UHGV virus genome: UHGV-0204105
Strand: one strand, 5' to 3'
DNA from: a virus
Length of the DNA: 64,000 bases
Shown: positions 1 to 64,000 of the stretch, in pieces
How positions within the stretch are numbered: position 1 is the first letter of the stretch
Layout of the letters: the number at the start of each line of letters is the position of its first letter
Notes under the pieces: model-generated
Database searches by the model: none
The model's input: only the letters and a program-made list of their open reading frames with translations
What the model was told of the DNA's origin: nothing
Translations under genes and position numbers: made by a program

Positions 1-468
1 ATGGGTAAAGACGCGAAAAACGGACCTGCTTGCCTTGCGATTGAATGGCGAATTTTTGACGGCGAAGAACAGGCATCTGTGAACGCCCGCGAACTTTGGA
101 AAGCGCTGGGGAGCAAAAGGCAGTTCGGGAACTGGATTAAAGACAGGCTATCTTACTTTGAGGCAGAAAGAGATTACGTATCTGAAAAGCTCGTAAACGT
201 TGAAAACAGCGGTCGATTTGCTCCTACGGAATACTGGGTTACCGTTGACGTCGCAAAACATTTTGCGTCGCTGGAACGCAACGAGCGTGGCAAGAAAATC
301 CGGCGAATTTTGCTTGAGTATGAAAAGTACATGCAACGCGAGGAAATCGCAAAAGAATATGTGGAAACGCTAATTTCTGTGCTCGGCATGGAAGAGATTG
401 CATACCGCCTCAGCGTGTACGACGATCTGCTTAAAATCGCGAAAGAAAACGGCTATACAGGGGATTAA
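1..468 (+). CDS. AntA/AntB-family antirepressor
   Basis: VNARELWKALG..RQFGNWIKDR...EYWVTVDVAKHF..LERNERGKKIRR matches the AntA/AntB pattern; the start lies at the window edge. Confidence 0.75.
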   Translation: MGKDAKNGPACLAIEWRIFDGEEQASVNARELWKALGSKRQFGNWIKDRLSYFEAERDYVSEKLVNVENSGRFAPTEYWVTVDVAKHFASLERNERGKKIRRILLEYEKYMQREEIAKEYVETLISVLGMEEIAYRLSVYDDLLKIAKENGYTGD

Positions 469-476
469 TCGGTATC

Positions 477-1538
477 ATGGCTATCACCTACAAGTACGCG
501 ATTGACGGCGATACGTGGAGCACGGACGCGAACGGGACTACAACCCTGACGCGCGAGTTGGTGTTTGAGCTTACCGGAGCGGATTATGGCAAGCTCGAAC
601 GGCTCTACAAGAGCGATAAAGCTCCTCAAATCCCTGTAAAGGGCGCGGCGCATCCTAACAATTCGCTTTTTAAGGCGACTGGGGAAAAGTCTGTGCGTAA
701 AGAGGCAGACGGCAAGAACGCTGTTGTTACAGTCAAATACTCTTGCGATGATAGTGTAGAGGATACGAACGGGGAGAAGAAGCCATGGGAACTGGGTTTT
801 TCGTCCCTGTCAACGTCGGTGGAAGTCATTGCAAAGCCTATGTTGCGTGATGTCACAGGAGCTCCTGTAGAATCCACGTCCGGAACGGGAATCGAGGTGG
901 TGCATGACGAAAGGCATGTTATCTTGCGTGCAACCTATGCGGTGGAGAGGTTTGACGCGGGCTGGATTGAGAAGTACAGCGGAACGGTCAACGAAAAAGA
1001 AATGCGGTTCGGGGAGAAATTCAAGCTCCGCGCGGGCATGTGGCGAATTCGGGACCTTTCTGGAACGAACGTAAAGACCACGGATGACAAAGGCAAGGTG
1101 AAGTGGAACTACTACAACGTATCAATTGAGATTGAGGGCGTTCCGTGGGTAGACGTAAACTACGACAAATACGAAAAGTTTTACAAGTATTCTGGCGGTT
1201 CGTGGGTTGAGCTCGGGAGGGGGCAACTTAGCGGTTTTGCAACGGTTGTAGGTAATCGGTCAACACGGATGGTTGTTGGCTCTGGCAGTAAAAAGCAGAC
1301 GGTACGTATACACCAGTGCAAAAAGACGAATTCAGATCCCTTTTTTGGCTCCTACGAAGAGTGCTTTAAGGTTGCCTCCAATCAGAACGGCGTTGAAGAG
1401 GTATCGGAGCCCGTATGGCTGAAAATGGACGGCACGCCGGAACTTCCGGACGCAAACGGTAAAGTTATCCATAACTGGCTATGCTACAAGGATTTTGAAT
1501 CTAAAGACTGGTCGGCATTGTCGTTCCCGAAAAAGTGA
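477..1538 (+). CDS. Putative distal tail/baseplate structural protein
   Basis: 353 aa, first gene of the tail-tip cluster; no family recognised. Confidence 0.45.
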   Translation: MAITYKYAIDGDTWSTDANGTTTLTRELVFELTGADYGKLERLYKSDKAPQIPVKGAAHPNNSLFKATGEKSVRKEADGKNAVVTVKYSCDDSVEDTNGEKKPWELGFSSLSTSVEVIAKPMLRDVTGAPVESTSGTGIEVVHDERHVILRATYAVERFDAGWIEKYSGTVNEKEMRFGEKFKLRAGMWRIRDLSGTNVKTTDDKGKVKWNYYNVSIEIEGVPWVDVNYDKYEKFYKYSGGSWVELGRGQLSGFATVVGNRSTRMVVGSGSKKQTVRIHQCKKTNSDPFFGSYEECFKVASNQNGVEEVSEPVWLKMDGTPELPDANGKVIHNWLCYKDFESKDWSALSFPKK

Positions 1539-1556
1539 GAAAGCGAGAAAATCATC

Positions 1557-1907
1557 ATGGCTGACAGCGTACAAGTATACAAGCGCACGCCGGAGCGTGA
1601 CAGAATTTTAACCGCCGTTCCGCGCCGTTCACACGTCCCAACGGGAAACAAGGTGCAGAATGTGAGTACGAGGAGGGGGAAAGAATCTGATTCTGAACAG
1701 GATGTCTTTGTTTGCAAAATTTCCAGTTTGCAATCGGGGGCTATACCTATGTATAATGGGACCATGTATTCTTCTCTTGATATTGAGGGACAAGGAACTC
1801 CGTGTGTGGTTTGCCCGTTGGAAATTGCCGGGAATACGGATTTGTCCGGAATGTATTGCTTGGCCCACAAAATAACAATCCCGAAAACTGGGGAAGATAT
1901 AGAATGA
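1557..1907 (+). CDS. Hypothetical tail-region protein
   Basis: 116 aa; ATGA overlap with the next gene. Confidence 0.5.
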   Translation: MADSVQVYKRTPERDRILTAVPRRSHVPTGNKVQNVSTRRGKESDSEQDVFVCKISSLQSGAIPMYNGTMYSSLDIEGQGTPCVVCPLEIAGNTDLSGMYCLAHKITIPKTGEDIE

Positions 1908-2749
1908 GTTTTTGTAAATATTGGGGCAAATTTCATATTCCGAAAACGCCTACGACCATTGATGAAACGGAGGATATTTGGTGGTCAGATGGTACGAAAG
2001 ACATTAATTTTTTGTCCGCTAATAATTATATTATATCAAAAAGTTTTACGGGGAATCTAGTATGTCGTCTAGGCACGTTTGAACCTGTTTACAGAAATGT
2101 AAACGGAGGAATTTATTTTGTCTCAAGCGGATGGTTTTTGTATCGTGTAGGCGTTAATCAATGGGTTATATCAAATCGGCTTGGCTTGGGGCTGTCTTTA
2201 AGCGGTATAGGAGGCTATGTTGGTAACTTTAGCGACCCGTTCGGGGACGCTGAGTTTGAATTCAAACCGTCCGGTTCATTTATAACAGAAAATGAGACTT
2301 TAGCCAATCTTGGGAGAGCGCCTCGCTACGATTCAGTGTTCTTGAAATGGGATTGGGAGTATTGGAAGAGAACAAAAAATGATACGCGTTACGGCGAATA
2401 CGTAAATTCGAAAACCACAGAAAAGAGATATGTCGGCTATCCGGCTTGGAAAAGCGGAGCAGATGCCATTTATCTGAAAACAGGAAGTAAGACGTATACT
2501 GGAATTACTCATATTGCGGATGGCGACAAGTGGGTTATTGGTACGTATCAAGATGAAAACGGATGGTACGAAAGTAACAGAGAGCCTAGCAAAGATAAAA
2601 CTACGACATTTAAATTTACGTTACCCGAAAACTCTGAAAAAAAAGAGCAAATGGACGACATAGTTTTGACTTTTGACAAGTATGTAGATGGGCGTGAACT
2701 TGGGCTGTCTAAAGATGTTTTTGTGTTTGAGGTGGCAGTATGGAAATAA
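1904..2749 (+). CDS. Hypothetical tail-region protein
   Basis: ATG at 1904 is coupled to the upstream TGA; aromatic-rich protein in AT-rich DNA. Confidence 0.55.
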   Translation: MSFCKYWGKFHIPKTPTTIDETEDIWWSDGTKDINFLSANNYIISKSFTGNLVCRLGTFEPVYRNVNGGIYFVSSGWFLYRVGVNQWVISNRLGLGLSLSGIGGYVGNFSDPFGDAEFEFKPSGSFITENETLANLGRAPRYDSVFLKWDWEYWKRTKNDTRYGEYVNSKTTEKRYVGYPAWKSGADAIYLKTGSKTYTGITHIADGDKWVIGTYQDENGWYESNREPSKDKTTTFKFTLPENSEKKEQMDDIVLTFDKYVDGRELGLSKDVFVFEVAVWK

Positions 2750-4614
2750 GCGTAAACAATAATATAATTCCTGAAAAATGGGTGGATTTTGAGCGGAATC
2801 CCGGACTGGCTATTGCTTGCTTGGTGGAGGCGTTTAACGAACGGCTTGCACTGTTGGATAACAATCAAGGCTTTTCGGTTTCCAGCTCTATAAAATTTGT
2901 GCAAGGATTTACTGCGTTTGATTATGACATTATCTTATATTTAAGAGATGGAATATCTGCGTGCTTGCGCTATTTTTATGATCTGGATTATGACGAAAAG
3001 CACCTTGAAGAGCACAAAGGTAACTTAAAAACGCTGGATTTGAACAGCTTTAACAATGATACAGTAGACAAGTTTATCAACATCCCGCCGCGCGGAAGCC
3101 TTATTGGATCATTTAAGGATTTTTATGGTGCGTGCAAAGCAATCCTACAAAAAATGACTGCGATACATTTTACCGGGGATGTCTACTCGCTGAAAGAGCA
3201 TTATACATCAGGAGCTCTCCACTATAATGATTTCGGAGATGTGCCAATTCAACCTCCTATTGATTGGTTTAAAATAATGCTGGAGCAAACAGGCAATTTT
3301 ACAAAGACTTGCAACGCAACCGCGAATCTTGATTACGTAAAATATGATTTTGATTACAAGGTATATAATGTTTATTCAACGGGAAATTTTTGCAATCATG
3401 TCTATTTAGGCGAAAAAAAAGAAGACGGAGAAAGTAGGTTGAAGGATATTCAGTATTATAAAACGTCAAAGAACGCTATGCAAGAAATAGTAAAACGTTC
3501 CGGCATAAACTCGATTGATATTATGACATATAGTAAAGTGTGGTTTGCTTTTATTGACTTTGTAGAAAATAAAGCTCCATCCTATTTTAGAAAAAGCGAT
3601 GTTGATTATATGTCAGAACATCTTGTGCAAGGTAAAGACAATAAAGACGGGTATTCCGTTGTAGATGCATTCACTCGGTTTGAGGAGTGTTTGAACTATG
3701 TAGACATGTCTATTTTCCCCTCAGATATTAAAGATGATATAAATTATATTATAAAAAATTTTTATCTAACTGTAGACAATCAATCTGACTGGATAGTGTC
3801 TCATAGTCAACATTGGTACAAAAACGAAGATTTTAGTTATTACAGTAAAAATATTGAAAAGTTTATTAATATTGATTGGAATGGTTCTAGTGCCAGTGAC
3901 AGAAAAAATGCAAGATTTTTTTTTGACACAATGTCGTTATATTATAAATATCCTAGAAACTATCCTGATTTTTTGAAATCTCTAAAAAGAGGCTTTGGGG
4001 ATGATTGGAATTATAATATTGGAAGCGTGTGGGTGGATGATTTTAACTCGTACCATTCTGATAGTCTTACACGCGGGGCTTGGTGGGGTGCGGATTTTTC
4101 AGAAGATGATATTTTTGCTTTATCTCACAGTTACGGTTCTTCCAATCCGCTTATGTTTACGGCAGCTATGTTGTACCTAAACAGAAAGCATTATAATTGG
4201 GATTGGTATACTTTTTCTGCATGTTTTAAAAGAGAGGCAGTTAAAATTTTTTATATAGACAATAAAAATAAAACAAACGATTGTCTTGTTAAAATTAGAT
4301 TCAAAATATCGCCAAAAGAAAAAAACTCTCTATATTATTACGACAAGTCTAATAGTATTTACAAAAAATATAAAGATTCTGGCGGTGAAACAATTGTAAC
4401 CCCTACTAATTTGCCTTCTTCATTGAAAATCGGCTGGCATAAAGGCGCGGAATTTAAATGGAGCGAAAAAATAAACGTTGATTGGCTTGATATGGAAGCC
4501 TGGATTCCGTCCGCTGATGACATGAAAAACTTTGAACGGGGGGTGGGCTTATGCGGAATAGAGGGAGAAATTTACATTATTCTTGACTACAAAAACGGCT
4601 TGAAGTTTAAGTGA
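2740..4614 (+). CDS. Hypothetical 624-aa protein (AT-rich, tail region)
   Basis: Long ORF with GAGG RBS, visibly more AT-rich than its flanks. Confidence 0.6.
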   Translation: MEISVNNNIIPEKWVDFERNPGLAIACLVEAFNERLALLDNNQGFSVSSSIKFVQGFTAFDYDIILYLRDGISACLRYFYDLDYDEKHLEEHKGNLKTLDLNSFNNDTVDKFINIPPRGSLIGSFKDFYGACKAILQKMTAIHFTGDVYSLKEHYTSGALHYNDFGDVPIQPPIDWFKIMLEQTGNFTKTCNATANLDYVKYDFDYKVYNVYSTGNFCNHVYLGEKKEDGESRLKDIQYYKTSKNAMQEIVKRSGINSIDIMTYSKVWFAFIDFVENKAPSYFRKSDVDYMSEHLVQGKDNKDGYSVVDAFTRFEECLNYVDMSIFPSDIKDDINYIIKNFYLTVDNQSDWIVSHSQHWYKNEDFSYYSKNIEKFINIDWNGSSASDRKNARFFFDTMSLYYKYPRNYPDFLKSLKRGFGDDWNYNIGSVWVDDFNSYHSDSLTRGAWWGADFSEDDIFALSHSYGSSNPLMFTAAMLYLNRKHYNWDWYTFSACFKREAVKIFYIDNKNKTNDCLVKIRFKISPKEKNSLYYYDKSNSIYKKYKDSGGETIVTPTNLPSSLKIGWHKGAEFKWSEKINVDWLDMEAWIPSADDMKNFERGVGLCGIEGEIYIILDYKNGLKFK

Positions 4615-4710
4615 TAATATCCTGATAGCCGCCCTCACTGGTTGACAAGTTTCCCATGTTTTGAAGCGACTAGTCAATTATAAAACCATAGCCGGGGAAA
4701 GGGCTTGAAA

Positions 4711-7700
4711 ATGTCGGTTACGTTGATATACGTTGATGTGAACACGGGGGACTGCTACAGCGAGAGCGGAGGGCAGTTTGTGAACGGCAATCGCCTTGTA
4801 AGTTACCTTGATTCTCACGAAACTTACGAGCTGCATTACGTGACGAACGGAGGAACGGCTGGAACGCCTGACAAGTGGGATAAATACACGGGCTTTACGG
4901 GAAGTCCGGTTGCGTCCATGTTCGGCATTGACAATAACGTTATCCACCAGTTTGAAGCGAAACTTGCGGGGGCGGGGGCGATTGCAAAGGGCGACAGCGT
5001 GACAAGTATCACGGCAACGCTTGCGGCTGAAGAAATGCTTGTACCGAAAACGGGCTTCCTGCTTTTACGGAACGGCGCGGGAGAAGAGCAAACTTTTGCG
5101 TATACGGCACGCACGAAAGGAACCGGAACTTACACGTTTACGATTACAGCAACGGCGGCAACTTACGCATTCGCGGCGGGCGATACAGTCGGCGTTCCGG
5201 AAGCTCTGATGGTCAAGGCGGAGGGCGTGTACAACGAAGAGAGCAACGCGCTGAATTGGGTTGACGATACTCGCAAGGATGAAGGAATTTTTACCGTTCA
5301 TTTCTGGATGATGAGTGACAAGGTAATGTCCTTTTTCGACTTTGAGACTACTGAAGAAATGGACGTAAGATTCGAACACGCTATTTCCATTTCCGGAGAC
5401 GTCGTTCGGCGAGTTCAGCAACAGATGTACATAAAAAAGCCGCTTCTGTTCAAAAATCCCTCCGCAAGCGTGCCTAACGTTAACGCGCAGGGGATTGCAA
5501 ATCAGGCGTGGGTGCTGTCACTTCTGCGCGATACGACAGAAGTTGAGTATTCTGTCGATGGGACATCCGGATGGCACGCGGAAGCTACGGAAAGCGATAA
5601 GTATTACCACGAACGCCCGAAAAGCCTTGGCGGCGAATGGGGAGCGGCGAAAAAGCGGTACCGTGGCGCGGCAGGACAGATTAAAAGCGTGACTGCTGTC
5701 ACAGGCGAGGCGGGGACGGAAGCGAGCGTTGAAAACACCGGAAGCAGTTCTGAAGCTGAACTGAAATTCACGATTCCGAAGGGTGCGAAAGGCGATACAG
5801 GCGCGGCGGCGGGATTCGGAACCCCGACGGCGAAAGCGACGGCGGTAGCGGCTGGGGGGAATCCTTCGGTTGAAGTGACGGCAAGCGGGGACAATACGTC
5901 AAAAATTTTCAACTTTACTTTTGGAATTCCGGCTGGACCGCAAGGCGCGGCGGCGGGATTCGGGACGCCTACTGCCACGACTGAAACGCTTGAGGCGGGA
6001 AATAACGCGGAAGTCTCGATTGCGGCAAGCGGGGAAAACAGCGCGAAAATATTTGCTTTCACATTCAAAATTCCGCGCGGTGATACTGGTTTTGTCGATG
6101 AGGCAACAGCGCTTGATACTAGCGCGGCCGGATATGAAAAAGGGAGTATTGTGACGTTCGGAACGCCCGTTGAAACGTATCAAGTGATTACGGCAACATC
6201 CAAAGGTGAAACTCCGGCTAACGCCTCGGCAAAATTTGTCAAAATCGCGGCGGCTGGAGGAACTGGACCTAAGGGAAATACTGGAGCAACCGGAGCGGCG
6301 GCTGGTTTCGGCACACCGACAGCTACGGCTATTGCGCTCGACTATGGCAAAGCTCCGACTGTGACGGTTACGGCATCCGGAACAAACACGGAAAAAGTTT
6401 TTGCTTTTGCTTTTGGCATCCCTAAGGGCAAGGATGGCACGGACGGAACGGACGGGACAAATGGTACAAACGGCGTGACTTTTACACCCGCCGTAAGTGC
6501 AGATGGCGTTCTCTCGTGGACCAATGACGGCGGCAAACCTAACCCGGCGGCGGTGAGTATCAAAGGTGAGGCGGGAAGCGGCGTAAATCCGAAGGGAGTG
6601 TACAACGCGGCGATGACTTACGCTAAATTTGACATGGTACGTGGAAACGGCGGGCAGTGGGTCAGTAAGGTCGATGACAACACGGGCAACGCGCTTCCGA
6701 CGCTTCCGACGGAGCAGAATGAGTTCTGGTACCTTGGTTCAAAAGACGGAATCAACGGCACGAACGGCGCGGACGGGGAAGACGGAGCAAACGGAGTGAC
6801 TTTCACTCCGGCAGTTTCGGCATCAGGCGACTTGTCATGGACGAATGACGGGGGAAGACCTAATCCGGAAACAGTCAATATCAAAGGAGCGCAGGGCGAA
6901 TCGGCTTACGAAGTATGGAAAGCGCAAGACGGCAACTCCGGCAAGTCCGAACAGGCGTTTTTAGAGGATTTGCGCGGCAAGGCGTTTCGGCACTCTTTTA
7001 CATCGTCCGATGTTACGGCGGGGACACTTACAATCGCGAAAACCGGGATTCCGGTGTCAATCAGCGACGATTCTGGCGTTACATATCCCCTCCAGTTTGG
7101 AACAGCAACAATCGCGGAGGATGGCGGCTCGGTTGCCATTGACATGGTATCCAACGTCGCGGCTATCGGCAAGGCAATTACAGGCACATGGCAAGTCAAT
7201 TTCGCGGCGGGCGCATCCGCAGGAAGTAGCGGGGATACGTGGCAGTATGGTATTGACTATGACACGTCAATCGCGACAGCGTCTACAGCTTGCAAGCGTA
7301 TTCAGGCGGTAAACGGTTCGATTTACTCGGATGTTTCCTCTTTTTCGCAAATGCCGGCGCATAATTTCCGGCGTTGCGTGATGAGCAACCTTGCGACGCG
7401 GACAATTGCCTATTACTTGCATCCCTCTAACTCAAACTTGAAAGAGGATGGCACGGACGCGACGCTTACAGGCGCGGACGGGGATGTTATGGTTGAGATT
7501 CCGATTACACATTGGCGCGTTGATACTTACACAGATGCAAGCGCACATTTGCATTACAGATACCTTGTATCTGACAAGCCGTTCCCCGGTTCCTCGATTC
7601 ATCCGTTCTTTTATGTCTCTCCGGACGGAGCTACGGCACGCGTGCAATATGTGGGGGCGTTCCGGTCGGTCCTTTGCGGTTCGGATGGTACACCTACAGC

Positions 7701-8529
7701 AACTACGGGGCTTACGGAAGCGGCGGCGTATGCGAGCGGTAACAAGTTCCGCTCCCTGCCGATGTATAAGCCTCATTCGGGAGCGACGATTGCGCAGTAC
7801 CGCGCGGGTCATGCGGCGAACAACGGGGGTACGAACGTGAACTGCCTGTTCGGTATGTGGGCAATGCTTATGATGGCGATTGACGCGGGAAGTTTCGATA
7901 CTCAGACGCTGTCGCCGGGCTTTACCAATCTCTCGGCTTTTTCATACGCATCGCTTCGTGAAACGGGTCGGACGCGGTGGTACGGGAACGCGACGGGGAG
8001 CTGCATGGCGGATGTGAGCGGGGCTGACGCAGACATTACCGCGTGGCTGTCCGGGCTGACGCCGGAGAAGAAGATTGTGCAATGGAGCTGGCGCGGGATC
8101 GAGGACCCGTTCGGAGCTCTTACGTATTTTGAGGACGGGTTCCAGAAATTGCCCTCCGGCTATTGGTTTACGCAGTCTACAAGCAAGTACAGCGAGTTTG
8201 ATTCCGTGTTGACAGCGGGGGAAGCATCCGGCGCTTTCCCGCCGTCCGGATATACCGGAAATGCGCTCAGCTGGGTCTATCAGATGTTCCCGACTGCAAG
8301 CGGTTTTATCAAGACTTTTGACCCGAAGACATTTCTTCCGCTTTCTGGCGGAGGGTCCAGCACGACGTATCTTTGCGACAACGTGTACAACGACGCGGCG
8401 ACGGGCGCAAGGGTGATTTACCGCGGTGGGCAACAGTCCGGCGGAGGAGCGGCTGGAATGGGTTGCGTCTATCTGCTCGGCGAGCGTTCGGTATCGTTGA
8501 AATACACGGGCGGGCGGCTGGCATGCTGA
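4711..8529 (+). CDS. Tail fibre/receptor-binding protein with collagen-like repeats and a C-terminal C-type-lectin (Mtd-like) domain
   Basis: G-X-Y runs; three GAAAGFGTPTA..KIF.F.FxIP repeats; two GVTFTPAVS..G.LSWTNDGG.PNP repeats; DVMVEIP, WRGIEDPFG and a terminal RGG...AG.G...GGRL. Confidence 0.8.
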   Translation: MSVTLIYVDVNTGDCYSESGGQFVNGNRLVSYLDSHETYELHYVTNGGTAGTPDKWDKYTGFTGSPVASMFGIDNNVIHQFEAKLAGAGAIAKGDSVTSITATLAAEEMLVPKTGFLLLRNGAGEEQTFAYTARTKGTGTYTFTITATAATYAFAAGDTVGVPEALMVKAEGVYNEESNALNWVDDTRKDEGIFTVHFWMMSDKVMSFFDFETTEEMDVRFEHAISISGDVVRRVQQQMYIKKPLLFKNPSASVPNVNAQGIANQAWVLSLLRDTTEVEYSVDGTSGWHAEATESDKYYHERPKSLGGEWGAAKKRYRGAAGQIKSVTAVTGEAGTEASVENTGSSSEAELKFTIPKGAKGDTGAAAGFGTPTAKATAVAAGGNPSVEVTASGDNTSKIFNFTFGIPAGPQGAAAGFGTPTATTETLEAGNNAEVSIAASGENSAKIFAFTFKIPRGDTGFVDEATALDTSAAGYEKGSIVTFGTPVETYQVITATSKGETPANASAKFVKIAAAGGTGPKGNTGATGAAAGFGTPTATAIALDYGKAPTVTVTASGTNTEKVFAFAFGIPKGKDGTDGTDGTNGTNGVTFTPAVSADGVLSWTNDGGKPNPAAVSIKGEAGSGVNPKGVYNAAMTYAKFDMVRGNGGQWVSKVDDNTGNALPTLPTEQNEFWYLGSKDGINGTNGADGEDGANGVTFTPAVSASGDLSWTNDGGRPNPETVNIKGAQGESAYEVWKAQDGNSGKSEQAFLEDLRGKAFRHSFTSSDVTAGTLTIAKTGIPVSISDDSGVTYPLQFGTATIAEDGGSVAIDMVSNVAAIGKAITGTWQVNFAAGASAGSSGDTWQYGIDYDTSIATASTACKRIQAVNGSIYSDVSSFSQMPAHNFRRCVMSNLATRTIAYYLHPSNSNLKEDGTDATLTGADGDVMVEIPITHWRVDTYTDASAHLHYRYLVSDKPFPGSSIHPFFYVSPDGATARVQYVGAFRSVLCGSDGTPTATTGLTEAAAYASGNKFRSLPMYKPHSGATIAQYRAGHAANNGGTNVNCLFGMWAMLMMAIDAGSFDTQTLSPGFTNLSAFSYASLRETGRTRWYGNATGSCMADVSGADADITAWLSGLTPEKKIVQWSWRGIEDPFGALTYFEDGFQKLPSGYWFTQSTSKYSEFDSVLTAGEASGAFPPSGYTGNALSWVYQMFPTASGFIKTFDPKTFLPLSGGGSSTTYLCDNVYNDAATGARVIYRGGQQSGGGAAGMGCVYLLGERSVSLKYTGGRLAC

Positions 8530-8563
8530 AAAACAACATGGCAAAAAATAGGAGTTATAAAGC

Positions 8564-9268
8564 ATGATTGAGACTATCGAGACGCTTCCGGCGGGATTTC
8601 ATCCGGAGTTTTTCCGGGAGACGGAATCTTTTACCGCTCCGGAAATTCGACGCGAGGGAATGACAGTCTATTTCCCGGCGTTTGTAAGGGCTATAACGAA
8701 CGAAAACGACGAATACGGTATAACTGTCACGTATCGCTATTTTGACGTTCCTATACCCTTTACTGGGCAGGATTTGACAAATGAGGATGAGTTCGCATTT
8801 GTGAATTACGCGGCGATCCGCAAGTTTTTTTACGGCACGCAGGAAATGCAAGCGGAACTTCGTGACGATTTTGTGTGGGAGGCGCATAGGCAAGCGGTCA
8901 GAAGCGCGTTTCCAAAGGCGGCAGGGGCGGTGAATGAACTTGCGCAACGGTTCAAGGCAATCAAGGCGACATTCTGGGCGGCTGTTGATGAAGTGTGCTC
9001 TAAAGTCGGAAAAACTCGTGCAGATTTGCCCGTATCGGGCGGGTTTAACGCGGAGCAGATGGTTGCTTTTGCCATTGAGAACGGCATGAGCGCGGCTGAC
9101 ATTGCCTCGTATACAAGCAAGTTTGCAATCATCAGCTTAAACTTGCTTCAGAATAACCGGAATTGGGATGAACTCTTTGTGGACATTCCGGCTCCTGCGG
9201 CGACTGAAACAACGACTGAAACAACTGAAGCAACAACTGTAACCACAGCAGAAAACGGGGAGGAATAA
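8564..9268 (+). CDS. Hypothetical protein (possible fibre chaperone or accessory)
   Basis: AGGAG RBS; directly follows the fibre gene; T/E-rich C-terminus. Confidence 0.55.
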   Translation: MIETIETLPAGFHPEFFRETESFTAPEIRREGMTVYFPAFVRAITNENDEYGITVTYRYFDVPIPFTGQDLTNEDEFAFVNYAAIRKFFYGTQEMQAELRDDFVWEAHRQAVRSAFPKAAGAVNELAQRFKAIKATFWAAVDEVCSKVGKTRADLPVSGGFNAEQMVAFAIENGMSAADIASYTSKFAIISLNLLQNNRNWDELFVDIPAPAATETTTETTEATTVTTAENGEE

Positions 9269-9273
9269 GCACC

Positions 9274-9606
9274 ATGCCTTTTACGGAAAAGTTTTACACT
9301 GACGCGGAAATGACACAAACTCCTCCGGCTGGAACTCGGGTTATTTTCCAGGGTTACTCGGACGGCACGGCAAGCGGCGACAAAGTCTTGCGGTATAAAG
9401 ATGAAAACGGGGAATTCGGCACGGTTTCGGCAAGCGGTTCCGGAGGAGGAAGTGCGCCTGAGCAGGAGATGGCGATTACGTGGGGCGTTCTTGCTTCTGT
9501 TACGGACGCTTCAAGTTTTACGGGGACGGCGCAAGCTCTGAAATCGGATGGGACTTTAAGTCTTCCCGGTGCTGTGACATACGACTTTACAAAACCGGAG
9601 GCGTAA
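9274..9606 (+). CDS. Hypothetical structural protein
   Basis: GGAGG RBS; 110 aa. Confidence 0.55.
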   Translation: MPFTEKFYTDAEMTQTPPAGTRVIFQGYSDGTASGDKVLRYKDENGEFGTVSASGSGGGSAPEQEMAITWGVLASVTDASSFTGTAQALKSDGTLSLPGAVTYDFTKPEA

Positions 9607-9609
9607 GGC

Positions 9610-12432
9610 ATGAGCTATCTTTGTATCAAAAAGCAGCAACCGACGGCGGGAGCAAAGGGCATTTTGTGTGGCGGCGTGTTTTTGCCTATTGAAAGCTATG
9701 AATCTGAGCCCCCTACTCCGGCATCGCAAATACCCTCTGAGGGGCTGACGCTTTATGTTCCTTTGTCGGAAGCTCCCAATGCCTCGGAATGGGCTGGATA
9801 CGGGTCTATAACCTACAAAACAGTTGACGGAGTGCCTTGCGCTTATTTTAACGGCGATAACAGCAACGGTTTGTATATGGGGGGAAAAGCGTTTGAGACG
9901 CAAACTTTTACAGTAAGCATCGTATTCAACACAAAAAGTTTTTCACCTACATCAGGATATATGCCATATCTGGTCAACTTCGGAACTTCTAGTTCTGATA
10001 ACTCGCGGCTTGCATTGCGTCTTGACAACTATTACAGCAATAACAGAAACGCGCTCGCCATGGTGTATAACGGCGTTTATCTGTTGGTTCAAAATTTGAG
10101 CGCGGATACATGGTATTCCGCGCAAATGAAGTTTGACGGAAGGCAAATATCGCTGTATTTGAACGGGGAATTAAAATCGCAATTTAATGTTTCAGCGATG
10201 GAGATTCAATCGGGAGTTTGGATTGGTAAGTCGCCTAGCAACGACGGAGCTTTCAACGGGTATTTGTCTTCATTGCGTGTATACAACCGCGCCTTGTCGG
10301 ACGCGGAAATAGCGTTGCTTGCGCGGGAATTCGTGTTTAATCCCGCTCCTTTGGCTGGGAGAAAAGGTCTTCTTGTCCCTGTCGGTGAAAGCGTGGCGGT
10401 GCCTCCGGCAAACGGGCTGGTATTTTACGCGTCTTATGCGGAGGATATGACAGATTCGGACGGGGAAAGCCCAGTTGACGGGACGGGCTACACTATCGTT
10501 GAAGACGCGGCTGGTTTTACGTGTCTCGATGTTGAAAAAAGCAACATGCAGAATTCAATTTCTTACGCAGGAACGCAAGAGAAAATGCAATTCGGAACAG
10601 GGAATTTTGCGATTGCTTTCTTTATGAAAAGCATGAAGCCGTGGGCGAATTACAACGGGGTGGTTCTTGCTACAAAACTGAGTGACGGAAATTCTGGTGC
10701 AGAAGGTTTTGTTTTTTACAAGAATAGGGATTCCGGGAGAAAATCAATAGTTGTGCGTTACGCAGATAGCTCACAGGAAAAAGATTTTTATTCCTCAAGC
10801 GACGTTGATACGAACTGGCACCATTGGATGTTTATGCGTGCGGGAAACAAGTTGCGCTGGTATAAAGACGGTGTTTTAGACGCGGAACAGGAATACGCCG
10901 GAGGGATTGGCGCAAGTGCTGACTTGAACGTGGGTGGCTATTATTCCTCGTGGTCTAGCTTCACATCTGCGTATTTCCGGATATCTTGCGTGCGTATTTA
11001 CAACCGCGCCTTGACGGAAGCGGAAATTCAGTCTCTTGCTTTTGAACATAACCCTACAAAATCGCTGTTTATCCCTCTTCAAACAGCCTATGGAACGCCT
11101 CAAGCCGGGCAGAAGGGGATTATTGTAAGGAGCTCTCAAGTTGTAGGGCATGCGACCTACAGCAAGAGCGCGGAAGCAATGCCGACGGAGGGGCTTGTTT
11201 TTTATCTCCCTTGCGACAGCGACAGCTATACCACAGCGGAAACAGGACAAACGCTTAGCAAGAGCGGAACGGTTACAGCAACGACGGTAAACGGCATTCC
11301 ATGCCTTGAAATAAAGTCCGGTTCGTATCTGAGCGGCACGCTTGACGGCTTTTCCGGTGATGTGTCTATGGCGATGTCGTTTTGGTTCAAGCGGCTTGAC
11401 AGCAGCTCGAGCGGTTATGTTACAGCCGGAAAGGGCAATTACAATCTCACAAACGGGAATGAAATTTGGGGAAGCGTGGAATCGGACCACATCGAAACGG
11501 CGTGCGGGAGTGCCAGCAGTGATGCAAAGCGTGCAGGGATTTACAATGCCTCGATTGGGACTGGCTGGCATCACGGCTATTTCAGCTATGACGCGACAAG
11601 CAAGAAGTTCAAGACAGTTCTTGACGGGAACACGGAAAACGCGGGGTATTCTGCTGAACGGTCGTACAACTTTTCAAGCGGACTAACGCTCTGTATCAAC
11701 TCACTTGCCAGAGCGACTTCCGCTGTAAAAGGTAATGCGAATTATTCGCAAATTCGCATTTTCAACCGTGCCTTGACTGATGCGGAAATCAAGACCCTTG
11801 CGGGAGAGTACAAGCAGGAGGAAATCAAGAAGATGTTTATCGCGGTGAAAGAGCAATCAGCAATTCCGGAAGACGGGCTTATTTTTTACGCGCCATTGCA
11901 AGAAAACAAGTCAACAGCGGAAACAGGACAGGCGTTGAGCAGTAATGGGACCATTACATATCAAACCTACAAGGGTATCCAGTGTGCGCATTTTAGCTCT
12001 GCTTATATCTCAAGTCAGCTTTCAGACTACATAACGCCTTACCCGATGACATTCGCAATTTGGGCGGCTCCTGATACGACTGATTCGCGTGCGCTATGGT
12101 CGTTTTCAAACGACAAGCCGTTGATGTACTGGAATGGCTCGTACCATGTATATGAACCGGATCACAATGTATCGGCGGCGAACGTGGGAGATTGGCATCA
12201 TATCGCATGGAGCATTAACTCCGACCGGAGCTCTACATACTACTTTGATGGCGTTGCAATGGGTACTGTAACATCAAGCAATACCAGCGCGATAAAATCC
12301 ATGTGCATCGGTTACAGAAACGGTAATCAACCGCAATGGATCGGGTATTTGGCGGGTTTTAGAATCTACAACCGGGCATTGTCGGAAGACGAAATCTCAG
12401 CTATTGCTGGCGAATACACACCGGAGGCATAA
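9610..12432 (+). CDS. Multi-LamG (ConA-like lectin) domain protein
   Basis: Four modules, each beginning P.eGLvfY and ending R(V/I)(Y/F)NRAL(S/T)..EI. Confidence 0.85.
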   Translation: MSYLCIKKQQPTAGAKGILCGGVFLPIESYESEPPTPASQIPSEGLTLYVPLSEAPNASEWAGYGSITYKTVDGVPCAYFNGDNSNGLYMGGKAFETQTFTVSIVFNTKSFSPTSGYMPYLVNFGTSSSDNSRLALRLDNYYSNNRNALAMVYNGVYLLVQNLSADTWYSAQMKFDGRQISLYLNGELKSQFNVSAMEIQSGVWIGKSPSNDGAFNGYLSSLRVYNRALSDAEIALLAREFVFNPAPLAGRKGLLVPVGESVAVPPANGLVFYASYAEDMTDSDGESPVDGTGYTIVEDAAGFTCLDVEKSNMQNSISYAGTQEKMQFGTGNFAIAFFMKSMKPWANYNGVVLATKLSDGNSGAEGFVFYKNRDSGRKSIVVRYADSSQEKDFYSSSDVDTNWHHWMFMRAGNKLRWYKDGVLDAEQEYAGGIGASADLNVGGYYSSWSSFTSAYFRISCVRIYNRALTEAEIQSLAFEHNPTKSLFIPLQTAYGTPQAGQKGIIVRSSQVVGHATYSKSAEAMPTEGLVFYLPCDSDSYTTAETGQTLSKSGTVTATTVNGIPCLEIKSGSYLSGTLDGFSGDVSMAMSFWFKRLDSSSSGYVTAGKGNYNLTNGNEIWGSVESDHIETACGSASSDAKRAGIYNASIGTGWHHGYFSYDATSKKFKTVLDGNTENAGYSAERSYNFSSGLTLCINSLARATSAVKGNANYSQIRIFNRALTDAEIKTLAGEYKQEEIKKMFIAVKEQSAIPEDGLIFYAPLQENKSTAETGQALSSNGTITYQTYKGIQCAHFSSAYISSQLSDYITPYPMTFAIWAAPDTTDSRALWSFSNDKPLMYWNGSYHVYEPDHNVSAANVGDWHHIAWSINSDRSSTYYFDGVAMGTVTSSNTSAIKSMCIGYRNGNQPQWIGYLAGFRIYNRALSEDEISAIAGEYTPEA

Positions 12433-12435
12433 ACC

Positions 12436-12834
12436 ATGAATTTTTATAAACCTATTTTGAAGTTGACGGCAGAGTACGAGAAGCGGACGGACTGGCTTTT
12501 CAAGCTGGCGTGGGAATACATCCCTATCATCAAGATTACAGGCAAAGAGGGGAAGAAACAAGCGGCATATCGGGCGGTTTCGGACGCAATAGAGCTCGCT
12601 CCGGATGACAATGTCGCGGTACTCTTCGGGTCGTACATACACGAACTTTACCACGCCTATCAGAGGCGAAAGTTGACGTTGCCTGTTTACTTGCTTGCGC
12701 TCGGCTTGGCGCGTCCATTGCTGGAAAAACGCGCGAAAGAAGAAGAGCTGAAAGCGGTTGAGTGGGCGGGGGTGTATCAGATAGAGCAATGGCGAAAAGA
12801 CGCGGAAGAGCGGCTTAAAAACCGCCGGGGATGA
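12436..12834 (+). CDS. Small HEXXH metallopeptidase-like protein
   Basis: YIHELYHAYQ followed by a downstream E (LEKRA). Confidence 0.5.
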   Translation: MNFYKPILKLTAEYEKRTDWLFKLAWEYIPIIKITGKEGKKQAAYRAVSDAIELAPDDNVAVLFGSYIHELYHAYQRRKLTLPVYLLALGLARPLLEKRAKEEELKAVEWAGVYQIEQWRKDAEERLKNRRG

Positions 12835-12851
12835 GGAAGGAGAATAAGCCG

Positions 12852-13364
12852 ATGAGTGAACATTGTCACCATAACCCGAAAATCGAGATCATCGAAAAGA
12901 CGGAGCACGGAGATATTTTTCGATTGCTGAAGCCGCTTCCGTTCAATTTCAAGGGGAAAAAATTTACCGTGCCTAAAGGTTTTTTGAGTGACGGCATGAG
13001 TGTCCCGGCGTTTTTATGGGCGATTGTATCGCCGCGAATCGACCCTAGAACGCTTTGCGGCGCGATTGCACACGATTATATCTACAGGGAGCAACCGCAG
13101 GGCTGGACGCGGAAAGACGCGGATAAGATGTTGTACGAGATTATCCGTGCAGACGGGCTAAGCTGGATTCGCTCTCAGCGCGTCTACTGGGGCGTTCGGC
13201 TTTTCGGCGGCGTGGCATGGCGGGAGAATCGCAAGGCGATTATCAGAGAGTACCTTTACCGTTTTTTGAGCTCAAAAGAGCGCGAGAGGTTGACAAGTTT
13301 TGCTACTGGTGTAAGGCGCGATGTCCGCGCGGGACGGCGCAAACACACAAAACAAAAATTTTAA
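12852..13364 (+). CDS. DUF1353-family protein
   Basis: VPKGFLSDGMSVP...AIAHDYIY...RKDADK...YWGVRLFG. Confidence 0.8.
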   Translation: MSEHCHHNPKIEIIEKTEHGDIFRLLKPLPFNFKGKKFTVPKGFLSDGMSVPAFLWAIVSPRIDPRTLCGAIAHDYIYREQPQGWTRKDADKMLYEIIRADGLSWIRSQRVYWGVRLFGGVAWRENRKAIIREYLYRFLSSKERERLTSFATGVRRDVRAGRRKHTKQKF

Positions 13365-13392
13365 AGTTGAGAGACAGAGGGCGAGTTAAGTT

Positions 13393-13680
13393 ATGACACA
13401 GGAATGGGCGATTGCATTGCTCGGCATTACACTGAGCGTGATGACTGCGATTTTGGCTTGGATGGCTGGCACGATATCGGGCATCAGGCGAGACTTGCAG
13501 AAGTTTGTGCAGAAAGAAGACTGTAACAGGGCAATGGATACGCATTGTGAGGAAATCCGGACGATTACGGAAGAAATCCGGAACGTTTGGAAAGATATCA
13601 GAAAGAACGATACGCGTATTGCACACCTTGAAAATCTGACTGGTTTCGTGCCGAATGTACGCAACATCCATCATTCTTGA
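13393..13680 (+). CDS. Holin-like single-TM protein
   Basis: N-terminal hydrophobic helix plus coiled coil, in the lysis-module position. Confidence 0.5.
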   Translation: MTQEWAIALLGITLSVMTAILAWMAGTISGIRRDLQKFVQKEDCNRAMDTHCEEIRTITEEIRNVWKDIRKNDTRIAHLENLTGFVPNVRNIHHS

Positions 13681-13684
13681 GAAA

Positions 13685-13713
13685 TCGGCAGAAGTCGGCA
13701 GAAGTCGGCAGAA
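13685..13713 (+). repeat. 10-bp tandem repeat (TCGGCAGAAG) x3
   Basis: tcggcagaag tcggcagaag tcggcagaa, intergenic. Confidence 0.85.
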
Positions 13714-13751
13714 TAAAATAAAAAAAACAAAAGCTAGGGAGACCCTAAAAA

Positions 13752-14093
13752 ATGAAAATGAAAAACGTCACGAAAATGGCAATTGCAGGCGCGTTTTGCG
13801 CTATGCTCCTCACCGGATGCGAACTCTTTAACGCGGACAAGAAAGCGGAGATTCGCGACAAGGCGCATGCGGCAATCATTGAGTTTTTGGAGACAAAAGG
13901 ACAGGATAAAGCCCTTGAATACATCAACAAACTCGTTGCAGAAGGCAAACTCGGCGCGGCAAATGCAGAGAAAATCAAGGCGGCTATCCCGCTCGGAATC
14001 GACAAAGTGAAAGAAGTCATGAACGGCGGCAAAACTGATTCCAACGTGAATACGGGAGCAGATACGAAAGCCACGCCGGAACAGGGCAAGTGA
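13752..14093 (+). CDS. Lipoprotein
   Basis: Signal peptide with lipobox LLTG-C. Confidence 0.7.
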   Translation: MKMKNVTKMAIAGAFCAMLLTGCELFNADKKAEIRDKAHAAIIEFLETKGQDKALEYINKLVAEGKLGAANAEKIKAAIPLGIDKVKEVMNGGKTDSNVNTGADTKATPEQGK

Positions 14094-14097
14094 TATC

Positions 14098-14343
14098 ATG
14101 GCACTGTACCTAAGAAAAACGCCTGTGGAGGCAATTCAAGTTACACGCAAAAACGCGGACAAGGTGCTTGAATTTGTGGGGAAACACGGTCAGTATTTCC
14201 CCTCTATGCTTGCTTTGCGGGTTGTTACTCCGGACGGGATTACTCTTGCAAGCGACGGGGAGTATATCGTCAAGGATGGCGATGACTTTTTTGTTATTCC
14301 GGCAGAACAGTTTGAAGCAAAATACAAAAAATCGGGAGACTGA
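14098..14343 (+). CDS. Small conserved-type phage protein
   Basis: RKTPVEAIQ...T.DG...ASDGEYIVK....F....EQFEAKY pattern. Confidence 0.6.
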   Translation: MALYLRKTPVEAIQVTRKNADKVLEFVGKHGQYFPSMLALRVVTPDGITLASDGEYIVKDGDDFFVIPAEQFEAKYKKSGD

Positions 14344-14349
14344 TAAAAT

Positions 14350-14781
14350 ATGACGAAAAGCAGGATTATTGCCGCCGCGTTTGCGGCTGTCGGGCTGGTT
14401 GCTTTCGCGACTGGATGTTATTCAACGGTAACACATTATGACGAAAACGGAAAAGTTATCAAGGTTGAAGAAGCAACCAATTTTTCGCGGGTTATGGACG
14501 GCACGAACGCAAAAAGTCAGCTGATGCTTGTCAATGGTTTTTACGCTGGATTTGAAGCAAGCGCAACAGCCGGAGAGAATTGCACGCCGGGTGTTATTAC
14601 CAAGTTCGCAAACGGGAAAATTGCGGTTGTCAATATCAAAGACAAAGCGAATTTCACTGGCGCGGATGCGGTAATCAAGACGTTTTTTGCGGGAGGGGTT
14701 GAAGTCGGACCCACTGGCGTAAAAACTCAGGAAAATTCGGCGAACAGTGCAGAAAAACCAGTTGAACAGGGGAATAAGTAA
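14350..14781 (+). CDS. Lipoprotein
   Basis: Signal peptide with lipobox FATG-C. Confidence 0.7.
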   Translation: MTKSRIIAAAFAAVGLVAFATGCYSTVTHYDENGKVIKVEEATNFSRVMDGTNAKSQLMLVNGFYAGFEASATAGENCTPGVITKFANGKIAVVNIKDKANFTGADAVIKTFFAGGVEVGPTGVKTQENSANSAEKPVEQGNK

Positions 14782-14784
14782 TAA

Positions 14785-15258
14785 ATGGCGTGTTCAGGGA
14801 ACTGCTCTGCGTGTCCATTCCCGTGCGCGGGAGCGTCAAAGCTCTTTGAACGCGCCAAACAAACAATTACAGGCGAAAACAACACGCCTGAGCACGGGGA
14901 TAAAACTGTCAAAGGGGGAATAAAAATGAGTGAAGCTGTAGGGGGATGTCACGCTGGGAATGAAGAAAAAATTGGTCGCCTTGATGAGCGGAACAACGCA
15001 AACACGGAGCGCGGCAAAACGTGCTTGACATGCTTTGCAGTCGGAGCTCTTGTAGTGGCTGGTTCTCTTTGGTATATCAACGGGAAGATCGACGCTCTCA
15101 AGGTCGAAATTGCCACAGGCATTACAAAAGTCCAAACGGAATCGAGCATCAAAATGCAACATCTTGAAAAGCGCGTGGAAGAGCTGAACCGCGATTGCGA
15201 ACAGGCGAAACGTGACTACACTTCCGCACGCGTCTATATCTCAAGACATAAAGAGTAA
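14785..15258 (+). CDS. Membrane protein with coiled coil (possible i-spanin); alternative start at 14926
   Basis: TM segment CFAVGALVVAGSLWYI followed by a coiled coil; Cys-rich N-terminus. Confidence 0.45.
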   Translation: MACSGNCSACPFPCAGASKLFERAKQTITGENNTPEHGDKTVKGGIKMSEAVGGCHAGNEEKIGRLDERNNANTERGKTCLTCFAVGALVVAGSLWYINGKIDALKVEIATGITKVQTESSIKMQHLEKRVEELNRDCEQAKRDYTSARVYISRHKE

Positions 15259-15260
15259 CC

Positions 15261-15311
15261 GTTACATTACTGTTACATTACTGTTACATTACTGTTACAT
15301 TACTGTTACAT
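15261..15311 (+). repeat. 11-bp tandem repeat (GTTACATTACT) x4.6
   Basis: Perfect copies immediately after the stop codon at 15258. Confidence 0.9.
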
Positions 15312-15337
15312 GTTTTTTGAACTCAAAATCGGCGTTT

Positions 15338-15383
15338 AGGCGCATTCTGAAAGTTTGAAGTTTCAACTTTTCAGGGTGCGCCT
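15338..15383 (+). terminator. Long hairpin, putative terminator
   Basis: AGGCGCATTCTGAAAG...CTTTTCAGGGTGCGCCT followed by a T-rich tract. Confidence 0.55.
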
Positions 15384-15437
15384 TTATCTTTATTGCAGTC
15401 ACTTCAAAAATAAAAAAAGAATAGGGAGGATTGCAAA

Positions 15438-15791
15438 ATGGCAACGCTGAATGACGTGGCAAAAATGGTTACAATGCTTTTCCCGGACGCGATACCGGGG
15501 GAAGATTTTAGGCTGGAAGTTCGGGGATACGGGGATCTGAAAGTTCCGGCGTTTTCATACTGGAACACTGCGAAACTAGGTATGAAGCATTCAATTCCGG
15601 AGTTGCATGAAGTCTATATGCGCTTTATCGGAGAAATCAATCGCGTAAATCCCACGGAACCGTTAGGAGACCCGCTTCCTGAACTGACGGAGCGTCGGGA
15701 AAAAGCGTTGCGCATGAAGCAGGAACGAGCAAAATTTAACTCGGTTCCTGAAGTTGTAGACGGCGTTATATTGACTAAAGTTGTACGATAA
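15438..15791 (+). CDS. XkdW-like protein
   Basis: LFPDAIPGEDFRLE...AFSYWN...PEL resembles XkdW-type phage proteins; GGAGG RBS. Confidence 0.45.
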   Translation: MATLNDVAKMVTMLFPDAIPGEDFRLEVRGYGDLKVPAFSYWNTAKLGMKHSIPELHEVYMRFIGEINRVNPTEPLGDPLPELTERREKALRMKQERAKFNSVPEVVDGVILTKVVR

Positions 15792-15819
15792 GAAGCACTC
15801 GAACGGGGAGGGAATTTTT

Positions 15820-16260
15820 ATGCTTGAAGCACTTGTAGGGACGCCCGAAAACGGGGAATTTTACAGCGTCCGGAACGCGGCAGATTTACTCGGATTGAAG
15901 AGCATCAGCTACACCCGGCGGCGATTAGGCACGCCGGATGCAGTGGAAAAGCAGAAAAGCGGCGTTCGGTTTTTGTATACCTTGCGTCACATTGAAAAGC
16001 TGAAATTTACACTCAAAAGAGAACGAAAAGAACGAGAATCAGAGCGCGGGAAGATTGCGTGTTATCATTGCCGGCGGCGGTGTGACAAATGCGCTCTAAA
16101 GTCCGGAATTTGCCCTGATTGCCAAGCGAAAAAGCTGGTTAAAAATTTTGCTTGTCATGGCGATTGTACTAAGTGCGCTCCAGATTGTCACCTTTTGAGA
16201 GTGCTTGACAGGGCGTTACATGAGTATGGACGCACTGTAGTCGGAGAAAGCGCAATATAG
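15820..16260 (+). CDS. HTH plus Cys-rich (Zn) protein
   Basis: YSVRNAADLLGL HTH-like start; several CxxC motifs. Confidence 0.5.
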   Translation: MLEALVGTPENGEFYSVRNAADLLGLKSISYTRRRLGTPDAVEKQKSGVRFLYTLRHIEKLKFTLKRERKERESERGKIACYHCRRRCDKCALKSGICPDCQAKKLVKNFACHGDCTKCAPDCHLLRVLDRALHEYGRTVVGESAI

Positions 16261-16268
16261 ACAGAAAA

Positions 16269-16289
16269 GCCGCCCTTTAGGGGGGCGGC
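16269..16289. terminator. Hairpin between convergent genes
   Basis: GCCGCCC-TTTAGGG-GGGCGGC. Confidence 0.6.
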
Positions 16290-16318
16290 GATATCTGCAA
16301 GAGAATTTTTGTTTGAAT

Positions 16319-16732
16319 TTAATTTAGCACGGATTCCAGTTTTTTCAAGTCCTTTACGGGAGCTTGTTCTATCTTTTTTATAAGCTCCTTTGCGGTAGTC
16401 TCTCTTTCCGCTTTTTCCTGCGGGGATTCCACGAAAAAGCCATTGCGCTGAACGGCGATTGCCGCTTCAGCGATGTTAAGCGCAAGCTCCTTCCGTGCCT
16501 GCGGGATAATCAGCCGACCGTTTTTGTAGGCTGTAAAGGTGGAGTAACTCACGCCAAGTGCTTTGCAAAAAGCGTCGGAAGTCAAGCCTGAAGCCTCGAA
16601 AATATCATCAAAAGTCAGCTTTTCAAGAAGCTGACTTCGAATGTCGGAAAATTTTTCGTCGCCTACAACATGCTTTTTTGCCATGTCGTATATAGCTTCT
16701 TCCCCGCTTTGGGGGCGTGTTTCTCTTCCCAT
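16319..16732 (-). CDS. XRE-family HTH protein
   Basis: LTSDAFCKALGVSYSTFTAYKNG; AAGGAGG RBS before the ATG at 16732. Confidence 0.65.
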   Translation of the reverse strand: MGRETRPQSGEEAIYDMAKKHVVGDEKFSDIRSQLLEKLTFDDIFEASGLTSDAFCKALGVSYSTFTAYKNGRLIIPQARKELALNIAEAAIAVQRNGFFVESPQEKAERETTAKELIKKIEQAPVKDLKKLESVLN

Positions 16733-16775
16733 TTGATCCTCCTTTTTTAGGACGTGGATTTTTTTGTTCAGCGCG

Positions 16776-17084
16776 TTATGCTTCCTCTGGTTCGCCAAAA
16801 GCCGCTACGTACTCTTCTGCGTCGCAATTTTTTTCCATCCATCCGCGGGCTTCGGACTCATCTAGGGGGATGATTTTTTTCCCTCCGCATGAACTGTTGT
16901 CGCTACAGCGGTGACTGTAGTGTGTCATAGGTCCGCCTTCCCCTGCAAGAAAATAGTTTCCTTTTTTTGTACGGAAAAGCCCTTCATCGATATATCTGAA
17001 GTCCGTATATCCGAAACGGCTGTAATGCCCGATTTCTGTTGCGGTTTCGGTGTTGTAAGTCTTTCCGTTGATGATTGCTTTCAT
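16776..17084 (-). CDS. Hypothetical phage protein
   Basis: INGKTYNTETA...LFRTKKGNYFLAGEGG, a common phage/ICE-type sequence; strong RBS. Confidence 0.7.
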   Translation of the reverse strand: MKAIINGKTYNTETATEIGHYSRFGYTDFRYIDEGLFRTKKGNYFLAGEGGPMTHYSHRCSDNSSCGGKKIIPLDESEARGWMEKNCDAEEYVAAFGEPEEA

Positions 17085-17111
17085 TTTTCTTCTCCTTCTT
17101 GAGTGTTGTTT

Positions 17112-17312
17112 TCATTCGCCGATTTCTTCAGCGAACTCCTTTTCTTCGGCGATAAAGCCGCGCAATTCCGTGCGCACTTCTTCTTCATCCGTGTATTCCT
17201 GTGCGGCACTTGCATACGCCCATTCTTCTGTTCCCTCGTTATGGGCATCAAGCCCGGCGGCGGTGTACTCTTCTTCAGCGATCTCAAAAAGTCTTTCAGC
17301 GGTAAATTTCAT
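17112..17312 (-). CDS. Small acidic hypothetical protein
   Basis: AAGGAG RBS; first gene after an AT-rich promoter region. Confidence 0.55.
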   Translation of the reverse strand: MKFTAERLFEIAEEEYTAAGLDAHNEGTEEWAYASAAQEYTDEEEVRTELRGFIAEEKEFAEEIGE

Positions 17313-17488
17313 CTTGTCTTCTCCTTTTGCCTTGCGGCGGTTCTTTTCTTTTTCTTTGTTTCGGGGTTGCTATCCCTGTTACAGTGATTACTATACACCG
17401 CTTTTTGCATTTTGTAAGCGAAAATATAAAAAAATTTGCATTTTTCTTGTTTTAAACTCAATTTTTCTTGATTATCTGATATTGATTA

Positions 17489-17947
17489 TTAATTATTGAT
17501 GTTTTGCGGGCAGAAAAAAGCGAAAAGCGTGCGCTTGTCATGCGATGATAGAAGCATCGCGCCCCGCGCTATCACATCCATACCAAGTAGTATGTCAAAG
17601 CCCGCACCCGCACCAGCCTCAGCTACTTTAAGGCTAGATAGTATAAAGCCGCCTTTAAAGCGCACGTCTACAGTATATATCGGCACGCGCTCTGTACCAT
17701 GTATTCCAGTGACTAAGGCGGTATCGATACTTTGCAAGCCCAGCGCGTGCGCTATGTCGCTTGATATCATAGATGATGTAGCACCAGTATCAAAGATAGC
17801 CTTACAGTCCCTTAGCGCGTCCGCTCCAGTCACCATGCCCTGCATAGAGCAAGCTATGGCGACTGGTACAGCTAACTCACGCGCGAGAGTATCAAAGTAT
17901 AGGGAGCAAGCAAAAATTTTGTTATCGCCTGTATTGTGACGTGCCAT
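17489..17947 (-). CDS. Retropepsin-like aspartyl protease
   Basis: AIFDTGATSSMIS and ILLGMDVI motifs. Confidence 0.8.
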   Translation of the reverse strand: MARHNTGDNKIFACSLYFDTLARELAVPVAIACSMQGMVTGADALRDCKAIFDTGATSSMISSDIAHALGLQSIDTALVTGIHGTERVPIYTVDVRFKGGFILSSLKVAEAGAGAGFDILLGMDVIARGAMLLSSHDKRTLFAFFCPQNINN

Positions 17948-18040
17948 TTTATGGACCTTTCCGGCGTCGGATTATACTAAAATCCCCGCTTTTGAGGGCG
18001 GGGAAACAGGAAGGGAGGATAAACCGGTATAATTTTTCGG

Positions 18041-18379
18041 TTACGTGGTAGTAGTAGCCGGATTTGCTGCGTTGAGGATGTTGAGAGTTGCAACCCCTCC
18101 GACGCAAATGATTGTGGCTAGATACACACGTTCGCCGACAAGTCCACTTGCTTCAGCCGCCGCACTTGTTCCTGAAAAGACAATGGGGATCACCGTGCCG
18201 TTACAGAGCTTAACGGCGGGGGGAAGAGTGGAAGTTGTTGCTGCCTGGACTGTCAGAATGAAAATATCCTGCTGACGGAGACGGCAAAGTGTGGAACGAA
18301 GCGAGTATATGACGTTGGTTGTTCCGACCAAGGGAGCCTCTAGCGCATATCTGCAAAAAAAACTGCGTTTGCAAGCCAT
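18041..18379 (-). CDS. Cassette gene A: small beta-rich protein (MAC...)
   Basis: AAGGAG RBS; downstream of 18464..19267. Confidence 0.65.
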   Translation of the reverse strand: MACKRSFFCRYALEAPLVGTTNVIYSLRSTLCRLRQQDIFILTVQAATTSTLPPAVKLCNGTVIPIVFSGTSAAAEASGLVGERVYLATIICVGGVATLNILNAANPATTTT

Positions 18380-18463
18380 TTTTGAATCTCCTTAAAAGCT
18401 TGATTTTAGGTTGTTCCCGTTCCAGTTTTTTGTGACTGAAACGGGAGAGTTTATTACTGATTT

Positions 18464-19267
18464 TCAGCAACCGGAGTTGCAACCGCAACCCCCGCAAGAA
18501 TTTGCGGCGGAGCATCCGCTTCCGGCGGCGTACTGACCGAATCGTTCAAGTACGAACAACTGCTGTTTTGCCTCTGCGAGTTTGCGCTCCACATCGGCGG
18601 TATACTGTGCCTGAATAAGCGCACGCGTCGCCGCGCCTTCTGCCGCAATTGCGGTTTTGAGTTCGCAATTCTGCATGGCGTGGTTGTAGTTGAGCTGTCC
18701 GAACTGCTGGGAGATGTTGGCATTGAGCGACTGAATGCTCTGCTGCGTGTTACAGCAACAGGAAGCGATTGCCGCCTGAATGTCGCGCTGTCCAAGCTGA
18801 TTCTGGTACGCGGAATTGGTAACTGCATTACTGATTTCGCGCTGTCCGAGCTGATTCTGGTACGCGGCGTTGGTGATTGCCGCGTTGGTATCTGCGAAGG
18901 ACTGGAAGAGGTTGGAACGGAGGTCGCTGAGTGTGTTTCTGATGCCATTTACAGTCTGGGAGGTGTAGTTTGCGCCTGCCTTGAGCTCTGCGATGTTGGT
19001 TGCGTCGGTGATAGCAAGGTCAGCACCGAGCGCGCCGATTCCGGACGTGCAACCGCAACCGTTTCCAGCTCGATTTCCGAAGCCGCCGCCCCAGCCGCCA
19101 AAAGCGAAGAAAAGCAGGATAATCCAAGCCCACCAGCCGCCGCCGAAGCCGCCGCAATCGCCCCAGTTGGAGTTGTTTCTGTTGTTGTTAAGAAGTGCCA
19201 TTGCCTCCCAGCCGTTAAAGCCCGAATTTCCGGCGGGATTGACGTTGTAAATCGGAACTGCTTCCAT
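18464..19267 (-). CDS. Cassette gene B: G/N/W-rich membrane-anchored coiled-coil protein with CCC and a Cys/Gly tail
   Basis: GGFGGGWWAWIILLFFAFGGWGGGFG; duplicated TN.AYQNQLGQR.I; SCCCN; GCGCNSGC. Confidence 0.75.
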   Translation of the reverse strand: MEAVPIYNVNPAGNSGFNGWEAMALLNNNRNNSNWGDCGGFGGGWWAWIILLFFAFGGWGGGFGNRAGNGCGCTSGIGALGADLAITDATNIAELKAGANYTSQTVNGIRNTLSDLRSNLFQSFADTNAAITNAAYQNQLGQREISNAVTNSAYQNQLGQRDIQAAIASCCCNTQQSIQSLNANISQQFGQLNYNHAMQNCELKTAIAAEGAATRALIQAQYTADVERKLAEAKQQLFVLERFGQYAAGSGCSAANSCGGCGCNSGC

Positions 19268-19497
19268 GATTTTACCTCGTGTCTTTTAGAGTTTTTTGTT
19301 GAAAAGTGAGTGTAAAAGACGCGGATTCCGGAGCTCCGCGACGATTACAGAGAGGAATATAAGAACTGATTTTGGAAAGTTGAAATATTGGAAAATTGGG
19401 GAACGTATGCGGACTTTGAAAACTCTATTTTTTGAGAAATTGGAGGGCGGGGATATAGTGCAGAAAACAGGAAAAATAAACGTGGGGAAGTCCAAAA

Positions 19498-20142
19498 ATG
19501 AGCGAAGAAACGAAAGTTGTTGAAGTTGATGAACCGACGGTTCCGGAAGATATGCCAAAGACGGATGAACAGGCAGTTGAAACTCCTGCTCCGATTCCGG
19601 AAAATCCGCTTGAAACTCCGGTTCCTACGGCAACAGCTGAAAGCGTCAATTCCGAGCGTGTTAAACTCGAAAACGACGCGTATCAGCGACATTTCCAAGC
19701 GTTGCAGGATGAGATTGCAGAGATACGCAAAAAGTATCCGGATGCGGGCGCAGAAACGGAGCCTGAAGACCCTGTAAAGCGGCTTTCTGGCGAAGTTAAC
19801 GAGTTGAAAACGGGGTTAGGCGAACTCAAGGAGCTTATGAAAAATCAGCAAGCGCAAGTGGTGAATAACGCGCAAGCGCAAGCGGGTCAACAGCAGAACC
19901 AGGGGAACGCGGGAACCGCATATCAACAGCCCGTACAGCCCTATTTTCAGCCTGTTTTCCAGCAACCCTACTACACGCCGCCGATGTTTCAAACGTCGAC
20001 GATAATGCCCGCGCCGCCATTACCTTTTATACAAACTCCGAGCTTTGCTCCGGCAAATACATTGCCGCCAATGCTGAGCAGGGGAGGCGGCAGCGGAAAC
20101 GGGATGAATGGAATGAACTTTAACTCAAACGGAGGGAAATAA
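19498..20142 (+). CDS. Cassette gene C: acidic, coiled-coil, Q-P-Y-rich low-complexity protein
   Basis: YQQPVQPYFQPVFQQPYYTPP tract. Confidence 0.7.
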   Translation: MSEETKVVEVDEPTVPEDMPKTDEQAVETPAPIPENPLETPVPTATAESVNSERVKLENDAYQRHFQALQDEIAEIRKKYPDAGAETEPEDPVKRLSGEVNELKTGLGELKELMKNQQAQVVNNAQAQAGQQQNQGNAGTAYQQPVQPYFQPVFQQPYYTPPMFQTSTIMPAPPLPFIQTPSFAPANTLPPMLSRGGGSGNGMNGMNFNSNGGK

Positions 20143-20143
20143 G

Positions 20144-20455
20144 ATGGCTGAAAACAAGGGCTTTACCACAATTAAGATTATCGGGGGCGATGATGGCACA
20201 TCTTACAAGATGGAAATCGTCGAGCCTGACGCAAAAAACGGGAGCAGGATAGACCAAAAGGTTGCGAACTACATTTTGAGTCTCGATAATCAAATGAGGG
20301 ACCCGAACTTTGTAGGGATGATGCAACAGGCACGGCAGAACCCGCAAGGGCTTATGCAGCAGATGTTCCAAAGGTTTATGGGCGGCGGCATGCCTATGGG
20401 AGGCATGGGCGGCGGCTTTAATCCGATGGGCATGTTTATGGGCGGCGGTCGATGA
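20144..20455 (+). CDS. Cassette gene D: M/G/Q-rich protein
   Basis: MMQQARQNPQGLMQQMFQRFMGGGMPMGGMGGG; GGAGG RBS. Confidence 0.7.
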   Translation: MAENKGFTTIKIIGGDDGTSYKMEIVEPDAKNGSRIDQKVANYILSLDNQMRDPNFVGMMQQARQNPQGLMQQMFQRFMGGGMPMGGMGGGFNPMGMFMGGGR

Positions 20456-20509
20456 CTTGAACGCCGCTTTTTGAACTCAAAACAAACAAAAAAAGAAAGG
20501 CTTTCTATC

Positions 20510-21307
20510 ATGGATAAGCAAGCAGAGATGATGAAATCCGGAGAACGTGAAAACTATCCGGGAAGATACGACAAAGAGGCTTTTATCGAAGAGCTGAAAA
20601 AGAGCGAAAATCCCGACAAGATGTCATGGGTAATGCTCTCTTACATCGTGCAGAATATGGCGGATGAAGTTATGCGACGCGGGGAGCGCGGCGAATCCAG
20701 TCGCTACTCCGGCGCACATTACACAGATTCGCGATTCCGGCACGATTCCGGGCGGTATGGATACGACGGTTATGACGAAGACGGCACGTACTATGACGGA
20801 GCGCATATGTACCGCGCAGGCGTTGGAATGCGGCGTTACACTCGTTATGCGGGTGATGAGCGTATCTGTGAGGCAAAAGAGCAAATCGGCAAAAAGGTTG
20901 GGCATGAGCTTTCGGACGATGAAATCAAGTGCCTAATTGTAACCGAAGCGGCGTCACTTATCAAGAAACTCGCGCAATGCGAGGATTACGGAGCAGTAAA
21001 GGAATTTACGGAGCTTGAAATGGCGATGAAAGGACTTACTGATAACATCCCTGAAGAAGTCGAATATCAGGCAAAAGTTGACGCAATCTCGACTTATGCT
21101 AGAATGTTCGGCGAAAGTGGGGATGACGTGCGGAATCGAGCGTATCGGTCCTACTCTTCTTCTCCGTCGCGGCGTTACGACTATGAAGAGCGTGAACGCT
21201 TTCGCAATGGCGAACGGGATGGGCGCAGAAGCGAACTTCCCCGCATTGAGATTGATGAGTTCGGGCGGCGTGGACGTTCGCGCGATTCGATGGGGCGTTT
21301 TAAGTAA
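20510..21307 (+). CDS. Cassette gene E: R/Y/G/D/S-rich protein ending RGRSRDSMGRFK
   Basis: Low-complexity RYS/RYG/YD tracts alternating with helical segments. Confidence 0.7.
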   Translation: MDKQAEMMKSGERENYPGRYDKEAFIEELKKSENPDKMSWVMLSYIVQNMADEVMRRGERGESSRYSGAHYTDSRFRHDSGRYGYDGYDEDGTYYDGAHMYRAGVGMRRYTRYAGDERICEAKEQIGKKVGHELSDDEIKCLIVTEAASLIKKLAQCEDYGAVKEFTELEMAMKGLTDNIPEEVEYQAKVDAISTYARMFGESGDDVRNRAYRSYSSSPSRRYDYEERERFRNGERDGRRSELPRIEIDEFGRRGRSRDSMGRFK

Positions 21308-21392
21308 AATATTTCCCCTCTGTTCAAAAAAAAATTGAAAGATTTTTCCGTTTTCCCTCTTTGCGGAGGGAAACGGTTTTTTGTTTGAAAAG

Positions 21393-21553
21393 TTACATAC
21401 AAAATTACATACAAAAGCACGCTCAAGAGGCAGTTTAAAAAGTGCTTCATTTGCAAGTTTGAGTTCAAAACAGTGGAATTTATGGAGCGGGTGAAGGGAG
21501 TCGAACCTTTTAAAACCGCTTCAAATTTGAACTTTACATACTTGGTTACATAC
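21393..21553. mobile_element. attP: tRNA-Gly 3'-end core (21483-21507, minus strand) with arm-type repeats
   Basis: Reverse complement GGTTCGACTCCCTTCACCCGCTCCA is a T-arm + acceptor + CCA of tRNA-Gly type; TTACATAC pairs at 21393/21405 and 21534/21546, both 12 bp apart; adjacent to the integrase stop. Confidence 0.85.
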
Positions 21554-21562
21554 AGCCGCAAG

Positions 21563-22666
21563 TCACGAAAAAAGCCCGATTTCCGGCAATTTTTCAACTT
21601 CGTGAGCGGCTGAAACGTCATGACTGTACAAGTCGTTCATCACATCGCTCTTGTGTCCTCCGGCAAGAGATGTTGTACGTCTGTGCAGATTGCCCGCGTC
21701 GCATCGCGTGAAGAACGATGCACGGAGGCTGTGGAAACTTGCTTTGCCCTCCTCTGTGTCTTTAATTTTTAGTTTTTCAAAAAGCTTTTTGTAGTCCGCT
21801 CCAGCGGAATGGGCTGTTTTTGAGCTTAAGTGACTTAGGAGCGGTTTTTCGGAATCTTCTGGGAAATCAAGTTCTGTAAGGATTTGAAGCAATTCCGGCT
21901 GTATGCCGCATGTAAACCACTGCCCTGATTTAGGGCGTTTCCAGCGTATCAGGCGCTCTTTAAGGTTGATTGCGTTGCAAGGTATGGAAAATGCTGTTGA
22001 TATATCCATACCAGCGAAAAAGCCTAGAGCGGCGGCAATGCGCAACGGAAGTTCGGCGGCGCGGTAAATGCTCTTGAACTCTTTTGATGTTATCGGACGA
22101 TGAGAAAGCACATTTTTTATCTGGCGTGATACGATACTCTCGAACGGGGAGCGTGTCAATTTTGCTTTGACAAGCAATAGCCGGAAAGCCTTGTTTAACA
22201 CGCCCTTATTGTTATTGTAGGACTTGTAGTTTCTCCCGTGGGAGAAATTTTGTTCTAGGTAATTTTGTGCCATTTCCGGCGTTACCATATCCATGTATTT
22301 CACGGTCATACTTTTTAAAAATCGGGCTATAATTCGGCGGCTGGTGACAGGCAATGGATGAATTTTTTGCAGTTCATCAATCATGCTTGCGAGCGGCAAC
22401 CCGTTTCGGCTATGTTCCCCCTCTTTAGGGAGGGGAAGAACGGTTTTTGGAAGCGGCGTTACCGCTAGATGCGCTTGCGGGAAGAACTCCGGGAAGTCTT
22501 TTACGATAACATGCGTTTGCTTGCGTTTGAGCACAAACGACATATATTCCTCATGCAGTCTTATCGCGTCGACAGGGTCTTTGGTCTTAAGCGTGCGGGT
22601 CTTAAGTCGTCCGTCGACGTCCCTAAAATAGGCGTAATAACAGCCCTTTATGCAACGTAAAGCCAT
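21563..22666 (-). CDS. int: Tyrosine recombinase (integrase)
   Basis: FHSLR, GGH...LYSH and RPKSG Lys; N-terminal arm-binding-like YYAYFRD..G....RTLKT; box I reads AGMDIS. Confidence 0.85.
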   Translation of the reverse strand: MALRCIKGCYYAYFRDVDGRLKTRTLKTKDPVDAIRLHEEYMSFVLKRKQTHVIVKDFPEFFPQAHLAVTPLPKTVLPLPKEGEHSRNGLPLASMIDELQKIHPLPVTSRRIIARFLKSMTVKYMDMVTPEMAQNYLEQNFSHGRNYKSYNNNKGVLNKAFRLLLVKAKLTRSPFESIVSRQIKNVLSHRPITSKEFKSIYRAAELPLRIAAALGFFAGMDISTAFSIPCNAINLKERLIRWKRPKSGQWFTCGIQPELLQILTELDFPEDSEKPLLSHLSSKTAHSAGADYKKLFEKLKIKDTEEGKASFHSLRASFFTRCDAGNLHRRTTSLAGGHKSDVMNDLYSHDVSAAHEVEKLPEIGLFS

Positions 22667-22944
22667 TACTTCAACCCTCCGTTCCCCGCGCTTGAAATTT
22701 GAATTTTGGCGTTATCATCGAACTTATGATGCACTTCTTGCGGGATGAGGCGGCAACCTATCGCAGTAGCACAAAATGCCAGCGCGATTCCTGCCGCCGC
22801 CCACACAATGCAAGGAGGCAGATTTATAATCGTGCGATTATCAATGCAAGCCTTTCCGGACGCTTCATTTAACGTGACGTTCCCACGAACGCCACGATTA
22901 ATTCCCATATTCATTATTCTCTCCCCCCTAATGGAAATGGTCAT
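22666..22944 (-). CDS. Small membrane protein in the repressor-int operon
   Basis: TM segment IVWAAAGIALAFCATAIGC; overlaps both neighbours. Confidence 0.5.
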   Translation of the reverse strand: MTISIRGERIMNMGINRGVRGNVTLNEASGKACIDNRTIINLPPCIVWAAAGIALAFCATAIGCRLIPQEVHHKFDDNAKIQISSAGNGGLK

Positions 22945-23342
22945 TTTCTTCTGTTTTTGAGCGTAATTTTGAGGTAGTTCACCTTGTCTTCTGCGCTCAC
23001 CGAATCATCATTGAGCGTTGCCTCCAGTAAATCTAGGAGCAATTCGTTTTTGCTGCTTGCCTCGTTGGAATGGACAATGTTGTTGTCTCCCTTAAACGAT
23101 ACGTTTGAATCTCCTACTGTCATTTTCCCCTCCCTAGGTAAATATTCTTGAATTAACGGCAACAGGCGTTTCCATGTTGCCGCGTGAACATCTTCGATTT
23201 GCCCTGATTTATATTTTGAGATTGTGCTGTGGCTGCAAGTTAGGAGCTCGGCGAAAGCCTCAACGCCCCCAGCGTTTTCAACTGCGGTTCGAATGGCTTG
23301 GTTGATTTCCGGAGTATTTATTTTTACGCTTTTTGCTGGCAT
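22941..23342 (-). CDS. CI-like HTH repressor
   Basis: GGVEAFAELLTCSHSTISKYKSG; AGGAGG RBS; divergent from the early operon. Confidence 0.7.
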   Translation of the reverse strand: MPAKSVKINTPEINQAIRTAVENAGGVEAFAELLTCSHSTISKYKSGQIEDVHAATWKRLLPLIQEYLPREGKMTVGDSNVSFKGDNNIVHSNEASSKNELLLDLLEATLNDDSVSAEDKVNYLKITLKNRRK

Positions 23343-23374
23343 AAGGCACCTCCTCTTTTAGGGTCATCAGTAGT

Positions 23375-23466
23375 ACTATACACCGTAAAATAAAAAATAA
23401 TAGAAAAAAATTTTATTTTGTTCTTGAAATGTTCTTAATACGTGCTATATTGTAACTAATCACAAA
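23375..23466. promoter_or_regulatory. Divergent promoters of the genetic switch
   Basis: Plus strand TTGAAA(23424)-16 nt-TATATT with TG extension; minus strand GGTG-TATAGT near 23375-23384; AAATGTTCTTAAT half-site at 23427. Confidence 0.6.
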
Positions 23467-23479
23467 AAGGTGAGGTGCT

Positions 23480-23641
23480 ATGGAAAAGAAAAAAAAGAGA
23501 AAAATTGCCTACGGGACAAGCGTCAATGTAACGTTTGAGGTTAGGGAAAAGCTGGCTAGACTAGCCAAACACTTCAAACGCACTCGGCGCGGTCAAATCG
23601 AGATTTTGGTTGAAGAAGCCTATAAGCTTATTTTTGACTAA
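23480..23641 (+). CDS. Ribbon-helix-helix (Arc-like) regulator in the Cro position, 53 aa, absent from the ORF track
   Basis: MEKKKKRKIAYGTSVNVTFEVREKLARLAKHFKRTRRGQIEILVEEAYKLIFD; GAGG RBS. Confidence 0.65.
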   Translation: MEKKKKRKIAYGTSVNVTFEVREKLARLAKHFKRTRRGQIEILVEEAYKLIFD

Positions 23642-23646
23642 AAAAT

Positions 23647-23669
23647 GTTCTTAATCACAAATTAAGAAC
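23647..23669. promoter_or_regulatory. Palindromic operator
   Basis: GTTCTTAAT-CACAA-ATTAAGAAC perfect 9-bp inverted repeat; the half-site recurs inside the promoter at 23431. Confidence 0.6.
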
Positions 23670-23680
23670 TGAGGCAAACC

Positions 23681-23917
23681 ATGAAAAAAGAATCGGCAGA
23701 TATGCCCGTCTTCCAGTCACTTGAAGAGTTTGACTACTCTTGGGGGCAGGATATGGCGTTGCGTTGCATAGCGCAAGGCGAGGGCATGATAGCCGCGACA
23801 ATGCGGGTACTTGGCACGCTCTATCCTGAGGGCGTGAGAAAAGGTTTTGTAGCGAAGATGCAAGCCTATCAAGCAGCGCAAGCGGCGGGGCTTGAGATTG
23901 CCTTACCGAAGGTATAA
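23681..23917 (+). CDS. Hypothetical protein
   Basis: GAGG RBS, 78 aa. Confidence 0.55.
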   Translation: MKKESADMPVFQSLEEFDYSWGQDMALRCIAQGEGMIAATMRVLGTLYPEGVRKGFVAKMQAYQAAQAAGLEIALPKV

Positions 23918-24209
23918 TCAAGCTTAAAAAGGTGTTATCCCTTACACCTTAAAAAAGGGGTGTTGATTGAAAAAGGAAAAAGGCGTGAGGAGCGCGTGGC
24001 AGTCATGGTGATTGCTTGACCCGACCGGAACCACCCCCGGGCAAAAAACAACTGCGGTTTTGGGTCTTTACGCAGAAAATCTAGTTTGTATCAGCTTTCC
24101 CCGCTCCGGCTTTTGGGGCTGGAACGCGGAAAATTGGTACAAAATGCCCTTAATAAAAAACATAGCAAAAATACCAAAAAAAACAAACCCTAAAGAAAGG
24201 AAACCTGCT

Positions 24210-24518
24210 ATGAAGACTTTTATCAACCTCACACCGCACTCTGTCAAACTCAATTCCGGCGTTGAATTCCCGGCGAGCGGAACAATCGCGCGGGTAACCA
24301 GCTCTTTCACGGATTTTGACGAAGACGGCGTGGCAAAGGTCGTTTTCGGCGAAGTCCAGAACCTGCCGGAACCCGCCGAAAACACGCTGTACATTGTATC
24401 CGCGCTGGTGCTTTCCGCCTCAAAACGTGCGGACTTGGTCGCTCCGGCGACCGGGCATCCGGAAGCCGTGCGGAACGAGAAAGGGCAAATCGTTTCAGTT
24501 CCGGGCTTCGTCCGGTAA
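24210..24518 (+). CDS. Conserved-type viral protein (NLTPH...SG..ARV pattern)
   Basis: INLTPH...PASGTIARV...LPEP....YIVS..V...R.DLVAP; AAGGA RBS. Confidence 0.7.
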   Translation: MKTFINLTPHSVKLNSGVEFPASGTIARVTSSFTDFDEDGVAKVVFGEVQNLPEPAENTLYIVSALVLSASKRADLVAPATGHPEAVRNEKGQIVSVPGFVR

Positions 24519-24527
24519 AAAAAGGAG

Positions 24528-24854
24528 ATGAAAATGGATACTGAGAAAAAAGGCAGAATTGAGTTCGATTATGAACACAGCCACAATTCCTACTTCGGCT
24601 TTCGAAGAGGGGATCGGCTTACCTATGAGGAATTTCAGAAGTTTCTCGGTAACTTCAGGAAGCCCCGTCGGCTTCACGAAACGCACGTTTTTCAGTGGCG
24701 TGTTCCTGTAATTGGGACGCGTCAAAAGGGGGAGGATACGATTAAAACAGTCTCTTTCCTGTATTTCAGGTATGAAACACCTGAAGAAGTAGCTAAGGAT
24801 GAAATTATTAAGGCTTCCATGGCACGGAACTTGAAGCCCCTTAGCGATCCTTAG
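24528..24854 (+). CDS. Hypothetical protein
   Basis: AAGGAG RBS. Confidence 0.55.
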   Translation: MKMDTEKKGRIEFDYEHSHNSYFGFRRGDRLTYEEFQKFLGNFRKPRRLHETHVFQWRVPVIGTRQKGEDTIKTVSFLYFRYETPEEVAKDEIIKASMARNLKPLSDP

Positions 24855-25361
24855 CGCATGGTGCCGGAAGGCTGGCTGGAAGACTGACTGAACAAAAAAA
24901 TGCGAGATTTTTTGAAAACGCGCTTGCAAAAGTTCCCCGGCGGTGTTATATTGGAATCGTTGGGTCTGATACACCCCGCAACAAGCGGAAATCGTTCCGT
25001 AAACACGATGACGATTTCCAGAATTAAAACTCATTTCGCATTTATATTTTGCGGGTTTGAGGAAGTGTTCCGGCGTAATCCGGAGCGACACGACTTGTTG
25101 CGTGGTATCAGCTTCCGACCAAACCCGCTTTTTTATTGCCCTGATAAGCAAAAAAAAAGCGTTGCATAAAAAAAGTCTAACAGCAAGGAGACTGACATGT
25201 ACGCTTATCTAAACAACTCCATTTGAACTCAACTCTTCCTAACTCGAATCGGCAGATTGACGCAGTTCGAGCTACACGCCGTTTTTGCAATAACGGCAAT
25301 TCCACACAAAACAAAGGGCGCGGAATGGTTCTGCGGCCATAACAAAAAGAAAGGCTCAAAA

Positions 25362-26170
25362 ATGAGTGCAGAAGTTATGAACTTCAAATTTGAGGGCGCA
25401 GAAGTGCGCGTGAACACCGACGAAAACAATAACCCGTGGTTTGTGGCAAAAGATGTCTGCAAACTCCTTGGCTATAAGGAGCCTGTAAACGCAATGAGGC
25501 TTCATTGCCGTGGGGTTGCAAAATACAACCCCATCGTCGACAGCCTCGGAAGAACTCAGGAAGTCAGAGTTATCTCCGAATCTGACGTTATGCGCCTGAT
25601 TTGCAAATCGAAACTTCCGGCGGCAGTCCAGTTTGAAAAGTGGGTCTTTGAAGAAGTTCTCCCCTCCATCCGGAAGTCCGGCGGCTACATCGCGGCGAAA
25701 GCTGACGAAACGCCGGAGATGATTATGGCGAGGGCAATCAAGCTGGCAGATGAGACAATCAACCGCCAGAAACTCCAGCTCGAGGAAAAGGACAAGAAAA
25801 TCGCTGAAGTCCACAAACAAATTGAAATGGACAAGCCGAAAGTCGTTTTTGCCGAAAGCATCGCGGTCGCCAAAACGTCAATTCTTGTCGGCGAAATGGC
25901 GAAGCTGATTAAACAGTCCACGGGCGTTGATATCGGGCAGAAGAGATTTTTTGAATAAGAAACAAAGGCTATGTCCACAGTCAAGGCAGTCAGCGGAATC
26001 TCCCGACGCAACGTTCTGTCAACGCCGGATGGTTCGAAATCAAGGAGGGGACTGTATTGAACTCAAACGGCGTGAATGTTATCACCCGCACGCCTAAAAT
26101 TACGGGCAAAGGGCAAATCTACTTTGTAAACCTTTTTGCGAAAGAATCGAACTCACTTCCCCTGATGTAA
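25362..26170 (+). pseudogene. BRO-N + KilA-C/ANT antirepressor interrupted by a frameshift at ~25955
   Basis: BRO (PWFVAKDVC..LGY; FEKWVFEEVLPSIRKSGGY) ends at GQKRFFE-stop (25958); the ANT tail IRNKGY...NLPTQRS...TPKITGKGQIYFVN continues in the -1 frame, 25955-26170. Confidence 0.8.
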
Positions 26171-26208
26171 GGCAGGGGAAAAACTGAAAAACTGAAAGGA
26201 AACAGAAT

Positions 26209-26346
26209 ATGAACAAAATCAACTTCAAGCTTATTGCCGCCGCGCTTGTTTTCGGCGTGGCGATGGGGTACATGATTGGACTTGTACAGATGACGGTTCA
26301 GGCTGAAAAGCGGCTTTCTGAACTCGCGGCGGTGTGCAATGAGTAA
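26209..26346 (+). CDS. 45-aa membrane peptide
   Basis: MNKINFKLIAAALVFGVAMGYMIGLV...; AAGGA RBS. Confidence 0.5.
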   Translation: MNKINFKLIAAALVFGVAMGYMIGLVQMTVQAEKRLSELAAVCNE

Positions 26347-27308
26347 CACGGAAACCGAGCAAGTAAGCTGGCGCGGCATATGTCTATCCTGCAAGCGATG
26401 GAATGGCGTCATTTGCGACGCGTCAAGACGCAGAAGAGAAGCTACTGATGATTGTTCCGCGCGGTCAAAAAAGTATGAGCAAAATCCCGCATACAACATC
26501 AAGAAGAAAGAGTTTGAGGCATAATGAAAAGAGAAAATGAGAACAGGGAGGAATGAAAAGATGGTTAAAGTCGTTTGCGATATTTGCAGAAAGCCTGCGA
26601 TGTACGCGCTTGATTGTAGTTGCGGGGTATTCATTTCTGAAAATAACTTGCATATGTATAATCACCATATTTGCCGGGCTTGCGCCTTAAAAACCGGAAT
26701 TGCTGATTATATGGATGCAAGGAAAGCAAAAGAAAAAGAAGAAAAAGAAACGGAAGATAAGGAGGAACCGACAGAATGACCTTCCAATGTCCCTATTGCG
26801 GCGGGTCCGGTGAACTGGCTGAATGTGATTTTTGCGGACGCGTTCACCCCGCATACGAAATCGACGAAAACGGGCGTTGCCCGACGTGCGCCGAAGAAGA
26901 ACAGGCGCGGATCGAAAAAGAAGAACTTGAAGAGAACGAGAAAGGAAACATCGCATGATCGACAACGAAATTGATAAACTGGTCAAAGCTTTTCAGAATC
27001 AACAGGATTTTGACGAAAAAAGTTTTTACGACAAAGTAATCAAGCCAAAAGTAAAGGAGGTGTATGAGCTCTGCAAAGAGCATAATATACCAGCAATATG
27101 GTATGCGAATCCGAGATGCCACGGAGACGACCGGAGTATGCAATGTTTTGTGACTGGAAGTTTTGAACGACGGCCTCTGCAATTTCTGCTCGCACACCAT
27201 TTAATGTCCGCATTAACGCCTAAACTGGCCACTGCTGTGGCAATGGTGTTTACGATGTTTGAGGATATACCTGATCCCGAACAGGAACTCCCGAAAATCG
27301 ACGATTAA
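26339..27308 (+). CDS. Run of small hypothetical genes, mostly Cys-rich (26339-26524, 26537-26779, 26776-26958, 26955-27308)
   Basis: Closely spaced or translationally coupled ORFs; the first three carry CxxC motifs. Confidence 0.5.
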
Positions 27309-27330
27309 CTCAACCGAAAGGAATACAAAC

Positions 27331-28425
27331 ATGCAGAATCAGAATCTCCCCGTCTATCCCGATGAAATCCCCGCCGAAATCGTCGCTCCGACAACAAATG
27401 TTCTTGATGTTCAGGAACGGGCGACGATCGACATCCAGATTTCCACAGCAAAACACTATCCGCGTTCGCTCGAAACTTTCACGCGGAAAGCCGTTGCATA
27501 CGCAACGATTGACGAAGATACCGCCGAATCGTGCATCTACCGCCGCCCCGTCGGTAAAGACAAAAACGGAAAGCAGACTTATGCGGAAGGTATGTCCGTC
27601 AGAACCGCCGAAATCGTCGGATCATGCTTCGGAAATCTCCGCGTTGCCTCGAGGATCATCGAACAGACCGACCGTTATGTCAAAGCGGAAGGTGTTGCAT
27701 TCGACCTTGAATCGAACTTCTCCGCAAATTCGCAGATCATCGAACCAACCGTGGACAAGTACGGCAAGCCTTACAACGAACGAATGCGCATTGTCATCGC
27801 AAAAGCCGCTCTCGCAAAAGCCCGGCGCGACGCGACGTTCATGGTTGTTCCGAAAGCTCTGGCGAAACCGATTGAAACCGCCGTCCGCAATCTCCTGTAC
27901 GGAACCGCTCAATCCCTCACACGCCGCCGCGCCGCCGTGGAAGCGTGGATCAAAAAACTCGGAATCGACGAACGGCGCGTTTATGCCGCCCTCGAAGTCG
28001 GCGGCGTTCTCGACATGAACGAACGTCACCTTGAAACCCTCACAGGACTCCGGACTGCAATCAAGGATGGCGAAGTTTCCATTGATGAAGCGTTCCCCGA
28101 AGTCAAGAGTGACAAGGTCCGCGATGCAAGGCTCTTTTCCGCAGAATCTGCCCCGATTTTATCCAAGTTCGAAAAGCGGAAAAAGGAGGCAAGCAAGACG
28201 GCGGCTGAGTCCGAAAGCAAAGACGCAAAAAACGTTGAAACTGAACCGAAACAGCCCGAAAAAACGGACCTTGAAAAGATTGCGGAAGTCATTGACAAGA
28301 AAGGCATTCCGGTTTCGGCTGAAGAAGTGAAAGCGTTCGTTGAAAAGAACGGCGAATTCTTCTCTTTTGCGATGGTTGAACCGAACCTTGACGCGATTGC
28401 AGAAGCAATCTTAGGAGGAAAATGA
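27331..28425 (+). CDS. Putative ssDNA-annealing/recombination protein
   Basis: DIQISTAKHYPRS pattern; coupled to an exonuclease gene; charged C-terminus. Confidence 0.5.
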   Translation: MQNQNLPVYPDEIPAEIVAPTTNVLDVQERATIDIQISTAKHYPRSLETFTRKAVAYATIDEDTAESCIYRRPVGKDKNGKQTYAEGMSVRTAEIVGSCFGNLRVASRIIEQTDRYVKAEGVAFDLESNFSANSQIIEPTVDKYGKPYNERMRIVIAKAALAKARRDATFMVVPKALAKPIETAVRNLLYGTAQSLTRRRAAVEAWIKKLGIDERRVYAALEVGGVLDMNERHLETLTGLRTAIKDGEVSIDEAFPEVKSDKVRDARLFSAESAPILSKFEKRKKEASKTAAESESKDAKNVETEPKQPEKTDLEKIAEVIDKKGIPVSAEEVKAFVEKNGEFFSFAMVEPNLDAIAEAILGGK

Positions 28426-29531
28426 CAATGGAGACAGCAGAAACGAAACATCATGTTTTTTCGCCGTCCACGCTCGAACGGCGCGAGGCTTGCCCGGCAA
28501 GCTACAAGTTAGAGGAGGGCTTGCCCTCCTTTGATACCGAAAACTCGAAAGAGGGGACACTCAAACATGCGGCTACAGCAGAAATGATTAGCGCGTATGT
28601 TGACAGCAAGCCGCTTCCGGATATTGACGTTGATGTTAAGGCGGCGTTTTACAAGTTTTCTGAAATTCTGCGAGAAATTCCCGACAATGACCTTCAGATT
28701 TTCACGGAACGGAAACTAAGCTACAAGTTTTGTGGCTTAGAAGTTTACAACGGGACCGCAGATGTGGTGATTGTCACGCCTGAAAAAGTGATTGTAGTCG
28801 ACTGGAAATTCGGGCATCGGGAAGTTACGGAGGCGGCGAACAACCCTCAGGGCGCGGCTTACGCTCTGGCGGCTATGCAGGAGTTCGATCGCAAGGTTGC
28901 TGACGTACACTTTTACAACCCGGTTATTCACCAGCATAGCAACCACACGTTTGAGGGAATGGAGGGCATCAGAGACTACGTTATGGGCGTGATTTCCGAG
29001 TGCAAGCGCGATTCCGCGCCCGCCGTGGCAGGAGAAAAGCAATGTCGATATTGCAAGGCGGCTTATTACGGTACATGCCCCGCATATGCCGAATTTGCGG
29101 CAAAAGTGATGGTTATATCGCAGAAGCTTGACGCGCTCCCGACTCTGTCAGAAGTTCCGGATTCGTTTTTGTGTGAGCTTGCGGGGAAGTTTAAAGTCGT
29201 TGCCAAGTTCGCCGACCGCGTGACGGAGGAAATTAAGGCGCGTTGCGCTGAAAAAGGAGCATGCGGAAGTTACGTTCTAAAGACGACTTCCGGCGGCAAG
29301 GAAATCCCTGATATCAACGCCGCTTTTAATGCCCTTTCCAGCGTGTTTAAGGCGGAGGAATTTTTGACCTACTGCAAAGTAGCGGAACCAGCCTTGCGCA
29401 AAGCATACGCCGCGAAAATGAAAGAAATCGGCAAGTGTGCAAGTCTGAAGGACGGCGAAAAGCTCTTTGCTGAAAGCATGGGCGAGCTGATACAGCAGAA
29501 AGCGCCGCGTCAAGTCCTAGCGGAGGCGTGA
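28422..29531 (+). CDS. PD-(D/E)XK Cas4-like exonuclease (DUF2800-like)
   Basis: FSPS....CP, EGT..H, GTADVV...VDWKFG, Q...YA, C.YC.....CP. Confidence 0.8.
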   Translation: MTMETAETKHHVFSPSTLERREACPASYKLEEGLPSFDTENSKEGTLKHAATAEMISAYVDSKPLPDIDVDVKAAFYKFSEILREIPDNDLQIFTERKLSYKFCGLEVYNGTADVVIVTPEKVIVVDWKFGHREVTEAANNPQGAAYALAAMQEFDRKVADVHFYNPVIHQHSNHTFEGMEGIRDYVMGVISECKRDSAPAVAGEKQCRYCKAAYYGTCPAYAEFAAKVMVISQKLDALPTLSEVPDSFLCELAGKFKVVAKFADRVTEEIKARCAEKGACGSYVLKTTSGGKEIPDINAAFNALSSVFKAEEFLTYCKVAEPALRKAYAAKMKEIGKCASLKDGEKLFAESMGELIQQKAPRQVLAEA

Positions 29532-29533
29532 AA

Positions 29534-29887
29534 ATGGCGAGCTACTACTTGTACGAATCGCAAGCGGAGAAGTTGCGGGGGCTCAAAACCCCTGCAACTC
29601 AAGAACTGGCGCGGGCGGTTGAAAGATATCTTTCCGGCGAGTTTACCAGCTGTTTGGCATTTACGGACAAGAATACAGAAAACTTGACAAAAATACCAAA
29701 AAGCAGAGTATCAGTCAATCACCGATTCGCGGCTATTGACGATGCGCTTATGCGCAAGATACTTGCTTGCCATTGGCAGATACCTGACCCACGCTTAAAA
29801 GCGCTTGAAGAGTCTCTAAAACGCGCGGAAAAGGACGTTGATGAGCTGATGCGCCATTACACAAAACGCAAATATGTAATGGCATGA
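29534..29887 (+). CDS. Hypothetical protein
   Basis: GGAGG RBS, in operon. Confidence 0.5.
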   Translation: MASYYLYESQAEKLRGLKTPATQELARAVERYLSGEFTSCLAFTDKNTENLTKIPKSRVSVNHRFAAIDDALMRKILACHWQIPDPRLKALEESLKRAEKDVDELMRHYTKRKYVMA

Positions 29888-29923
29888 GACAAGAAACAGA
29901 AAACAAACAACAGAGGATTGAAA

Positions 29924-30679
29924 ATGAGTATAATCGGGCTTATCGCTTCAAACAATTTTATTGTGGTGAACAAGACGTTAATCCGAGAATTCGGGCTTGA
30001 ATGCGCTGTCGTTTTAGGAGCGCTCGCAAGTCAGCTTGAATATTTCAAGGAAGACTTGCAAGATGGCTTTTTTTACGCGACAGTGGACAGGATAAAGGAG
30101 GATACCGGACTTTCCGATTACCAGCAACGACAGGCAGTTTCAAAGCTACAGGCGGCTGGAATAATCGAAACAAAAGTAATGGGACTTCCGGCAAAAAGGT
30201 TTTTCAGAATCTGCGAAGAAATATTGCAGAACAAGTTCTCAAAAAATTGCAGAACACTGACTGAAAAAACTGAAGAACTGGTTGCTGAAAAATTGCAGGG
30301 AAATAAAAATATAATAATAAGAAAAGATATAAGAAATGATTCTTCCCCCCTTATATCCCCCCCAAGGGGGAATGCCGCTGACGCGGCGATTGTTGAGGAG
30401 GTGAAGCATCGGATAAACGTACTCTTCAACCGTCGGGAATCGACGGCGTGGAGTGATAAGGAGACTAAGCAACTGAAAACCGTTGCGAAGCGCGAAGGTG
30501 TGCTTGATGAGCTTGCAGAGATTGAGACGCTCTATAACTCCGGGTACCAATACCGGAGACGTGACGTTATAACGTTTCTGAACAATTTTGACGTTGAGCT
30601 AGACAGAGCACGCAATAAGGAGCTTCCGACTTACAGGGGGAGACCTAGAAATGTCGCTCTGGACAAATACGACATTTGA
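29924..30679 (+). CDS. Replication initiator (winged HTH)
   Basis: DGFFYAT...I.EDTGLS..QQRQAV.KL...GII...MGLPAKRFFRI; internal iterons; precedes a DnaC-like gene. Confidence 0.75.
   Translation: MSIIGLIASNNFIVVNKTLIREFGLECAVVLGALASQLEYFKEDLQDGFFYATVDRIKEDTGLSDYQQRQAVSKLQAAGIIETKVMGLPAKRFFRICEEILQNKFSKNCRTLTEKTEELVAEKLQGNKNIIIRKDIRNDSSPLISPPRGNAADAAIVEEVKHRINVLFNRRESTAWSDKETKQLKTVAKREGVLDELAEIETLYNSGYQYRRRDVITFLNNFDVELDRARNKELPTYRGRPRNVALDKYDI
30218..30345. repeat. Putative replication origin iterons
   Basis: Four degenerate AA(A/T)(T/C)TG(C/A)AG units at ~23-bp period (ATTGCAG at 30223, 30246, 30292), followed by an AT-rich tract. Confidence 0.55.
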
Positions 30680-31418
30680 CGGACCGCTCGTTCACGTCAA
30701 ATACGACTACACCTGCAAGGAGTGCGGTAAGACGTTCCATTCCGCGATGGACGTTCCGGACTTTGCGGCTGATATCATTCCGCGCCCTACTCTTTGCGAC
30801 CAGTGTGGGGAGCGTCTTAAGCAGGAAGCCGAGAAACGCGAAAAGGAAGCCCGCTATCGTACGAGAAGTGTTGAGGCGGGTGTTCCAGTGGAGTTCCTCA
30901 ATTACGACAAATCCAGGGGCAATTCCGCGCTTTTTGCGGCGATGAAGCAAAACTGGAACAAGTCGATGTTTGTCATTGGACCTTACGATACCGGAAAAAG
31001 CCGCGCGCTTGCCTACTGCCTTACACGCTGGATTATCGCTGATAAGGGCTTGAGCACGCAGTTTTACAACTGGGCGCGATTGTGCGAGCTGTATGTAGCC
31101 AAAGCGGCGGAAGGCATGGTTAAAGCCAATGACTTTAAGTCTGATTTGCTTGGTACTGATATCCTTGCAATCGACGATTTTGGCAAGAGACGACCTACTC
31201 CGGTAATGGAGGATTTGACGTATGAGCTGATTAACGGAGTGTACGAATCCGGCAAGCGGCTCTGGATGACCTCAAATAAGCCATTACGCGAGGTTTTGCA
31301 GGTGTACGAAAACCGCGATATTGCAGAAGCGGTTATTTCGCGGTTTGACAGGATGATACGAGATGGAACAATGGTCAAGATAACAACGACCCCAATAAAC
31401 GGGCAGAAAAGCCCCTAG
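30651..31418 (+). CDS. DnaC/IstB-like helicase loader
   Basis: Zn CxxC pairs; Walker A GPYDTGKS; Walker B LAIDDFG; TSN; SRF. Confidence 0.8.
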   Translation: MSLWTNTTFDGPLVHVKYDYTCKECGKTFHSAMDVPDFAADIIPRPTLCDQCGERLKQEAEKREKEARYRTRSVEAGVPVEFLNYDKSRGNSALFAAMKQNWNKSMFVIGPYDTGKSRALAYCLTRWIIADKGLSTQFYNWARLCELYVAKAAEGMVKANDFKSDLLGTDILAIDDFGKRRPTPVMEDLTYELINGVYESGKRLWMTSNKPLREVLQVYENRDIAEAVISRFDRMIRDGTMVKITTTPINGQKSP

Positions 31419-31442
31419 GACGAACGAAAGAGGAAAAGACGG

Positions 31443-32461
31443 ATGAGAACATGCATTAGACAAAAAAAGCCCGTAGAGGCGCGTTTCTGTGAATTTTGCG
31501 GAAATCGGATACCCGTGAACGGGGAATCGTACTCGATATACAAAAAACGGCGGTTTTGCTCGCCTAAGTGCTCCGCAGGGGCAACACGGGAACGGAAACT
31601 TGAAGAAAAGCGCAAAAAGGAGGCTGTCGGGAAATGAACGAAGAAAAAGAAGTGGTATTTCGGGCTTGTACCAAATGCGGCAAGATGTTTTACGTACGAA
31701 AAGGACGAGAAAGCAGGTGCTCGGCTTGCAGAAAAGACCCGTACGGGCAACCGAAAAAGACGGTTACCAAAGCTTGCGTCCATTGCGGCGCGGAGTTTGA
31801 AGTACCCTCCTACAGGAGCCGGAAAATCTACTGCTCAAAAAAATGTGCAAGCGCGGTATGGAAGGAAAAATGCCGCCGAAATTACGCAGAGAATAAGGGC
31901 ATGCGAGTTTATCATTGCATCTGCAAAAAGTGCGGCAATGCTTTTGAAAGCCAATACCCTCGCAAAATGTGTTTTGAGTGTGCCGAAAAGCGCACGGAAA
32001 GCGGTCTCAAAATCAAAAAAATCTGCGAACATTGCGGAAAGCCATTTGAAGTCCGGAAGTACAACTCTTTCCGTCGGTTTTGCTCCAGAGACTGCGCAAA
32101 CAAAGGTTTTAGAAAAAATCAGAATGGCGCAGTTGACGAATACAAAAAAAGCGGCGGCGACGTTTTCGAGGCGGTGATGAAAATTGCGGAAAAGAACTAT
32201 CCGGAGCGCGTGAAAAAGCTCCGGTTCAGCAGGGACGAAAAAGCGAAAGTCCGGAAAATTTTGTTCGCCGTGAATGCCCGTCCGAACGGGGACCCGTTCG
32301 CTTGGTTTTACAATCATGTCCTTTTCCCGGTTGCGGGCATTGACTATCGCGCAACGCTTGAAAAAGAGCGTGATTTGGTTCAAATGCTTGCCCTCGCGCT
32401 GGGCACGATTTGGACAAAAAAAACGACGGTACAGCCCGCCGGAACTGACTACAAATGGTGA
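31443..32461 (+). CDS. Two Zn-ribbon-repeat proteins (31443-31637, 31634-32461)
   Basis: Repeated CxxCG..F......(Y/F)CSxxC units. Confidence 0.6.
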
Positions 32462-32471
32462 GGGAGGAAAC

Positions 32472-33641
32472 ATGATTTACGCATCAGTATGCAGCGGCGT
32501 TGAAGCCGCAAGTCTTGCATGGATTCCGCTCGGATGGAAAGCCGCCTGGTTTTCCGAAATAGAGCCGTTCCCGTGCGCAGTCCTGAAACATCGTTTTCCC
32601 GAAGTCCCGAACTTGGGAGATATGACAAAAATCAAAGTGGAGACAATTGAAAATGAAACCGGAAAACTTCAGCGGTTCAAAAATGAATCTGGAGCAGATG
32701 TCGTTGTTCCCGGAGGAGTTGATCTCCTCGTCGGAGGAACCCCGTGCCAGTCTTTCTCATTCGCTGGCAACCGATCGGGATTGCGCGGAGTGTCTGGACT
32801 CGCGCTAACCTATTGCGAACTTCTTGAGACTATGCGTCCCAGGTGGTTCGTGTGGGAAAACGTCCCCGGTGTTTTCAGTGCAAATCAAGGGGATGACTTC
32901 CGGACGTTCCTGCGAAAAATTGATGAAATCGGGTATTCTGTCGCATGGCGAGTGCTGGACGCTCAGTACGTCAGAGTGGACGGATACCCTCGTGCCATTC
33001 CGCAAAGAAGACGACGTGTCTTCGTTGTCGGATATTTTGGTTCCGATTTCCGCTGTCCCGCAGGAGTATTATTTGAGCCGGAAAGCGTGTTCCGGACTAC
33101 TCCGCCGCGCAGAAGCAAGGGGTCGGGCGTTGCCAGATGCCTTACAGCAAGTACTGGTGGTGCAAGCGGGAAAGAACAGCAGCATACCTTCATCAGCGGA
33201 GACGGAAGACCGCTGAACGCAATCAAGGTAATTGCCACCGGCCAGGCGAACGCGGAGACGGTGACAGACCTCTGTGTGAATCTGACCTGCAACCACGAAG
33301 CGCCGATTGTCTGCGGTTATGAAACCGGTCAGGGATATTGGCAGAGCGGCGATATTGCCGGAACGCTTCGGGCGGAGGGCGAGAACAGACCTTCAAGACC
33401 GTCGAATATCATCTGCGGACAGGCGGTGTCGGTCAACACATCCATCCGCCGCCTGCTTCCCGTTGAATGCGAACGCCTGATGGGTTTCCCCGACAACTGG
33501 ACGCGCATTCCGTGGAGAAGTAAGCCGGAAGAAGAATGCCCCGATTCGCACAGATACAAGGCGTGTGGCAACAGCATGTGTGTAAATGTCATGCGCTGGA
33601 TTGGAATGCGTATCGAATTAACTGAAAGGAAACTGAAATGA
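32472..33641 (+). CDS. dcm: C5-cytosine DNA methyltransferase
   Basis: SVCSGVEA (I), GGTPCQSFS (IV), WENVPG (VI), PQRRRRVF (VIII), RRLLPVECERLMGFP (IX), YKACGNS (X). Confidence 0.9.
   Translation: MIYASVCSGVEAASLAWIPLGWKAAWFSEIEPFPCAVLKHRFPEVPNLGDMTKIKVETIENETGKLQRFKNESGADVVVPGGVDLLVGGTPCQSFSFAGNRSGLRGVSGLALTYCELLETMRPRWFVWENVPGVFSANQGDDFRTFLRKIDEIGYSVAWRVLDAQYVRVDGYPRAIPQRRRRVFVVGYFGSDFRCPAGVLFEPESVFRTTPPRRSKGSGVARCLTASTGGASGKEQQHTFISGDGRPLNAIKVIATGQANAETVTDLCVNLTCNHEAPIVCGYETGQGYWQSGDIAGTLRAEGENRPSRPSNIICGQAVSVNTSIRRLLPVECERLMGFPDNWTRIPWRSKPEEECPDSHRYKACGNSMCVNVMRWIGMRIELTERKLK
32824..33216 (+). CDS. Out-of-frame nested ORF resembling the M.EcoHK31I beta polypeptide
   Basis: SG....GECWTLSTSE...SSLSDIL...YYLS..AC.GLLRRAE.RG..LP.AL in the +1 frame; TTG start. 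Confidence 0.55.
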   Translation: MRLCVPGGSCGKTSPVFSVQIKGMTSGRSCEKLMKSGILSHGECWTLSTSEWTDTLVPFRKEDDVSSLSDILVPISAVPQEYYLSRKACSGLLRRAEARGRALPDALQQVLVVQAGKNSSIPSSAETEDR

Positions 33642-34955
33642 ACTGTTTTGAATGTAACTTCGCGCGGAAGTTTCCCGGCGATTGCAAGTACGTTGTTTGC
33701 GAACGTTTTGGCGGATTCCGGCGCGTGGATGGGGAATGCCCGAAATTTCGCACGAATAGTGACAAGCTGAAAGGACTGGGTGATTATGATCTGGCTCGTT
33801 TTTTGCGCGAATTGGCTTGCCCACCGGATGCAAAAAGCTGTGACGCAGCAGATGGTTGCACGGATTGCTGGAAAAAGTGGTTTAAATCGCCCGCCGACAT
33901 GGAGTTTTGGCAAAATTTTGAGGAGGAAAAAGAAAATGGCGAAAACTGAAGGTGTTGAAATCGTGATTAAGCACAAAGACCTTGCGTCGGAACCGTGCGA
34001 AAATTGCGGAAGCAAGCTGGTTTTCCACGAAAAGCGCAAGGTCGGAGAATGGATACGTCACGAATTCGAATGCGGATACTGCGGAAGCATGTTGGTTTTC
34101 TACGAAAAGCAAGAAAAAATGGAGGGTGAGAATGAAAAATAAAGAAGACCGGAACAAGTGGGAAAGACGCTATTTCCGCATACGGCGCAAATTGGAACGG
34201 GCAAATGATTGCTTCGAACAGCTGTTGCTTGAAAGAGACGATGGCGAAGACGTCGAAGATGAAATAGAGGCGGCAAGCGATGAAATCGCCGCCCTGACAA
34301 AAGAACTGAACAAACTTGAAGAAGAAAGGAACCAAAATGGGAACGCGTGAAGAATTTGAAAGACAGTGTCCTTTTTGTGGCAAGGGCATGTGCAAGCTTG
34401 TCGCAGATTACCCGGGCGAAGATGATGACAATTACACACGAAAGGTGTTTAAATGTCAAAATTGCGGTCAAACCATATGGGCTTCATATCCACGCCCTGT
34501 TTACGAGCCTCTTGAGGAGCTGAAAGCCCAAAGGCTGGAAATTGTTCTGAAGCTGGATGCTCTGTATGACGAATATTACGATCTAAGGGATTGCACGATG
34601 TACCCGACAAAAGAAATGGGGATCGTGAAAGAAGACATCAACAAGCTTCGCAAGGAGCTCGATAAACTCGACAAGAAAATCAACAAAGTTCGCCGAGAGC
34701 GGAAAGAAAACGAATAAAAACGGAGCTGGTCGGATGGCAACAATAAAAGAGATGCTTGCCTTGCGGAGGGAAATGGAAGACAAGCTGGATGGCGTGTTTA
34801 CAGAGTTTAACAGGTTATGGGATAGCCTGAACGCGGAAAACGACGTAACAAAAGAGTTGAAAGACGTGAAAGCCGCAATCGACGATTTGTGGATCAAACT
34901 CGAAAAACTCGACGATAAAATCAACGAAACTCGCCGCATGCGGGAAAGCAAATAA
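33638..34955 (+). CDS. Run of small hypothetical genes (33638-33949, 33936-34142, 34132-34350, 34337-34717, 34734-34955)
   Basis: Overlapping ORFs with RBSs; Zn-ribbon or coiled-coil character. Confidence 0.55.
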
Positions 34956-34971
34956 AAACGGAGGAGACAAA

Positions 34972-35976
34972 ATGCTTGTATTCGAAACAATCCTGAAGGA
35001 CGGAAAAGGTAATTATTACCTGAATGTGAACAACGACACAAAACATGACAACGGCGCGTATCGAATCGTGCAAAACGGCGCTTGCGTCCATATCTCAAGC
35101 CTGAAGCAGGATGTAACGCATGATATGGTGGAACTGGAAGATGTGGTGGAGCTCAACGATAATGTCAAACTTGTACCTTGCAAAAGGCGTTTTCGCGGGT
35201 TCCGCGCTATGAAGAAATCAGATAACTGTTTTTACTACAAAGACAAGCTTGTAAACCAGTTTGAAACGTACGTTGTTACACCCGAAAAAAGGCTTAATAT
35301 TGGAGCGTATTTTTTCGAATCAGCAGGGCTTTTTGTGTCGTACACATCGCTGGAGAACGCGGTGAAGGAAGAAAACTTGTACGATGATATCCCTGATTAC
35401 GATTTTGCCATTGTCGAGTATTGGGGTGTAGTTTTAAAAAGAAACAAAGATTGGGAAGCGTCAACAGCAATCGAGTTTGTTGAAAAACTGGATTTTAGAA
35501 AGGTCGTTTCTAGATTTTGGGGAGTTGACGGAGAAAACAACTTGGATTGCTTTTTTATGAGAGGCGGCAACAGCAAAGATTGTTTCTATTGTACTGATGT
35601 ACGCAGATGCGACAGTTGCGAGAATTTGAGCTATTCGCTGGGTTGCGTCGATTGCGATTACGGAAGCCAAGTCTTTTTTAGTAAGGGCTGTAAATACTGC
35701 TCTGATATTGACTTTTGTTTTGATGTGAAATTTAGCCAATCTTGCATGTGCTGTTGGAAAATAAACCATGCAAGTGGCTTGCTTTTTAACAAAAAACGTG
35801 AATTGGAAGAGAATGAAATGTGGAATCACTATTTTAGAGAAATCAAAAATTTCAACGACTTCTATCACGCGCTTGAATACAACAAAATCCGGCATCTGCT
35901 CCGGAAGCCCGGCGCAACGGTGACAGCAAAAGAAGTCGCAGAATTTCGCAAGTATCTGCTTGACGAAGTCTTGTAA
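34972..35976 (+). CDS. Hypothetical protein with a Cys-repeat (beta-helix-like) segment
   Basis: GGAGG RBS; CFYCTD...CDSCEN...CVDCDY...CKYCSD. Confidence 0.6.
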   Translation: MLVFETILKDGKGNYYLNVNNDTKHDNGAYRIVQNGACVHISSLKQDVTHDMVELEDVVELNDNVKLVPCKRRFRGFRAMKKSDNCFYYKDKLVNQFETYVVTPEKRLNIGAYFFESAGLFVSYTSLENAVKEENLYDDIPDYDFAIVEYWGVVLKRNKDWEASTAIEFVEKLDFRKVVSRFWGVDGENNLDCFFMRGGNSKDCFYCTDVRRCDSCENLSYSLGCVDCDYGSQVFFSKGCKYCSDIDFCFDVKFSQSCMCCWKINHASGLLFNKKRELEENEMWNHYFREIKNFNDFYHALEYNKIRHLLRKPGATVTAKEVAEFRKYLLDEVL

Positions 35977-36069
35977 CACGAACCAGTAAAACCACAACAC
36001 TTGCAACACGCGCCGTGCTCAAAAATCTAACACGCACGGCGCAAAATCATAACACGGAGGAAACACAAA

Positions 36070-36366
36070 ATGACGGACAAAGAGGAATTTACACCGGGAC
36101 CGTGGACGTATGATGGCGGTTTTACAGTATTTTCTGCTGACGGCGAGCCCGTTTGCGACCTTGTATCTGAAGCGGAAATAAACGGGGAAATGCGCATATT
36201 GCCTTACAAGGAGAACGCCGCTCTGATTGAAGCCGCTCCGGTGATGTACGCTCTGTTGAGTCTGATACAGAAATATCTGGAAGTTACAGACAATGAGAAC
36301 GCACGAATCGCTTTTTTGTCAACTCAAATCAGGCAGGTTTTGGCGAAAGCCCGAGGTGAGAAATGA
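36070..36366 (+). CDS. Hypothetical phage protein
   Basis: FTPGPW...NAALIEAAP.MY..L...LAKARGE pattern. Confidence 0.65.
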   Translation: MTDKEEFTPGPWTYDGGFTVFSADGEPVCDLVSEAEINGEMRILPYKENAALIEAAPVMYALLSLIQKYLEVTDNENARIAFLSTQIRQVLAKARGEK

Positions 36367-36719
36367 CGGTTTACGCGATTGACTTTGACGGAACGATTGT
36401 AACAGAGGAATACCCGGCAATCGGCAAGCCGATTCCGGCTACAATTGAGTTCATCCGCGCAATCCAGAAGCGCGGCGACAAGTGGATACTCCTCACCATG
36501 CGTGAGGGGAAAAGCCTAAGGGAAGCACTCACTTTTTTAGTGCTCCGAAAGTGTTTTCCGGCGGCGATAAACGACAATCTGCCCGAACGCGTCGAGCAGT
36601 GGGGAAACAACCCGCGCAAGGTTTACGCGGATGTTTACATCGACGACCATAACGCGGGAGGGCTGGTGATTCCTGAACTTGAAGAAAACAAGGAGATGGA
36701 AAATGAAGCGGCTGGATAA
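36363..36719 (+). CDS. HAD-superfamily hydrolase
   Basis: AIDFDGTI; RKVYADVYIDD. Confidence 0.85.
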   Translation: MTVYAIDFDGTIVTEEYPAIGKPIPATIEFIRAIQKRGDKWILLTMREGKSLREALTFLVLRKCFPAAINDNLPERVEQWGNNPRKVYADVYIDDHNAGGLVIPELEENKEMENEAAG

Positions 36720-37437
36720 AGTCAAGGCGTTTTTTAATTACGAAGAAAACGTGGAAGCCTATTGCTTCACACTTGTCGGAGTTTTCCTTTTCGGGGCTGT
36801 TATGCTGGGCATATGGGAAGCTAAATGGCACGAGAAAAACACAAAAACCGTTTTAAAGTATTACGACTTTTACGCTGAAACGGTGGTGTACGACAAGTGC
36901 GAATACGCGGTTTTTGAGATTGGCGAAAGTCGTTACATCGTCCACAAAGGCAACTGCAACAACCCCGTTCACGCGGGGAAAACTGGAAAGGAGAATTGAA
37001 AAATGAACATGAAAACCTTTTTCAAGGACCCGCTGACAAGCGTTTTGCTTGCGATTCAGGCGGTTATTGTGGCAATCGCGATAGCGATAGCGGACCCCGT
37101 CGTAATCATCTTTGCAGTTTTTGGTATGGCGTTTATCGCATATTTGCGACTGGTTGACATGCGCATGGCGTGGATGTTTGACATGGTGGACAAGGCGCTT
37201 AAAGTTGAAAAAGACGCGCTAGACAGGAACGAAAAAACGCTTGAAATGCTGAAGACTTGTAACGCCTCGCTTTCCAGATATCGCGACTTGCTGACGATGT
37301 TTAGGGAGGGACTTATTATCGGCATGGCAAGCGCCGATGATGAGACCGCGAAAAGCTATAGGGCGTGGGTTGAGGCAATCGACCGCGCCTTGAAGGATGA
37401 ACTCAAAAACTTTAAGGCTGTTGTTAAGGATCATTAA
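36703..37437 (+). CDS. Two membrane proteins (36703-36999, 37003-37437)
   Basis: Hydrophobic N-terminal helices; RBSs. Confidence 0.55.
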
Positions 37438-37517
37438 AGAAAACGGCGAAAAATTTTAATGACAAATCGCGTCATTAAAGAAAATCGCGGAAAATTTTAA
37501 TAAGGAGAAAAAAAATC

Positions 37518-37901
37518 ATGGCTGACGCTGTGAACCACCCGGCGCATTACGCTCCAATCTTTGAGGCAAGACAGATAGAGTGTCTTGACATTGCGCGCTA
37601 TCTCGACTTTTGCAGGGGCAATGCATTTAAGTACGTTTGGAGGGCTGGACTTAAGGGAGAGCCGGAAAAAGCAATCGAAGATTGCGAAACAGCGAAGTTT
37701 TATATGTTCCGCGTGCTTGACCCGGAAATGAACTTGCCCGCTATCGCAATGTTTAGAGTATTGGGTATTCCGGATGAAAAATCCTCAATCGAACGCATAA
37801 AATACAACGTGTTGCAGGAGATTTTGACTATGGACAAATTCTCCGCAATTGACGCAATCAACATACTCGAAAACGCATTCAGAAAGGAGCTCTCAAAATG
37901 A
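37518..37901 (+). CDS. DUF3310-family protein
   Basis: DAVNHPAHY...IECLD...FCRGNAFKYVWRAG.KG....ED...A.FY. Confidence 0.8.
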   Translation: MADAVNHPAHYAPIFEARQIECLDIARYLDFCRGNAFKYVWRAGLKGEPEKAIEDCETAKFYMFRVLDPEMNLPAIAMFRVLGIPDEKSSIERIKYNVLQEILTMDKFSAIDAINILENAFRKELSK

Positions 37902-38574
37902 GAATCATTGAACCGTCCGTCGAAATCTACACCGAATACGACCACTACAAAAAAATTGAAACAATCGCCCGCGTTTGCACGGGCACTCAAGACAAAGTAG
38001 GAAGCAAGCCCGACTTTTTGGATTAAGCAGAATGTGGAAAAATCGCATAACAATCAATGTCCGCGATTATCTTACACAAGGCGGCAAACTCAAAGACTTG
38101 AAAGAGTTTTCGTTCGCTGATGACTACATGACCGTCAAGTTTACGGTTGATATCGGCGTGGCGCGCGAGCTGATACGCCACAGGCAGATGTCCTTTATGG
38201 AGCGGTCGACGCGGTATTGCAACATGTTCGATGATATTGAGCTTATCAAGCCCGTTTCGTTCGCATGGGCTGAATCCGGTGAGCTGAACGAAGCGTGGTA
38301 TATGGAGTGCGTCTCTGCGGAAGCCGCATATCGCCTGATGATTCGCAAGGGAGCCCGTCCGCAGGAAGCCCGGACCGTCCTTCCGCTCTCAACCGCGACC
38401 GTGCTGTATGTCACCGGGATGTACAAGCAATGGGAAGATATGCTCAAGCTCCGTCTCGCGCCCGGAGCGCACCCGCAGATGCGCTACATCATGCAAAAGC
38501 TCGTTGAGCTTGAAGATTTTCCGAAAAACAAAATTAAAGTTCCGGAGTTTGAACACTCCGAAAAGAAAAACTAA
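37898..38574 (+). pseudogene. thyX: FAD-dependent thymidylate synthase, split by a frameshift or deletion near 38020
   Basis: N-part MRIIEPSVEI...IETIARVC (37898-38026, stop); C-part in another frame with VARELIRHR.MSFMERSTRY, PQEARTVLP, LKLR....AHPQMR. Confidence 0.75.
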
Positions 38575-38589
38575 CATGGGAGAAACAAA

Positions 38590-38907
38590 ATGAAAGTCAA
38601 CAGAATCAACTCGCTGGTATTGGAAGGCGCTGTTGCGTTACTTAGGTCGGCGGTACCGGAAATCACACCGGAAAAACTTGTTGCGGCTCTGAAGAGTTAC
38701 AATTCCACCCTCGCAAATGCTCCGGAAAGGCCCTATACGCGGCAAGAAGTATGCAATCTGCTGAGTATATCCATTCCAACTCTTCACCGCATGATAAAAG
38801 CCGGAACCGTTCGGAAAATCGTAGTATCAAAACATGTAGTTCGCATCGACCCCGCTTCCGTTCGCGAGCTCCTGGACATGAGAACGGCAAAGGAGGCGGG
38901 AAAATGA
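38590..38907 (+). CDS. Excisionase-like HTH protein
   Basis: YTRQEVCNLLSISIPTLHRMIKAG......VRI. Confidence 0.65.
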   Translation: MKVNRINSLVLEGAVALLRSAVPEITPEKLVAALKSYNSTLANAPERPYTRQEVCNLLSISIPTLHRMIKAGTVRKIVVSKHVVRIDPASVRELLDMRTAKEAGK

Positions 38908-39520
38908 CCCCTGAAAAAGTCCGTTGCATCGGCTGTAACAGCATGGTCGATGCAAGAGCAGTTACCAATATCGCAACCAAAGAAAAGCCGTTCAAGGTTT
39001 GCCCGCAATGCGCGTTCATCGCCGGAATGTACGTTGTAGTACAAGGGCGGGAAGACAAAATATTCGAACCCGGCGCGCGTTTGATTTGTCCCGAATCGCC
39101 GCGCCAATCCGCAAAATCGTCAAGGAAGAGTATTTGAAAGACCCTGTCGGAACCACTGAAAAGTACATGGGGAAAGCTCTTGACGAAGAGAAGGAACGCA
39201 AAAAAGCCGAACGCAAGGCAAAGCGTGAAGCAAAGAAACGCGAAAAGGAGGAAGCAGAGCGCAAGGCGAAGGAAATCGCGGACGGCGTGTTTCACGTCCC
39301 CCACTCGCTGTACAAAAAGATACAGCTTAAAAACCGTCGGATCGTCCTTTTGCCGCTTGAATACAAGCCCTTCAACGCCCGAAAAGGCAAGGTGTTGACA
39401 ATCGTTTCCGAAAACGGAAATGTCGCAAAACGCCTTATCAAGCGCGCAAAGACAATCAACAATCAGGGAGAGCGCGTAATCGCCTGTATCCTCGAAGAAA
39501 AGTCCGCAAAAACTGCTTGA
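38904..39520 (+). CDS. Hypothetical region (38904-39137 and an overlapping frame ending 39520; possibly one frameshifted gene)
   Basis: Zn CxxC N-part; charged coiled-coil C-part in the -1 frame. Confidence 0.4.
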
Positions 39521-39555
39521 ATATTAGCAAAAACTCAAAGAAAGGTTATATTACC

Positions 39556-39987
39556 ATGACAAGCATGAAAATCAAGTTTAAGAAACTCACTTCAGAAGCG
39601 CAAGCTCCGAAGCAAGGCAAGTCCGGCGATGCCGGATTTGACCTTACAGCCACCCGAGTTGAACGCCTTGACAGTATCAGAGTTAAGGTGTATTCCGGTA
39701 TTGCCGTTGAAATTCCCGAAGGGTACGAAGGACAGGTTAGAGCACGTTCCAGTATTCACAAATACGACGCAATATTATCCAATGGTGTCGGAACGATTGA
39801 TTCCGGATATCGCGGCGAAATTAGCGCGGTGTTTTACCATTGCGGACCGGAATTGCCTTATGAAGCGGGAGACAGATTCGCGCAACTTATCATAAAACCA
39901 GTCCCGCGCGTCGAATATGTAGAGGCGGAAGAACTCTCTGAATCGGAACGTGGCGCGGGCGGTTATGGGTCCACGGGCAAAAACTAA
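39556..39987 (+). CDS. dut: Trimeric dUTPase
   Basis: AGFDL, RSS, GTIDSGYRGEI, RFAQLI, RGAGGYGSTG. Confidence 0.95.
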   Translation: MTSMKIKFKKLTSEAQAPKQGKSGDAGFDLTATRVERLDSIRVKVYSGIAVEIPEGYEGQVRARSSIHKYDAILSNGVGTIDSGYRGEISAVFYHCGPELPYEAGDRFAQLIIKPVPRVEYVEAEELSESERGAGGYGSTGKN

Positions 39988-40033
39988 AAAAACGAACTGA
40001 AACAAAGACAAAAAAACGGAGGCTTTGAAAAGC

Positions 40034-40648
40034 ATGGATTACAACAAGGTGATTTTGATTGGGCGCTTGACCCGCAAGCCCGAAATGCGTCATACCGCAA
40101 GCGGAACGGCTATCACCGGGATGTGCGTGGCTGTAAACCGGAGAATCGGCAAGGATGACAAGCAGGATGTTACCTACATCGACGTAAACGCGTGGGGCAA
40201 AACTGCGGAATTTTGCGAGCGGTATTTTGATAAAGGGTCGCCGATTCTGATTGAAGGGCGTTTGACGCTGGAAAAATGGACCGACAAGCAGGGGCAAAGC
40301 CGTTCTGCGCTCAAAGTTACCGCAGAAACGGTCGCTTTTGCGGAAAGCAAGAACAATAGCGACAACCGCAATGGCGGCGGGAATCGTGGAGGATATGGAA
40401 ATCAGCAGGGGAATTATCGCGGCAATGGCGGCGATTACAATACGAAAAACAACGCAAGAAACGCCCCCGGGAGCAACGAAAGGTATGAACCGCGTCAATC
40501 TTATCAGAAAGCACCAAACAGCGCGTACAACGCGCCGCAAAAAATGAATGGCAGTGAACATCGTTACAGCCCCGAAGACGAACCGCAAGCCGCCGCTCCG
40601 ACTCCGAATCAGCCACAAACAGAAATGAACGATGATATCCCGTTCTAA
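40034..40648 (+). CDS. ssb: Single-stranded DNA-binding protein
   Basis: NKVILIGRLT..PE.R; AWGKTAE; C-terminal DDIPF. Confidence 0.95.
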   Translation: MDYNKVILIGRLTRKPEMRHTASGTAITGMCVAVNRRIGKDDKQDVTYIDVNAWGKTAEFCERYFDKGSPILIEGRLTLEKWTDKQGQSRSALKVTAETVAFAESKNNSDNRNGGGNRGGYGNQQGNYRGNGGDYNTKNNARNAPGSNERYEPRQSYQKAPNSAYNAPQKMNGSEHRYSPEDEPQAAAPTPNQPQTEMNDDIPF

Positions 40649-40819
40649 CTCAAAAAACGGATGATTTGAAAAAAAGGCTCCCGCAGGGTAAAGGAATAAC
40701 CCCTGCGGGAGAGAAGAAAAAGAACGGAACAGATTGAACCAACCAACAAAAAGGTAACCAATCTCCAAAGCGTATTATATCCTGCTTCTTTGAAAAATCA
40801 AACGCTGAGGAGAAACAAA

Positions 40820-41491
40820 ATGCAAAAAAAGTGCAAAAAAAATGATTTGTCCAGTGCTTCTAATGAAAATCACAGCCCCGAATGCTGGGGGAAATATGAA
40901 CAATCTCAAAAATGTCCTGCTTGCGAATTTAAGCGCAGTTGCTATTTTTCGAAGAAAAACTCAATGGAGCAAGAAAAAAAAGACAATGAATTTGCCGGGT
41001 ATCGCGAATTCGATGACGCGCGGAAAGTGACTGTAATCTCCCCTGAAAAACGCACGTTTAAGCTGCCTGACGGGCGCATAATCGAACCTTCAGAAATTAA
41101 CCTAGCCTGTATCATATGGGCACTTCAATTCGGGAGCGAAAACAGGGGCGCGGCGATTGCTCTTGCACTCAAGCTCTCCGGCGCAAAAAGCATTACAGAT
41201 ATTGCGCGTGCAACTGGACGCTCAAAGCAAGCAGAGCACAAAAACATAGCGCGAGAACTTGGCGTGGGACAGAAAAAAGCGTCAGATTCAAAGCTGCTCA
41301 AGCTCACGCCGCGAGAATTTGCGGTGTATAAGCTAAAATTAAATGGGTTGTCGACAAGAGAGATTGCTAAAAAGCTTGGAATACATCAAACGCAAGTTAT
41401 GAGATGTGTTCACTTTTTGAATTTAAAAAAAGTCAATTTGTGTTCACCCGCTCTTCTGCGAAATAAAAAAATCAAAAAAAATCGGATGTGA
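40820..41491 (+). CDS. Transcription regulator with two HTHs (sigma region-4/LuxR-like); candidate late activator
   Basis: SITDIARATGRSKQA; LTPREFAVYKL...GLSTREIAKKLGIHQTQV; last gene of the early operon. Confidence 0.6.
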   Translation: MQKKCKKNDLSSASNENHSPECWGKYEQSQKCPACEFKRSCYFSKKNSMEQEKKDNEFAGYREFDDARKVTVISPEKRTFKLPDGRIIEPSEINLACIIWALQFGSENRGAAIALALKLSGAKSITDIARATGRSKQAEHKNIARELGVGQKKASDSKLLKLTPREFAVYKLKLNGLSTREIAKKLGIHQTQVMRCVHFLNLKKVNLCSPALLRNKKIKKNRM

Positions 41492-41568
41492 AAGCGGAAG
41501 AGGGTTGACAAGATTAGTAGAACCCCGCTCATGGGGAGCGGGGGAACAATAATATAGGAGCAAGTAAA

Positions 41569-41787
41569 ATGGCAAGAAAGAGAAATGTTCGGTCAATATT
41601 CGGGGGACCTTTCGAAAGAAGTCGTTATTATGGCGGCGTGAGACTGGATGCAAACGGGAATTTTAGCAGAGGGGGGAGTGTCTATCACCGTTCCTCAAAT
41701 GGCGAAGATTACTTTGTTGGTAGCATCGCCAATACTCCGTCGCTTAACCGCGCGTCAGTAAGTCAAGGCGGTTCGGGTGCGAGTTAA
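41569..41787 (+). CDS. 72-aa basic R/G/S-rich peptide
   Basis: AGGAG RBS; GTTGACAA motif upstream; ends QGGSGAS. Confidence 0.65.
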   Translation: MARKRNVRSIFGGPFERSRYYGGVRLDANGNFSRGGSVYHRSSNGEDYFVGSIANTPSLNRASVSQGGSGAS

Positions 41788-41809
41788 TAAGGGGCTTTTG
41801 CCCCTTATT
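41786..41809. terminator. Bidirectional hairpin spanning both convergent stop codons
   Basis: AATAAGGGGC-TTTT-GCCCCTTATT. Confidence 0.75.
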
Positions 41810-42173
41810 CCATTCTTTCAGATTCTCTGATAATCTTTTTAATTTGATTTTCAAAGTCCTTTCCGTTGAAGTATTTTTTCGAAGAATCGAACCCGTAAGT
41901 TTTCAAGAAGTTTAAACACTCCTCGCGATTTTTGAACGATACCGCGAACCAAAATTCCGAATCGAATACGCCTTGAATCGTTTTTTGATATTTTCGTTTT
42001 TTATCGCGATAGGCTTTTTGAAACTCGTTCAGCTCTTCTTTTGCATCCTTTTCGATGTCTCCTGTATACTCTATCGAGCTAAAGGGGGAATCATCCGGCG
42101 GAGCCTGTGTGATTGAGAATTTTGTGTTGTTGAAGTCAAATTCGCCTAAGTTTGTGCTTTTTTTACGCTTCAT
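41805..42173 (-). CDS. Putative partner of the PP-loop enzyme
   Basis: IEYTGDIEKD..EEL..FQ...R...DSEFWFAVSF..REE...FL; overlaps the upstream gene. Confidence 0.65.
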   Translation of the reverse strand: MKRKKSTNLGEFDFNNTKFSITQAPPDDSPFSSIEYTGDIEKDAKEELNEFQKAYRDKKRKYQKTIQGVFDSEFWFAVSFKNREECLNFLKTYGFDSSKKYFNGKDFENQIKKIIRESERME

Positions 42174-42957
42174 AATTCACCACGTACCTTCCGTTTTTTT
42201 TGATGAATGGTCTTTCGTTTTCGGGTAAAGAATCAACCCTTTGTATGTCCAGCTCTAAAAGAGGGAACCATTTTAACATAGTTTCGTAGTCTTCCGGGAA
42301 GCGTTCTTTGATCGGTTTTGCGTATTGATAGCCAATACCGTCAAAACTTCTCCCAAACAGTTCGTAGTCAATTGGGAGCTTAATTTTACGCCTTGCTATG
42401 GTGTCTTTAACTTCCTTTGTTGACCAGTCCCAGATTATTTTTACGTTATCCGGACCGAAAGGACCATGGTCACGCAACGCCATTCTCCTGACCATCGTAT
42501 CGCATGCTCGTACACCATTGGCTTGCAAGGTGTTTTGTGGCAAGCCTAAAGACTTTTTTAGACAGTTGTTTTGCGTGATATAATCAACTTGCAAAAAGCG
42601 AAAAAAGTCGAACACCGCCCATAATCTCCCCGGTGGCTGGAAGAGATTTTTGTACATCATCTGGTAAAAAGATGGATGTGGTAACCTATATATGTGAGTT
42701 TGAAATACATCCTCAAAGTATTTCAAACTTTCCATGTCAAACTTTAAGTCTGGTACTGGATATAGATAAACTGGAATAATGTTTTTGAAAAGCCCCGATT
42801 CCTGAAGAGCTATCCACGCGGCTATACTGTCTTTCCCGCGAGAAAAAGCGAGTAGAATGTTTTCTCCTGTCCTTTTTCGAGTCTCTTCCATTAGAGCTTC
42901 ACGGGACCACCATTTTTGACGTAAAGCGTCATTAGTCAACTTGCTTTCATGCATCAT
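42163..42957 (-). CDS. PAPS-reductase-like PP-loop (adenine nucleotide alpha hydrolase) protein
   Basis: LLAFSRGKDS PP-loop; GVRACD..VRR; LPIDY..FGRSFDG; WFPL. Confidence 0.8.
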   Translation of the reverse strand: MMHESKLTNDALRQKWWSREALMEETRKRTGENILLAFSRGKDSIAAWIALQESGLFKNIIPVYLYPVPDLKFDMESLKYFEDVFQTHIYRLPHPSFYQMMYKNLFQPPGRLWAVFDFFRFLQVDYITQNNCLKKSLGLPQNTLQANGVRACDTMVRRMALRDHGPFGPDNVKIIWDWSTKEVKDTIARRKIKLPIDYELFGRSFDGIGYQYAKPIKERFPEDYETMLKWFPLLELDIQRVDSLPENERPFIKKNGRYVVNYEA

Positions 42958-43162
42958 GTTAACTCCTTTTAGCTGTTGTTTTTTTTAAGGCAATGTACCA
43001 CGTTTTCTAGGCGTTGCAAGTGCCTTGATTGTCTTTTTTTGTTCAATGTCCTTAATGCTTACGCTTGCCACAGCAAGCGCAAGATGTTAAAGGCACTGCT
43101 CTTTGTCAAGTAGGTCCAAAATCGCCGCCCGGCGGCTTTGGTCCATGTTCGCAAAATTTTTG

Positions 43163-43696
43163 TCAGTCCGGTAAATCCAAAGTTTGAAAAGTCGAAAGAT
43201 TGTCATTGTATGCCTCCTTTTTTGCAAGATATTCCGCGTCAAGTTTACGCTCCTTGATTGTGCGGGCGATAGCTTCTGCTACGCCGTCCCAAATCGGGGC
43301 GCTAATATGTCCCAAGAAGTAATCTATTTCTGAGATTTTTTGGTTGTCGCATACATAAAAGACTTTGTCGCGAAAAATTGTCCAGCCGTCGCAAAGCTCG
43401 ATAACTTTTCCGTCGGCTGTGATTTTCGCAATTGCGGCTTTTACCGCGTCAAGGTACTCGCTGCCGTCGACCGGATAACGTACATTGTCGCGGCATACGT
43501 TAATGTAAACGTTGTCCGTTTCGCAGGGAAAGTTTTCACAGATGTCTCTAACTTTTGCTTCAGAGATATTGCCGTTCCTGATCGTGACGGAAAAACTGTA
43601 GCTGTCGTGCGAGTTTTCTGCGCACACGCTGACTTGCTTAGCGGTGATCCCCTCTTTCTTGAGGGCGGATCTGATTTCTTTGGCAATTTTGTTCAT
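43163..43696 (-). CDS. Hypothetical early protein
   Basis: Strong AAGGAG RBS; AKEIR..LK..G......VSV N-terminus. Confidence 0.6.
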   Translation of the reverse strand: MNKIAKEIRSALKKEGITAKQVSVCAENSHDSYSFSVTIRNGNISEAKVRDICENFPCETDNVYINVCRDNVRYPVDGSEYLDAVKAAIAKITADGKVIELCDGWTIFRDKVFYVCDNQKISEIDYFLGHISAPIWDGVAEAIARTIKERKLDAEYLAKKEAYNDNLSTFQTLDLPD

Positions 43697-43739
43697 TTTT
43701 CTTCTCCTTCTTTACGCCGGGCTTTTCGCCCGGCTTTTT

Positions 43740-43991
43740 TTAAAAGTCAAGGCAAATTTTCCCGGCGGCCTGCAACTCCATATATTCTTTCTTGCTGTAA
43801 TCTCTGTATCTTCCGGCTTTTTTGTCCCACCCCCAAGCATATTTTTTAATTTTCCCCTCGATATCCTCTATGATATGCTCCGCTTTTTCCATCTTCTGAA
43901 AATGCGGGTCTTTTGCTCTTTTAGCCGCTATTGCAGCTCTGTCCACAACAATGGCGGGGCTTGTAAATCCTGCAAAAGTTACCTTATACAT
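43740..43991 (-). CDS. Hypothetical early protein
   Basis: AAGGAG RBS; upstream TTGCAA-17-TATATT on the minus strand (~44048-44076). Confidence 0.6.
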   Translation of the reverse strand: MYKVTFAGFTSPAIVVDRAAIAAKRAKDPHFQKMEKAEHIIEDIEGKIKKYAWGWDKKAGRYRDYSKKEYMELQAAGKICLDF

Positions 43992-44216
43992 TTTTCTTCT
44001 CCTTGCCTTGCGGCGTTGTGTTGTTTGTTTTCTTGCTCTATGTCGTTAATATAAACCAAAAAAAAGAAAATTGCAAATGAAAAAACAAAAAAAATTGAAA
44101 AAAATTATTTTTGAGTGTAGAACGGTCGTTGAAAAGTTTTTGCAAGCCCTTGATTTGAATTTTTTATGCTGTATATTATATATATAGACTAACAAAAAAA
44201 GAAGAAAGGTGATACG

Positions 44217-44660
44217 ATGCCTAAAGGTGTGTATGATAGACAGATGACGGCAAACCACATTAACGCGGTTCGCGGCAATCTCAAAAAAGCTGTAGAGGCG
44301 TTGCGCTTGAAAGGCATAAAAGATAACCCACGAAGTCTTGCGGCAAAAAAGCGCAACGCAAAAAAAGCCGTGCGGGTCAGGGTTGCGCGGGCTATCCTTA
44401 GACATTTCCCCTTTGGAGCAAAGGCAGGGGAGGCTTTTACATCTTCAACCGATGTTTACATTGTGCTTGATGAAAAACCGTGGTTTGATACTGACCAGCG
44501 ATGGAAACAGCGTTTTAAGCGCCAAATCCGCGTAAAAGTAGGCTCGGAAGTCAAGAAGTTTGAGGAGACTGTAACTATTGCGTGGGATTACGAACCAACA
44601 GTTGAAAATCTCCTTGTCTTGCCAATCGTCGAAGAGCGCGAAAGCGGGGAGGACGTGTAA
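44217..44660 (+). CDS. Hypothetical basic protein
   Basis: AAGGTG RBS; AT-rich promoter upstream. Confidence 0.55.
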   Translation: MPKGVYDRQMTANHINAVRGNLKKAVEALRLKGIKDNPRSLAAKKRNAKKAVRVRVARAILRHFPFGAKAGEAFTSSTDVYIVLDEKPWFDTDQRWKQRFKRQIRVKVGSEVKKFEETVTIAWDYEPTVENLLVLPIVEERESGEDV

Positions 44661-45257
44661 GAAAGAAAAATTAAAAAAAACGACATGGGGCGACACCGTT
44701 TTTTTGCTTTTTGAGTTCAAAAAACGCGCAAACTCCTGATTTTTTTGCGACACTAAAGCAACATTAAAATCGCTTGAAAATGCCGGATGCCACGGACGGG
44801 AAATCGTCTAGGAAGTCCGGCTTTTTTTGTGCCTGTTTTGACCAGTCATAACCAGTAGTCACCAGTCGTAAAAAAAACAGAAAACCGACTGGTTTTTCCA
44901 AAATGGAAATAACCACGGGGAAAGGGGGCTATGGGGGTAAGGGGAAAAGAATAAAATAAAAATATGGCAGGAATCTATATTATATATTTTTAAATTAAAA
45001 TCCGCGCGTAGCGTACACGTGAGAAGAACAAAAAAAAGCGCAAGGTTGACAAGGTTCCCTCTATTGAAAACACGGGATTTTTTACGCTCTCTCTATCCCA
45101 CGCATGAGGCTCGGAGGAGAGAAAAAAAAGACTGATTCGGGAGGCGTTTGCATGGGCTATGTCTCTTTTGGTACAAAATGCAAAGAATCAGAAAAACAGC
45201 GCAAAAATACCAAAAACAAAAAACTCCTTAAAACATGGGTTGAAAGTGAGGGACAAG

Positions 45258-45725
45258 ATGAGCGATAAAAGCACAAAAACAACCGGACGCGGCGCAAGCA
45301 ATGCAAAAAAACGTTCTCCTGGGAGAGATGAAAAAGGGTTGTTTACAAGCGGGAATAAATTTGCCGAAAAATGGACCGAAGAAAAGGTCCTTTCAATAGG
45401 GAAGCAACTTCTTGAATGGATGAAAGAATCAGATGGTAATTTTTGGCTGGAAGACTTTCTGCATGAAAATGATTTGTATGTGAATTTTATAAACTCAATG
45501 TGCAATCGTTTCCCTCGGTTTAAGGATTATATCGCACGGGCGAAAGAAATTCAAGAGAGCAGAATTACCAAATTTGCGTTACTCGGAAATCTGGATACTG
45601 GCATGGCGCGATGGGTCTTGTCGGTACATCACAATAAACGTGACGTTGCGGAGACAAAAACCGAAGTCTCCGGCGCAGTGCAAACTGTCGTTGACCGCTT
45701 TACGCTCAAAATCGAGAACAACTAA
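45258..45725 (+). CDS. terS: Terminase small subunit
   Basis: GRDEKGLF..GNKFAEKWTEE; YIARAKEIQE; position upstream of TerL. Confidence 0.6.
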   Translation: MSDKSTKTTGRGASNAKKRSPGRDEKGLFTSGNKFAEKWTEEKVLSIGKQLLEWMKESDGNFWLEDFLHENDLYVNFINSMCNRFPRFKDYIARAKEIQESRITKFALLGNLDTGMARWVLSVHHNKRDVAETKTEVSGAVQTVVDRFTLKIENN

Positions 45726-45784
45726 TCACATCATGCAACGCCTAAAAAACGGCGCTTCTTGTTTTTTTTAAGGGAGGCTGAAAA

Positions 45785-47002
45785 ATGAATTACGGATTGC
45801 CTTACAAGGGGAGCAAGAATAAACTTGCGAAAGAAATCGTTGACCTTCTGCCCGAAGGGGAAGTTTTCGTCGACCTTTTCTGCGGTGGGTGCGCGGTCAC
45901 ACACGCGGCGATGCTGTCGGGAAAATACAAAAGATTCATCATCAACGATATTGACCCGCAAATGCCTCAGTTTTTCGCGGATGCGGCATCCGGGAAGTTC
46001 AAGAATGAAAAGCGCGTGATATCAAGGGAGGATTTCGCGCGGCTGAAAGACACGGATGCGCTTGTAGCGACGGTGTGGAGCTTCGGGAACCATCAGAAGA
46101 CCTATCTATGGAGCGAGGAAAATGAAAAGGTCAAAATTCCGGCGTGCAAAATGATTCTGGCTGATACGGTGGAAGAACGTCTGAAGTACTACAGGCAGTT
46201 CATTGGTGCGCTTCAGGACGTGAAAGCGGAGCTGGAGAGGCGGCGGAAGAACATGGAGCGATGCAAGGCGGAATACGGCGAAATCGCCGGAAGTGTGCGA
46301 GAGGAATTGCGAAAATATCTTTCCGAATCAGGGAAAAGACAGAGTGATATTGACAGACTTCTCGGAACAAACGGAATGGCGAATCATTACTTCGGCAAGT
46401 CGCAATGGGAGTTCCCTACGGAGAATGCGTATAACCGGATTCGCGAGGCGTGTCCGAATTTTCCGCCGTATGATTACTGGGGGCAGAGATTGCAGAGCTT
46501 GGAGAGCTTGGAGAGCTTGGAGAGATTGCAGAGATTGGAGAGCTTGCAGAGCTTGGAGAGCTTGGAGTTGGAGAGCTTGGAGAGATTGGAGAGATTGCAG
46601 AGCTTGGAGAGCTTGGAGAGCTTGGAGAGATTGCAGAGATTGGAGAGATTGGAGACAACCTCCGGTGACTATCAGAATGTGGAAATCCCGGACGGGGCTG
46701 TGGTGTATTGCGACCCGCCGTACAGAGGAACGAACGAATACAGGAACGGCGGGTTTGATTACGGGCGGTTTTACGACTGGCTCCGGTCGAGGGAATATCC
46801 GGTGTACGTGTCGGAATACGCGATGCCGGAAGATTTTGTTCCGGTGTACGAGAGGAAAAAAACTTGCACGCTGGGACATGGCAACCGTACCAAGACGGTA
46901 GAGAAAATTTTTGTGCATGAGCGGTTCGTGGACGATGTAAGGCGGAAAATCAGCGGACAACCGGAGCTTTTTGAAAAGAACGGGGAGGCTGTTGCTATAT
47001 GA
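45785..47002 (+). CDS. Dam-like (D12 class) N6-adenine methyltransferase with an HTH-like insert and a repeat tract
   Basis: LPYKGSK, FVDLFCGG, INDID, YCDPPY. Confidence 0.85.
   Translation: MNYGLPYKGSKNKLAKEIVDLLPEGEVFVDLFCGGCAVTHAAMLSGKYKRFIINDIDPQMPQFFADAASGKFKNEKRVISREDFARLKDTDALVATVWSFGNHQKTYLWSEENEKVKIPACKMILADTVEERLKYYRQFIGALQDVKAELERRRKNMERCKAEYGEIAGSVREELRKYLSESGKRQSDIDRLLGTNGMANHYFGKSQWEFPTENAYNRIREACPNFPPYDYWGQRLQSLESLESLERLQRLESLQSLESLELESLERLERLQSLESLESLERLQRLERLETTSGDYQNVEIPDGAVVYCDPPYRGTNEYRNGGFDYGRFYDWLRSREYPVYVSEYAMPEDFVPVYERKKTCTLGHGNRTKTVEKIFVHERFVDDVRRKISGQPELFEKNGEAVAI
46484..46655 (+). repeat. In-frame 9-bp tandem repeat (TTG-SAG-AGM) encoding L(E/Q)(S/R)
   Basis: About 19 units of ttggagagc, ttgcagaga and variants, with one 6-bp unit. 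Confidence 0.9.
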
Positions 47003-49563
47003 TGGCAGTGAACGAAATCGGGCTTCCGGCGTTGCATCCTCGGCAAGGTTGCGTGCTGAAAACGGACGCTACAGAGATTTTGTACGGCGGGGCTGCGGGG
47101 GGCGGAAAAGCCCTATGGGTTGAAACGCCTATTTTGACCACTTCCGGCTTTAAGAGAATGGCTGATGTGCATATTGGTGATATCGTTTTTGACGAAAACG
47201 GGAAAGCATGCAATGTCATAGCTGAAACGCCAATTTTAGGAGATAGGCCATGCCGGAAAGTCGTTTTTGATGATGGGTCTAAACTCATTGCCGATGATTT
47301 GCATCAGTGGGTGACAAAGACCGACGCGCAACGGGAAGCGGAACACAAAAGAACGCCCGAATATCGCGCGAATCGGCGCGCAAAACGTCCCTTGCGTGGC
47401 ATGGGCAAGCGTCCGGATTTAGCAATTGCAAACTCAAAACGCGTGTATTGCAACGATGACCGCAAGTTTGAATCTGTCGTAACGACGGAAACCATTGCGG
47501 CAACTTTGCGAGTGCGTGGACGGCTGAATCACTCTGTAGCAGTTTGCGGGGCAGTTGAAATGCCGGAATCGCGGGAGGAACTGATAATCCCTCCTTATGT
47601 GCTAGGGTTGTGGCTTGGTGATGGTAACTCCGACGGTTGCGGATTTTCCACGGGCGATGACGATGTTATCCCTTACATCCGCGCTTGCGGATTTGAAGTT
47701 ACCAAACGCGCGGCGAAATACAAGTGGGGGATAATCGGTTTAACTCCGCTCCTTAAACGCCTGAATCTGATACACAATAAGCATGTGCCGGAACGGTATC
47801 TTTTTACCACGATTGAAAACCGCATGGAACTTTTGCGCGGCTTTATGGATTCCGACGGGACTGTTGGCGAGAATGGACATTGTGAGTACACCAGTATAAA
47901 CAAAGACATTGCGGTATCGGTATGCTTTTTGCTTAACTCACTTGGCATCAAAGCAACTCTTGCGCATGGTATAGCGCGTCTAAATAGCAAAGATTGCGGC
48001 ATAAAATACCGCGTGCGCTTTATCCCGTGGCAAGCTGATATAACTCGATTGGACAGATACAAAAAACGCATAAAAACGGCGCGTACACCATACTCGCGGC
48101 GTCGAATGATTGTATCTGCGGAGCGTTGTAAAAGCGTGCCTGTCAAGTGTATACAAGTTGATTCCGCGTCCAGCTGTTATCTTGCCGGAAAAAGCTGTAT
48201 TCCCACGCACAATTCATTTTTGATGCGCATTTTTGCCATTATGCTCTGCGATAACGTCAAGGGCTTGCAAGTATACCTTTTCCGGCGGTTGAGTGATGAC
48301 CTTTTGAAAAACCATTTTGAGGGCGAGACGGGCTTTCCGGCGTTGCTTGCAGAGGCGGTGGAACATAAGAGCGTCCGCATTACGACTAACCCGCCAAAAA
48401 TCCGCTTTATCGAATCTGGGAGCACTATACATTTGTGCCATTGCCAGTACGAAAAAGATGTCATGAAGTATCAGGGCGCGGAAATCGGCGTTCTGCTGAT
48501 TGACGAATTGACGCACTTTACAGAGTATCAATACCGTTTTTTGCGCGGTCGCTGTCGAGTGTCAAAACAAGTCGCGATTGATCCGGCGATCAGGAAATTG
48601 ATACCGAATCTGACTTTCCCGAAGATTTTGTGCGGGTCTAACCCCGGCGGTCCGGGGCATAACTGGGTTAAATCGATGTTCATTGACCCTCAACCCGCCG
48701 AAACGATATGGAAAACATCCGCATCGGAAGGCGGCATGCTCCGGCAGTTTGTGCCGGCGAAGCTGTCGGATAACCCGTCTTTGAATCAGGAGGAATACGC
48801 GAATCGCTTGCGCGGATTAGGGCAAGACTGGCTGATTAAAGCCATGCTCGAAGGTGACTGGAACATCACGGCGGGAGGGGCAGTTGATGACCTATGGAAC
48901 GAACAGATTCACGTTATGCCACGCTTCAAGATTCCGGAATCGTGGTACATTGTCAAGAGTTACGATGATGGCAACTCGCACCCGTGGGCGGTCGGCTGGT
49001 TTGCTGTATCTGATGGCACGGATTACATAACAGCGGACGGAGAAAAGCGACCGACAATTGCCGGAGATGCTTTTTTGATACAAGAGCTTTACGGTTCCAC
49101 AGGCAAGGCGAACGAGGGAGACAAGTCAAGCATCAGAGACCGTGCAGAGCGTATCAAGGAAACGGAGGCTATGCTCGGTTATCGCGTTGATGAAAGTATT
49201 GCCGATTCTGCAATTTTTGCTTCAACGTCGGCGGCACAAGTGACTGTTGCGAAGCAGTTTGAAGAGTACGGCGTGTTTTTTGCGCCATGTAACAAAGCGC
49301 CGGGAACTCGGCATCAGATGTTGACGCTACTTAGGGAGCGTCTTACAGGCGCAATCGAGCGCGACGCTGACGCGGGCTTGTTTGTGTTCGACCATTGCCG
49401 TAATTTCATCCGGACGGTTCCAGTTTTACAGCGCTCTCAAAGAGACCCTGACGACGTGGATACCACGCAGGAAGACCACATCTATGACTTGACGGGGTAT
49501 TTCTTGCTTGGCGAGTATGCGTCCCGTAAAATCGTGGTTGCATCGGCTGGTAATGTGGGCTGA
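46999..49563 (+). CDS. terL: Terminase large subunit containing an intein
   Basis: YGGAAGGGK|S Walker A, IDELTHF Walker B, SNPGGPGH, L.GDW, EDHIYD. Confidence 0.92.
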   Translation: MMAVNEIGLPALHPRQGCVLKTDATEILYGGAAGGGKALWVETPILTTSGFKRMADVHIGDIVFDENGKACNVIAETPILGDRPCRKVVFDDGSKLIADDLHQWVTKTDAQREAEHKRTPEYRANRRAKRPLRGMGKRPDLAIANSKRVYCNDDRKFESVVTTETIAATLRVRGRLNHSVAVCGAVEMPESREELIIPPYVLGLWLGDGNSDGCGFSTGDDDVIPYIRACGFEVTKRAAKYKWGIIGLTPLLKRLNLIHNKHVPERYLFTTIENRMELLRGFMDSDGTVGENGHCEYTSINKDIAVSVCFLLNSLGIKATLAHGIARLNSKDCGIKYRVRFIPWQADITRLDRYKKRIKTARTPYSRRRMIVSAERCKSVPVKCIQVDSASSCYLAGKSCIPTHNSFLMRIFAIMLCDNVKGLQVYLFRRLSDDLLKNHFEGETGFPALLAEAVEHKSVRITTNPPKIRFIESGSTIHLCHCQYEKDVMKYQGAEIGVLLIDELTHFTEYQYRFLRGRCRVSKQVAIDPAIRKLIPNLTFPKILCGSNPGGPGHNWVKSMFIDPQPAETIWKTSASEGGMLRQFVPAKLSDNPSLNQEEYANRLRGLGQDWLIKAMLEGDWNITAGGAVDDLWNEQIHVMPRFKIPESWYIVKSYDDGNSHPWAVGWFAVSDGTDYITADGEKRPTIAGDAFLIQELYGSTGKANEGDKSSIRDRAERIKETEAMLGYRVDESIADSAIFASTSAAQVTVAKQFEEYGVFFAPCNKAPGTRHQMLTLLRERLTGAIERDADAGLFVFDHCRNFIRTVPVLQRSQRDPDDVDTTQEDHIYDLTGYFLLGEYASRKIVVASAGNVG
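47110..48213 (+). mobile_element. Class 3-type intein (368 aa) with LAGLIDADG endonuclease
   Basis: Begins with Ala (ALWVETPI); block B ADDLHQW; block F VKCIQV; ends IPTHN|S; YVLGLWLGDG and LLRGFMDSDG. Confidence 0.88.
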
Positions 49564-49627
49564 CAGTTGACAAGAATAGCTTAAATGTGGGCAAAATGGC
49601 AAAAAACATTGAAACAGGGAGCCGGAT

Positions 49628-51169
49628 ATGGCAGAAATAAGACGCGATGAAGAACCGAAACTTTCCGAATTTGCATTCAGTGATTATGATGACTTTGTGG
49701 CACGTCGTCGGCGTGTTGCTGATTGCTTAGGTGGACAGCTGATAGTTAAAGGTGAAGCGGATAAGTACCTTCCGCGCGACAAGTGGCAGAAAGAACACAC
49801 CGAAGATTACGCGGCATATCTCAATCGAGCCCTGTTTTTCAATTACACTCGAAAAGCGTTGAATCGATACGTCGGAATGCTTGATATGGGAGAGCCTGAC
49901 ATTGCGTTCGGTTCTGACAAGCTCGAATTCATGCGCGATACGGCAACACAGTTCGGCGACGGGCTGAAAGCACTACAGAGGCGTGTCAATTCCGCACAAT
50001 TGTCGCGCGGGCTGATTTGTCTTTTGCTGGAATCAACAGGAGACAATGAACGCCCCTTTGTTATTCAAACTTACGACGCAAACGCTTTTTTACGCGCAGA
50101 TTTTGTGACGGTTGACGGCAAGAGCGAAATCAAGTTTGTGTTGCTTGATGAATCTGGCTATGACTACAACCCCACGACAAAACAGGACGAATACAAGTAC
50201 CGCATGCGCGTTCTTGGAATCGACGGACGCGGCTACTACTATCAGGCGGCAATATCGCCGGAAGAGTGGGCAAAATTTAACATAGACGATCCCTCCGGTG
50301 ACGTGGTTTATCCGGACTGCTTCGGAAAGCCGCTTGATAGAGTACCTTTTACGTGGTGCGGAGCGTCAAATCTTTCCGGAAAAGACTTTCAGGAACCGCC
50401 TATTTTGAACGTGGCGGATGCGGAAATTTCACTTTACCAGCTTTACGCGGATTTTCGGCAAGTGATGTTTATGACTGGACAAACGCCTCTGGTTGTCACC
50501 GGGCTTAAGGGCAAGGTTGATGAGATCAACAAGTCCCTTAGTGCGCTTAAGGTCGGTTCCGGTGCTGTTATGGGCTTGCCTGAAGGAGCTAATGCGGGCT
50601 ATCTTGAGATGGCGGCAAGCTCCTTGCAAACGATTTCCGGAGAAGTTGAGACTTTGAAAAAGCTCTGTACGGATGACGCGTTGAGTATTGGTGATGCACT
50701 GGGTAACGAATCCGGCGTTGCTTTGCAGTTGCGCGTTGATTCTAACACATCCCCCTTGCAGATTATCAACTCAACAGCGGGAGATGCGATTACAGATCAG
50801 TTGCGCTATGCGGCGCGTTGGCTTGGCTTGTCCGATGATGAGATACTTGAGACACGTTACACGCCGTCCAAAGACTTTGCGGAAGCGAATCTCACGGTAC
50901 AAGAGCTTGTTGCCATTGAAAGCTCGGAATCGCTCACGCAAGAGGAAAAGCGCAAGGCGTGGACAGATAACGGTTACGGCAACCCGAAAATTACGTTTGA
51001 TGAGTTTTTGGACCAGAAAGACGCCGACACGGAGCGCAGTATGGCGGGCGCAATGTCGCAGATGATGACAGGCAACACGGCAACGGGGAATCCGTTTGCA
51101 ACTACTGGAAACGGCGGCAACGAACAAGCTAAAGAGAGCGTAAACAATGGCAACGAGAAGAACGCTTGA
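49628..51169 (+). CDS. Portal protein (DUF4055-like)
   Basis: YLP...Y.AYL.RA.FFN; PPIL..A....YQ..AD; ESGVAL..R; follows TerL. Confidence 0.8.
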   Translation: MAEIRRDEEPKLSEFAFSDYDDFVARRRRVADCLGGQLIVKGEADKYLPRDKWQKEHTEDYAAYLNRALFFNYTRKALNRYVGMLDMGEPDIAFGSDKLEFMRDTATQFGDGLKALQRRVNSAQLSRGLICLLLESTGDNERPFVIQTYDANAFLRADFVTVDGKSEIKFVLLDESGYDYNPTTKQDEYKYRMRVLGIDGRGYYYQAAISPEEWAKFNIDDPSGDVVYPDCFGKPLDRVPFTWCGASNLSGKDFQEPPILNVADAEISLYQLYADFRQVMFMTGQTPLVVTGLKGKVDEINKSLSALKVGSGAVMGLPEGANAGYLEMAASSLQTISGEVETLKKLCTDDALSIGDALGNESGVALQLRVDSNTSPLQIINSTAGDAITDQLRYAARWLGLSDDEILETRYTPSKDFAEANLTVQELVAIESSESLTQEEKRKAWTDNGYGNPKITFDEFLDQKDADTERSMAGAMSQMMTGNTATGNPFATTGNGGNEQAKESVNNGNEKNA

Positions 51170-52091
51170 GGAACTTTCGGAACTCATTAATAATCACCTT
51201 GCCAATTTGCAGCGTATCGGCGTGAACTGGTCGGGCGATTTGCTGGAAAGATTGAACGATGTGCAATCCGAACTGATGGACTACATACTTTCCGCACAAA
51301 AGAGTTTCGGGAGTGCAGGGCTTGATTCCGGAACGAACAAACGATTGAAAATCATCAAAGCAAAAATCGAATCCCTGTTGAATCAAGCGTATTCGCAAGG
51401 ATACGACACTATCAGCGCACAGGCGGCTGGATTGGCTGAAAATGAAGCTAAGCATGCGGCAAGCCTTGTCCGGGCGATGACCGGAACGGCGGTTGCTCAA
51501 GTTGGGAAGCGGGCAATTGAAAACATCGTCAAATATGGACGTTTCAACGGGCTTACGCTTGCGGAGATGTTTAACTCGATGTCAGTTAAGGATGCGGACA
51601 AAATCTACACGACAGTAGCAAAAAACATCCTTTCCGGGTCCACTCCGCAAAGCCTGAAAAAAGCAGTTCAGCACGTCTTTGACGTATCAAATTACACGGC
51701 CAAAACGGTCGGTTTGACGTGCGCAAATGGCATATCAAACGACGCGAGGCTTGCTACTTTTGCACAAAACGACGATACTGTCAAAGGCGTTGAGATACTT
51801 AACTCACTTGATGGGAGGACTTGCTTAGCAAGGGGTCAATTAATACAAACTCCGAATGGGGAAAAGCCCATTGAGACGGTTAAAACTGGCGATTTTGTGA
51901 TTGGGGGAAGTCAAAATAGACGTAGGGTGCTTGGAACGTCCACAAAGAAAGTGAAACAGATTGTAGTTGTTACTCTTTCAAATGGAGAAAAGATAAGATG
52001 CACAGCAGATCATTTATTCCTGATGGAAAACAAGGAGTGGAAAGATGCAGGGAAGCTTAGAATTGGCGAAAGACTTGCCGAAAGTCTTTAA
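51147..52091 (+). CDS. Minor head (SPP1 gp7/MuF-like) N-extein plus split intein N-half (51822-52088)
   Basis: LDGRT|CLARGQLIQTPNGEKPIE...G.KIRCTADHLF...W..AG.L..GE.L-stop. Confidence 0.85.
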   Translation: MATRRTLEELSELINNHLANLQRIGVNWSGDLLERLNDVQSELMDYILSAQKSFGSAGLDSGTNKRLKIIKAKIESLLNQAYSQGYDTISAQAAGLAENEAKHAASLVRAMTGTAVAQVGKRAIENIVKYGRFNGLTLAEMFNSMSVKDADKIYTTVAKNILSGSTPQSLKKAVQHVFDVSNYTAKTVGLTCANGISNDARLATFAQNDDTVKGVEILNSLDGRTCLARGQLIQTPNGEKPIETVKTGDFVIGGSQNRRRVLGTSTKKVKQIVVVTLSNGEKIRCTADHLFLMENKEWKDAGKLRIGERLAESL

Positions 52092-52875
52092 ATGCCTTGT
52101 TTGTGGCAAGACTTTTTGTGACAAAAAACACGCTAAACGTAAATATTGCTCGCCGGAGTGTCAACATAAAGGCAGACAAAAAAGAAACGGCATGACATGC
52201 CATTGGTGCGGCAAAAAGTTCAAGGCAACTGATGACGAGAATTTTTTCTGCTCTAGGCAATGTTATGATTCGTTTCGGGCAGAAAAAATAAAGCAAAGAA
52301 TGCGTCCTTGTAAAGTGTGCGGTACTATGTTTGATCCAACTAAACATGAGGCAGATTATTGCTCTAACGAATGTTGGAGAAGAGACCAAACCGCAAAACT
52401 TTTGCGTTTTTGTGTTGCGTGTGGGCAAATGTTTGTTCCGTGGAGGGGTGATGTTTTCCATGATATTCCGATTACGTGCTCATCAAAATGTTTGGAGATA
52501 TATTCCAAACAGCAAGAAGAAATTAGACGCAAAAAAATTTCTTTGGCGTTTCGCGGCGCTAATCATCCAGCATGGCTTGGTGGAAAACAGACTTGGAGAG
52601 GTGAAAACTGGAAATGGCAGAGAAGTGTTGCTCTAAAAAGAGATGGTTATAAATGTTGTTCTTGCGGAATATCCAACAAGGCACATAAAAAGAAATACAA
52701 GAGCTCTCTAGAAGTACACCATATAAAGCCATTTCGTTTTTTTGAGAATGATTACATGGCAGCTAATGATTTGAAAAATTTAATAACGCTTTGCATTAGC
52801 TGTCATAAAAAAGCTGAATACGAATACTATAGGAGGCATCCGGATGTTGTATGTCGCAAACATAGAAGTTGTTGA
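52045..52875 (+). CDS. Free-standing HNH homing endonuclease with Zn-finger repeats
   Basis: Four CxxC..CSxxC units; HPAWLGG; RDGYKC..CG...LEVHHIKP...NLITLCISCH; AGGAG RBS. Confidence 0.88.
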   Translation: MQGSLELAKDLPKVFKCLVCGKTFCDKKHAKRKYCSPECQHKGRQKRNGMTCHWCGKKFKATDDENFFCSRQCYDSFRAEKIKQRMRPCKVCGTMFDPTKHEADYCSNECWRRDQTAKLLRFCVACGQMFVPWRGDVFHDIPITCSSKCLEIYSKQQEEIRRKKISLAFRGANHPAWLGGKQTWRGENWKWQRSVALKRDGYKCCSCGISNKAHKKKYKSSLEVHHIKPFRFFENDYMAANDLKNLITLCISCHKKAEYEYYRRHPDVVCRKHRSC

Positions 52876-53461
52876 AGAAGAAGTAGATGTCTTCGATATT
52901 ACGGTTGAAACAGACGAATCGTTTATATGTGCTGGGGCTGTTTTGCACAATTGCCCCACGTGCGCACAAATCGGGGGCTTACGCTTTGCGGTTGATGCAA
53001 AAGATATACCAGTTCTTCCGGTACATCCGCGTTGCCGATGTTGCTATATCCCTGTTACGGTTCTCTCTGATATGTCAGAAGTTACACGCCCGGCGGCGAA
53101 TGCCGATTTTATGGCAGAGGCAAAAAGGGCATATGAGGCAAAACGTCCGGACAAGAACTGGGAGGCATTGGCTGAAAGCTCGAAAAAGCGGTACTATCAC
53201 AAAGCAATTCACGCATACGAAGAGCGCACGGGGAAACCAGCGTTTCGGCAAGTTTCCGGCGCCATGACTTTTGCGGAATACTTTGAGTCTCAAGATGAGC
53301 AGTTCAAGCGGGATTGGCTAAAGCCCACTAGATACAGATTGTACAAAAAGGGTATGCTGTCCCTGAACGATATGATGGACCCGGCAACGGACCGTTTTTT
53401 TACGCTTTCCGAACTCAAAAAACGCGATATTGACGCTTTTAAAAAGGCTGGGTTGATGTGA
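52844..53461 (+). CDS. Split intein C-half (52844-52951) plus MuF C-extein
   Basis: AGGAGG RBS; VFDITVE..ESF...G.VLHN|CPTC...LPVHPRCRCC. Confidence 0.88.
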   Translation: MLYVANIEVVEEEVDVFDITVETDESFICAGAVLHNCPTCAQIGGLRFAVDAKDIPVLPVHPRCRCCYIPVTVLSDMSEVTRPAANADFMAEAKRAYEAKRPDKNWEALAESSKKRYYHKAIHAYEERTGKPAFRQVSGAMTFAEYFESQDEQFKRDWLKPTRYRLYKKGMLSLNDMMDPATDRFFTLSELKKRDIDAFKKAGLM

Positions 53462-53554
53462 TGAAATCGTGTTTAGGTTGACAACTTTTTCCTAGTTTAG
53501 AAAGTTGCAAACATGATGTTTGTAACGAAAAAAACAAACTAGGAGTGGTCAATC

Positions 53555-54265
53555 ATGGGATTGCAATTTAAAGTCGAAAATCTGAACAATGTGGCAGAGG
53601 AATTCAAGAAGCTTTACACAGAGCGCGATGGCGCGTTTTATCTGGATGTTGAAGGGATGCCCTCCGGCAAGACAGATGAGGATGTGAAGAAACTGCAAAA
53701 CGCGCTTGAAAAAGAGCGGAACGACCACAAAGCGGCAAAAGAGAAAATCCGCGCATTTGTGGACGAATTCGGCGATTCGGAAAGCATCCGGGAGCGGTTT
53801 GATGAGCTTGAAAACCTAAAGTCGAGCGGCGGGAAGTCGAACGAAGAGTTGCTGGACTACAAAAAGCGGCTCCGTGCGACGGAGAAAGAGCGCGACAGCT
53901 ACAAGACGCAGTTTGAAGCGCGTCAGAAACGCCTTGACGAACTGGAGGCAGTCGACAAAAGAACGAAGGTTCACGGCAAGCTGAAAGAAATCGTTGAAGC
54001 GCTTGATGCGAAATACGACAAATCGAAAATCTACTCCATGCTCGAGGATTATGAGGATATGTTTGCGCTCGATGAAGTCGGCGATCTTGCACCTTTCAAG
54101 GGCAAGGCTGTTAAAGACTGGATTCCGGCAAAAGCGGACCTTTTCAACTGCTACGTTGCCTCAACTCCGGGCGGTTCCAAACCGGGAAATGGACCTTGTG
54201 GAGCTGAAAAAGCGGGTTCCACGGGAGACATTTTCTTGGATATTGCGAACACGCTGAAGGGCTAA
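53555..54265 (+). CDS. Capsid scaffolding protein
   Basis: LYTERDGAFYLDVEG..KLQNALEKER coiled coil; lies before the MCP. Confidence 0.7.
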   Translation: MGLQFKVENLNNVAEEFKKLYTERDGAFYLDVEGMPSGKTDEDVKKLQNALEKERNDHKAAKEKIRAFVDEFGDSESIRERFDELENLKSSGGKSNEELLDYKKRLRATEKERDSYKTQFEARQKRLDELEAVDKRTKVHGKLKEIVEALDAKYDKSKIYSMLEDYEDMFALDEVGDLAPFKGKAVKDWIPAKADLFNCYVASTPGGSKPGNGPCGAEKAGSTGDIFLDIANTLKG

Positions 54266-54321
54266 AACATACACAAAAAAACAAGAAAACCATACATAAC
54301 AAAAAAGAAAGGCTGTAAAGC

Positions 54322-55272
54322 ATGAAAAACAACATGTATGAAGTCGCGGTCGGATTGGCTCCGAAGCAGAGTCAGCTTATCGACTATCTCGTGGAGGATG
54401 CTGTTATTGTGAAGGAAATTCCTTTTCAGGCGGCAACTCATGGAATCAAGAACGTCTTTGAGCGTGTGAAGGACGTTACGGGCCCCACTCTGGTTGACCT
54501 TGACGCACCGCTCCCGCTGGTTACCGCTCTCACTGAGCTCGGTGAAACGCCGCTTTTCAAGATTGGCGGCAAGCTCGAAATCGGCAAGGATAAAGCGGAG
54601 GCAATGCGCGGGAAAGAAGAGTATCTCCGTCGCCGTCTTCCGGCTATCCTCAAGCTTGCGGGCGCGTCCCTTGACAAGGCAATCTATTATGATGTCATGC
54701 TCAAACGCGCGATGGAAATGAAGCGCGTCAAGTCCTGCACAGCGTCAGTCACTGACACCAGCGAGAAAAAGTACTACTCTATGGTCGCCATCCGCTGGTC
54801 CGCTGGCGAAAACTGCGGACTGTACAACAACAACCGCATGAACGGAAGCGCGGAAGGTTCTTTCTTCACCATGGATAACCTTTGGGGAGGACAGCTCGGC
54901 ACGCTCTCCGGCGGTGAAACCGGATGGGCGATTGATGTTACTTCGATGATTGGTCTTCAGATCGAAAATCCAAAGTATATCATGGGATTTGTCAACATCA
55001 CGGAGGACAATCTGCCCTCTTACGCGGACCTTATCGGAATCGCCAATGGCGTGCGTGGAAACGGCGCGAATTCCCGAATTTACGCATCCCCGGAACTGGC
55101 AGATATCCTTGCCTCCAAATACAGCCGCGCGGCGGGCGACAATTCCTTCAGCTCGCTGGTTACTGTTGATACGGAAGGCAATGTCCGAATCAAAGGTATT
55201 CCGGTTGTTGGAGACTACAACATCCTCGCCGGAACTGAAGCTGGAATTCTCACATCTACCCTTGCGGCTTGA
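54322..55272 (+). CDS. Major capsid protein
   Basis: 316 aa after the scaffold gene; biased codon usage; I..EIPF, GG.LEI.K, I.GIPV near the C-terminus. Confidence 0.7.
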   Translation: MKNNMYEVAVGLAPKQSQLIDYLVEDAVIVKEIPFQAATHGIKNVFERVKDVTGPTLVDLDAPLPLVTALTELGETPLFKIGGKLEIGKDKAEAMRGKEEYLRRRLPAILKLAGASLDKAIYYDVMLKRAMEMKRVKSCTASVTDTSEKKYYSMVAIRWSAGENCGLYNNNRMNGSAEGSFFTMDNLWGGQLGTLSGGETGWAIDVTSMIGLQIENPKYIMGFVNITEDNLPSYADLIGIANGVRGNGANSRIYASPELADILASKYSRAAGDNSFSSLVTVDTEGNVRIKGIPVVGDYNILAGTEAGILTSTLAA

Positions 55273-55295
55273 CGCAAGAGAAAGGCTAGGTAAAA

Positions 55296-55724
55296 ATGAA
55301 CGACATTGGAACACTCGAAAACATCAAGGAAGGACCGTTCTTCTATCATGACGCACCCTTCCGCGATAAGGCACTCGGCAACTCCGGGGCTATCGAATCG
55401 GGAACATTTGACATGGCTTGCACGCAGGGAGCACTGAAAATCATGCTCTTTGCTGTTACGGGCGCAACCGTGGCGGCAACGAAGACCGTCAAAGTCGAAC
55501 TTCTCGGAAGCGACAAGGAAGACGGCACGTATACCGTATACAAAACGGTTACGATTACGGGAGCGGAAACCACCGGGACCGCAATCACGGCTGACGAAAA
55601 ACAGCCGCTCGTGCAGTTTATCCCCGAACCGGACGCGCCGAAATATGGCAAACTCAAAATCACCACCGACAGCAACCTTTCTGCCGTCAAGGTGACTGCG
55701 AAGATCGGGTATATTGCCCGGTAA
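55296..55724 (+). CDS. Capsid cement/decoration-like protein
   Basis: Beta-rich, 142 aa, immediately after the MCP. Confidence 0.5.
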   Translation: MNDIGTLENIKEGPFFYHDAPFRDKALGNSGAIESGTFDMACTQGALKIMLFAVTGATVAATKTVKVELLGSDKEDGTYTVYKTVTITGAETTGTAITADEKQPLVQFIPEPDAPKYGKLKITTDSNLSAVKVTAKIGYIAR

Positions 55725-55798
55725 TCCGGATGCGGGCGGCGATAACATCAAAGCCCGCAAATATCTTTACAAAACGATTTTCAGGAGGCAACGATAAA

Positions 55799-56167
55799 AT
55801 GTATTTCAAGCTCTGTCAGAATTGCGACCGCTTTTTTTACTCTTCTGCGGCGTTTTCCGCGCACAAATGCAATGACCCTGATTGCGATGTGGGAGCGCCT
55901 GTAAAAGCGCGTGAAGCGACTGGAGACGCGAAAGAAACCGAAAAGACAGAAATTGCTCCAGTCCCGATTCCCCCGGCTGAAAACGCACCGTCGGCAGTTG
56001 ATGAAAAAAAACTCCGGAATCGCTTGCTGATTGCCGTCAAAAAGCGTCTTGCGGACAAAGGGATCGACTGCCAGACGCTCAAAATGGAACAGGCGAAAGC
56101 GCGGTATATTGAGGAGTTCGGCAAGCGCGATTTTGATGCCCTTGAAAAGGCGATTAAAGGGGCATAA
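55799..56167 (+). CDS. Hypothetical protein with an N-terminal Zn finger
   Basis: CQNCDRFF.......HKC; AGGAGG RBS. Confidence 0.55.
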   Translation: MYFKLCQNCDRFFYSSAAFSAHKCNDPDCDVGAPVKAREATGDAKETEKTEIAPVPIPPAENAPSAVDEKKLRNRLLIAVKKRLADKGIDCQTLKMEQAKARYIEEFGKRDFDALEKAIKGA

Positions 56168-56172
56168 GAATC

Positions 56173-56646
56173 ATGGCAGAAACACTCCCTGAACTTAAAT
56201 CGTATTGCTCGAAAGAGTGGGCAGATGCGTTCTTTTCGTCCTTTTTGTGGTCCACAAACTGGGATGGCGCGTCCGACAAGCAGAAACTCGCGGCATTGTG
56301 TACAGCGACTAACCTTATTCAGCGGTTTACGCTGTTTTACGATGACAGCGGGGAGGCGTTCACGTATGAACCGAACGGGTCGCTTGAGATCCCGGACCTT
56401 CTAAAGGAGGCAACAGCAAAAGAGGCTATCTATCTTTTGTCGCTTGATGAATCGATTATCGAACCGAACAGCTTGCTTACAATGGGCATTCAGTCGGCAA
56501 ACGGCGTTGTTTTCAGCAAAGATTTTCAGGGGGATATCTTGACCATATCTGTTCGAAACTTGATCCGCTCGATGGGCGGGGAAATCTTGCCGGGCGCAAG
56601 CGCGGATGAAAACGGGGCTATAGTGCAGGGGAGGACTGTACGATAA
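56173..56646 (+). CDS. Head-tail adaptor
   Basis: SY.S...ADAFF......W......K.AAL..AT; IP..LKEA....A.YLL. Confidence 0.6.
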   Translation: MAETLPELKSYCSKEWADAFFSSFLWSTNWDGASDKQKLAALCTATNLIQRFTLFYDDSGEAFTYEPNGSLEIPDLLKEATAKEAIYLLSLDESIIEPNSLLTMGIQSANGVVFSKDFQGDILTISVRNLIRSMGGEILPGASADENGAIVQGRTVR

Positions 56647-56803
56647 AACGATTTTTGCGGGAATAAGGGCGCACCTCCTCGCCCTGATGGTTTTGCCCCT
56701 GTACCAGTCTTTATGACAAAACAGGGGCTTTTTTATACCTTTTTGAGTTCAAGATTGACAATCTTGCCTTATGTGTAAAGTGATAACAAGGGAGCGTTGA
56801 AAC

Positions 56804-57268
56804 ATGGCAAAACTCACACCATTTCAAAAAATAAGCGGGAAGCTTGTACGGGCTAAAGTTTTCCGGAATACTGCAATTCTGAAGTACAACTTTAAAACTT
56901 ACGACTGGGAGACGGGCGAAGACGCAACGACAACGATTACAAGGGAAATTCAGTGTTACCCGCCAGAGCAAGTTAATCAGCGGCTTGTTGACGGCAAGAA
57001 TTATCTTTCCGACGATCAGATTATGCGTATACCTTACACAGAGATTCTAAATTCACGGGCGGCGCAAGATGGCGACCCTGTAATCACGAATAACGGAAAG
57101 ACAAAAACGCTCGAAGAGATGCGCCCTTACAACGCGACTACAGGAGGGATTGCTACAACGACGGATACACTAGAATTCAGCGGAAAGGCTTACCATATTG
57201 CGGCGGTTCGTGGTGATACGTGGATGGGCAACGCTCCGGCAGATTACTACTTTACTTTACGCGGGTGA
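56804..57268 (+). CDS. Head closure protein
   Basis: TYDWETG motif; position. Confidence 0.55.
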   Translation: MAKLTPFQKISGKLVRAKVFRNTAILKYNFKTYDWETGEDATTTITREIQCYPPEQVNQRLVDGKNYLSDDQIMRIPYTEILNSRAAQDGDPVITNNGKTKTLEEMRPYNATTGGIATTTDTLEFSGKAYHIAAVRGDTWMGNAPADYYFTLRG

Positions 57269-57272
57269 TAAG

Positions 57273-57686
57273 ATGGAATTTGACATGACGGACCCCGACG
57301 GACTGAAGAGATTTGAGCGTAAAGTTGAAGACAGGGTTACACATTTTGCGCGAACTGCAATGGTTGAGGCGTTCAGGCGTTTGTCTCAGCAAACTCCAGT
57401 TGATACAGGCAACGCGCGTTGGAACTGGTGGTGTTCAATTGGAACAATTGATTACAATTACGAGTATCACCCTTACTTGACGATTGACTGGGGAAGAGCA
57501 AATAGAGTTTTTATACAAATTAAAGCTGGCGATACGCTCTATCTTGCCAATTCGACACCCTACATAAAGCGGTTGAACGAGGGATGGAGCAAACAAAAGC
57601 CAGCGCGGTTTGTGGAAATGACCGTTGAGGGCGTGGAAAACGACGTAAAAAAATACGCAGAACAAGCAATCAGGGAGAATCCGTAA
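57273..57686 (+). CDS. HK97 gp10-like neck/tail completion protein
   Basis: TPVDTGNARWNW...N..PYI.RLNEGWSKQ.P..FVE. Confidence 0.75.
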   Translation: MEFDMTDPDGLKRFERKVEDRVTHFARTAMVEAFRRLSQQTPVDTGNARWNWWCSIGTIDYNYEYHPYLTIDWGRANRVFIQIKAGDTLYLANSTPYIKRLNEGWSKQKPARFVEMTVEGVENDVKKYAEQAIRENP

Positions 57687-57687
57687 A

Positions 57688-58131
57688 ATGGCGATTGACG
57701 ACGAGATTATCAGGAACGCAATGAGGGCGCGAATCATCAAGAATAATATTTTTGATGAGAGCGATTTTCAGTTTGAAAACGTGAAGTTTGACCCGTCGGG
57801 TAAAAATTTGTGGGTCCGTGAAACATGGATTGGCGGCGATGAGGAAATCTACTCGACGGCAAGCACGCGCATGGCAACGGCACTTGTTGAGTATGATATT
57901 TACGCAAAAGCGGACACAGGAACCTTGCGTTGCGGACGGGCGGCACTGGCAATTGAAAATGAGTTCAACCTACTTACAGAGGGAGCAATTATCACCGTTG
58001 CTAATCATCCTGAACTTGACATTATGGTGTACAAGACGGGTGTAAATACGCGCTCGGAAGATACATGGTATGTCCAGTCCGTATTGCTGTATTTGAGGGT
58101 TATAAACCGTCAGAATTTGTCGCAAGGTTGA
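57688..58131 (+). CDS. Tail terminator
   Basis: FENVKFDP....WVR; position before the tail tube gene. Confidence 0.6.
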   Translation: MAIDDEIIRNAMRARIIKNNIFDESDFQFENVKFDPSGKNLWVRETWIGGDEEIYSTASTRMATALVEYDIYAKADTGTLRCGRAALAIENEFNLLTEGAIITVANHPELDIMVYKTGVNTRSEDTWYVQSVLLYLRVINRQNLSQG

Positions 58132-58277
58132 CAAGGTTTTCTTAGGTAACTTGATTTTTTTTAGAGGGGAGCTGTTCCCACGATTGAGGCGGGACTTGCT
58201 TCAGTCGCTCCCCTCGATTTTTAGGGGAAAACAAGGTTTTTGAACATAAAAACAAGCACAAAGACAGGAGAAAAAAG

Positions 58278-59165
58278 ATGTCTAAAGCTGATGGAATCGA
58301 ATCAAGAGCGCTTGATATCAAGGCGGTTTTCAAGGCAAGCGGAGATGAAGCAATCGCGCTTGAGTGGACAAATGAGGAACTTCCGGGCGCGGGTTCCCCT
58401 GAATCGTGGAGCATGCTTACGGACCAGAAGAGAATCAAAGAAACAGGCATGGGCGGCGAGATGAACAACGTTACGCTGACTTGTCCTTTTGACCTTGCGC
58501 TCTACAAAAAATTTCTCGGTTACAATCTCGACGGCAAGGAAGGTATCTTGACTTTCAGTTCAAAATACACTGAAAAGTCTTCCTCCTACAAAGTCGGCGT
58601 TGGCGCAATCGGTTTCAACTCAAACAACCCGAACAGCGCGTTTGAATTCACTGTGAATTTCATTGTCAAGGATGTTTCCACCGACAGCGCGGGTGATGCG
58701 ACTTTTGACGCAAATTCTATTAAGGAGACTCGCGCTCTTGACTGGAAAGTGTCGTTCTCTCTTGAGGCTGGTTCTGAGACCACTCAAACGGCTGTTACAG
58801 ATACTCAACTCGAGTGGACGAACCTTGCGTTTCCGGGCATGGAAGACCCCGAATCGTGGACGCTCCGAAGCGACAGAAAGCTTTACAAGGAAAGCGGAAT
58901 CGGCGGCAATTATACGGATGTCCAAGTCACGGTACCTTACATCGAGGAGAATCACGCAAAATATCTCCAGTACAACCGCGACGGGCGACAGGGAACGCTC
59001 ACTTACACGCATAAAACTGCGTCTCCGGCGCGTTCTATTTCCTTCAAGATTGGTTTTGGTGAAGTCGGCAACGCGTCTTCCGCTCCTAACGGAGGAATGG
59101 AACACACGATTGGCTTTATCGTCAAGTCCTGTGACCAAGTCACAAAGACTCAGGAAACAGAATAA
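58278..59165 (+). CDS. Major tail tube protein with an internal duplication
   Basis: Two halves share RALD.K..F, LEWTN...PG...PESW, KE.G.GG and FIVK; precedes the chaperone and TMP genes. Confidence 0.65.
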   Translation: MSKADGIESRALDIKAVFKASGDEAIALEWTNEELPGAGSPESWSMLTDQKRIKETGMGGEMNNVTLTCPFDLALYKKFLGYNLDGKEGILTFSSKYTEKSSSYKVGVGAIGFNSNNPNSAFEFTVNFIVKDVSTDSAGDATFDANSIKETRALDWKVSFSLEAGSETTQTAVTDTQLEWTNLAFPGMEDPESWTLRSDRKLYKESGIGGNYTDVQVTVPYIEENHAKYLQYNRDGRQGTLTYTHKTASPARSISFKIGFGEVGNASSAPNGGMEHTIGFIVKSCDQVTKTQETE

Positions 59166-59213
59166 TCGCAAAAATACGCCATAACATCAACAAACCGAAG
59201 GAGGCACAAAAAT

Positions 59214-60007
59214 ATGGCTATTGATTTGTCTACTGTAAAGGCACTGGAAGTTCCCACGAAGGAAATCAGCGTCAAAGTCGGTGAAAAGGTTCAGAAGCTC
59301 ACAATCCATCCTTTCAAGGGGCGCGGACGCGTGGCACTGCACGAGTTTAATGTTGAGTTTGCCGGGGCTGGCGAACAGCTTGAAACACTGGCGCTTGTCT
59401 ATGGTGCTGACATGTCGGAAATTCAGGCAAAATTTCTGCTTGACAATGCGCCGGAAACTGCTCTTGAAATTTCTCAAGCGGTTTGGGAATTCAATCATGA
59501 ATACTCCGAAAAAGTCAAGGCTGAACGCGAAGAAGCAAAAAAAAAATCCGTAACGGCGGCGACGGAGACGAATACGCCGAACTGATTTTGCTCGCTTCTG
59601 AATACAAGGATTTGAGTATCCTTAAAAAGCCGCTCTCGGTCCGTGATGTAATCTGGCTGAGGGCGGCGTCTTTTTGTGAAAAAGAGCTGGAAATCAAGGA
59701 GAAAGACTGCTTGCTGAAGCAAGTCGGCACTCTTTACAGCGACATGTACATGTTGGGGTTGGATTTGCGGGCTATGCTTATTGACATTGATAATCTTTCC
59801 CGTGCGGAATACTCTGGAAAGATGTTTGACGAGCGCAACTTGCCATCCGTCATTGCGGAGCGACGGAAATTTATCAAGACACACCGGAAAAAACGTGCGG
59901 ACGAATATTCCGACGCGGAACGGAAGGAGCGCGTTGAAGCAGTTCTGACAGGCAAAAAGACAGTAAAACAGCTCGAGGAGTGGGTTGAAATCGAAGAAGA
60001 CTTGTAA
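59214..60007 (+). CDS. Tail assembly chaperone G (59214-59585) and GT via a -1 frameshift (to 60007)
   Basis: A10 run at 59537-59546; the -1 frame is open (IRNGGDGDEYAELILLASEYK) into ORF 59588-60007. Confidence 0.75.
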
Positions 60008-60046
60008 TATATTACAGTGCTCTTCTCCCCCTTATGAAGAAGAGTA

Positions 60047-60086
60047 GCGGGGAGCGCTCCCCCTCGTTGCGCTCCTCGCTTTTTTT
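60047..60086 (+). terminator. Intrinsic terminator
   Basis: GCGGGGAGCGC...GCGCTCCTCGC-TTTTTTT. Confidence 0.65.
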
Positions 60087-60088
60087 AT

Positions 60089-60688
60089 TTACTTGCGAAG
60101 GAAAAGAAATACAGTAAGCGCCATCCCGCATAAGGCTATAAAAAAGATTCCCAGCAATATGGCGAACACAATTCTAGCGGCTGTATACATTTTGCGTGTT
60201 TCTACATTTGTGCAAAGAGCTTTTAAAAACCAGCCAGCCCATAGCGCGGCAATGCAATATAAACCACCCCTGTGGATTTGAGTTAAACAAAAAATGTTGG
60301 CTATTACCATTCCACCACATATAAAATAACGTCCTAAATAGGCTTCTGCAAGTCCCCAGTTTCCAAAGAAAAAAGCAAGCAAAACATATATTGCTCTATT
60401 GATTGGTTTTGACCCTTTTATCCATTCGCCACAATGACTACACTTTTTTGCGCCGGATGGTATTTCTGCAAAACAAAACGGACATTTTGTAAGTGTTTCT
60501 TGTTCTTGATGTGCAGAGGGATGTTGATGCTGTTGTTCTATGTTTTTTGGCTGTTCCGGAGTGTGAACGGGCTTTTGATTTGAAATCTCGAATTTCTTTG
60601 AGCATTTTTGGCAAGTGATTGTTTCCCCGTTGAATTCATCGTCGCAGTCATATCCTTGCCCACAATGAGGGCATGAAATCTTAATCAT
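60089..60688 (-). CDS. Zn-ribbon plus TM2-like membrane protein (moron)
   Basis: CPHC..CQKC; CPFC.AEI...AKKCSHCGEW; YVLLAFFFG.WG....YLG; opposite strand, AT-rich. Confidence 0.75.
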   Translation of the reverse strand: MIKISCPHCGQGYDCDDEFNGETITCQKCSKKFEISNQKPVHTPEQPKNIEQQHQHPSAHQEQETLTKCPFCFAEIPSGAKKCSHCGEWIKGSKPINRAIYVLLAFFFGNWGLAEAYLGRYFICGGMVIANIFCLTQIHRGGLYCIAALWAGWFLKALCTNVETRKMYTAARIVFAILLGIFFIALCGMALTVFLFLRK

Positions 60689-60791
60689 TTTCTCTCTCCT
60701 TTTGATTGGTCGGTTATTTTAAAATAGCACGTTCATAGGATATTTGCAAGTTGACAATTTGCCCTTTTAAAAATAACTGAGGAGATTTTAA

Positions 60792-63700
60792 ATGCCTACT
60801 GACATTACCACGCTTGCGATTGAGTGTAAAACGAACGACGCTATTTCCAGTGTGAAAAATTTTTCCGGAGAAATGGAGCGCGGAAGAAAGACAGCGGAAA
60901 GGTTCAAGAAAACCATTGCCGGAGCGTTTTCGACTGCGGCGGTTGCTCGTTTTGTGAAGTCCTCCATTGCGTCTTATACAGCCCTTGAAAACAGCTCGCG
61001 CGTATTCGCGGCGGTATATCGAGATAATGCAATGACCGCAAAAAAAGCACTTGAGCAATTCCGCTCTGAGATGCATCTTACGACTGGACAAGCACAAAAA
61101 ATGCTTGGAATGACTGGAAATCTGTTGACTGGATTTGGCTTTACACAGTCGGAGGCTTTGAAACTCTCCACATCTTTGGCGCGTATCGGCGCGGACTTGG
61201 CGGCATATCGCGGTTACGCTGGAGGAGCTGAAGGGGCGACGATGGCTTTGACTCAAGCGATGTTCGGAGAGACGGAACGGGCGAAAATGCTCGGTATTGT
61301 TATACGCCAAAATTCAAAAGATTTTCAGAGTTTGACTAAAAGCTTGATGAATTCGCATGGCTATACTGAAAGCATGGCTAAGGCTATAGCTACGATTCAA
61401 ATCATCGAAAAACAGGCGGCGAACGCTTCAGGCGCGGCGACAATGGACACGATGGCAAATGCAATGAAACGCGCCGGAAGTGAAATCCAGGCTTTGCGCG
61501 AGAACGTCGGAAAATATTTTGCCGATGATGTAAAAACTGGCGTTAATGTTGTTCGTGATCTGGCGAAAGCATTCAATGAACTCAACCCTACGACGCAAGA
61601 ATTTATCGTAAAAACGGGCGCGATTGTTGCTGGTATGGGAGCATGGAGAACGGCGGCGGGGGCGTTGAACATTGCGCAAGCGTTGAACAACAAACTCACG
61701 GCTGACGGGGTGGGGAAAAAGACTGAATCTGTGAGGGCAACGGTTGGCGAAACGGCGGCGGTGAAAGCTGAGACAAAAGCTCTCCAGTTGCAGAATACAG
61801 TAAAAAAAGAAGAGCTAAGCCTTAAAGACAAGGAAGACAAGTTTAGCGCCGCTAAAGTCCATTACGAAGGAGCGAGGCGCGAGGCGCGTGGATGGTATCG
61901 AGCTCAGGATACAGCATTGGCGAATCTCAACGCGGCTCGGGCGGCGCTTGGCGGGATTGACAGAGCGGAAGACCCGCTCCGATACGGGGAACAACTGACT
62001 AAAATCAAGGAGTTGAAAGAGCATTACAAAGGTTTTACGCCATACGTCAACAAGGCTACGGATGCTCTGAACAAGGCAGATGATGCGCTTGCGGCGGCTG
62101 GAAGAGCTGTTGAAAAGCAAAAACTCGCGTTGCAGAACGCAACTTTTGTGGCAAAAGCTGGAAGCGCGGCGATTGACAAAGTCGGAGTGTCAGCACAAAA
62201 AACGGCGGTTAAACTCACGCTTGCACAAAGGGCAACAAATGGATTTAAAACCGGAATCGGAAAAATCGGGCGCGGAATTGGGATGGGACTTGATTTCCTC
62301 GGTCCGGTCGGGCTTGGCTTGATTGGCTTTGAGGCGGTAAAAGCGATTTATGATGAGTTTGACATATCGGGAGCTAGGGCTGTAGAGACGGCACAAAAAA
62401 ATATCGATGCGGATATGCGGCAACTTGAAACATTGCGCGAGAGAGAGCGCACGATGAAATCAACCTTTGCAACGTATCAGAAGAATCTCGAAGTCCTTTC
62501 CGCTCTAAGCAAAGAAGAGCAATTGACTAATCGCGGGCGAAAAGCGGCAATTGAGATTATTGAAAGCCTCAAAAAAGCGAACATTGACCTAGGCGCGGTA
62601 TACGACGAAAACTCGGGGAAGCTTACGCTTGCGGCAGATGCGCAAAACAGGCTGAATGAAAAGCGAAAACAGGCGGTAAAAGCAAACCTTGAAGCGCAAT
62701 TGAAGTCAGAACAGGCGGTTGCTAAAGGGCTTTCGGATAAGCTGAATCTCAAGATGGCAGAAAAAGATATAAGTAAGAGTGATATCCTGCAACTTGGCGC
62801 TACAAAGGGAGCGAAGGCTGTCGTTAAGTCGCTGTTTACACTAAGTACAGCCCCTATTGAAGAGCTTGATAAAGAGCTTGATGAAGTGCGCAATAAGAAG
62901 ACTAAGGAAATGGAATCTATATCTGAGGCGCAGGATGCGAATATTGCGCGTATTAAAGCAATCAGAGAACAGCTCAAAGCACTTGATGATAGCGAAGGTG
63001 AAAATGCCGCTCAAAAAACGATTGAATTCGCTAAACAGGAAATCCAGCTGAAAGAGCAATTGAGGCTGAAACAGGAGATGTACAAGTTTGACAGCCTTGA
63101 AACATCTGCTGACAAGATGGCGGCCATCCAAGACCGGATTAGAACACAAAAGAGCAAGATTACGGAATATCGACAAAACGCGATTGCTGGTGTTGCGCTT
63201 GAGCCGGGACAGACGGAAAGCTGGGAGGCAAAACGGCTGAAAGCGGAAAGCAAGCTTATTGACCTACAGAGGCAGGAAAGAGCAATCGGGAAAGAACGCG
63301 CCAATGACATCAAGCTGTATTCGGAAATGCAGTTTGATATTAACATGCATAACGCAAAAAGTCTCAAAGAGCAAGTCGACTTGATGAAGCAGCGGCAAGC
63401 AGTTTATAAGTCTGAAATGGAAACAGCCGCCAAAAACTACGACATTCAGAAGTTTAATACTGCGGCAGAAAAATATAAACAGGGGGCGCAAGAAATTGAC
63501 GAAATGATGAGCGGCAATCGGCGTCCCGGCTGGACGGTTACAAGCTCGGCGGCGTTGCGCTATGGCACAATGGAGGCATACAGGGAGCAAAATAAAGTTT
63601 ACGACAAAGACGGCGACAATAGGCAAGAGCGCAACAAGTCGTACAAGACGATTAACGAGTATTTGCCTGTGTTGACGCAAAATCTTATTAAGCAGGGCTT

Positions 63701-64000
63701 GGCGATGACAGAAAAAGAGGAGAACTATAACAAACGACAAGAAAGCATAGCAAAGCAGACGGTGAAAGAGGCTATCAAAGAGCAGATTAAAGCACCTGCT
63801 CAACCTCTGCAAAAAAAGATAGAGGAAGTGGACTATACAAAGTCTTACACCCCTGAAGAGCAAAAATTAACGCCTTACTTTGATAAAGCTCTTGAAGCTG
63901 TTATGGTTGACCCTGAAGCGGAGCGCATGAAGGAAGCTAAACAGATTGCAAGCAACGCCGCTGTTGAAGCTTTTGCAAAAGCTGTGGAAGTGGCAAAAAA
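60792..64000 (+). CDS. Tape measure protein (partial, runs off the window)
   Basis: GAGGAG RBS; MPTDITTLAIECK...; Ala-rich helical frame with GETERAKMLGIVI; absent from the ORF track, consistent with having no stop in the window. Confidence 0.8.
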   Translation, partial: MPTDITTLAIECKTNDAISSVKNFSGEMERGRKTAERFKKTIAGAFSTAAVARFVKSSIASYTALENSSRVFAAVYRDNAMTAKKALEQFRSEMHLTTGQAQKMLGMTGNLLTGFGFTQSEALKLSTSLARIGADLAAYRGYAGGAEGATMALTQAMFGETERAKMLGIVIRQNSKDFQSLTKSLMNSHGYTESMAKAIATIQIIEKQAANASGAATMDTMANAMKRAGSEIQALRENVGKYFADDVKTGVNVVRDLAKAFNELNPTTQEFIVKTGAIVAGMGAWRTAAGALNIAQALNNKLTADGVGKKTESVRATVGETAAVKAETKALQLQNTVKKEELSLKDKEDKFSAAKVHYEGARREARGWYRAQDTALANLNAARAALGGIDRAEDPLRYGEQLTKIKELKEHYKGFTPYVNKATDALNKADDALAAAGRAVEKQKLALQNATFVAKAGSAAIDKVGVSAQKTAVKLTLAQRATNGFKTGIGKIGRGIGMGLDFLGPVGLGLIGFEAVKAIYDEFDISGARAVETAQKNIDADMRQLETLRERERTMKSTFATYQKNLEVLSALSKEEQLTNRGRKAAIEIIESLKKANIDLGAVYDENSGKLTLAADAQNRLNEKRKQAVKANLEAQLKSEQAVAKGLSDKLNLKMAEKDISKSDILQLGATKGAKAVVKSLFTLSTAPIEELDKELDEVRNKKTKEMESISEAQDANIARIKAIREQLKALDDSEGENAAQKTIEFAKQEIQLKEQLRLKQEMYKFDSLETSADKMAAIQDRIRTQKSKITEYRQNAIAGVALEPGQTESWEAKRLKAESKLIDLQRQERAIGKERANDIKLYSEMQFDINMHNAKSLKEQVDLMKQRQAVYKSEMETAAKNYDIQKFNTAAEKYKQGAQEIDEMMSGNRRPGWTVTSSAALRYGTMEAYREQNKVYDKDGDNRQERNKSYKTINEYLPVLTQNLIKQGLAMTEKEENYNKRQESIAKQTVKEAIKEQIKAPAQPLQKKIEEVDYTKSYTPEEQKLTPYFDKALEAVMVDPEAERMKEAKQIASNAAVEAFAKAVEVAK

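Follow-up and report, generated by a model that had tools for sequence, protein, structure and literature searches.

The closest described relatives of the locus reported here are the fractured genes of Dassa et al. 2009 (PMC2677866; gp41-1, gp41-8, IMPDH-1, NrdJ-1, NrdA-2, DnaE, ligase and terminase), in which an extein joined to an N-terminal intein half (IntN), a free-standing endonuclease, and a C-terminal intein half (IntC) joined to its extein follow one another on one strand, broken at the usual nuclease loop. The original prediction had placed such hosts mainly among replication and nucleotide enzymes, which needs qualifying in that the list also holds a packaging protein, terminase. 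Also cited there is NrdA of phage Aeh1: the HNH gene mobE fractures that phage gene into two ORFs, as in our locus, but no intein is present and the halves work unligated. Protein ligation relies on natural split inteins as core tools, several of those in use having come from the few GOS fractured genes.

A second set of relatives belongs to the family IPR006528, which we take to be the MuF/gp7 domain. Gosselin et al. (bioRxiv 10.1101/2025.01.02.630785) describe contiguous inteins with non-canonical nucleases in minor-capsid proteins of actinobacteriophages; they share this host family with our locus. That preprint also reports, as we find here, identical inteins in divergent exteins as a mark of horizontal spread and out-of-frame nucleases (compare L011, L016, L095 and L096 in our set), and its model, in which a free-standing nuclease invades the intein, is the one we arrive at. 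Its minor-capsid inteins are contiguous, and a split intein named there is in a nucleotidyltransferase. In collaborative homing (PMC10448857), a free-standing nuclease adjoins a gene that carries a self-splicing element at a conserved site, as here, where the element is an intein. The collaborative state itself is missing from our material, because none of the loci examined combined an intein with a downstream HNH gene.

Our locus was read within a 64-kb stretch of viral DNA (the window); its close relatives are 61-65 kb long. A cassette of 1130 nt (IntN, HNH gene, IntC) interrupts a MuF gene precisely between LDGRT and CPTC, with ORF1, the HNH gene and ORF3 in frames 0, 1 and 2 of the same strand. 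The features are as follows.

49628-51169, + strand: portal gene (context; PHROG 145, E 3e-69), overlapping the MuF start
51147-52091, + strand: ORF1, 314 aa, made up of 225 extein and 89 IntN residues
51147-51821, + strand: N-extein, MuF/gp7 minor capsid protein residues 1-225 by profile matches, with C-terminal LDGRT
51807-51821, + strand: 5′ flank travelling with the cassette, a putative co-conversion tract of 10-21 nt
51822-52091, + strand: IntN, 89 aa and stop, with Cys1 at 51822, block B TADH (T61/H64) and net charge +6
52013-52041, + strand: candidate hairpin hiding the HNH ribosome-binding site (RBS) AAGGAG by pairing 52013-52021 with 52033-52041, not significant
52032-52037, + strand: HNH RBS AAGGAG, 7 nt before the HNH ATG
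52045-52875, + strand: free-standing HNH endonuclease gene, 276 aa, from its probable start codon (PF01844, PHROG 1271)
52089-52091, + strand: IntN stop TAA
52831-52836, + strand: ORF3 RBS AGGAGG, within the HNH coding sequence and kept in L001, L088 and L089
52844-53461, + strand: ORF3, 205 aa, made up of 36 IntC and 169 extein residues
52844-52951, + strand: IntC, 36 aa, with block F Asp, DESF (no block-F His), a VLHN end and net charge -9
52952-53461, + strand: C-extein, MuF residues 226-394, Cys+1 first (CPTC...HPRCRC)
53555-54265, + strand: scaffold gene (context; PHROG 206)
54322-55272, + strand: major capsid gene (context; NF045672, E 4e-15, below cut-off)

The overlap of the HNH gene is 47 nt with IntN and 32 nt with IntC (52844-52875), AGGAGG is spaced 7 nt from the ORF3 ATG, and GC content drops to 38-41% in the cassette from 48-49%. 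Between 51822 and 52960 there are 31 stops in the IntN frame and 13 in the IntC frame. Coordinates and residues agree with what the original prediction had drawn: a split LDGRT-CPTC motif; an 89-aa IntN with C1, TADH and a stop; an HNH gene in a second frame with its own RBS; and a third-frame ORF3 with AGGAGG, a 36-aa IntC ending in VLHN, and Cys+1.

The layout itself is already known, being the fractured gene of Dassa et al. 2009. IntN has 89 aa here and 88-105 there, IntC 36 aa and 33-54, and the overlap of the nuclease gene with the IntC start measures 32 nt here and 6-69 nt there. The halves are oppositely charged in both, RBS hairpins occur in relatives, and a nuclease-less split form exists in both (gp41-7 there, L090 and L094 here). 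Unlike the Dassa cases, the host is a virion structural protein and not an enzyme, recent transfer between divergent phages is visible, and the nuclease family is also found free-standing beside the intact host gene. The nuclease is an HNH protein, a type only predicted there, where GIY-YIG and Vsr-like nucleases were seen, and it is preceded by a 47-nt overlap in contrast to a 27-51-nt gap. New as far as our searches reach are the virion-protein host, the HNH nuclease, the evidence of homing while split, and most of the modelled stages at one site. No split MuF or minor-capsid intein was found in the literature searched, which included few subscription journals, and the tables of Gosselin et al. 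could hold one. Within that literature, the earlier statement that no virion MuF case was known stands for the split form, but not for contiguous inteins of the family, which that preprint already reports.

The interrupted gene lies between the portal and the scaffold/capsid genes. TIGR01641 (SPP1 gp7) aligns ORF1 157-226 with profile positions 5-72 and ORF3 37-71 with positions 72-108, and PHROG 241 is covered from 15 to 239 by ORF1 and from 239 to 365 by ORF3 (E 1e-27 for each half, 7e-65 for intact P0010), so the two exteins meet at one profile column; the TIGR01641 half-matches, like the Pfam intein matches, are below curated cut-offs. PF04233 is precomputed on intact homologues of the protein. 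As predicted for the mature 225+169 aa product, intact alleles (L002, L003, P0010-P0017) have 394 aa, and the joined exteins align with intact homologues ungapped at 353-382/394 identity in all eight tested. A contig from run X5 joins 51821 to 52952, so that exactly 1130 nt are absent at the DNA level.

We consider it probable that the cassette divides MuF into two ORFs with separate starts, that their products likely associate through the intein halves and trans-splice to 394 aa, and that the HNH protein likely cuts cassette-free alleles and so copies the split cassette into other phages. One late transcript would yield three proteins through re-initiation at overlapping starts, the opposite charges (+6/-9) would aid association of IntN with IntC, and class-1 splicing would proceed through Cys1, block B TxxH, block F Asp, His-Asn and Cys+1. 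The HNH protein would then nick or cut cassette-free MuF at the insertion site, its probable target, or immediately 5′ of it, and gene conversion would carry 10-21 nt of 5′ flank along.

All these class 1 residues are present in the window. TIGR01443 matches ORF3 above its cut-off, and TIGR01445 on ORF1 falls just below (23.4 bits, cut-off 24.5). The solved structure nearest to IntN is the gp41-1 intein (E 5e-8, about one third identical over 76 columns); this likeness concerns IntN only, as IntC alone shows none in sequence. At the position of the block-F His, which many relatives fill with His, the window has Glu. Among the 12 split loci scored, IntN is positive in seven, neutral in three and negative in two, and IntC is acidic in every one. 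When the top 150 representatives (50% clusters) were examined, 57 ended 86-107 aa after Cys1 at the MuF site; 52 of these are full-length with a MuF match and 56 carry TxxH. Distant proteins of the family are 25-39% identical to ORF1, and the +1 residue is Cys or Ser in 15/15 split loci. Judging from these residues, IntN and IntC likely associate and trans-splice the exteins into a 394-aa protein.

It is unlikely that the halves, as real genes, are instead bound through their intein fragments and function without splicing, as NrdA of phage Aeh1 does, or undergo cleavage only. Dassa et al. 2009 (PMC2677866) cite fractured genes whose products function unligated, and the window lacks the block-F His. 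In addition, gp7 of SPP1 is not needed for assembly, and without it about 25% of the virions are infectious (PMC6316719), so a need for the ligated MuF product is not a given. Yet Cys1, TxxH (56/57), the terminal Asn and the +1 nucleophile (15/15) are kept across proteins whose distant members are 25-39% identical to ORF1, and the break cuts the extein just before its CxxC...HxxCRC motif. Trans-splicing remains the better account.

The nuclease matches PF01844 above cut-off and PHROG 1271 at E 7e-32, and its best structural match is PDB 5h0m. The protein has N-terminal CxxC/[YF]CSxxC repeats, NHPxWxGG and a C-terminal HNH domain, whose catalytic motif residues are invariant in all eight sequences aligned. 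An intact motif and DNA-binding modules under selection, together with patchy presence, transfer and putative flank co-conversion, mark it as a probable HNH homing endonuclease. HNH proteins of the HK97 gp74 type have a packaging role and are likewise encoded in the head module; the one here differs in its 276 aa, its repeated Cys motifs and its insertion inside a gene. We rejected a gp74-type packaging role because the gene is missing from all three near-complete, cassette-free close relatives (G001, G002 and G003; 96-100% complete) and so is not a core gene.

That the window instead encodes one contiguous intein with an internal HNH domain, read by programmed recoding (two +1 frameshifts or a hop), appears very unlikely. 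IntN does end in CTT-TAA, with the HNH frame +1 from it and IntC again +1 from HNH; a CTT-stop resembles the prfB shift site, and contiguous overprinted versions exist (L011). However, the 12 split loci use five combinations of frame offsets, and at least six of the family's loci (L010, L012, L015, L097, L108 and L183) have a hairpin-bearing non-coding gap between IntN and the HNH gene, with a clear RBS in most. In L090 and L094 the split form lacks an intact HNH gene and a purine-rich site precedes IntC, and no strong Shine-Dalgarno-like run stands ahead of the IntN stop.

The gap hairpins score z -3.1 (L010), -3.4 (L097), -2.05 (L012) and -1.3 (L015). The window has no 5′ untranslated gap between IntN and the HNH gene, and the hairpin at its HNH RBS, in a minimum-energy fold, scores z -0.95, with 38/200 shuffles equally good. 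A sigma-70 scan gave five sites in the window where 4.1 are expected, so we claim no promoter there. Just 0.06-0.13 of words were present in RNA runs.

Slightly less plausible again is the reading that a selfish cassette crippled a dispensable gene and left the halves as passengers of little function. SPP1 assembles without gp7, with roughly 25% of its virions infectious (PMC6316719), and homing lets a cassette spread whatever its cost. Against this, every part of the split locus is under purifying selection: dN/dS between the window and L001 is 0.06 for the N-extein, 0.05 for IntN, 0.10 for HNH, 0.02 for IntC and 0.05 for the C-extein. Near-identical copies are undecayed, and the IntN-HNH-IntC order recurs at 12 further loci.

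We also rejected an RNA intron whose excision would take out the HNH segment and leave a contiguous mini-intein mRNA. HNH genes are common in phage introns (see also PMC10448857), but no intron family matched in 50500-54500 at E≤1, nor was a group I or II ribozyme core found around the HNH ORF there. The sole match was an sRNA at 18.9 bits, against a 95-bit threshold; moreover, the HNH gene overlaps both halves, leaving no non-coding room, and IntC has its own RBS and start. Errors of sequencing or assembly that broke a contiguous intein with an in-frame HNH domain are refuted: two indels could yield three same-strand ORFs with short overlaps, but the window's stops and starts are shared by L001, L088 and L089, the cassette is indel-free in contigs from four runs of four studies, and all three frames are kept in L001 (identical arrangement, 93% aa identity) and in one X1 contig covering the whole stretch (83 substitutions, 0 indels inside the three genes). 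The original prediction had argued the same from frames, overlaps and RBSs; its reading as a fractured gene gains support from the 394-aa intact alleles, the catalytic residues, selection and many independent loci. Mobility, family size and the free-standing occurrence of the HNH go beyond what that prediction had noticed.

The cassette likely homes between phages in an already-split state. This is suggested by comparison of alleles: the cassettes of L088 and L089 are 97.9-98.0% identical to that of the window in exteins only 60.5-63.6% identical, and a putative 5′ co-conversion tract accompanies them. Their exteins are 91-97% identical to intact L004, and in the extein tree L088 pairs with L004 (SH-aLRT 99), whereas the window groups with L001 and intact L002/L003 (SH-aLRT 99). 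Over 51807-51821, L088 equals the window at 15/15 positions and its intact sister allele L004 at 8/15; the conversion includes synonymous sites. The tract was read from one intact lineage-B DNA allele (L004) and two protein alleles carrying V or I at -1, and a rescan for further intact lineage-B DNA alleles gave none beyond L004. On the 3′ side, comparison of L088 with the window and L004 showed no such tract.

The MuF site hosts several other forms. Of the 24 best HNH loci, 20 are MuF-linked: seven split, one overprinted within a contiguous intein (L011) and 12 with the HNH gene just downstream of an intact MuF gene. Out-of-frame nucleases occur also at L016, L095 and L096, and mini-inteins are present. 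AU tests reject monophyly of the intein-associated HNHs (p 3.7e-5) and likewise of the downstream HNHs (p 8e-4); the HNH tree was rooted on the outgroup only and gives no direction of change. In the intein tree (120 columns) most of the branching is unresolved and no direction emerges either, so we do not claim re-fusion from split to contiguous.

It is tempting to speculate, with slightly less than even confidence, that the fractured MuF state is a stable self-mobile element, the commonest intein form sampled and not a passing intermediate, and that it arose repeatedly as a MuF-targeting HNH, whose usual homing position lies directly downstream of the intact gene, moved into the intein at its own target. 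Our main account itself includes, as the likely origin of the cassette, entry of a MuF-linked free-standing HNH gene with its own promoter/RBS leader into a MuF mini-intein at the nuclease loop, an event that the family probably saw more than once. For the window's copy this step is indirect, because its HNH sits on a long branch as sister to every other MuF-linked HNH and lacks the intergenic leader found there. A profile of eight downstream-type leaders matched split loci weakly (L010, E 0.015; L012, E 1.8; L108, E 6.8) and did not match the window or the remaining split loci. RNAalifold gave only four consensus pairs (-1.8 kcal/mol) for 12 HNH leaders, so no covariation is claimed, and Rfam gave no match in seven loci with leaders.

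If this is right, the site would represent, for inteins, the route by free-standing nucleases that has been put forward for mobile introns, a promoter-hairpin leader having moved into the intein together with the HNH gene. It would hold a series of intact gene, intact gene plus downstream HNH, mini-intein, split with HNH, overprinted and split without nuclease, along with 57 or more divergent natural pairs of split-intein halves, with Cys+1 and Ser+1. The gene-breaking model of Dassa et al. and the nuclease-invasion model of Gosselin et al. rested on scattered cases; with most stages at one site, a candidate donor nuclease next to the intact gene and a recent transfer pointing to the cut site, they become directly testable. 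The dozens of divergent pairs of gp41-1-like size are candidates for screens of speed and orthogonality. Our results also suggest that trans-splicing can be a requirement for a virion protein, and that such loci routinely leave annotation pipelines as two truncated genes. Cultured phages (50,697 records) gave no MuF split intein like that of the window, two weak unannotated IntN matches and 14 distant HNHs of 27-37% identity; GTDB genomes contributed a single locus, L097.

The split arrangement of the MuF minor-capsid gene is real and belongs to the class of fractured genes. On re-reading the sequence, we found its three open reading frames as the original prediction gives them in position, length, frame and ribosome-binding site:

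51147-52091, ORF1: 225 aa of MuF followed by an 89-aa IntN
52045-52875, HNH endonuclease gene: 276 aa, start codon 47 nt ahead of the ORF1 stop
52844-53461, ORF3: a 36-aa IntC followed by 169 aa of MuF, start 32 nt ahead of the HNH stop

The phage is tailed; its portal gene precedes the MuF gene, and genes for the scaffold and the major capsid protein follow it. The insertion is precise: on the gp7 profile TIGR01641, ORF1 covers up to column 72 and ORF3 continues from column 72, and PHROG 241 is broken in the same pattern at column 239. GC content is 38–41% in the cassette (IntN, HNH gene and IntC) vs 48–49% in the exteins. Catalytic residues are intact, and IntC lacks the block-F His. IntN is basic (+6) and IntC acidic (−9) in the window; IntN charge is variable among relatives.

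Assembly or sequencing error, already doubted in the original prediction, is excluded by the related locus L001, whose three ORFs are identical in length to those of the window (92–95% amino-acid identity), and by contigs from four runs in four studies (labelled as three pig gut and one dust), all four without an indel in the cassette; the best-matching run may be the window's own sample. In one run (X1), a single contig crosses the stretch with zero indels within the genes. A contig of another (X5) fuses 51821 to 52952, an empty allele in DNA. Intact relatives (loci L002 and L003, proteins P0010–P0017) are 394 aa long, and the predicted mature length of 225+169 aa fits them: the joined exteins align ungapped to all eight intact relatives tested, with 353–382 of 394 residues identical. 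All five segments are under selection, with dN/dS against L001 of 0.06 (N-extein), 0.05 (IntN), 0.10 (HNH), 0.02 (IntC) and 0.05 (C-extein).

The cassette has been transferred recently. In loci L088 and L089, it is 97.9–98.0% identical to that of the window, in exteins that are merely 60.5–63.6% identical to the window's and 91–97% identical to the intact allele L004. The 15 nt directly 5′ of the L088 insertion match the window at 15/15 positions and L004 at 8/15, with synonymous positions among the differences, while the 15 nt directly 3′ match L004 at 15/15 and the window at 10/15. Judged against this single intact DNA allele, such flanks are what homing from a donor like the window is expected to leave, with co-conversion on one side; a rescan gave no further intact DNA alleles of the L004 lineage. 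Two intact proteins of that lineage (P0028, P0029) carry Val or Ile at −1. Thr occupies −1 in 22/22 distinct intein-bearing junctions among our loci, and Thr followed by Cys or Ser is found in 31 of 36 intact junctions. All three near-complete relatives without the cassette also lack the HNH, and the one cassette-bearing relative has it. In L004, which stands for the recipient lineage, the gene after the scaffold (6017-7216) encodes 399 aa and does not resemble the 316-aa capsid gene of the window in appearance; donor and recipient may have had different types of capsid.

To survey this insertion site, we searched a junction-plus-IntN profile (12 rows, 8 from split loci, hence biased toward split forms) against 1.84 billion 50%-cluster representatives. 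Among the best 150, 80 belong to other hosts or sites, 57 stop 86–107 aa past Cys1, with 40 in the range 86–90, and 13 read on past IntN, including 3 with several intein-like domains and no MuF N-extein match. TxxH is kept in 56 of the 57 terminating representatives, and 52 are full-length with a MuF match; contig ends could explain a few of these stops, not a common stop position. Where the DNA context could be read, the IntN-HNH-IntC order recurs in 12 further loci (L001, L088, L089, L010, L012, L013, L015, L097, L108, L116, L182, L183), one of them in a Nitrosomonas MAG; the L183 extein has no match to the MuF profiles used. Five combinations of frame offsets occur among 12 scored split loci, which argues against a conserved frameshift. 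Split inteins also occur with halves about 20 nt apart (L090) or with a short, decayed remnant of an HNH and a stretch resembling a hairpin between them (L094:325-545). At the same MuF site, L014, L092, L180 and L018 carry contiguous mini-inteins, and other contiguous inteins have a nuclease overprinted in the +1 frame: the same HNH in L011:4664-5902, GIY-YIG in L016:3830-5080 and L095:1753-2904, and DUF559 in L096:4016-5284. All four have two open frames through the nuclease loop. By eye, P0099, P0139 and P0147 resemble these overprinted forms. A second intein site, PPNGWN|C (the HxxCRC-equivalent motif), is seen in seemingly MuF-type genes (L025, L035, L040–L043, L048, L052, L058, L060–L063, L066–L068, L070, L071 and L095), and L095, P0065, P0135 and P0156 apparently have inteins at both sites.

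The best 24 viral loci with a related HNH comprise 7 split inteins, 1 overprinted form, 12 HNHs downstream of an intact MuF gene and 4 without a MuF match; among 55 weaker HNH loci, just 2 have a MuF match nearby. The 12 downstream HNHs (L099, L100, L102–L105, L109–L112, L120, L121), several of them near-copies, lie within ~100 nt of an intein-free intact gene. Six of these loci (three distinct alleles) show Val within DxRT, and this may protect the target from the phage's own HNH. No surveyed locus combines an intein with a downstream HNH. The two contexts intermingle in the HNH tree, and AU tests (LG+G4; 10 of 35 rows left out, namely 3 near-duplicates, the long-branch L121 and 6 distant outgroups) rejected a single clade of intein-associated HNHs (p 3.7e-5) and of downstream HNHs (p 8e-4). 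Under a mixture model, the tree of all rows likewise calls for several changes of context, without giving their direction. Most downstream HNHs follow a two-hairpin leader, without a match in Rfam, that looks alike by eye in both contexts: a TATAAT-like box, a hairpin, CTAACCA/CCTACCA and a hairpin over the ribosome-binding site. A leader shared by the two contexts has modest statistical support, at E 0.015, 1.8 and 6.8 for three of the split loci, and no covariation was demonstrated for the HNH leaders. In L010, L015 and L097 the IntN stop falls within the TATAAT-like box, in agreement with the model of Dassa 2009. In the window the leader is gone.

The fractured-gene layout was defined in Dassa 2009 (PMC2677866). 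In the available text, its hosts are enzymes and terminase, unlike the MuF minor capsid protein, and its nucleases GIY-YIG or Vsr-like, unlike the HNH seen here; an HNH in the same role is foreseen. The accessible part of Gosselin 2025 (bioRxiv 10.1101/2025.01.02.630785) describes minor-capsid inteins that are contiguous and all carry non-canonical nucleases, with free-standing nucleases proposed as the invaders; collaborative homing is described for introns in that of PMC10448857. A term search of the PMC4760082 text available gave no mention of capsid or gp7, and that of PMC5512222 treats MuF as a head component, with inteins unmentioned. As to the original prediction's remark on the lack of a described case in a virion MuF protein, searches of the open-licence literature found no split intein in MuF, beside the contiguous minor-capsid inteins of Gosselin 2025. 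The nearest intein of solved structure is gp41-1. What is new in the window's fractured gene is the protein that hosts it, the kind of nuclease and the mobility that can be seen, and the gene is one of a large family.

We propose that the three proteins are translated via coupled starts, that the oppositely charged IntN and IntC pair, and that class-1 trans-splicing would restore a 394-aa MuF, with the HNH cutting the empty site near its 5′ side. The lack of the block-F His in IntC may slow splicing. In SPP1, the portal targets gp7 to the procapsid, gp7 is dispensable for assembly, and only ~25% of the virions without it are infectious, according to the available text of PMC6316719. Such a partial need may be what lets MuF tolerate these invasions.

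Other features of the window are:

21563-22666 (−), integrase-like gene
25257-25958, BRO-N/antirepressor
32274-33641, C5 cytosine methylase
37975-38574, ThyX-like gene
45785-47002, D12-class adenine methyltransferase with an LQSLESLE-like internal low-complexity repeat, directly upstream of the terminase
46999-49563, terminase large subunit with a contiguous intein (~residues 38–405) that contains a LAGLIDADG domain

The terminase intein begins with Ala directly after the Walker A GGGK and, by its motif, looks like class 3. It is present in the related genomes G001 and G005 and not in G002 and G003; this patchiness makes it a second mobile intein in the same head module, varying independently of the MuF cassette. 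The phage, with two methylases, is probably temperate, as its integrase-like gene and antirepressor suggest.
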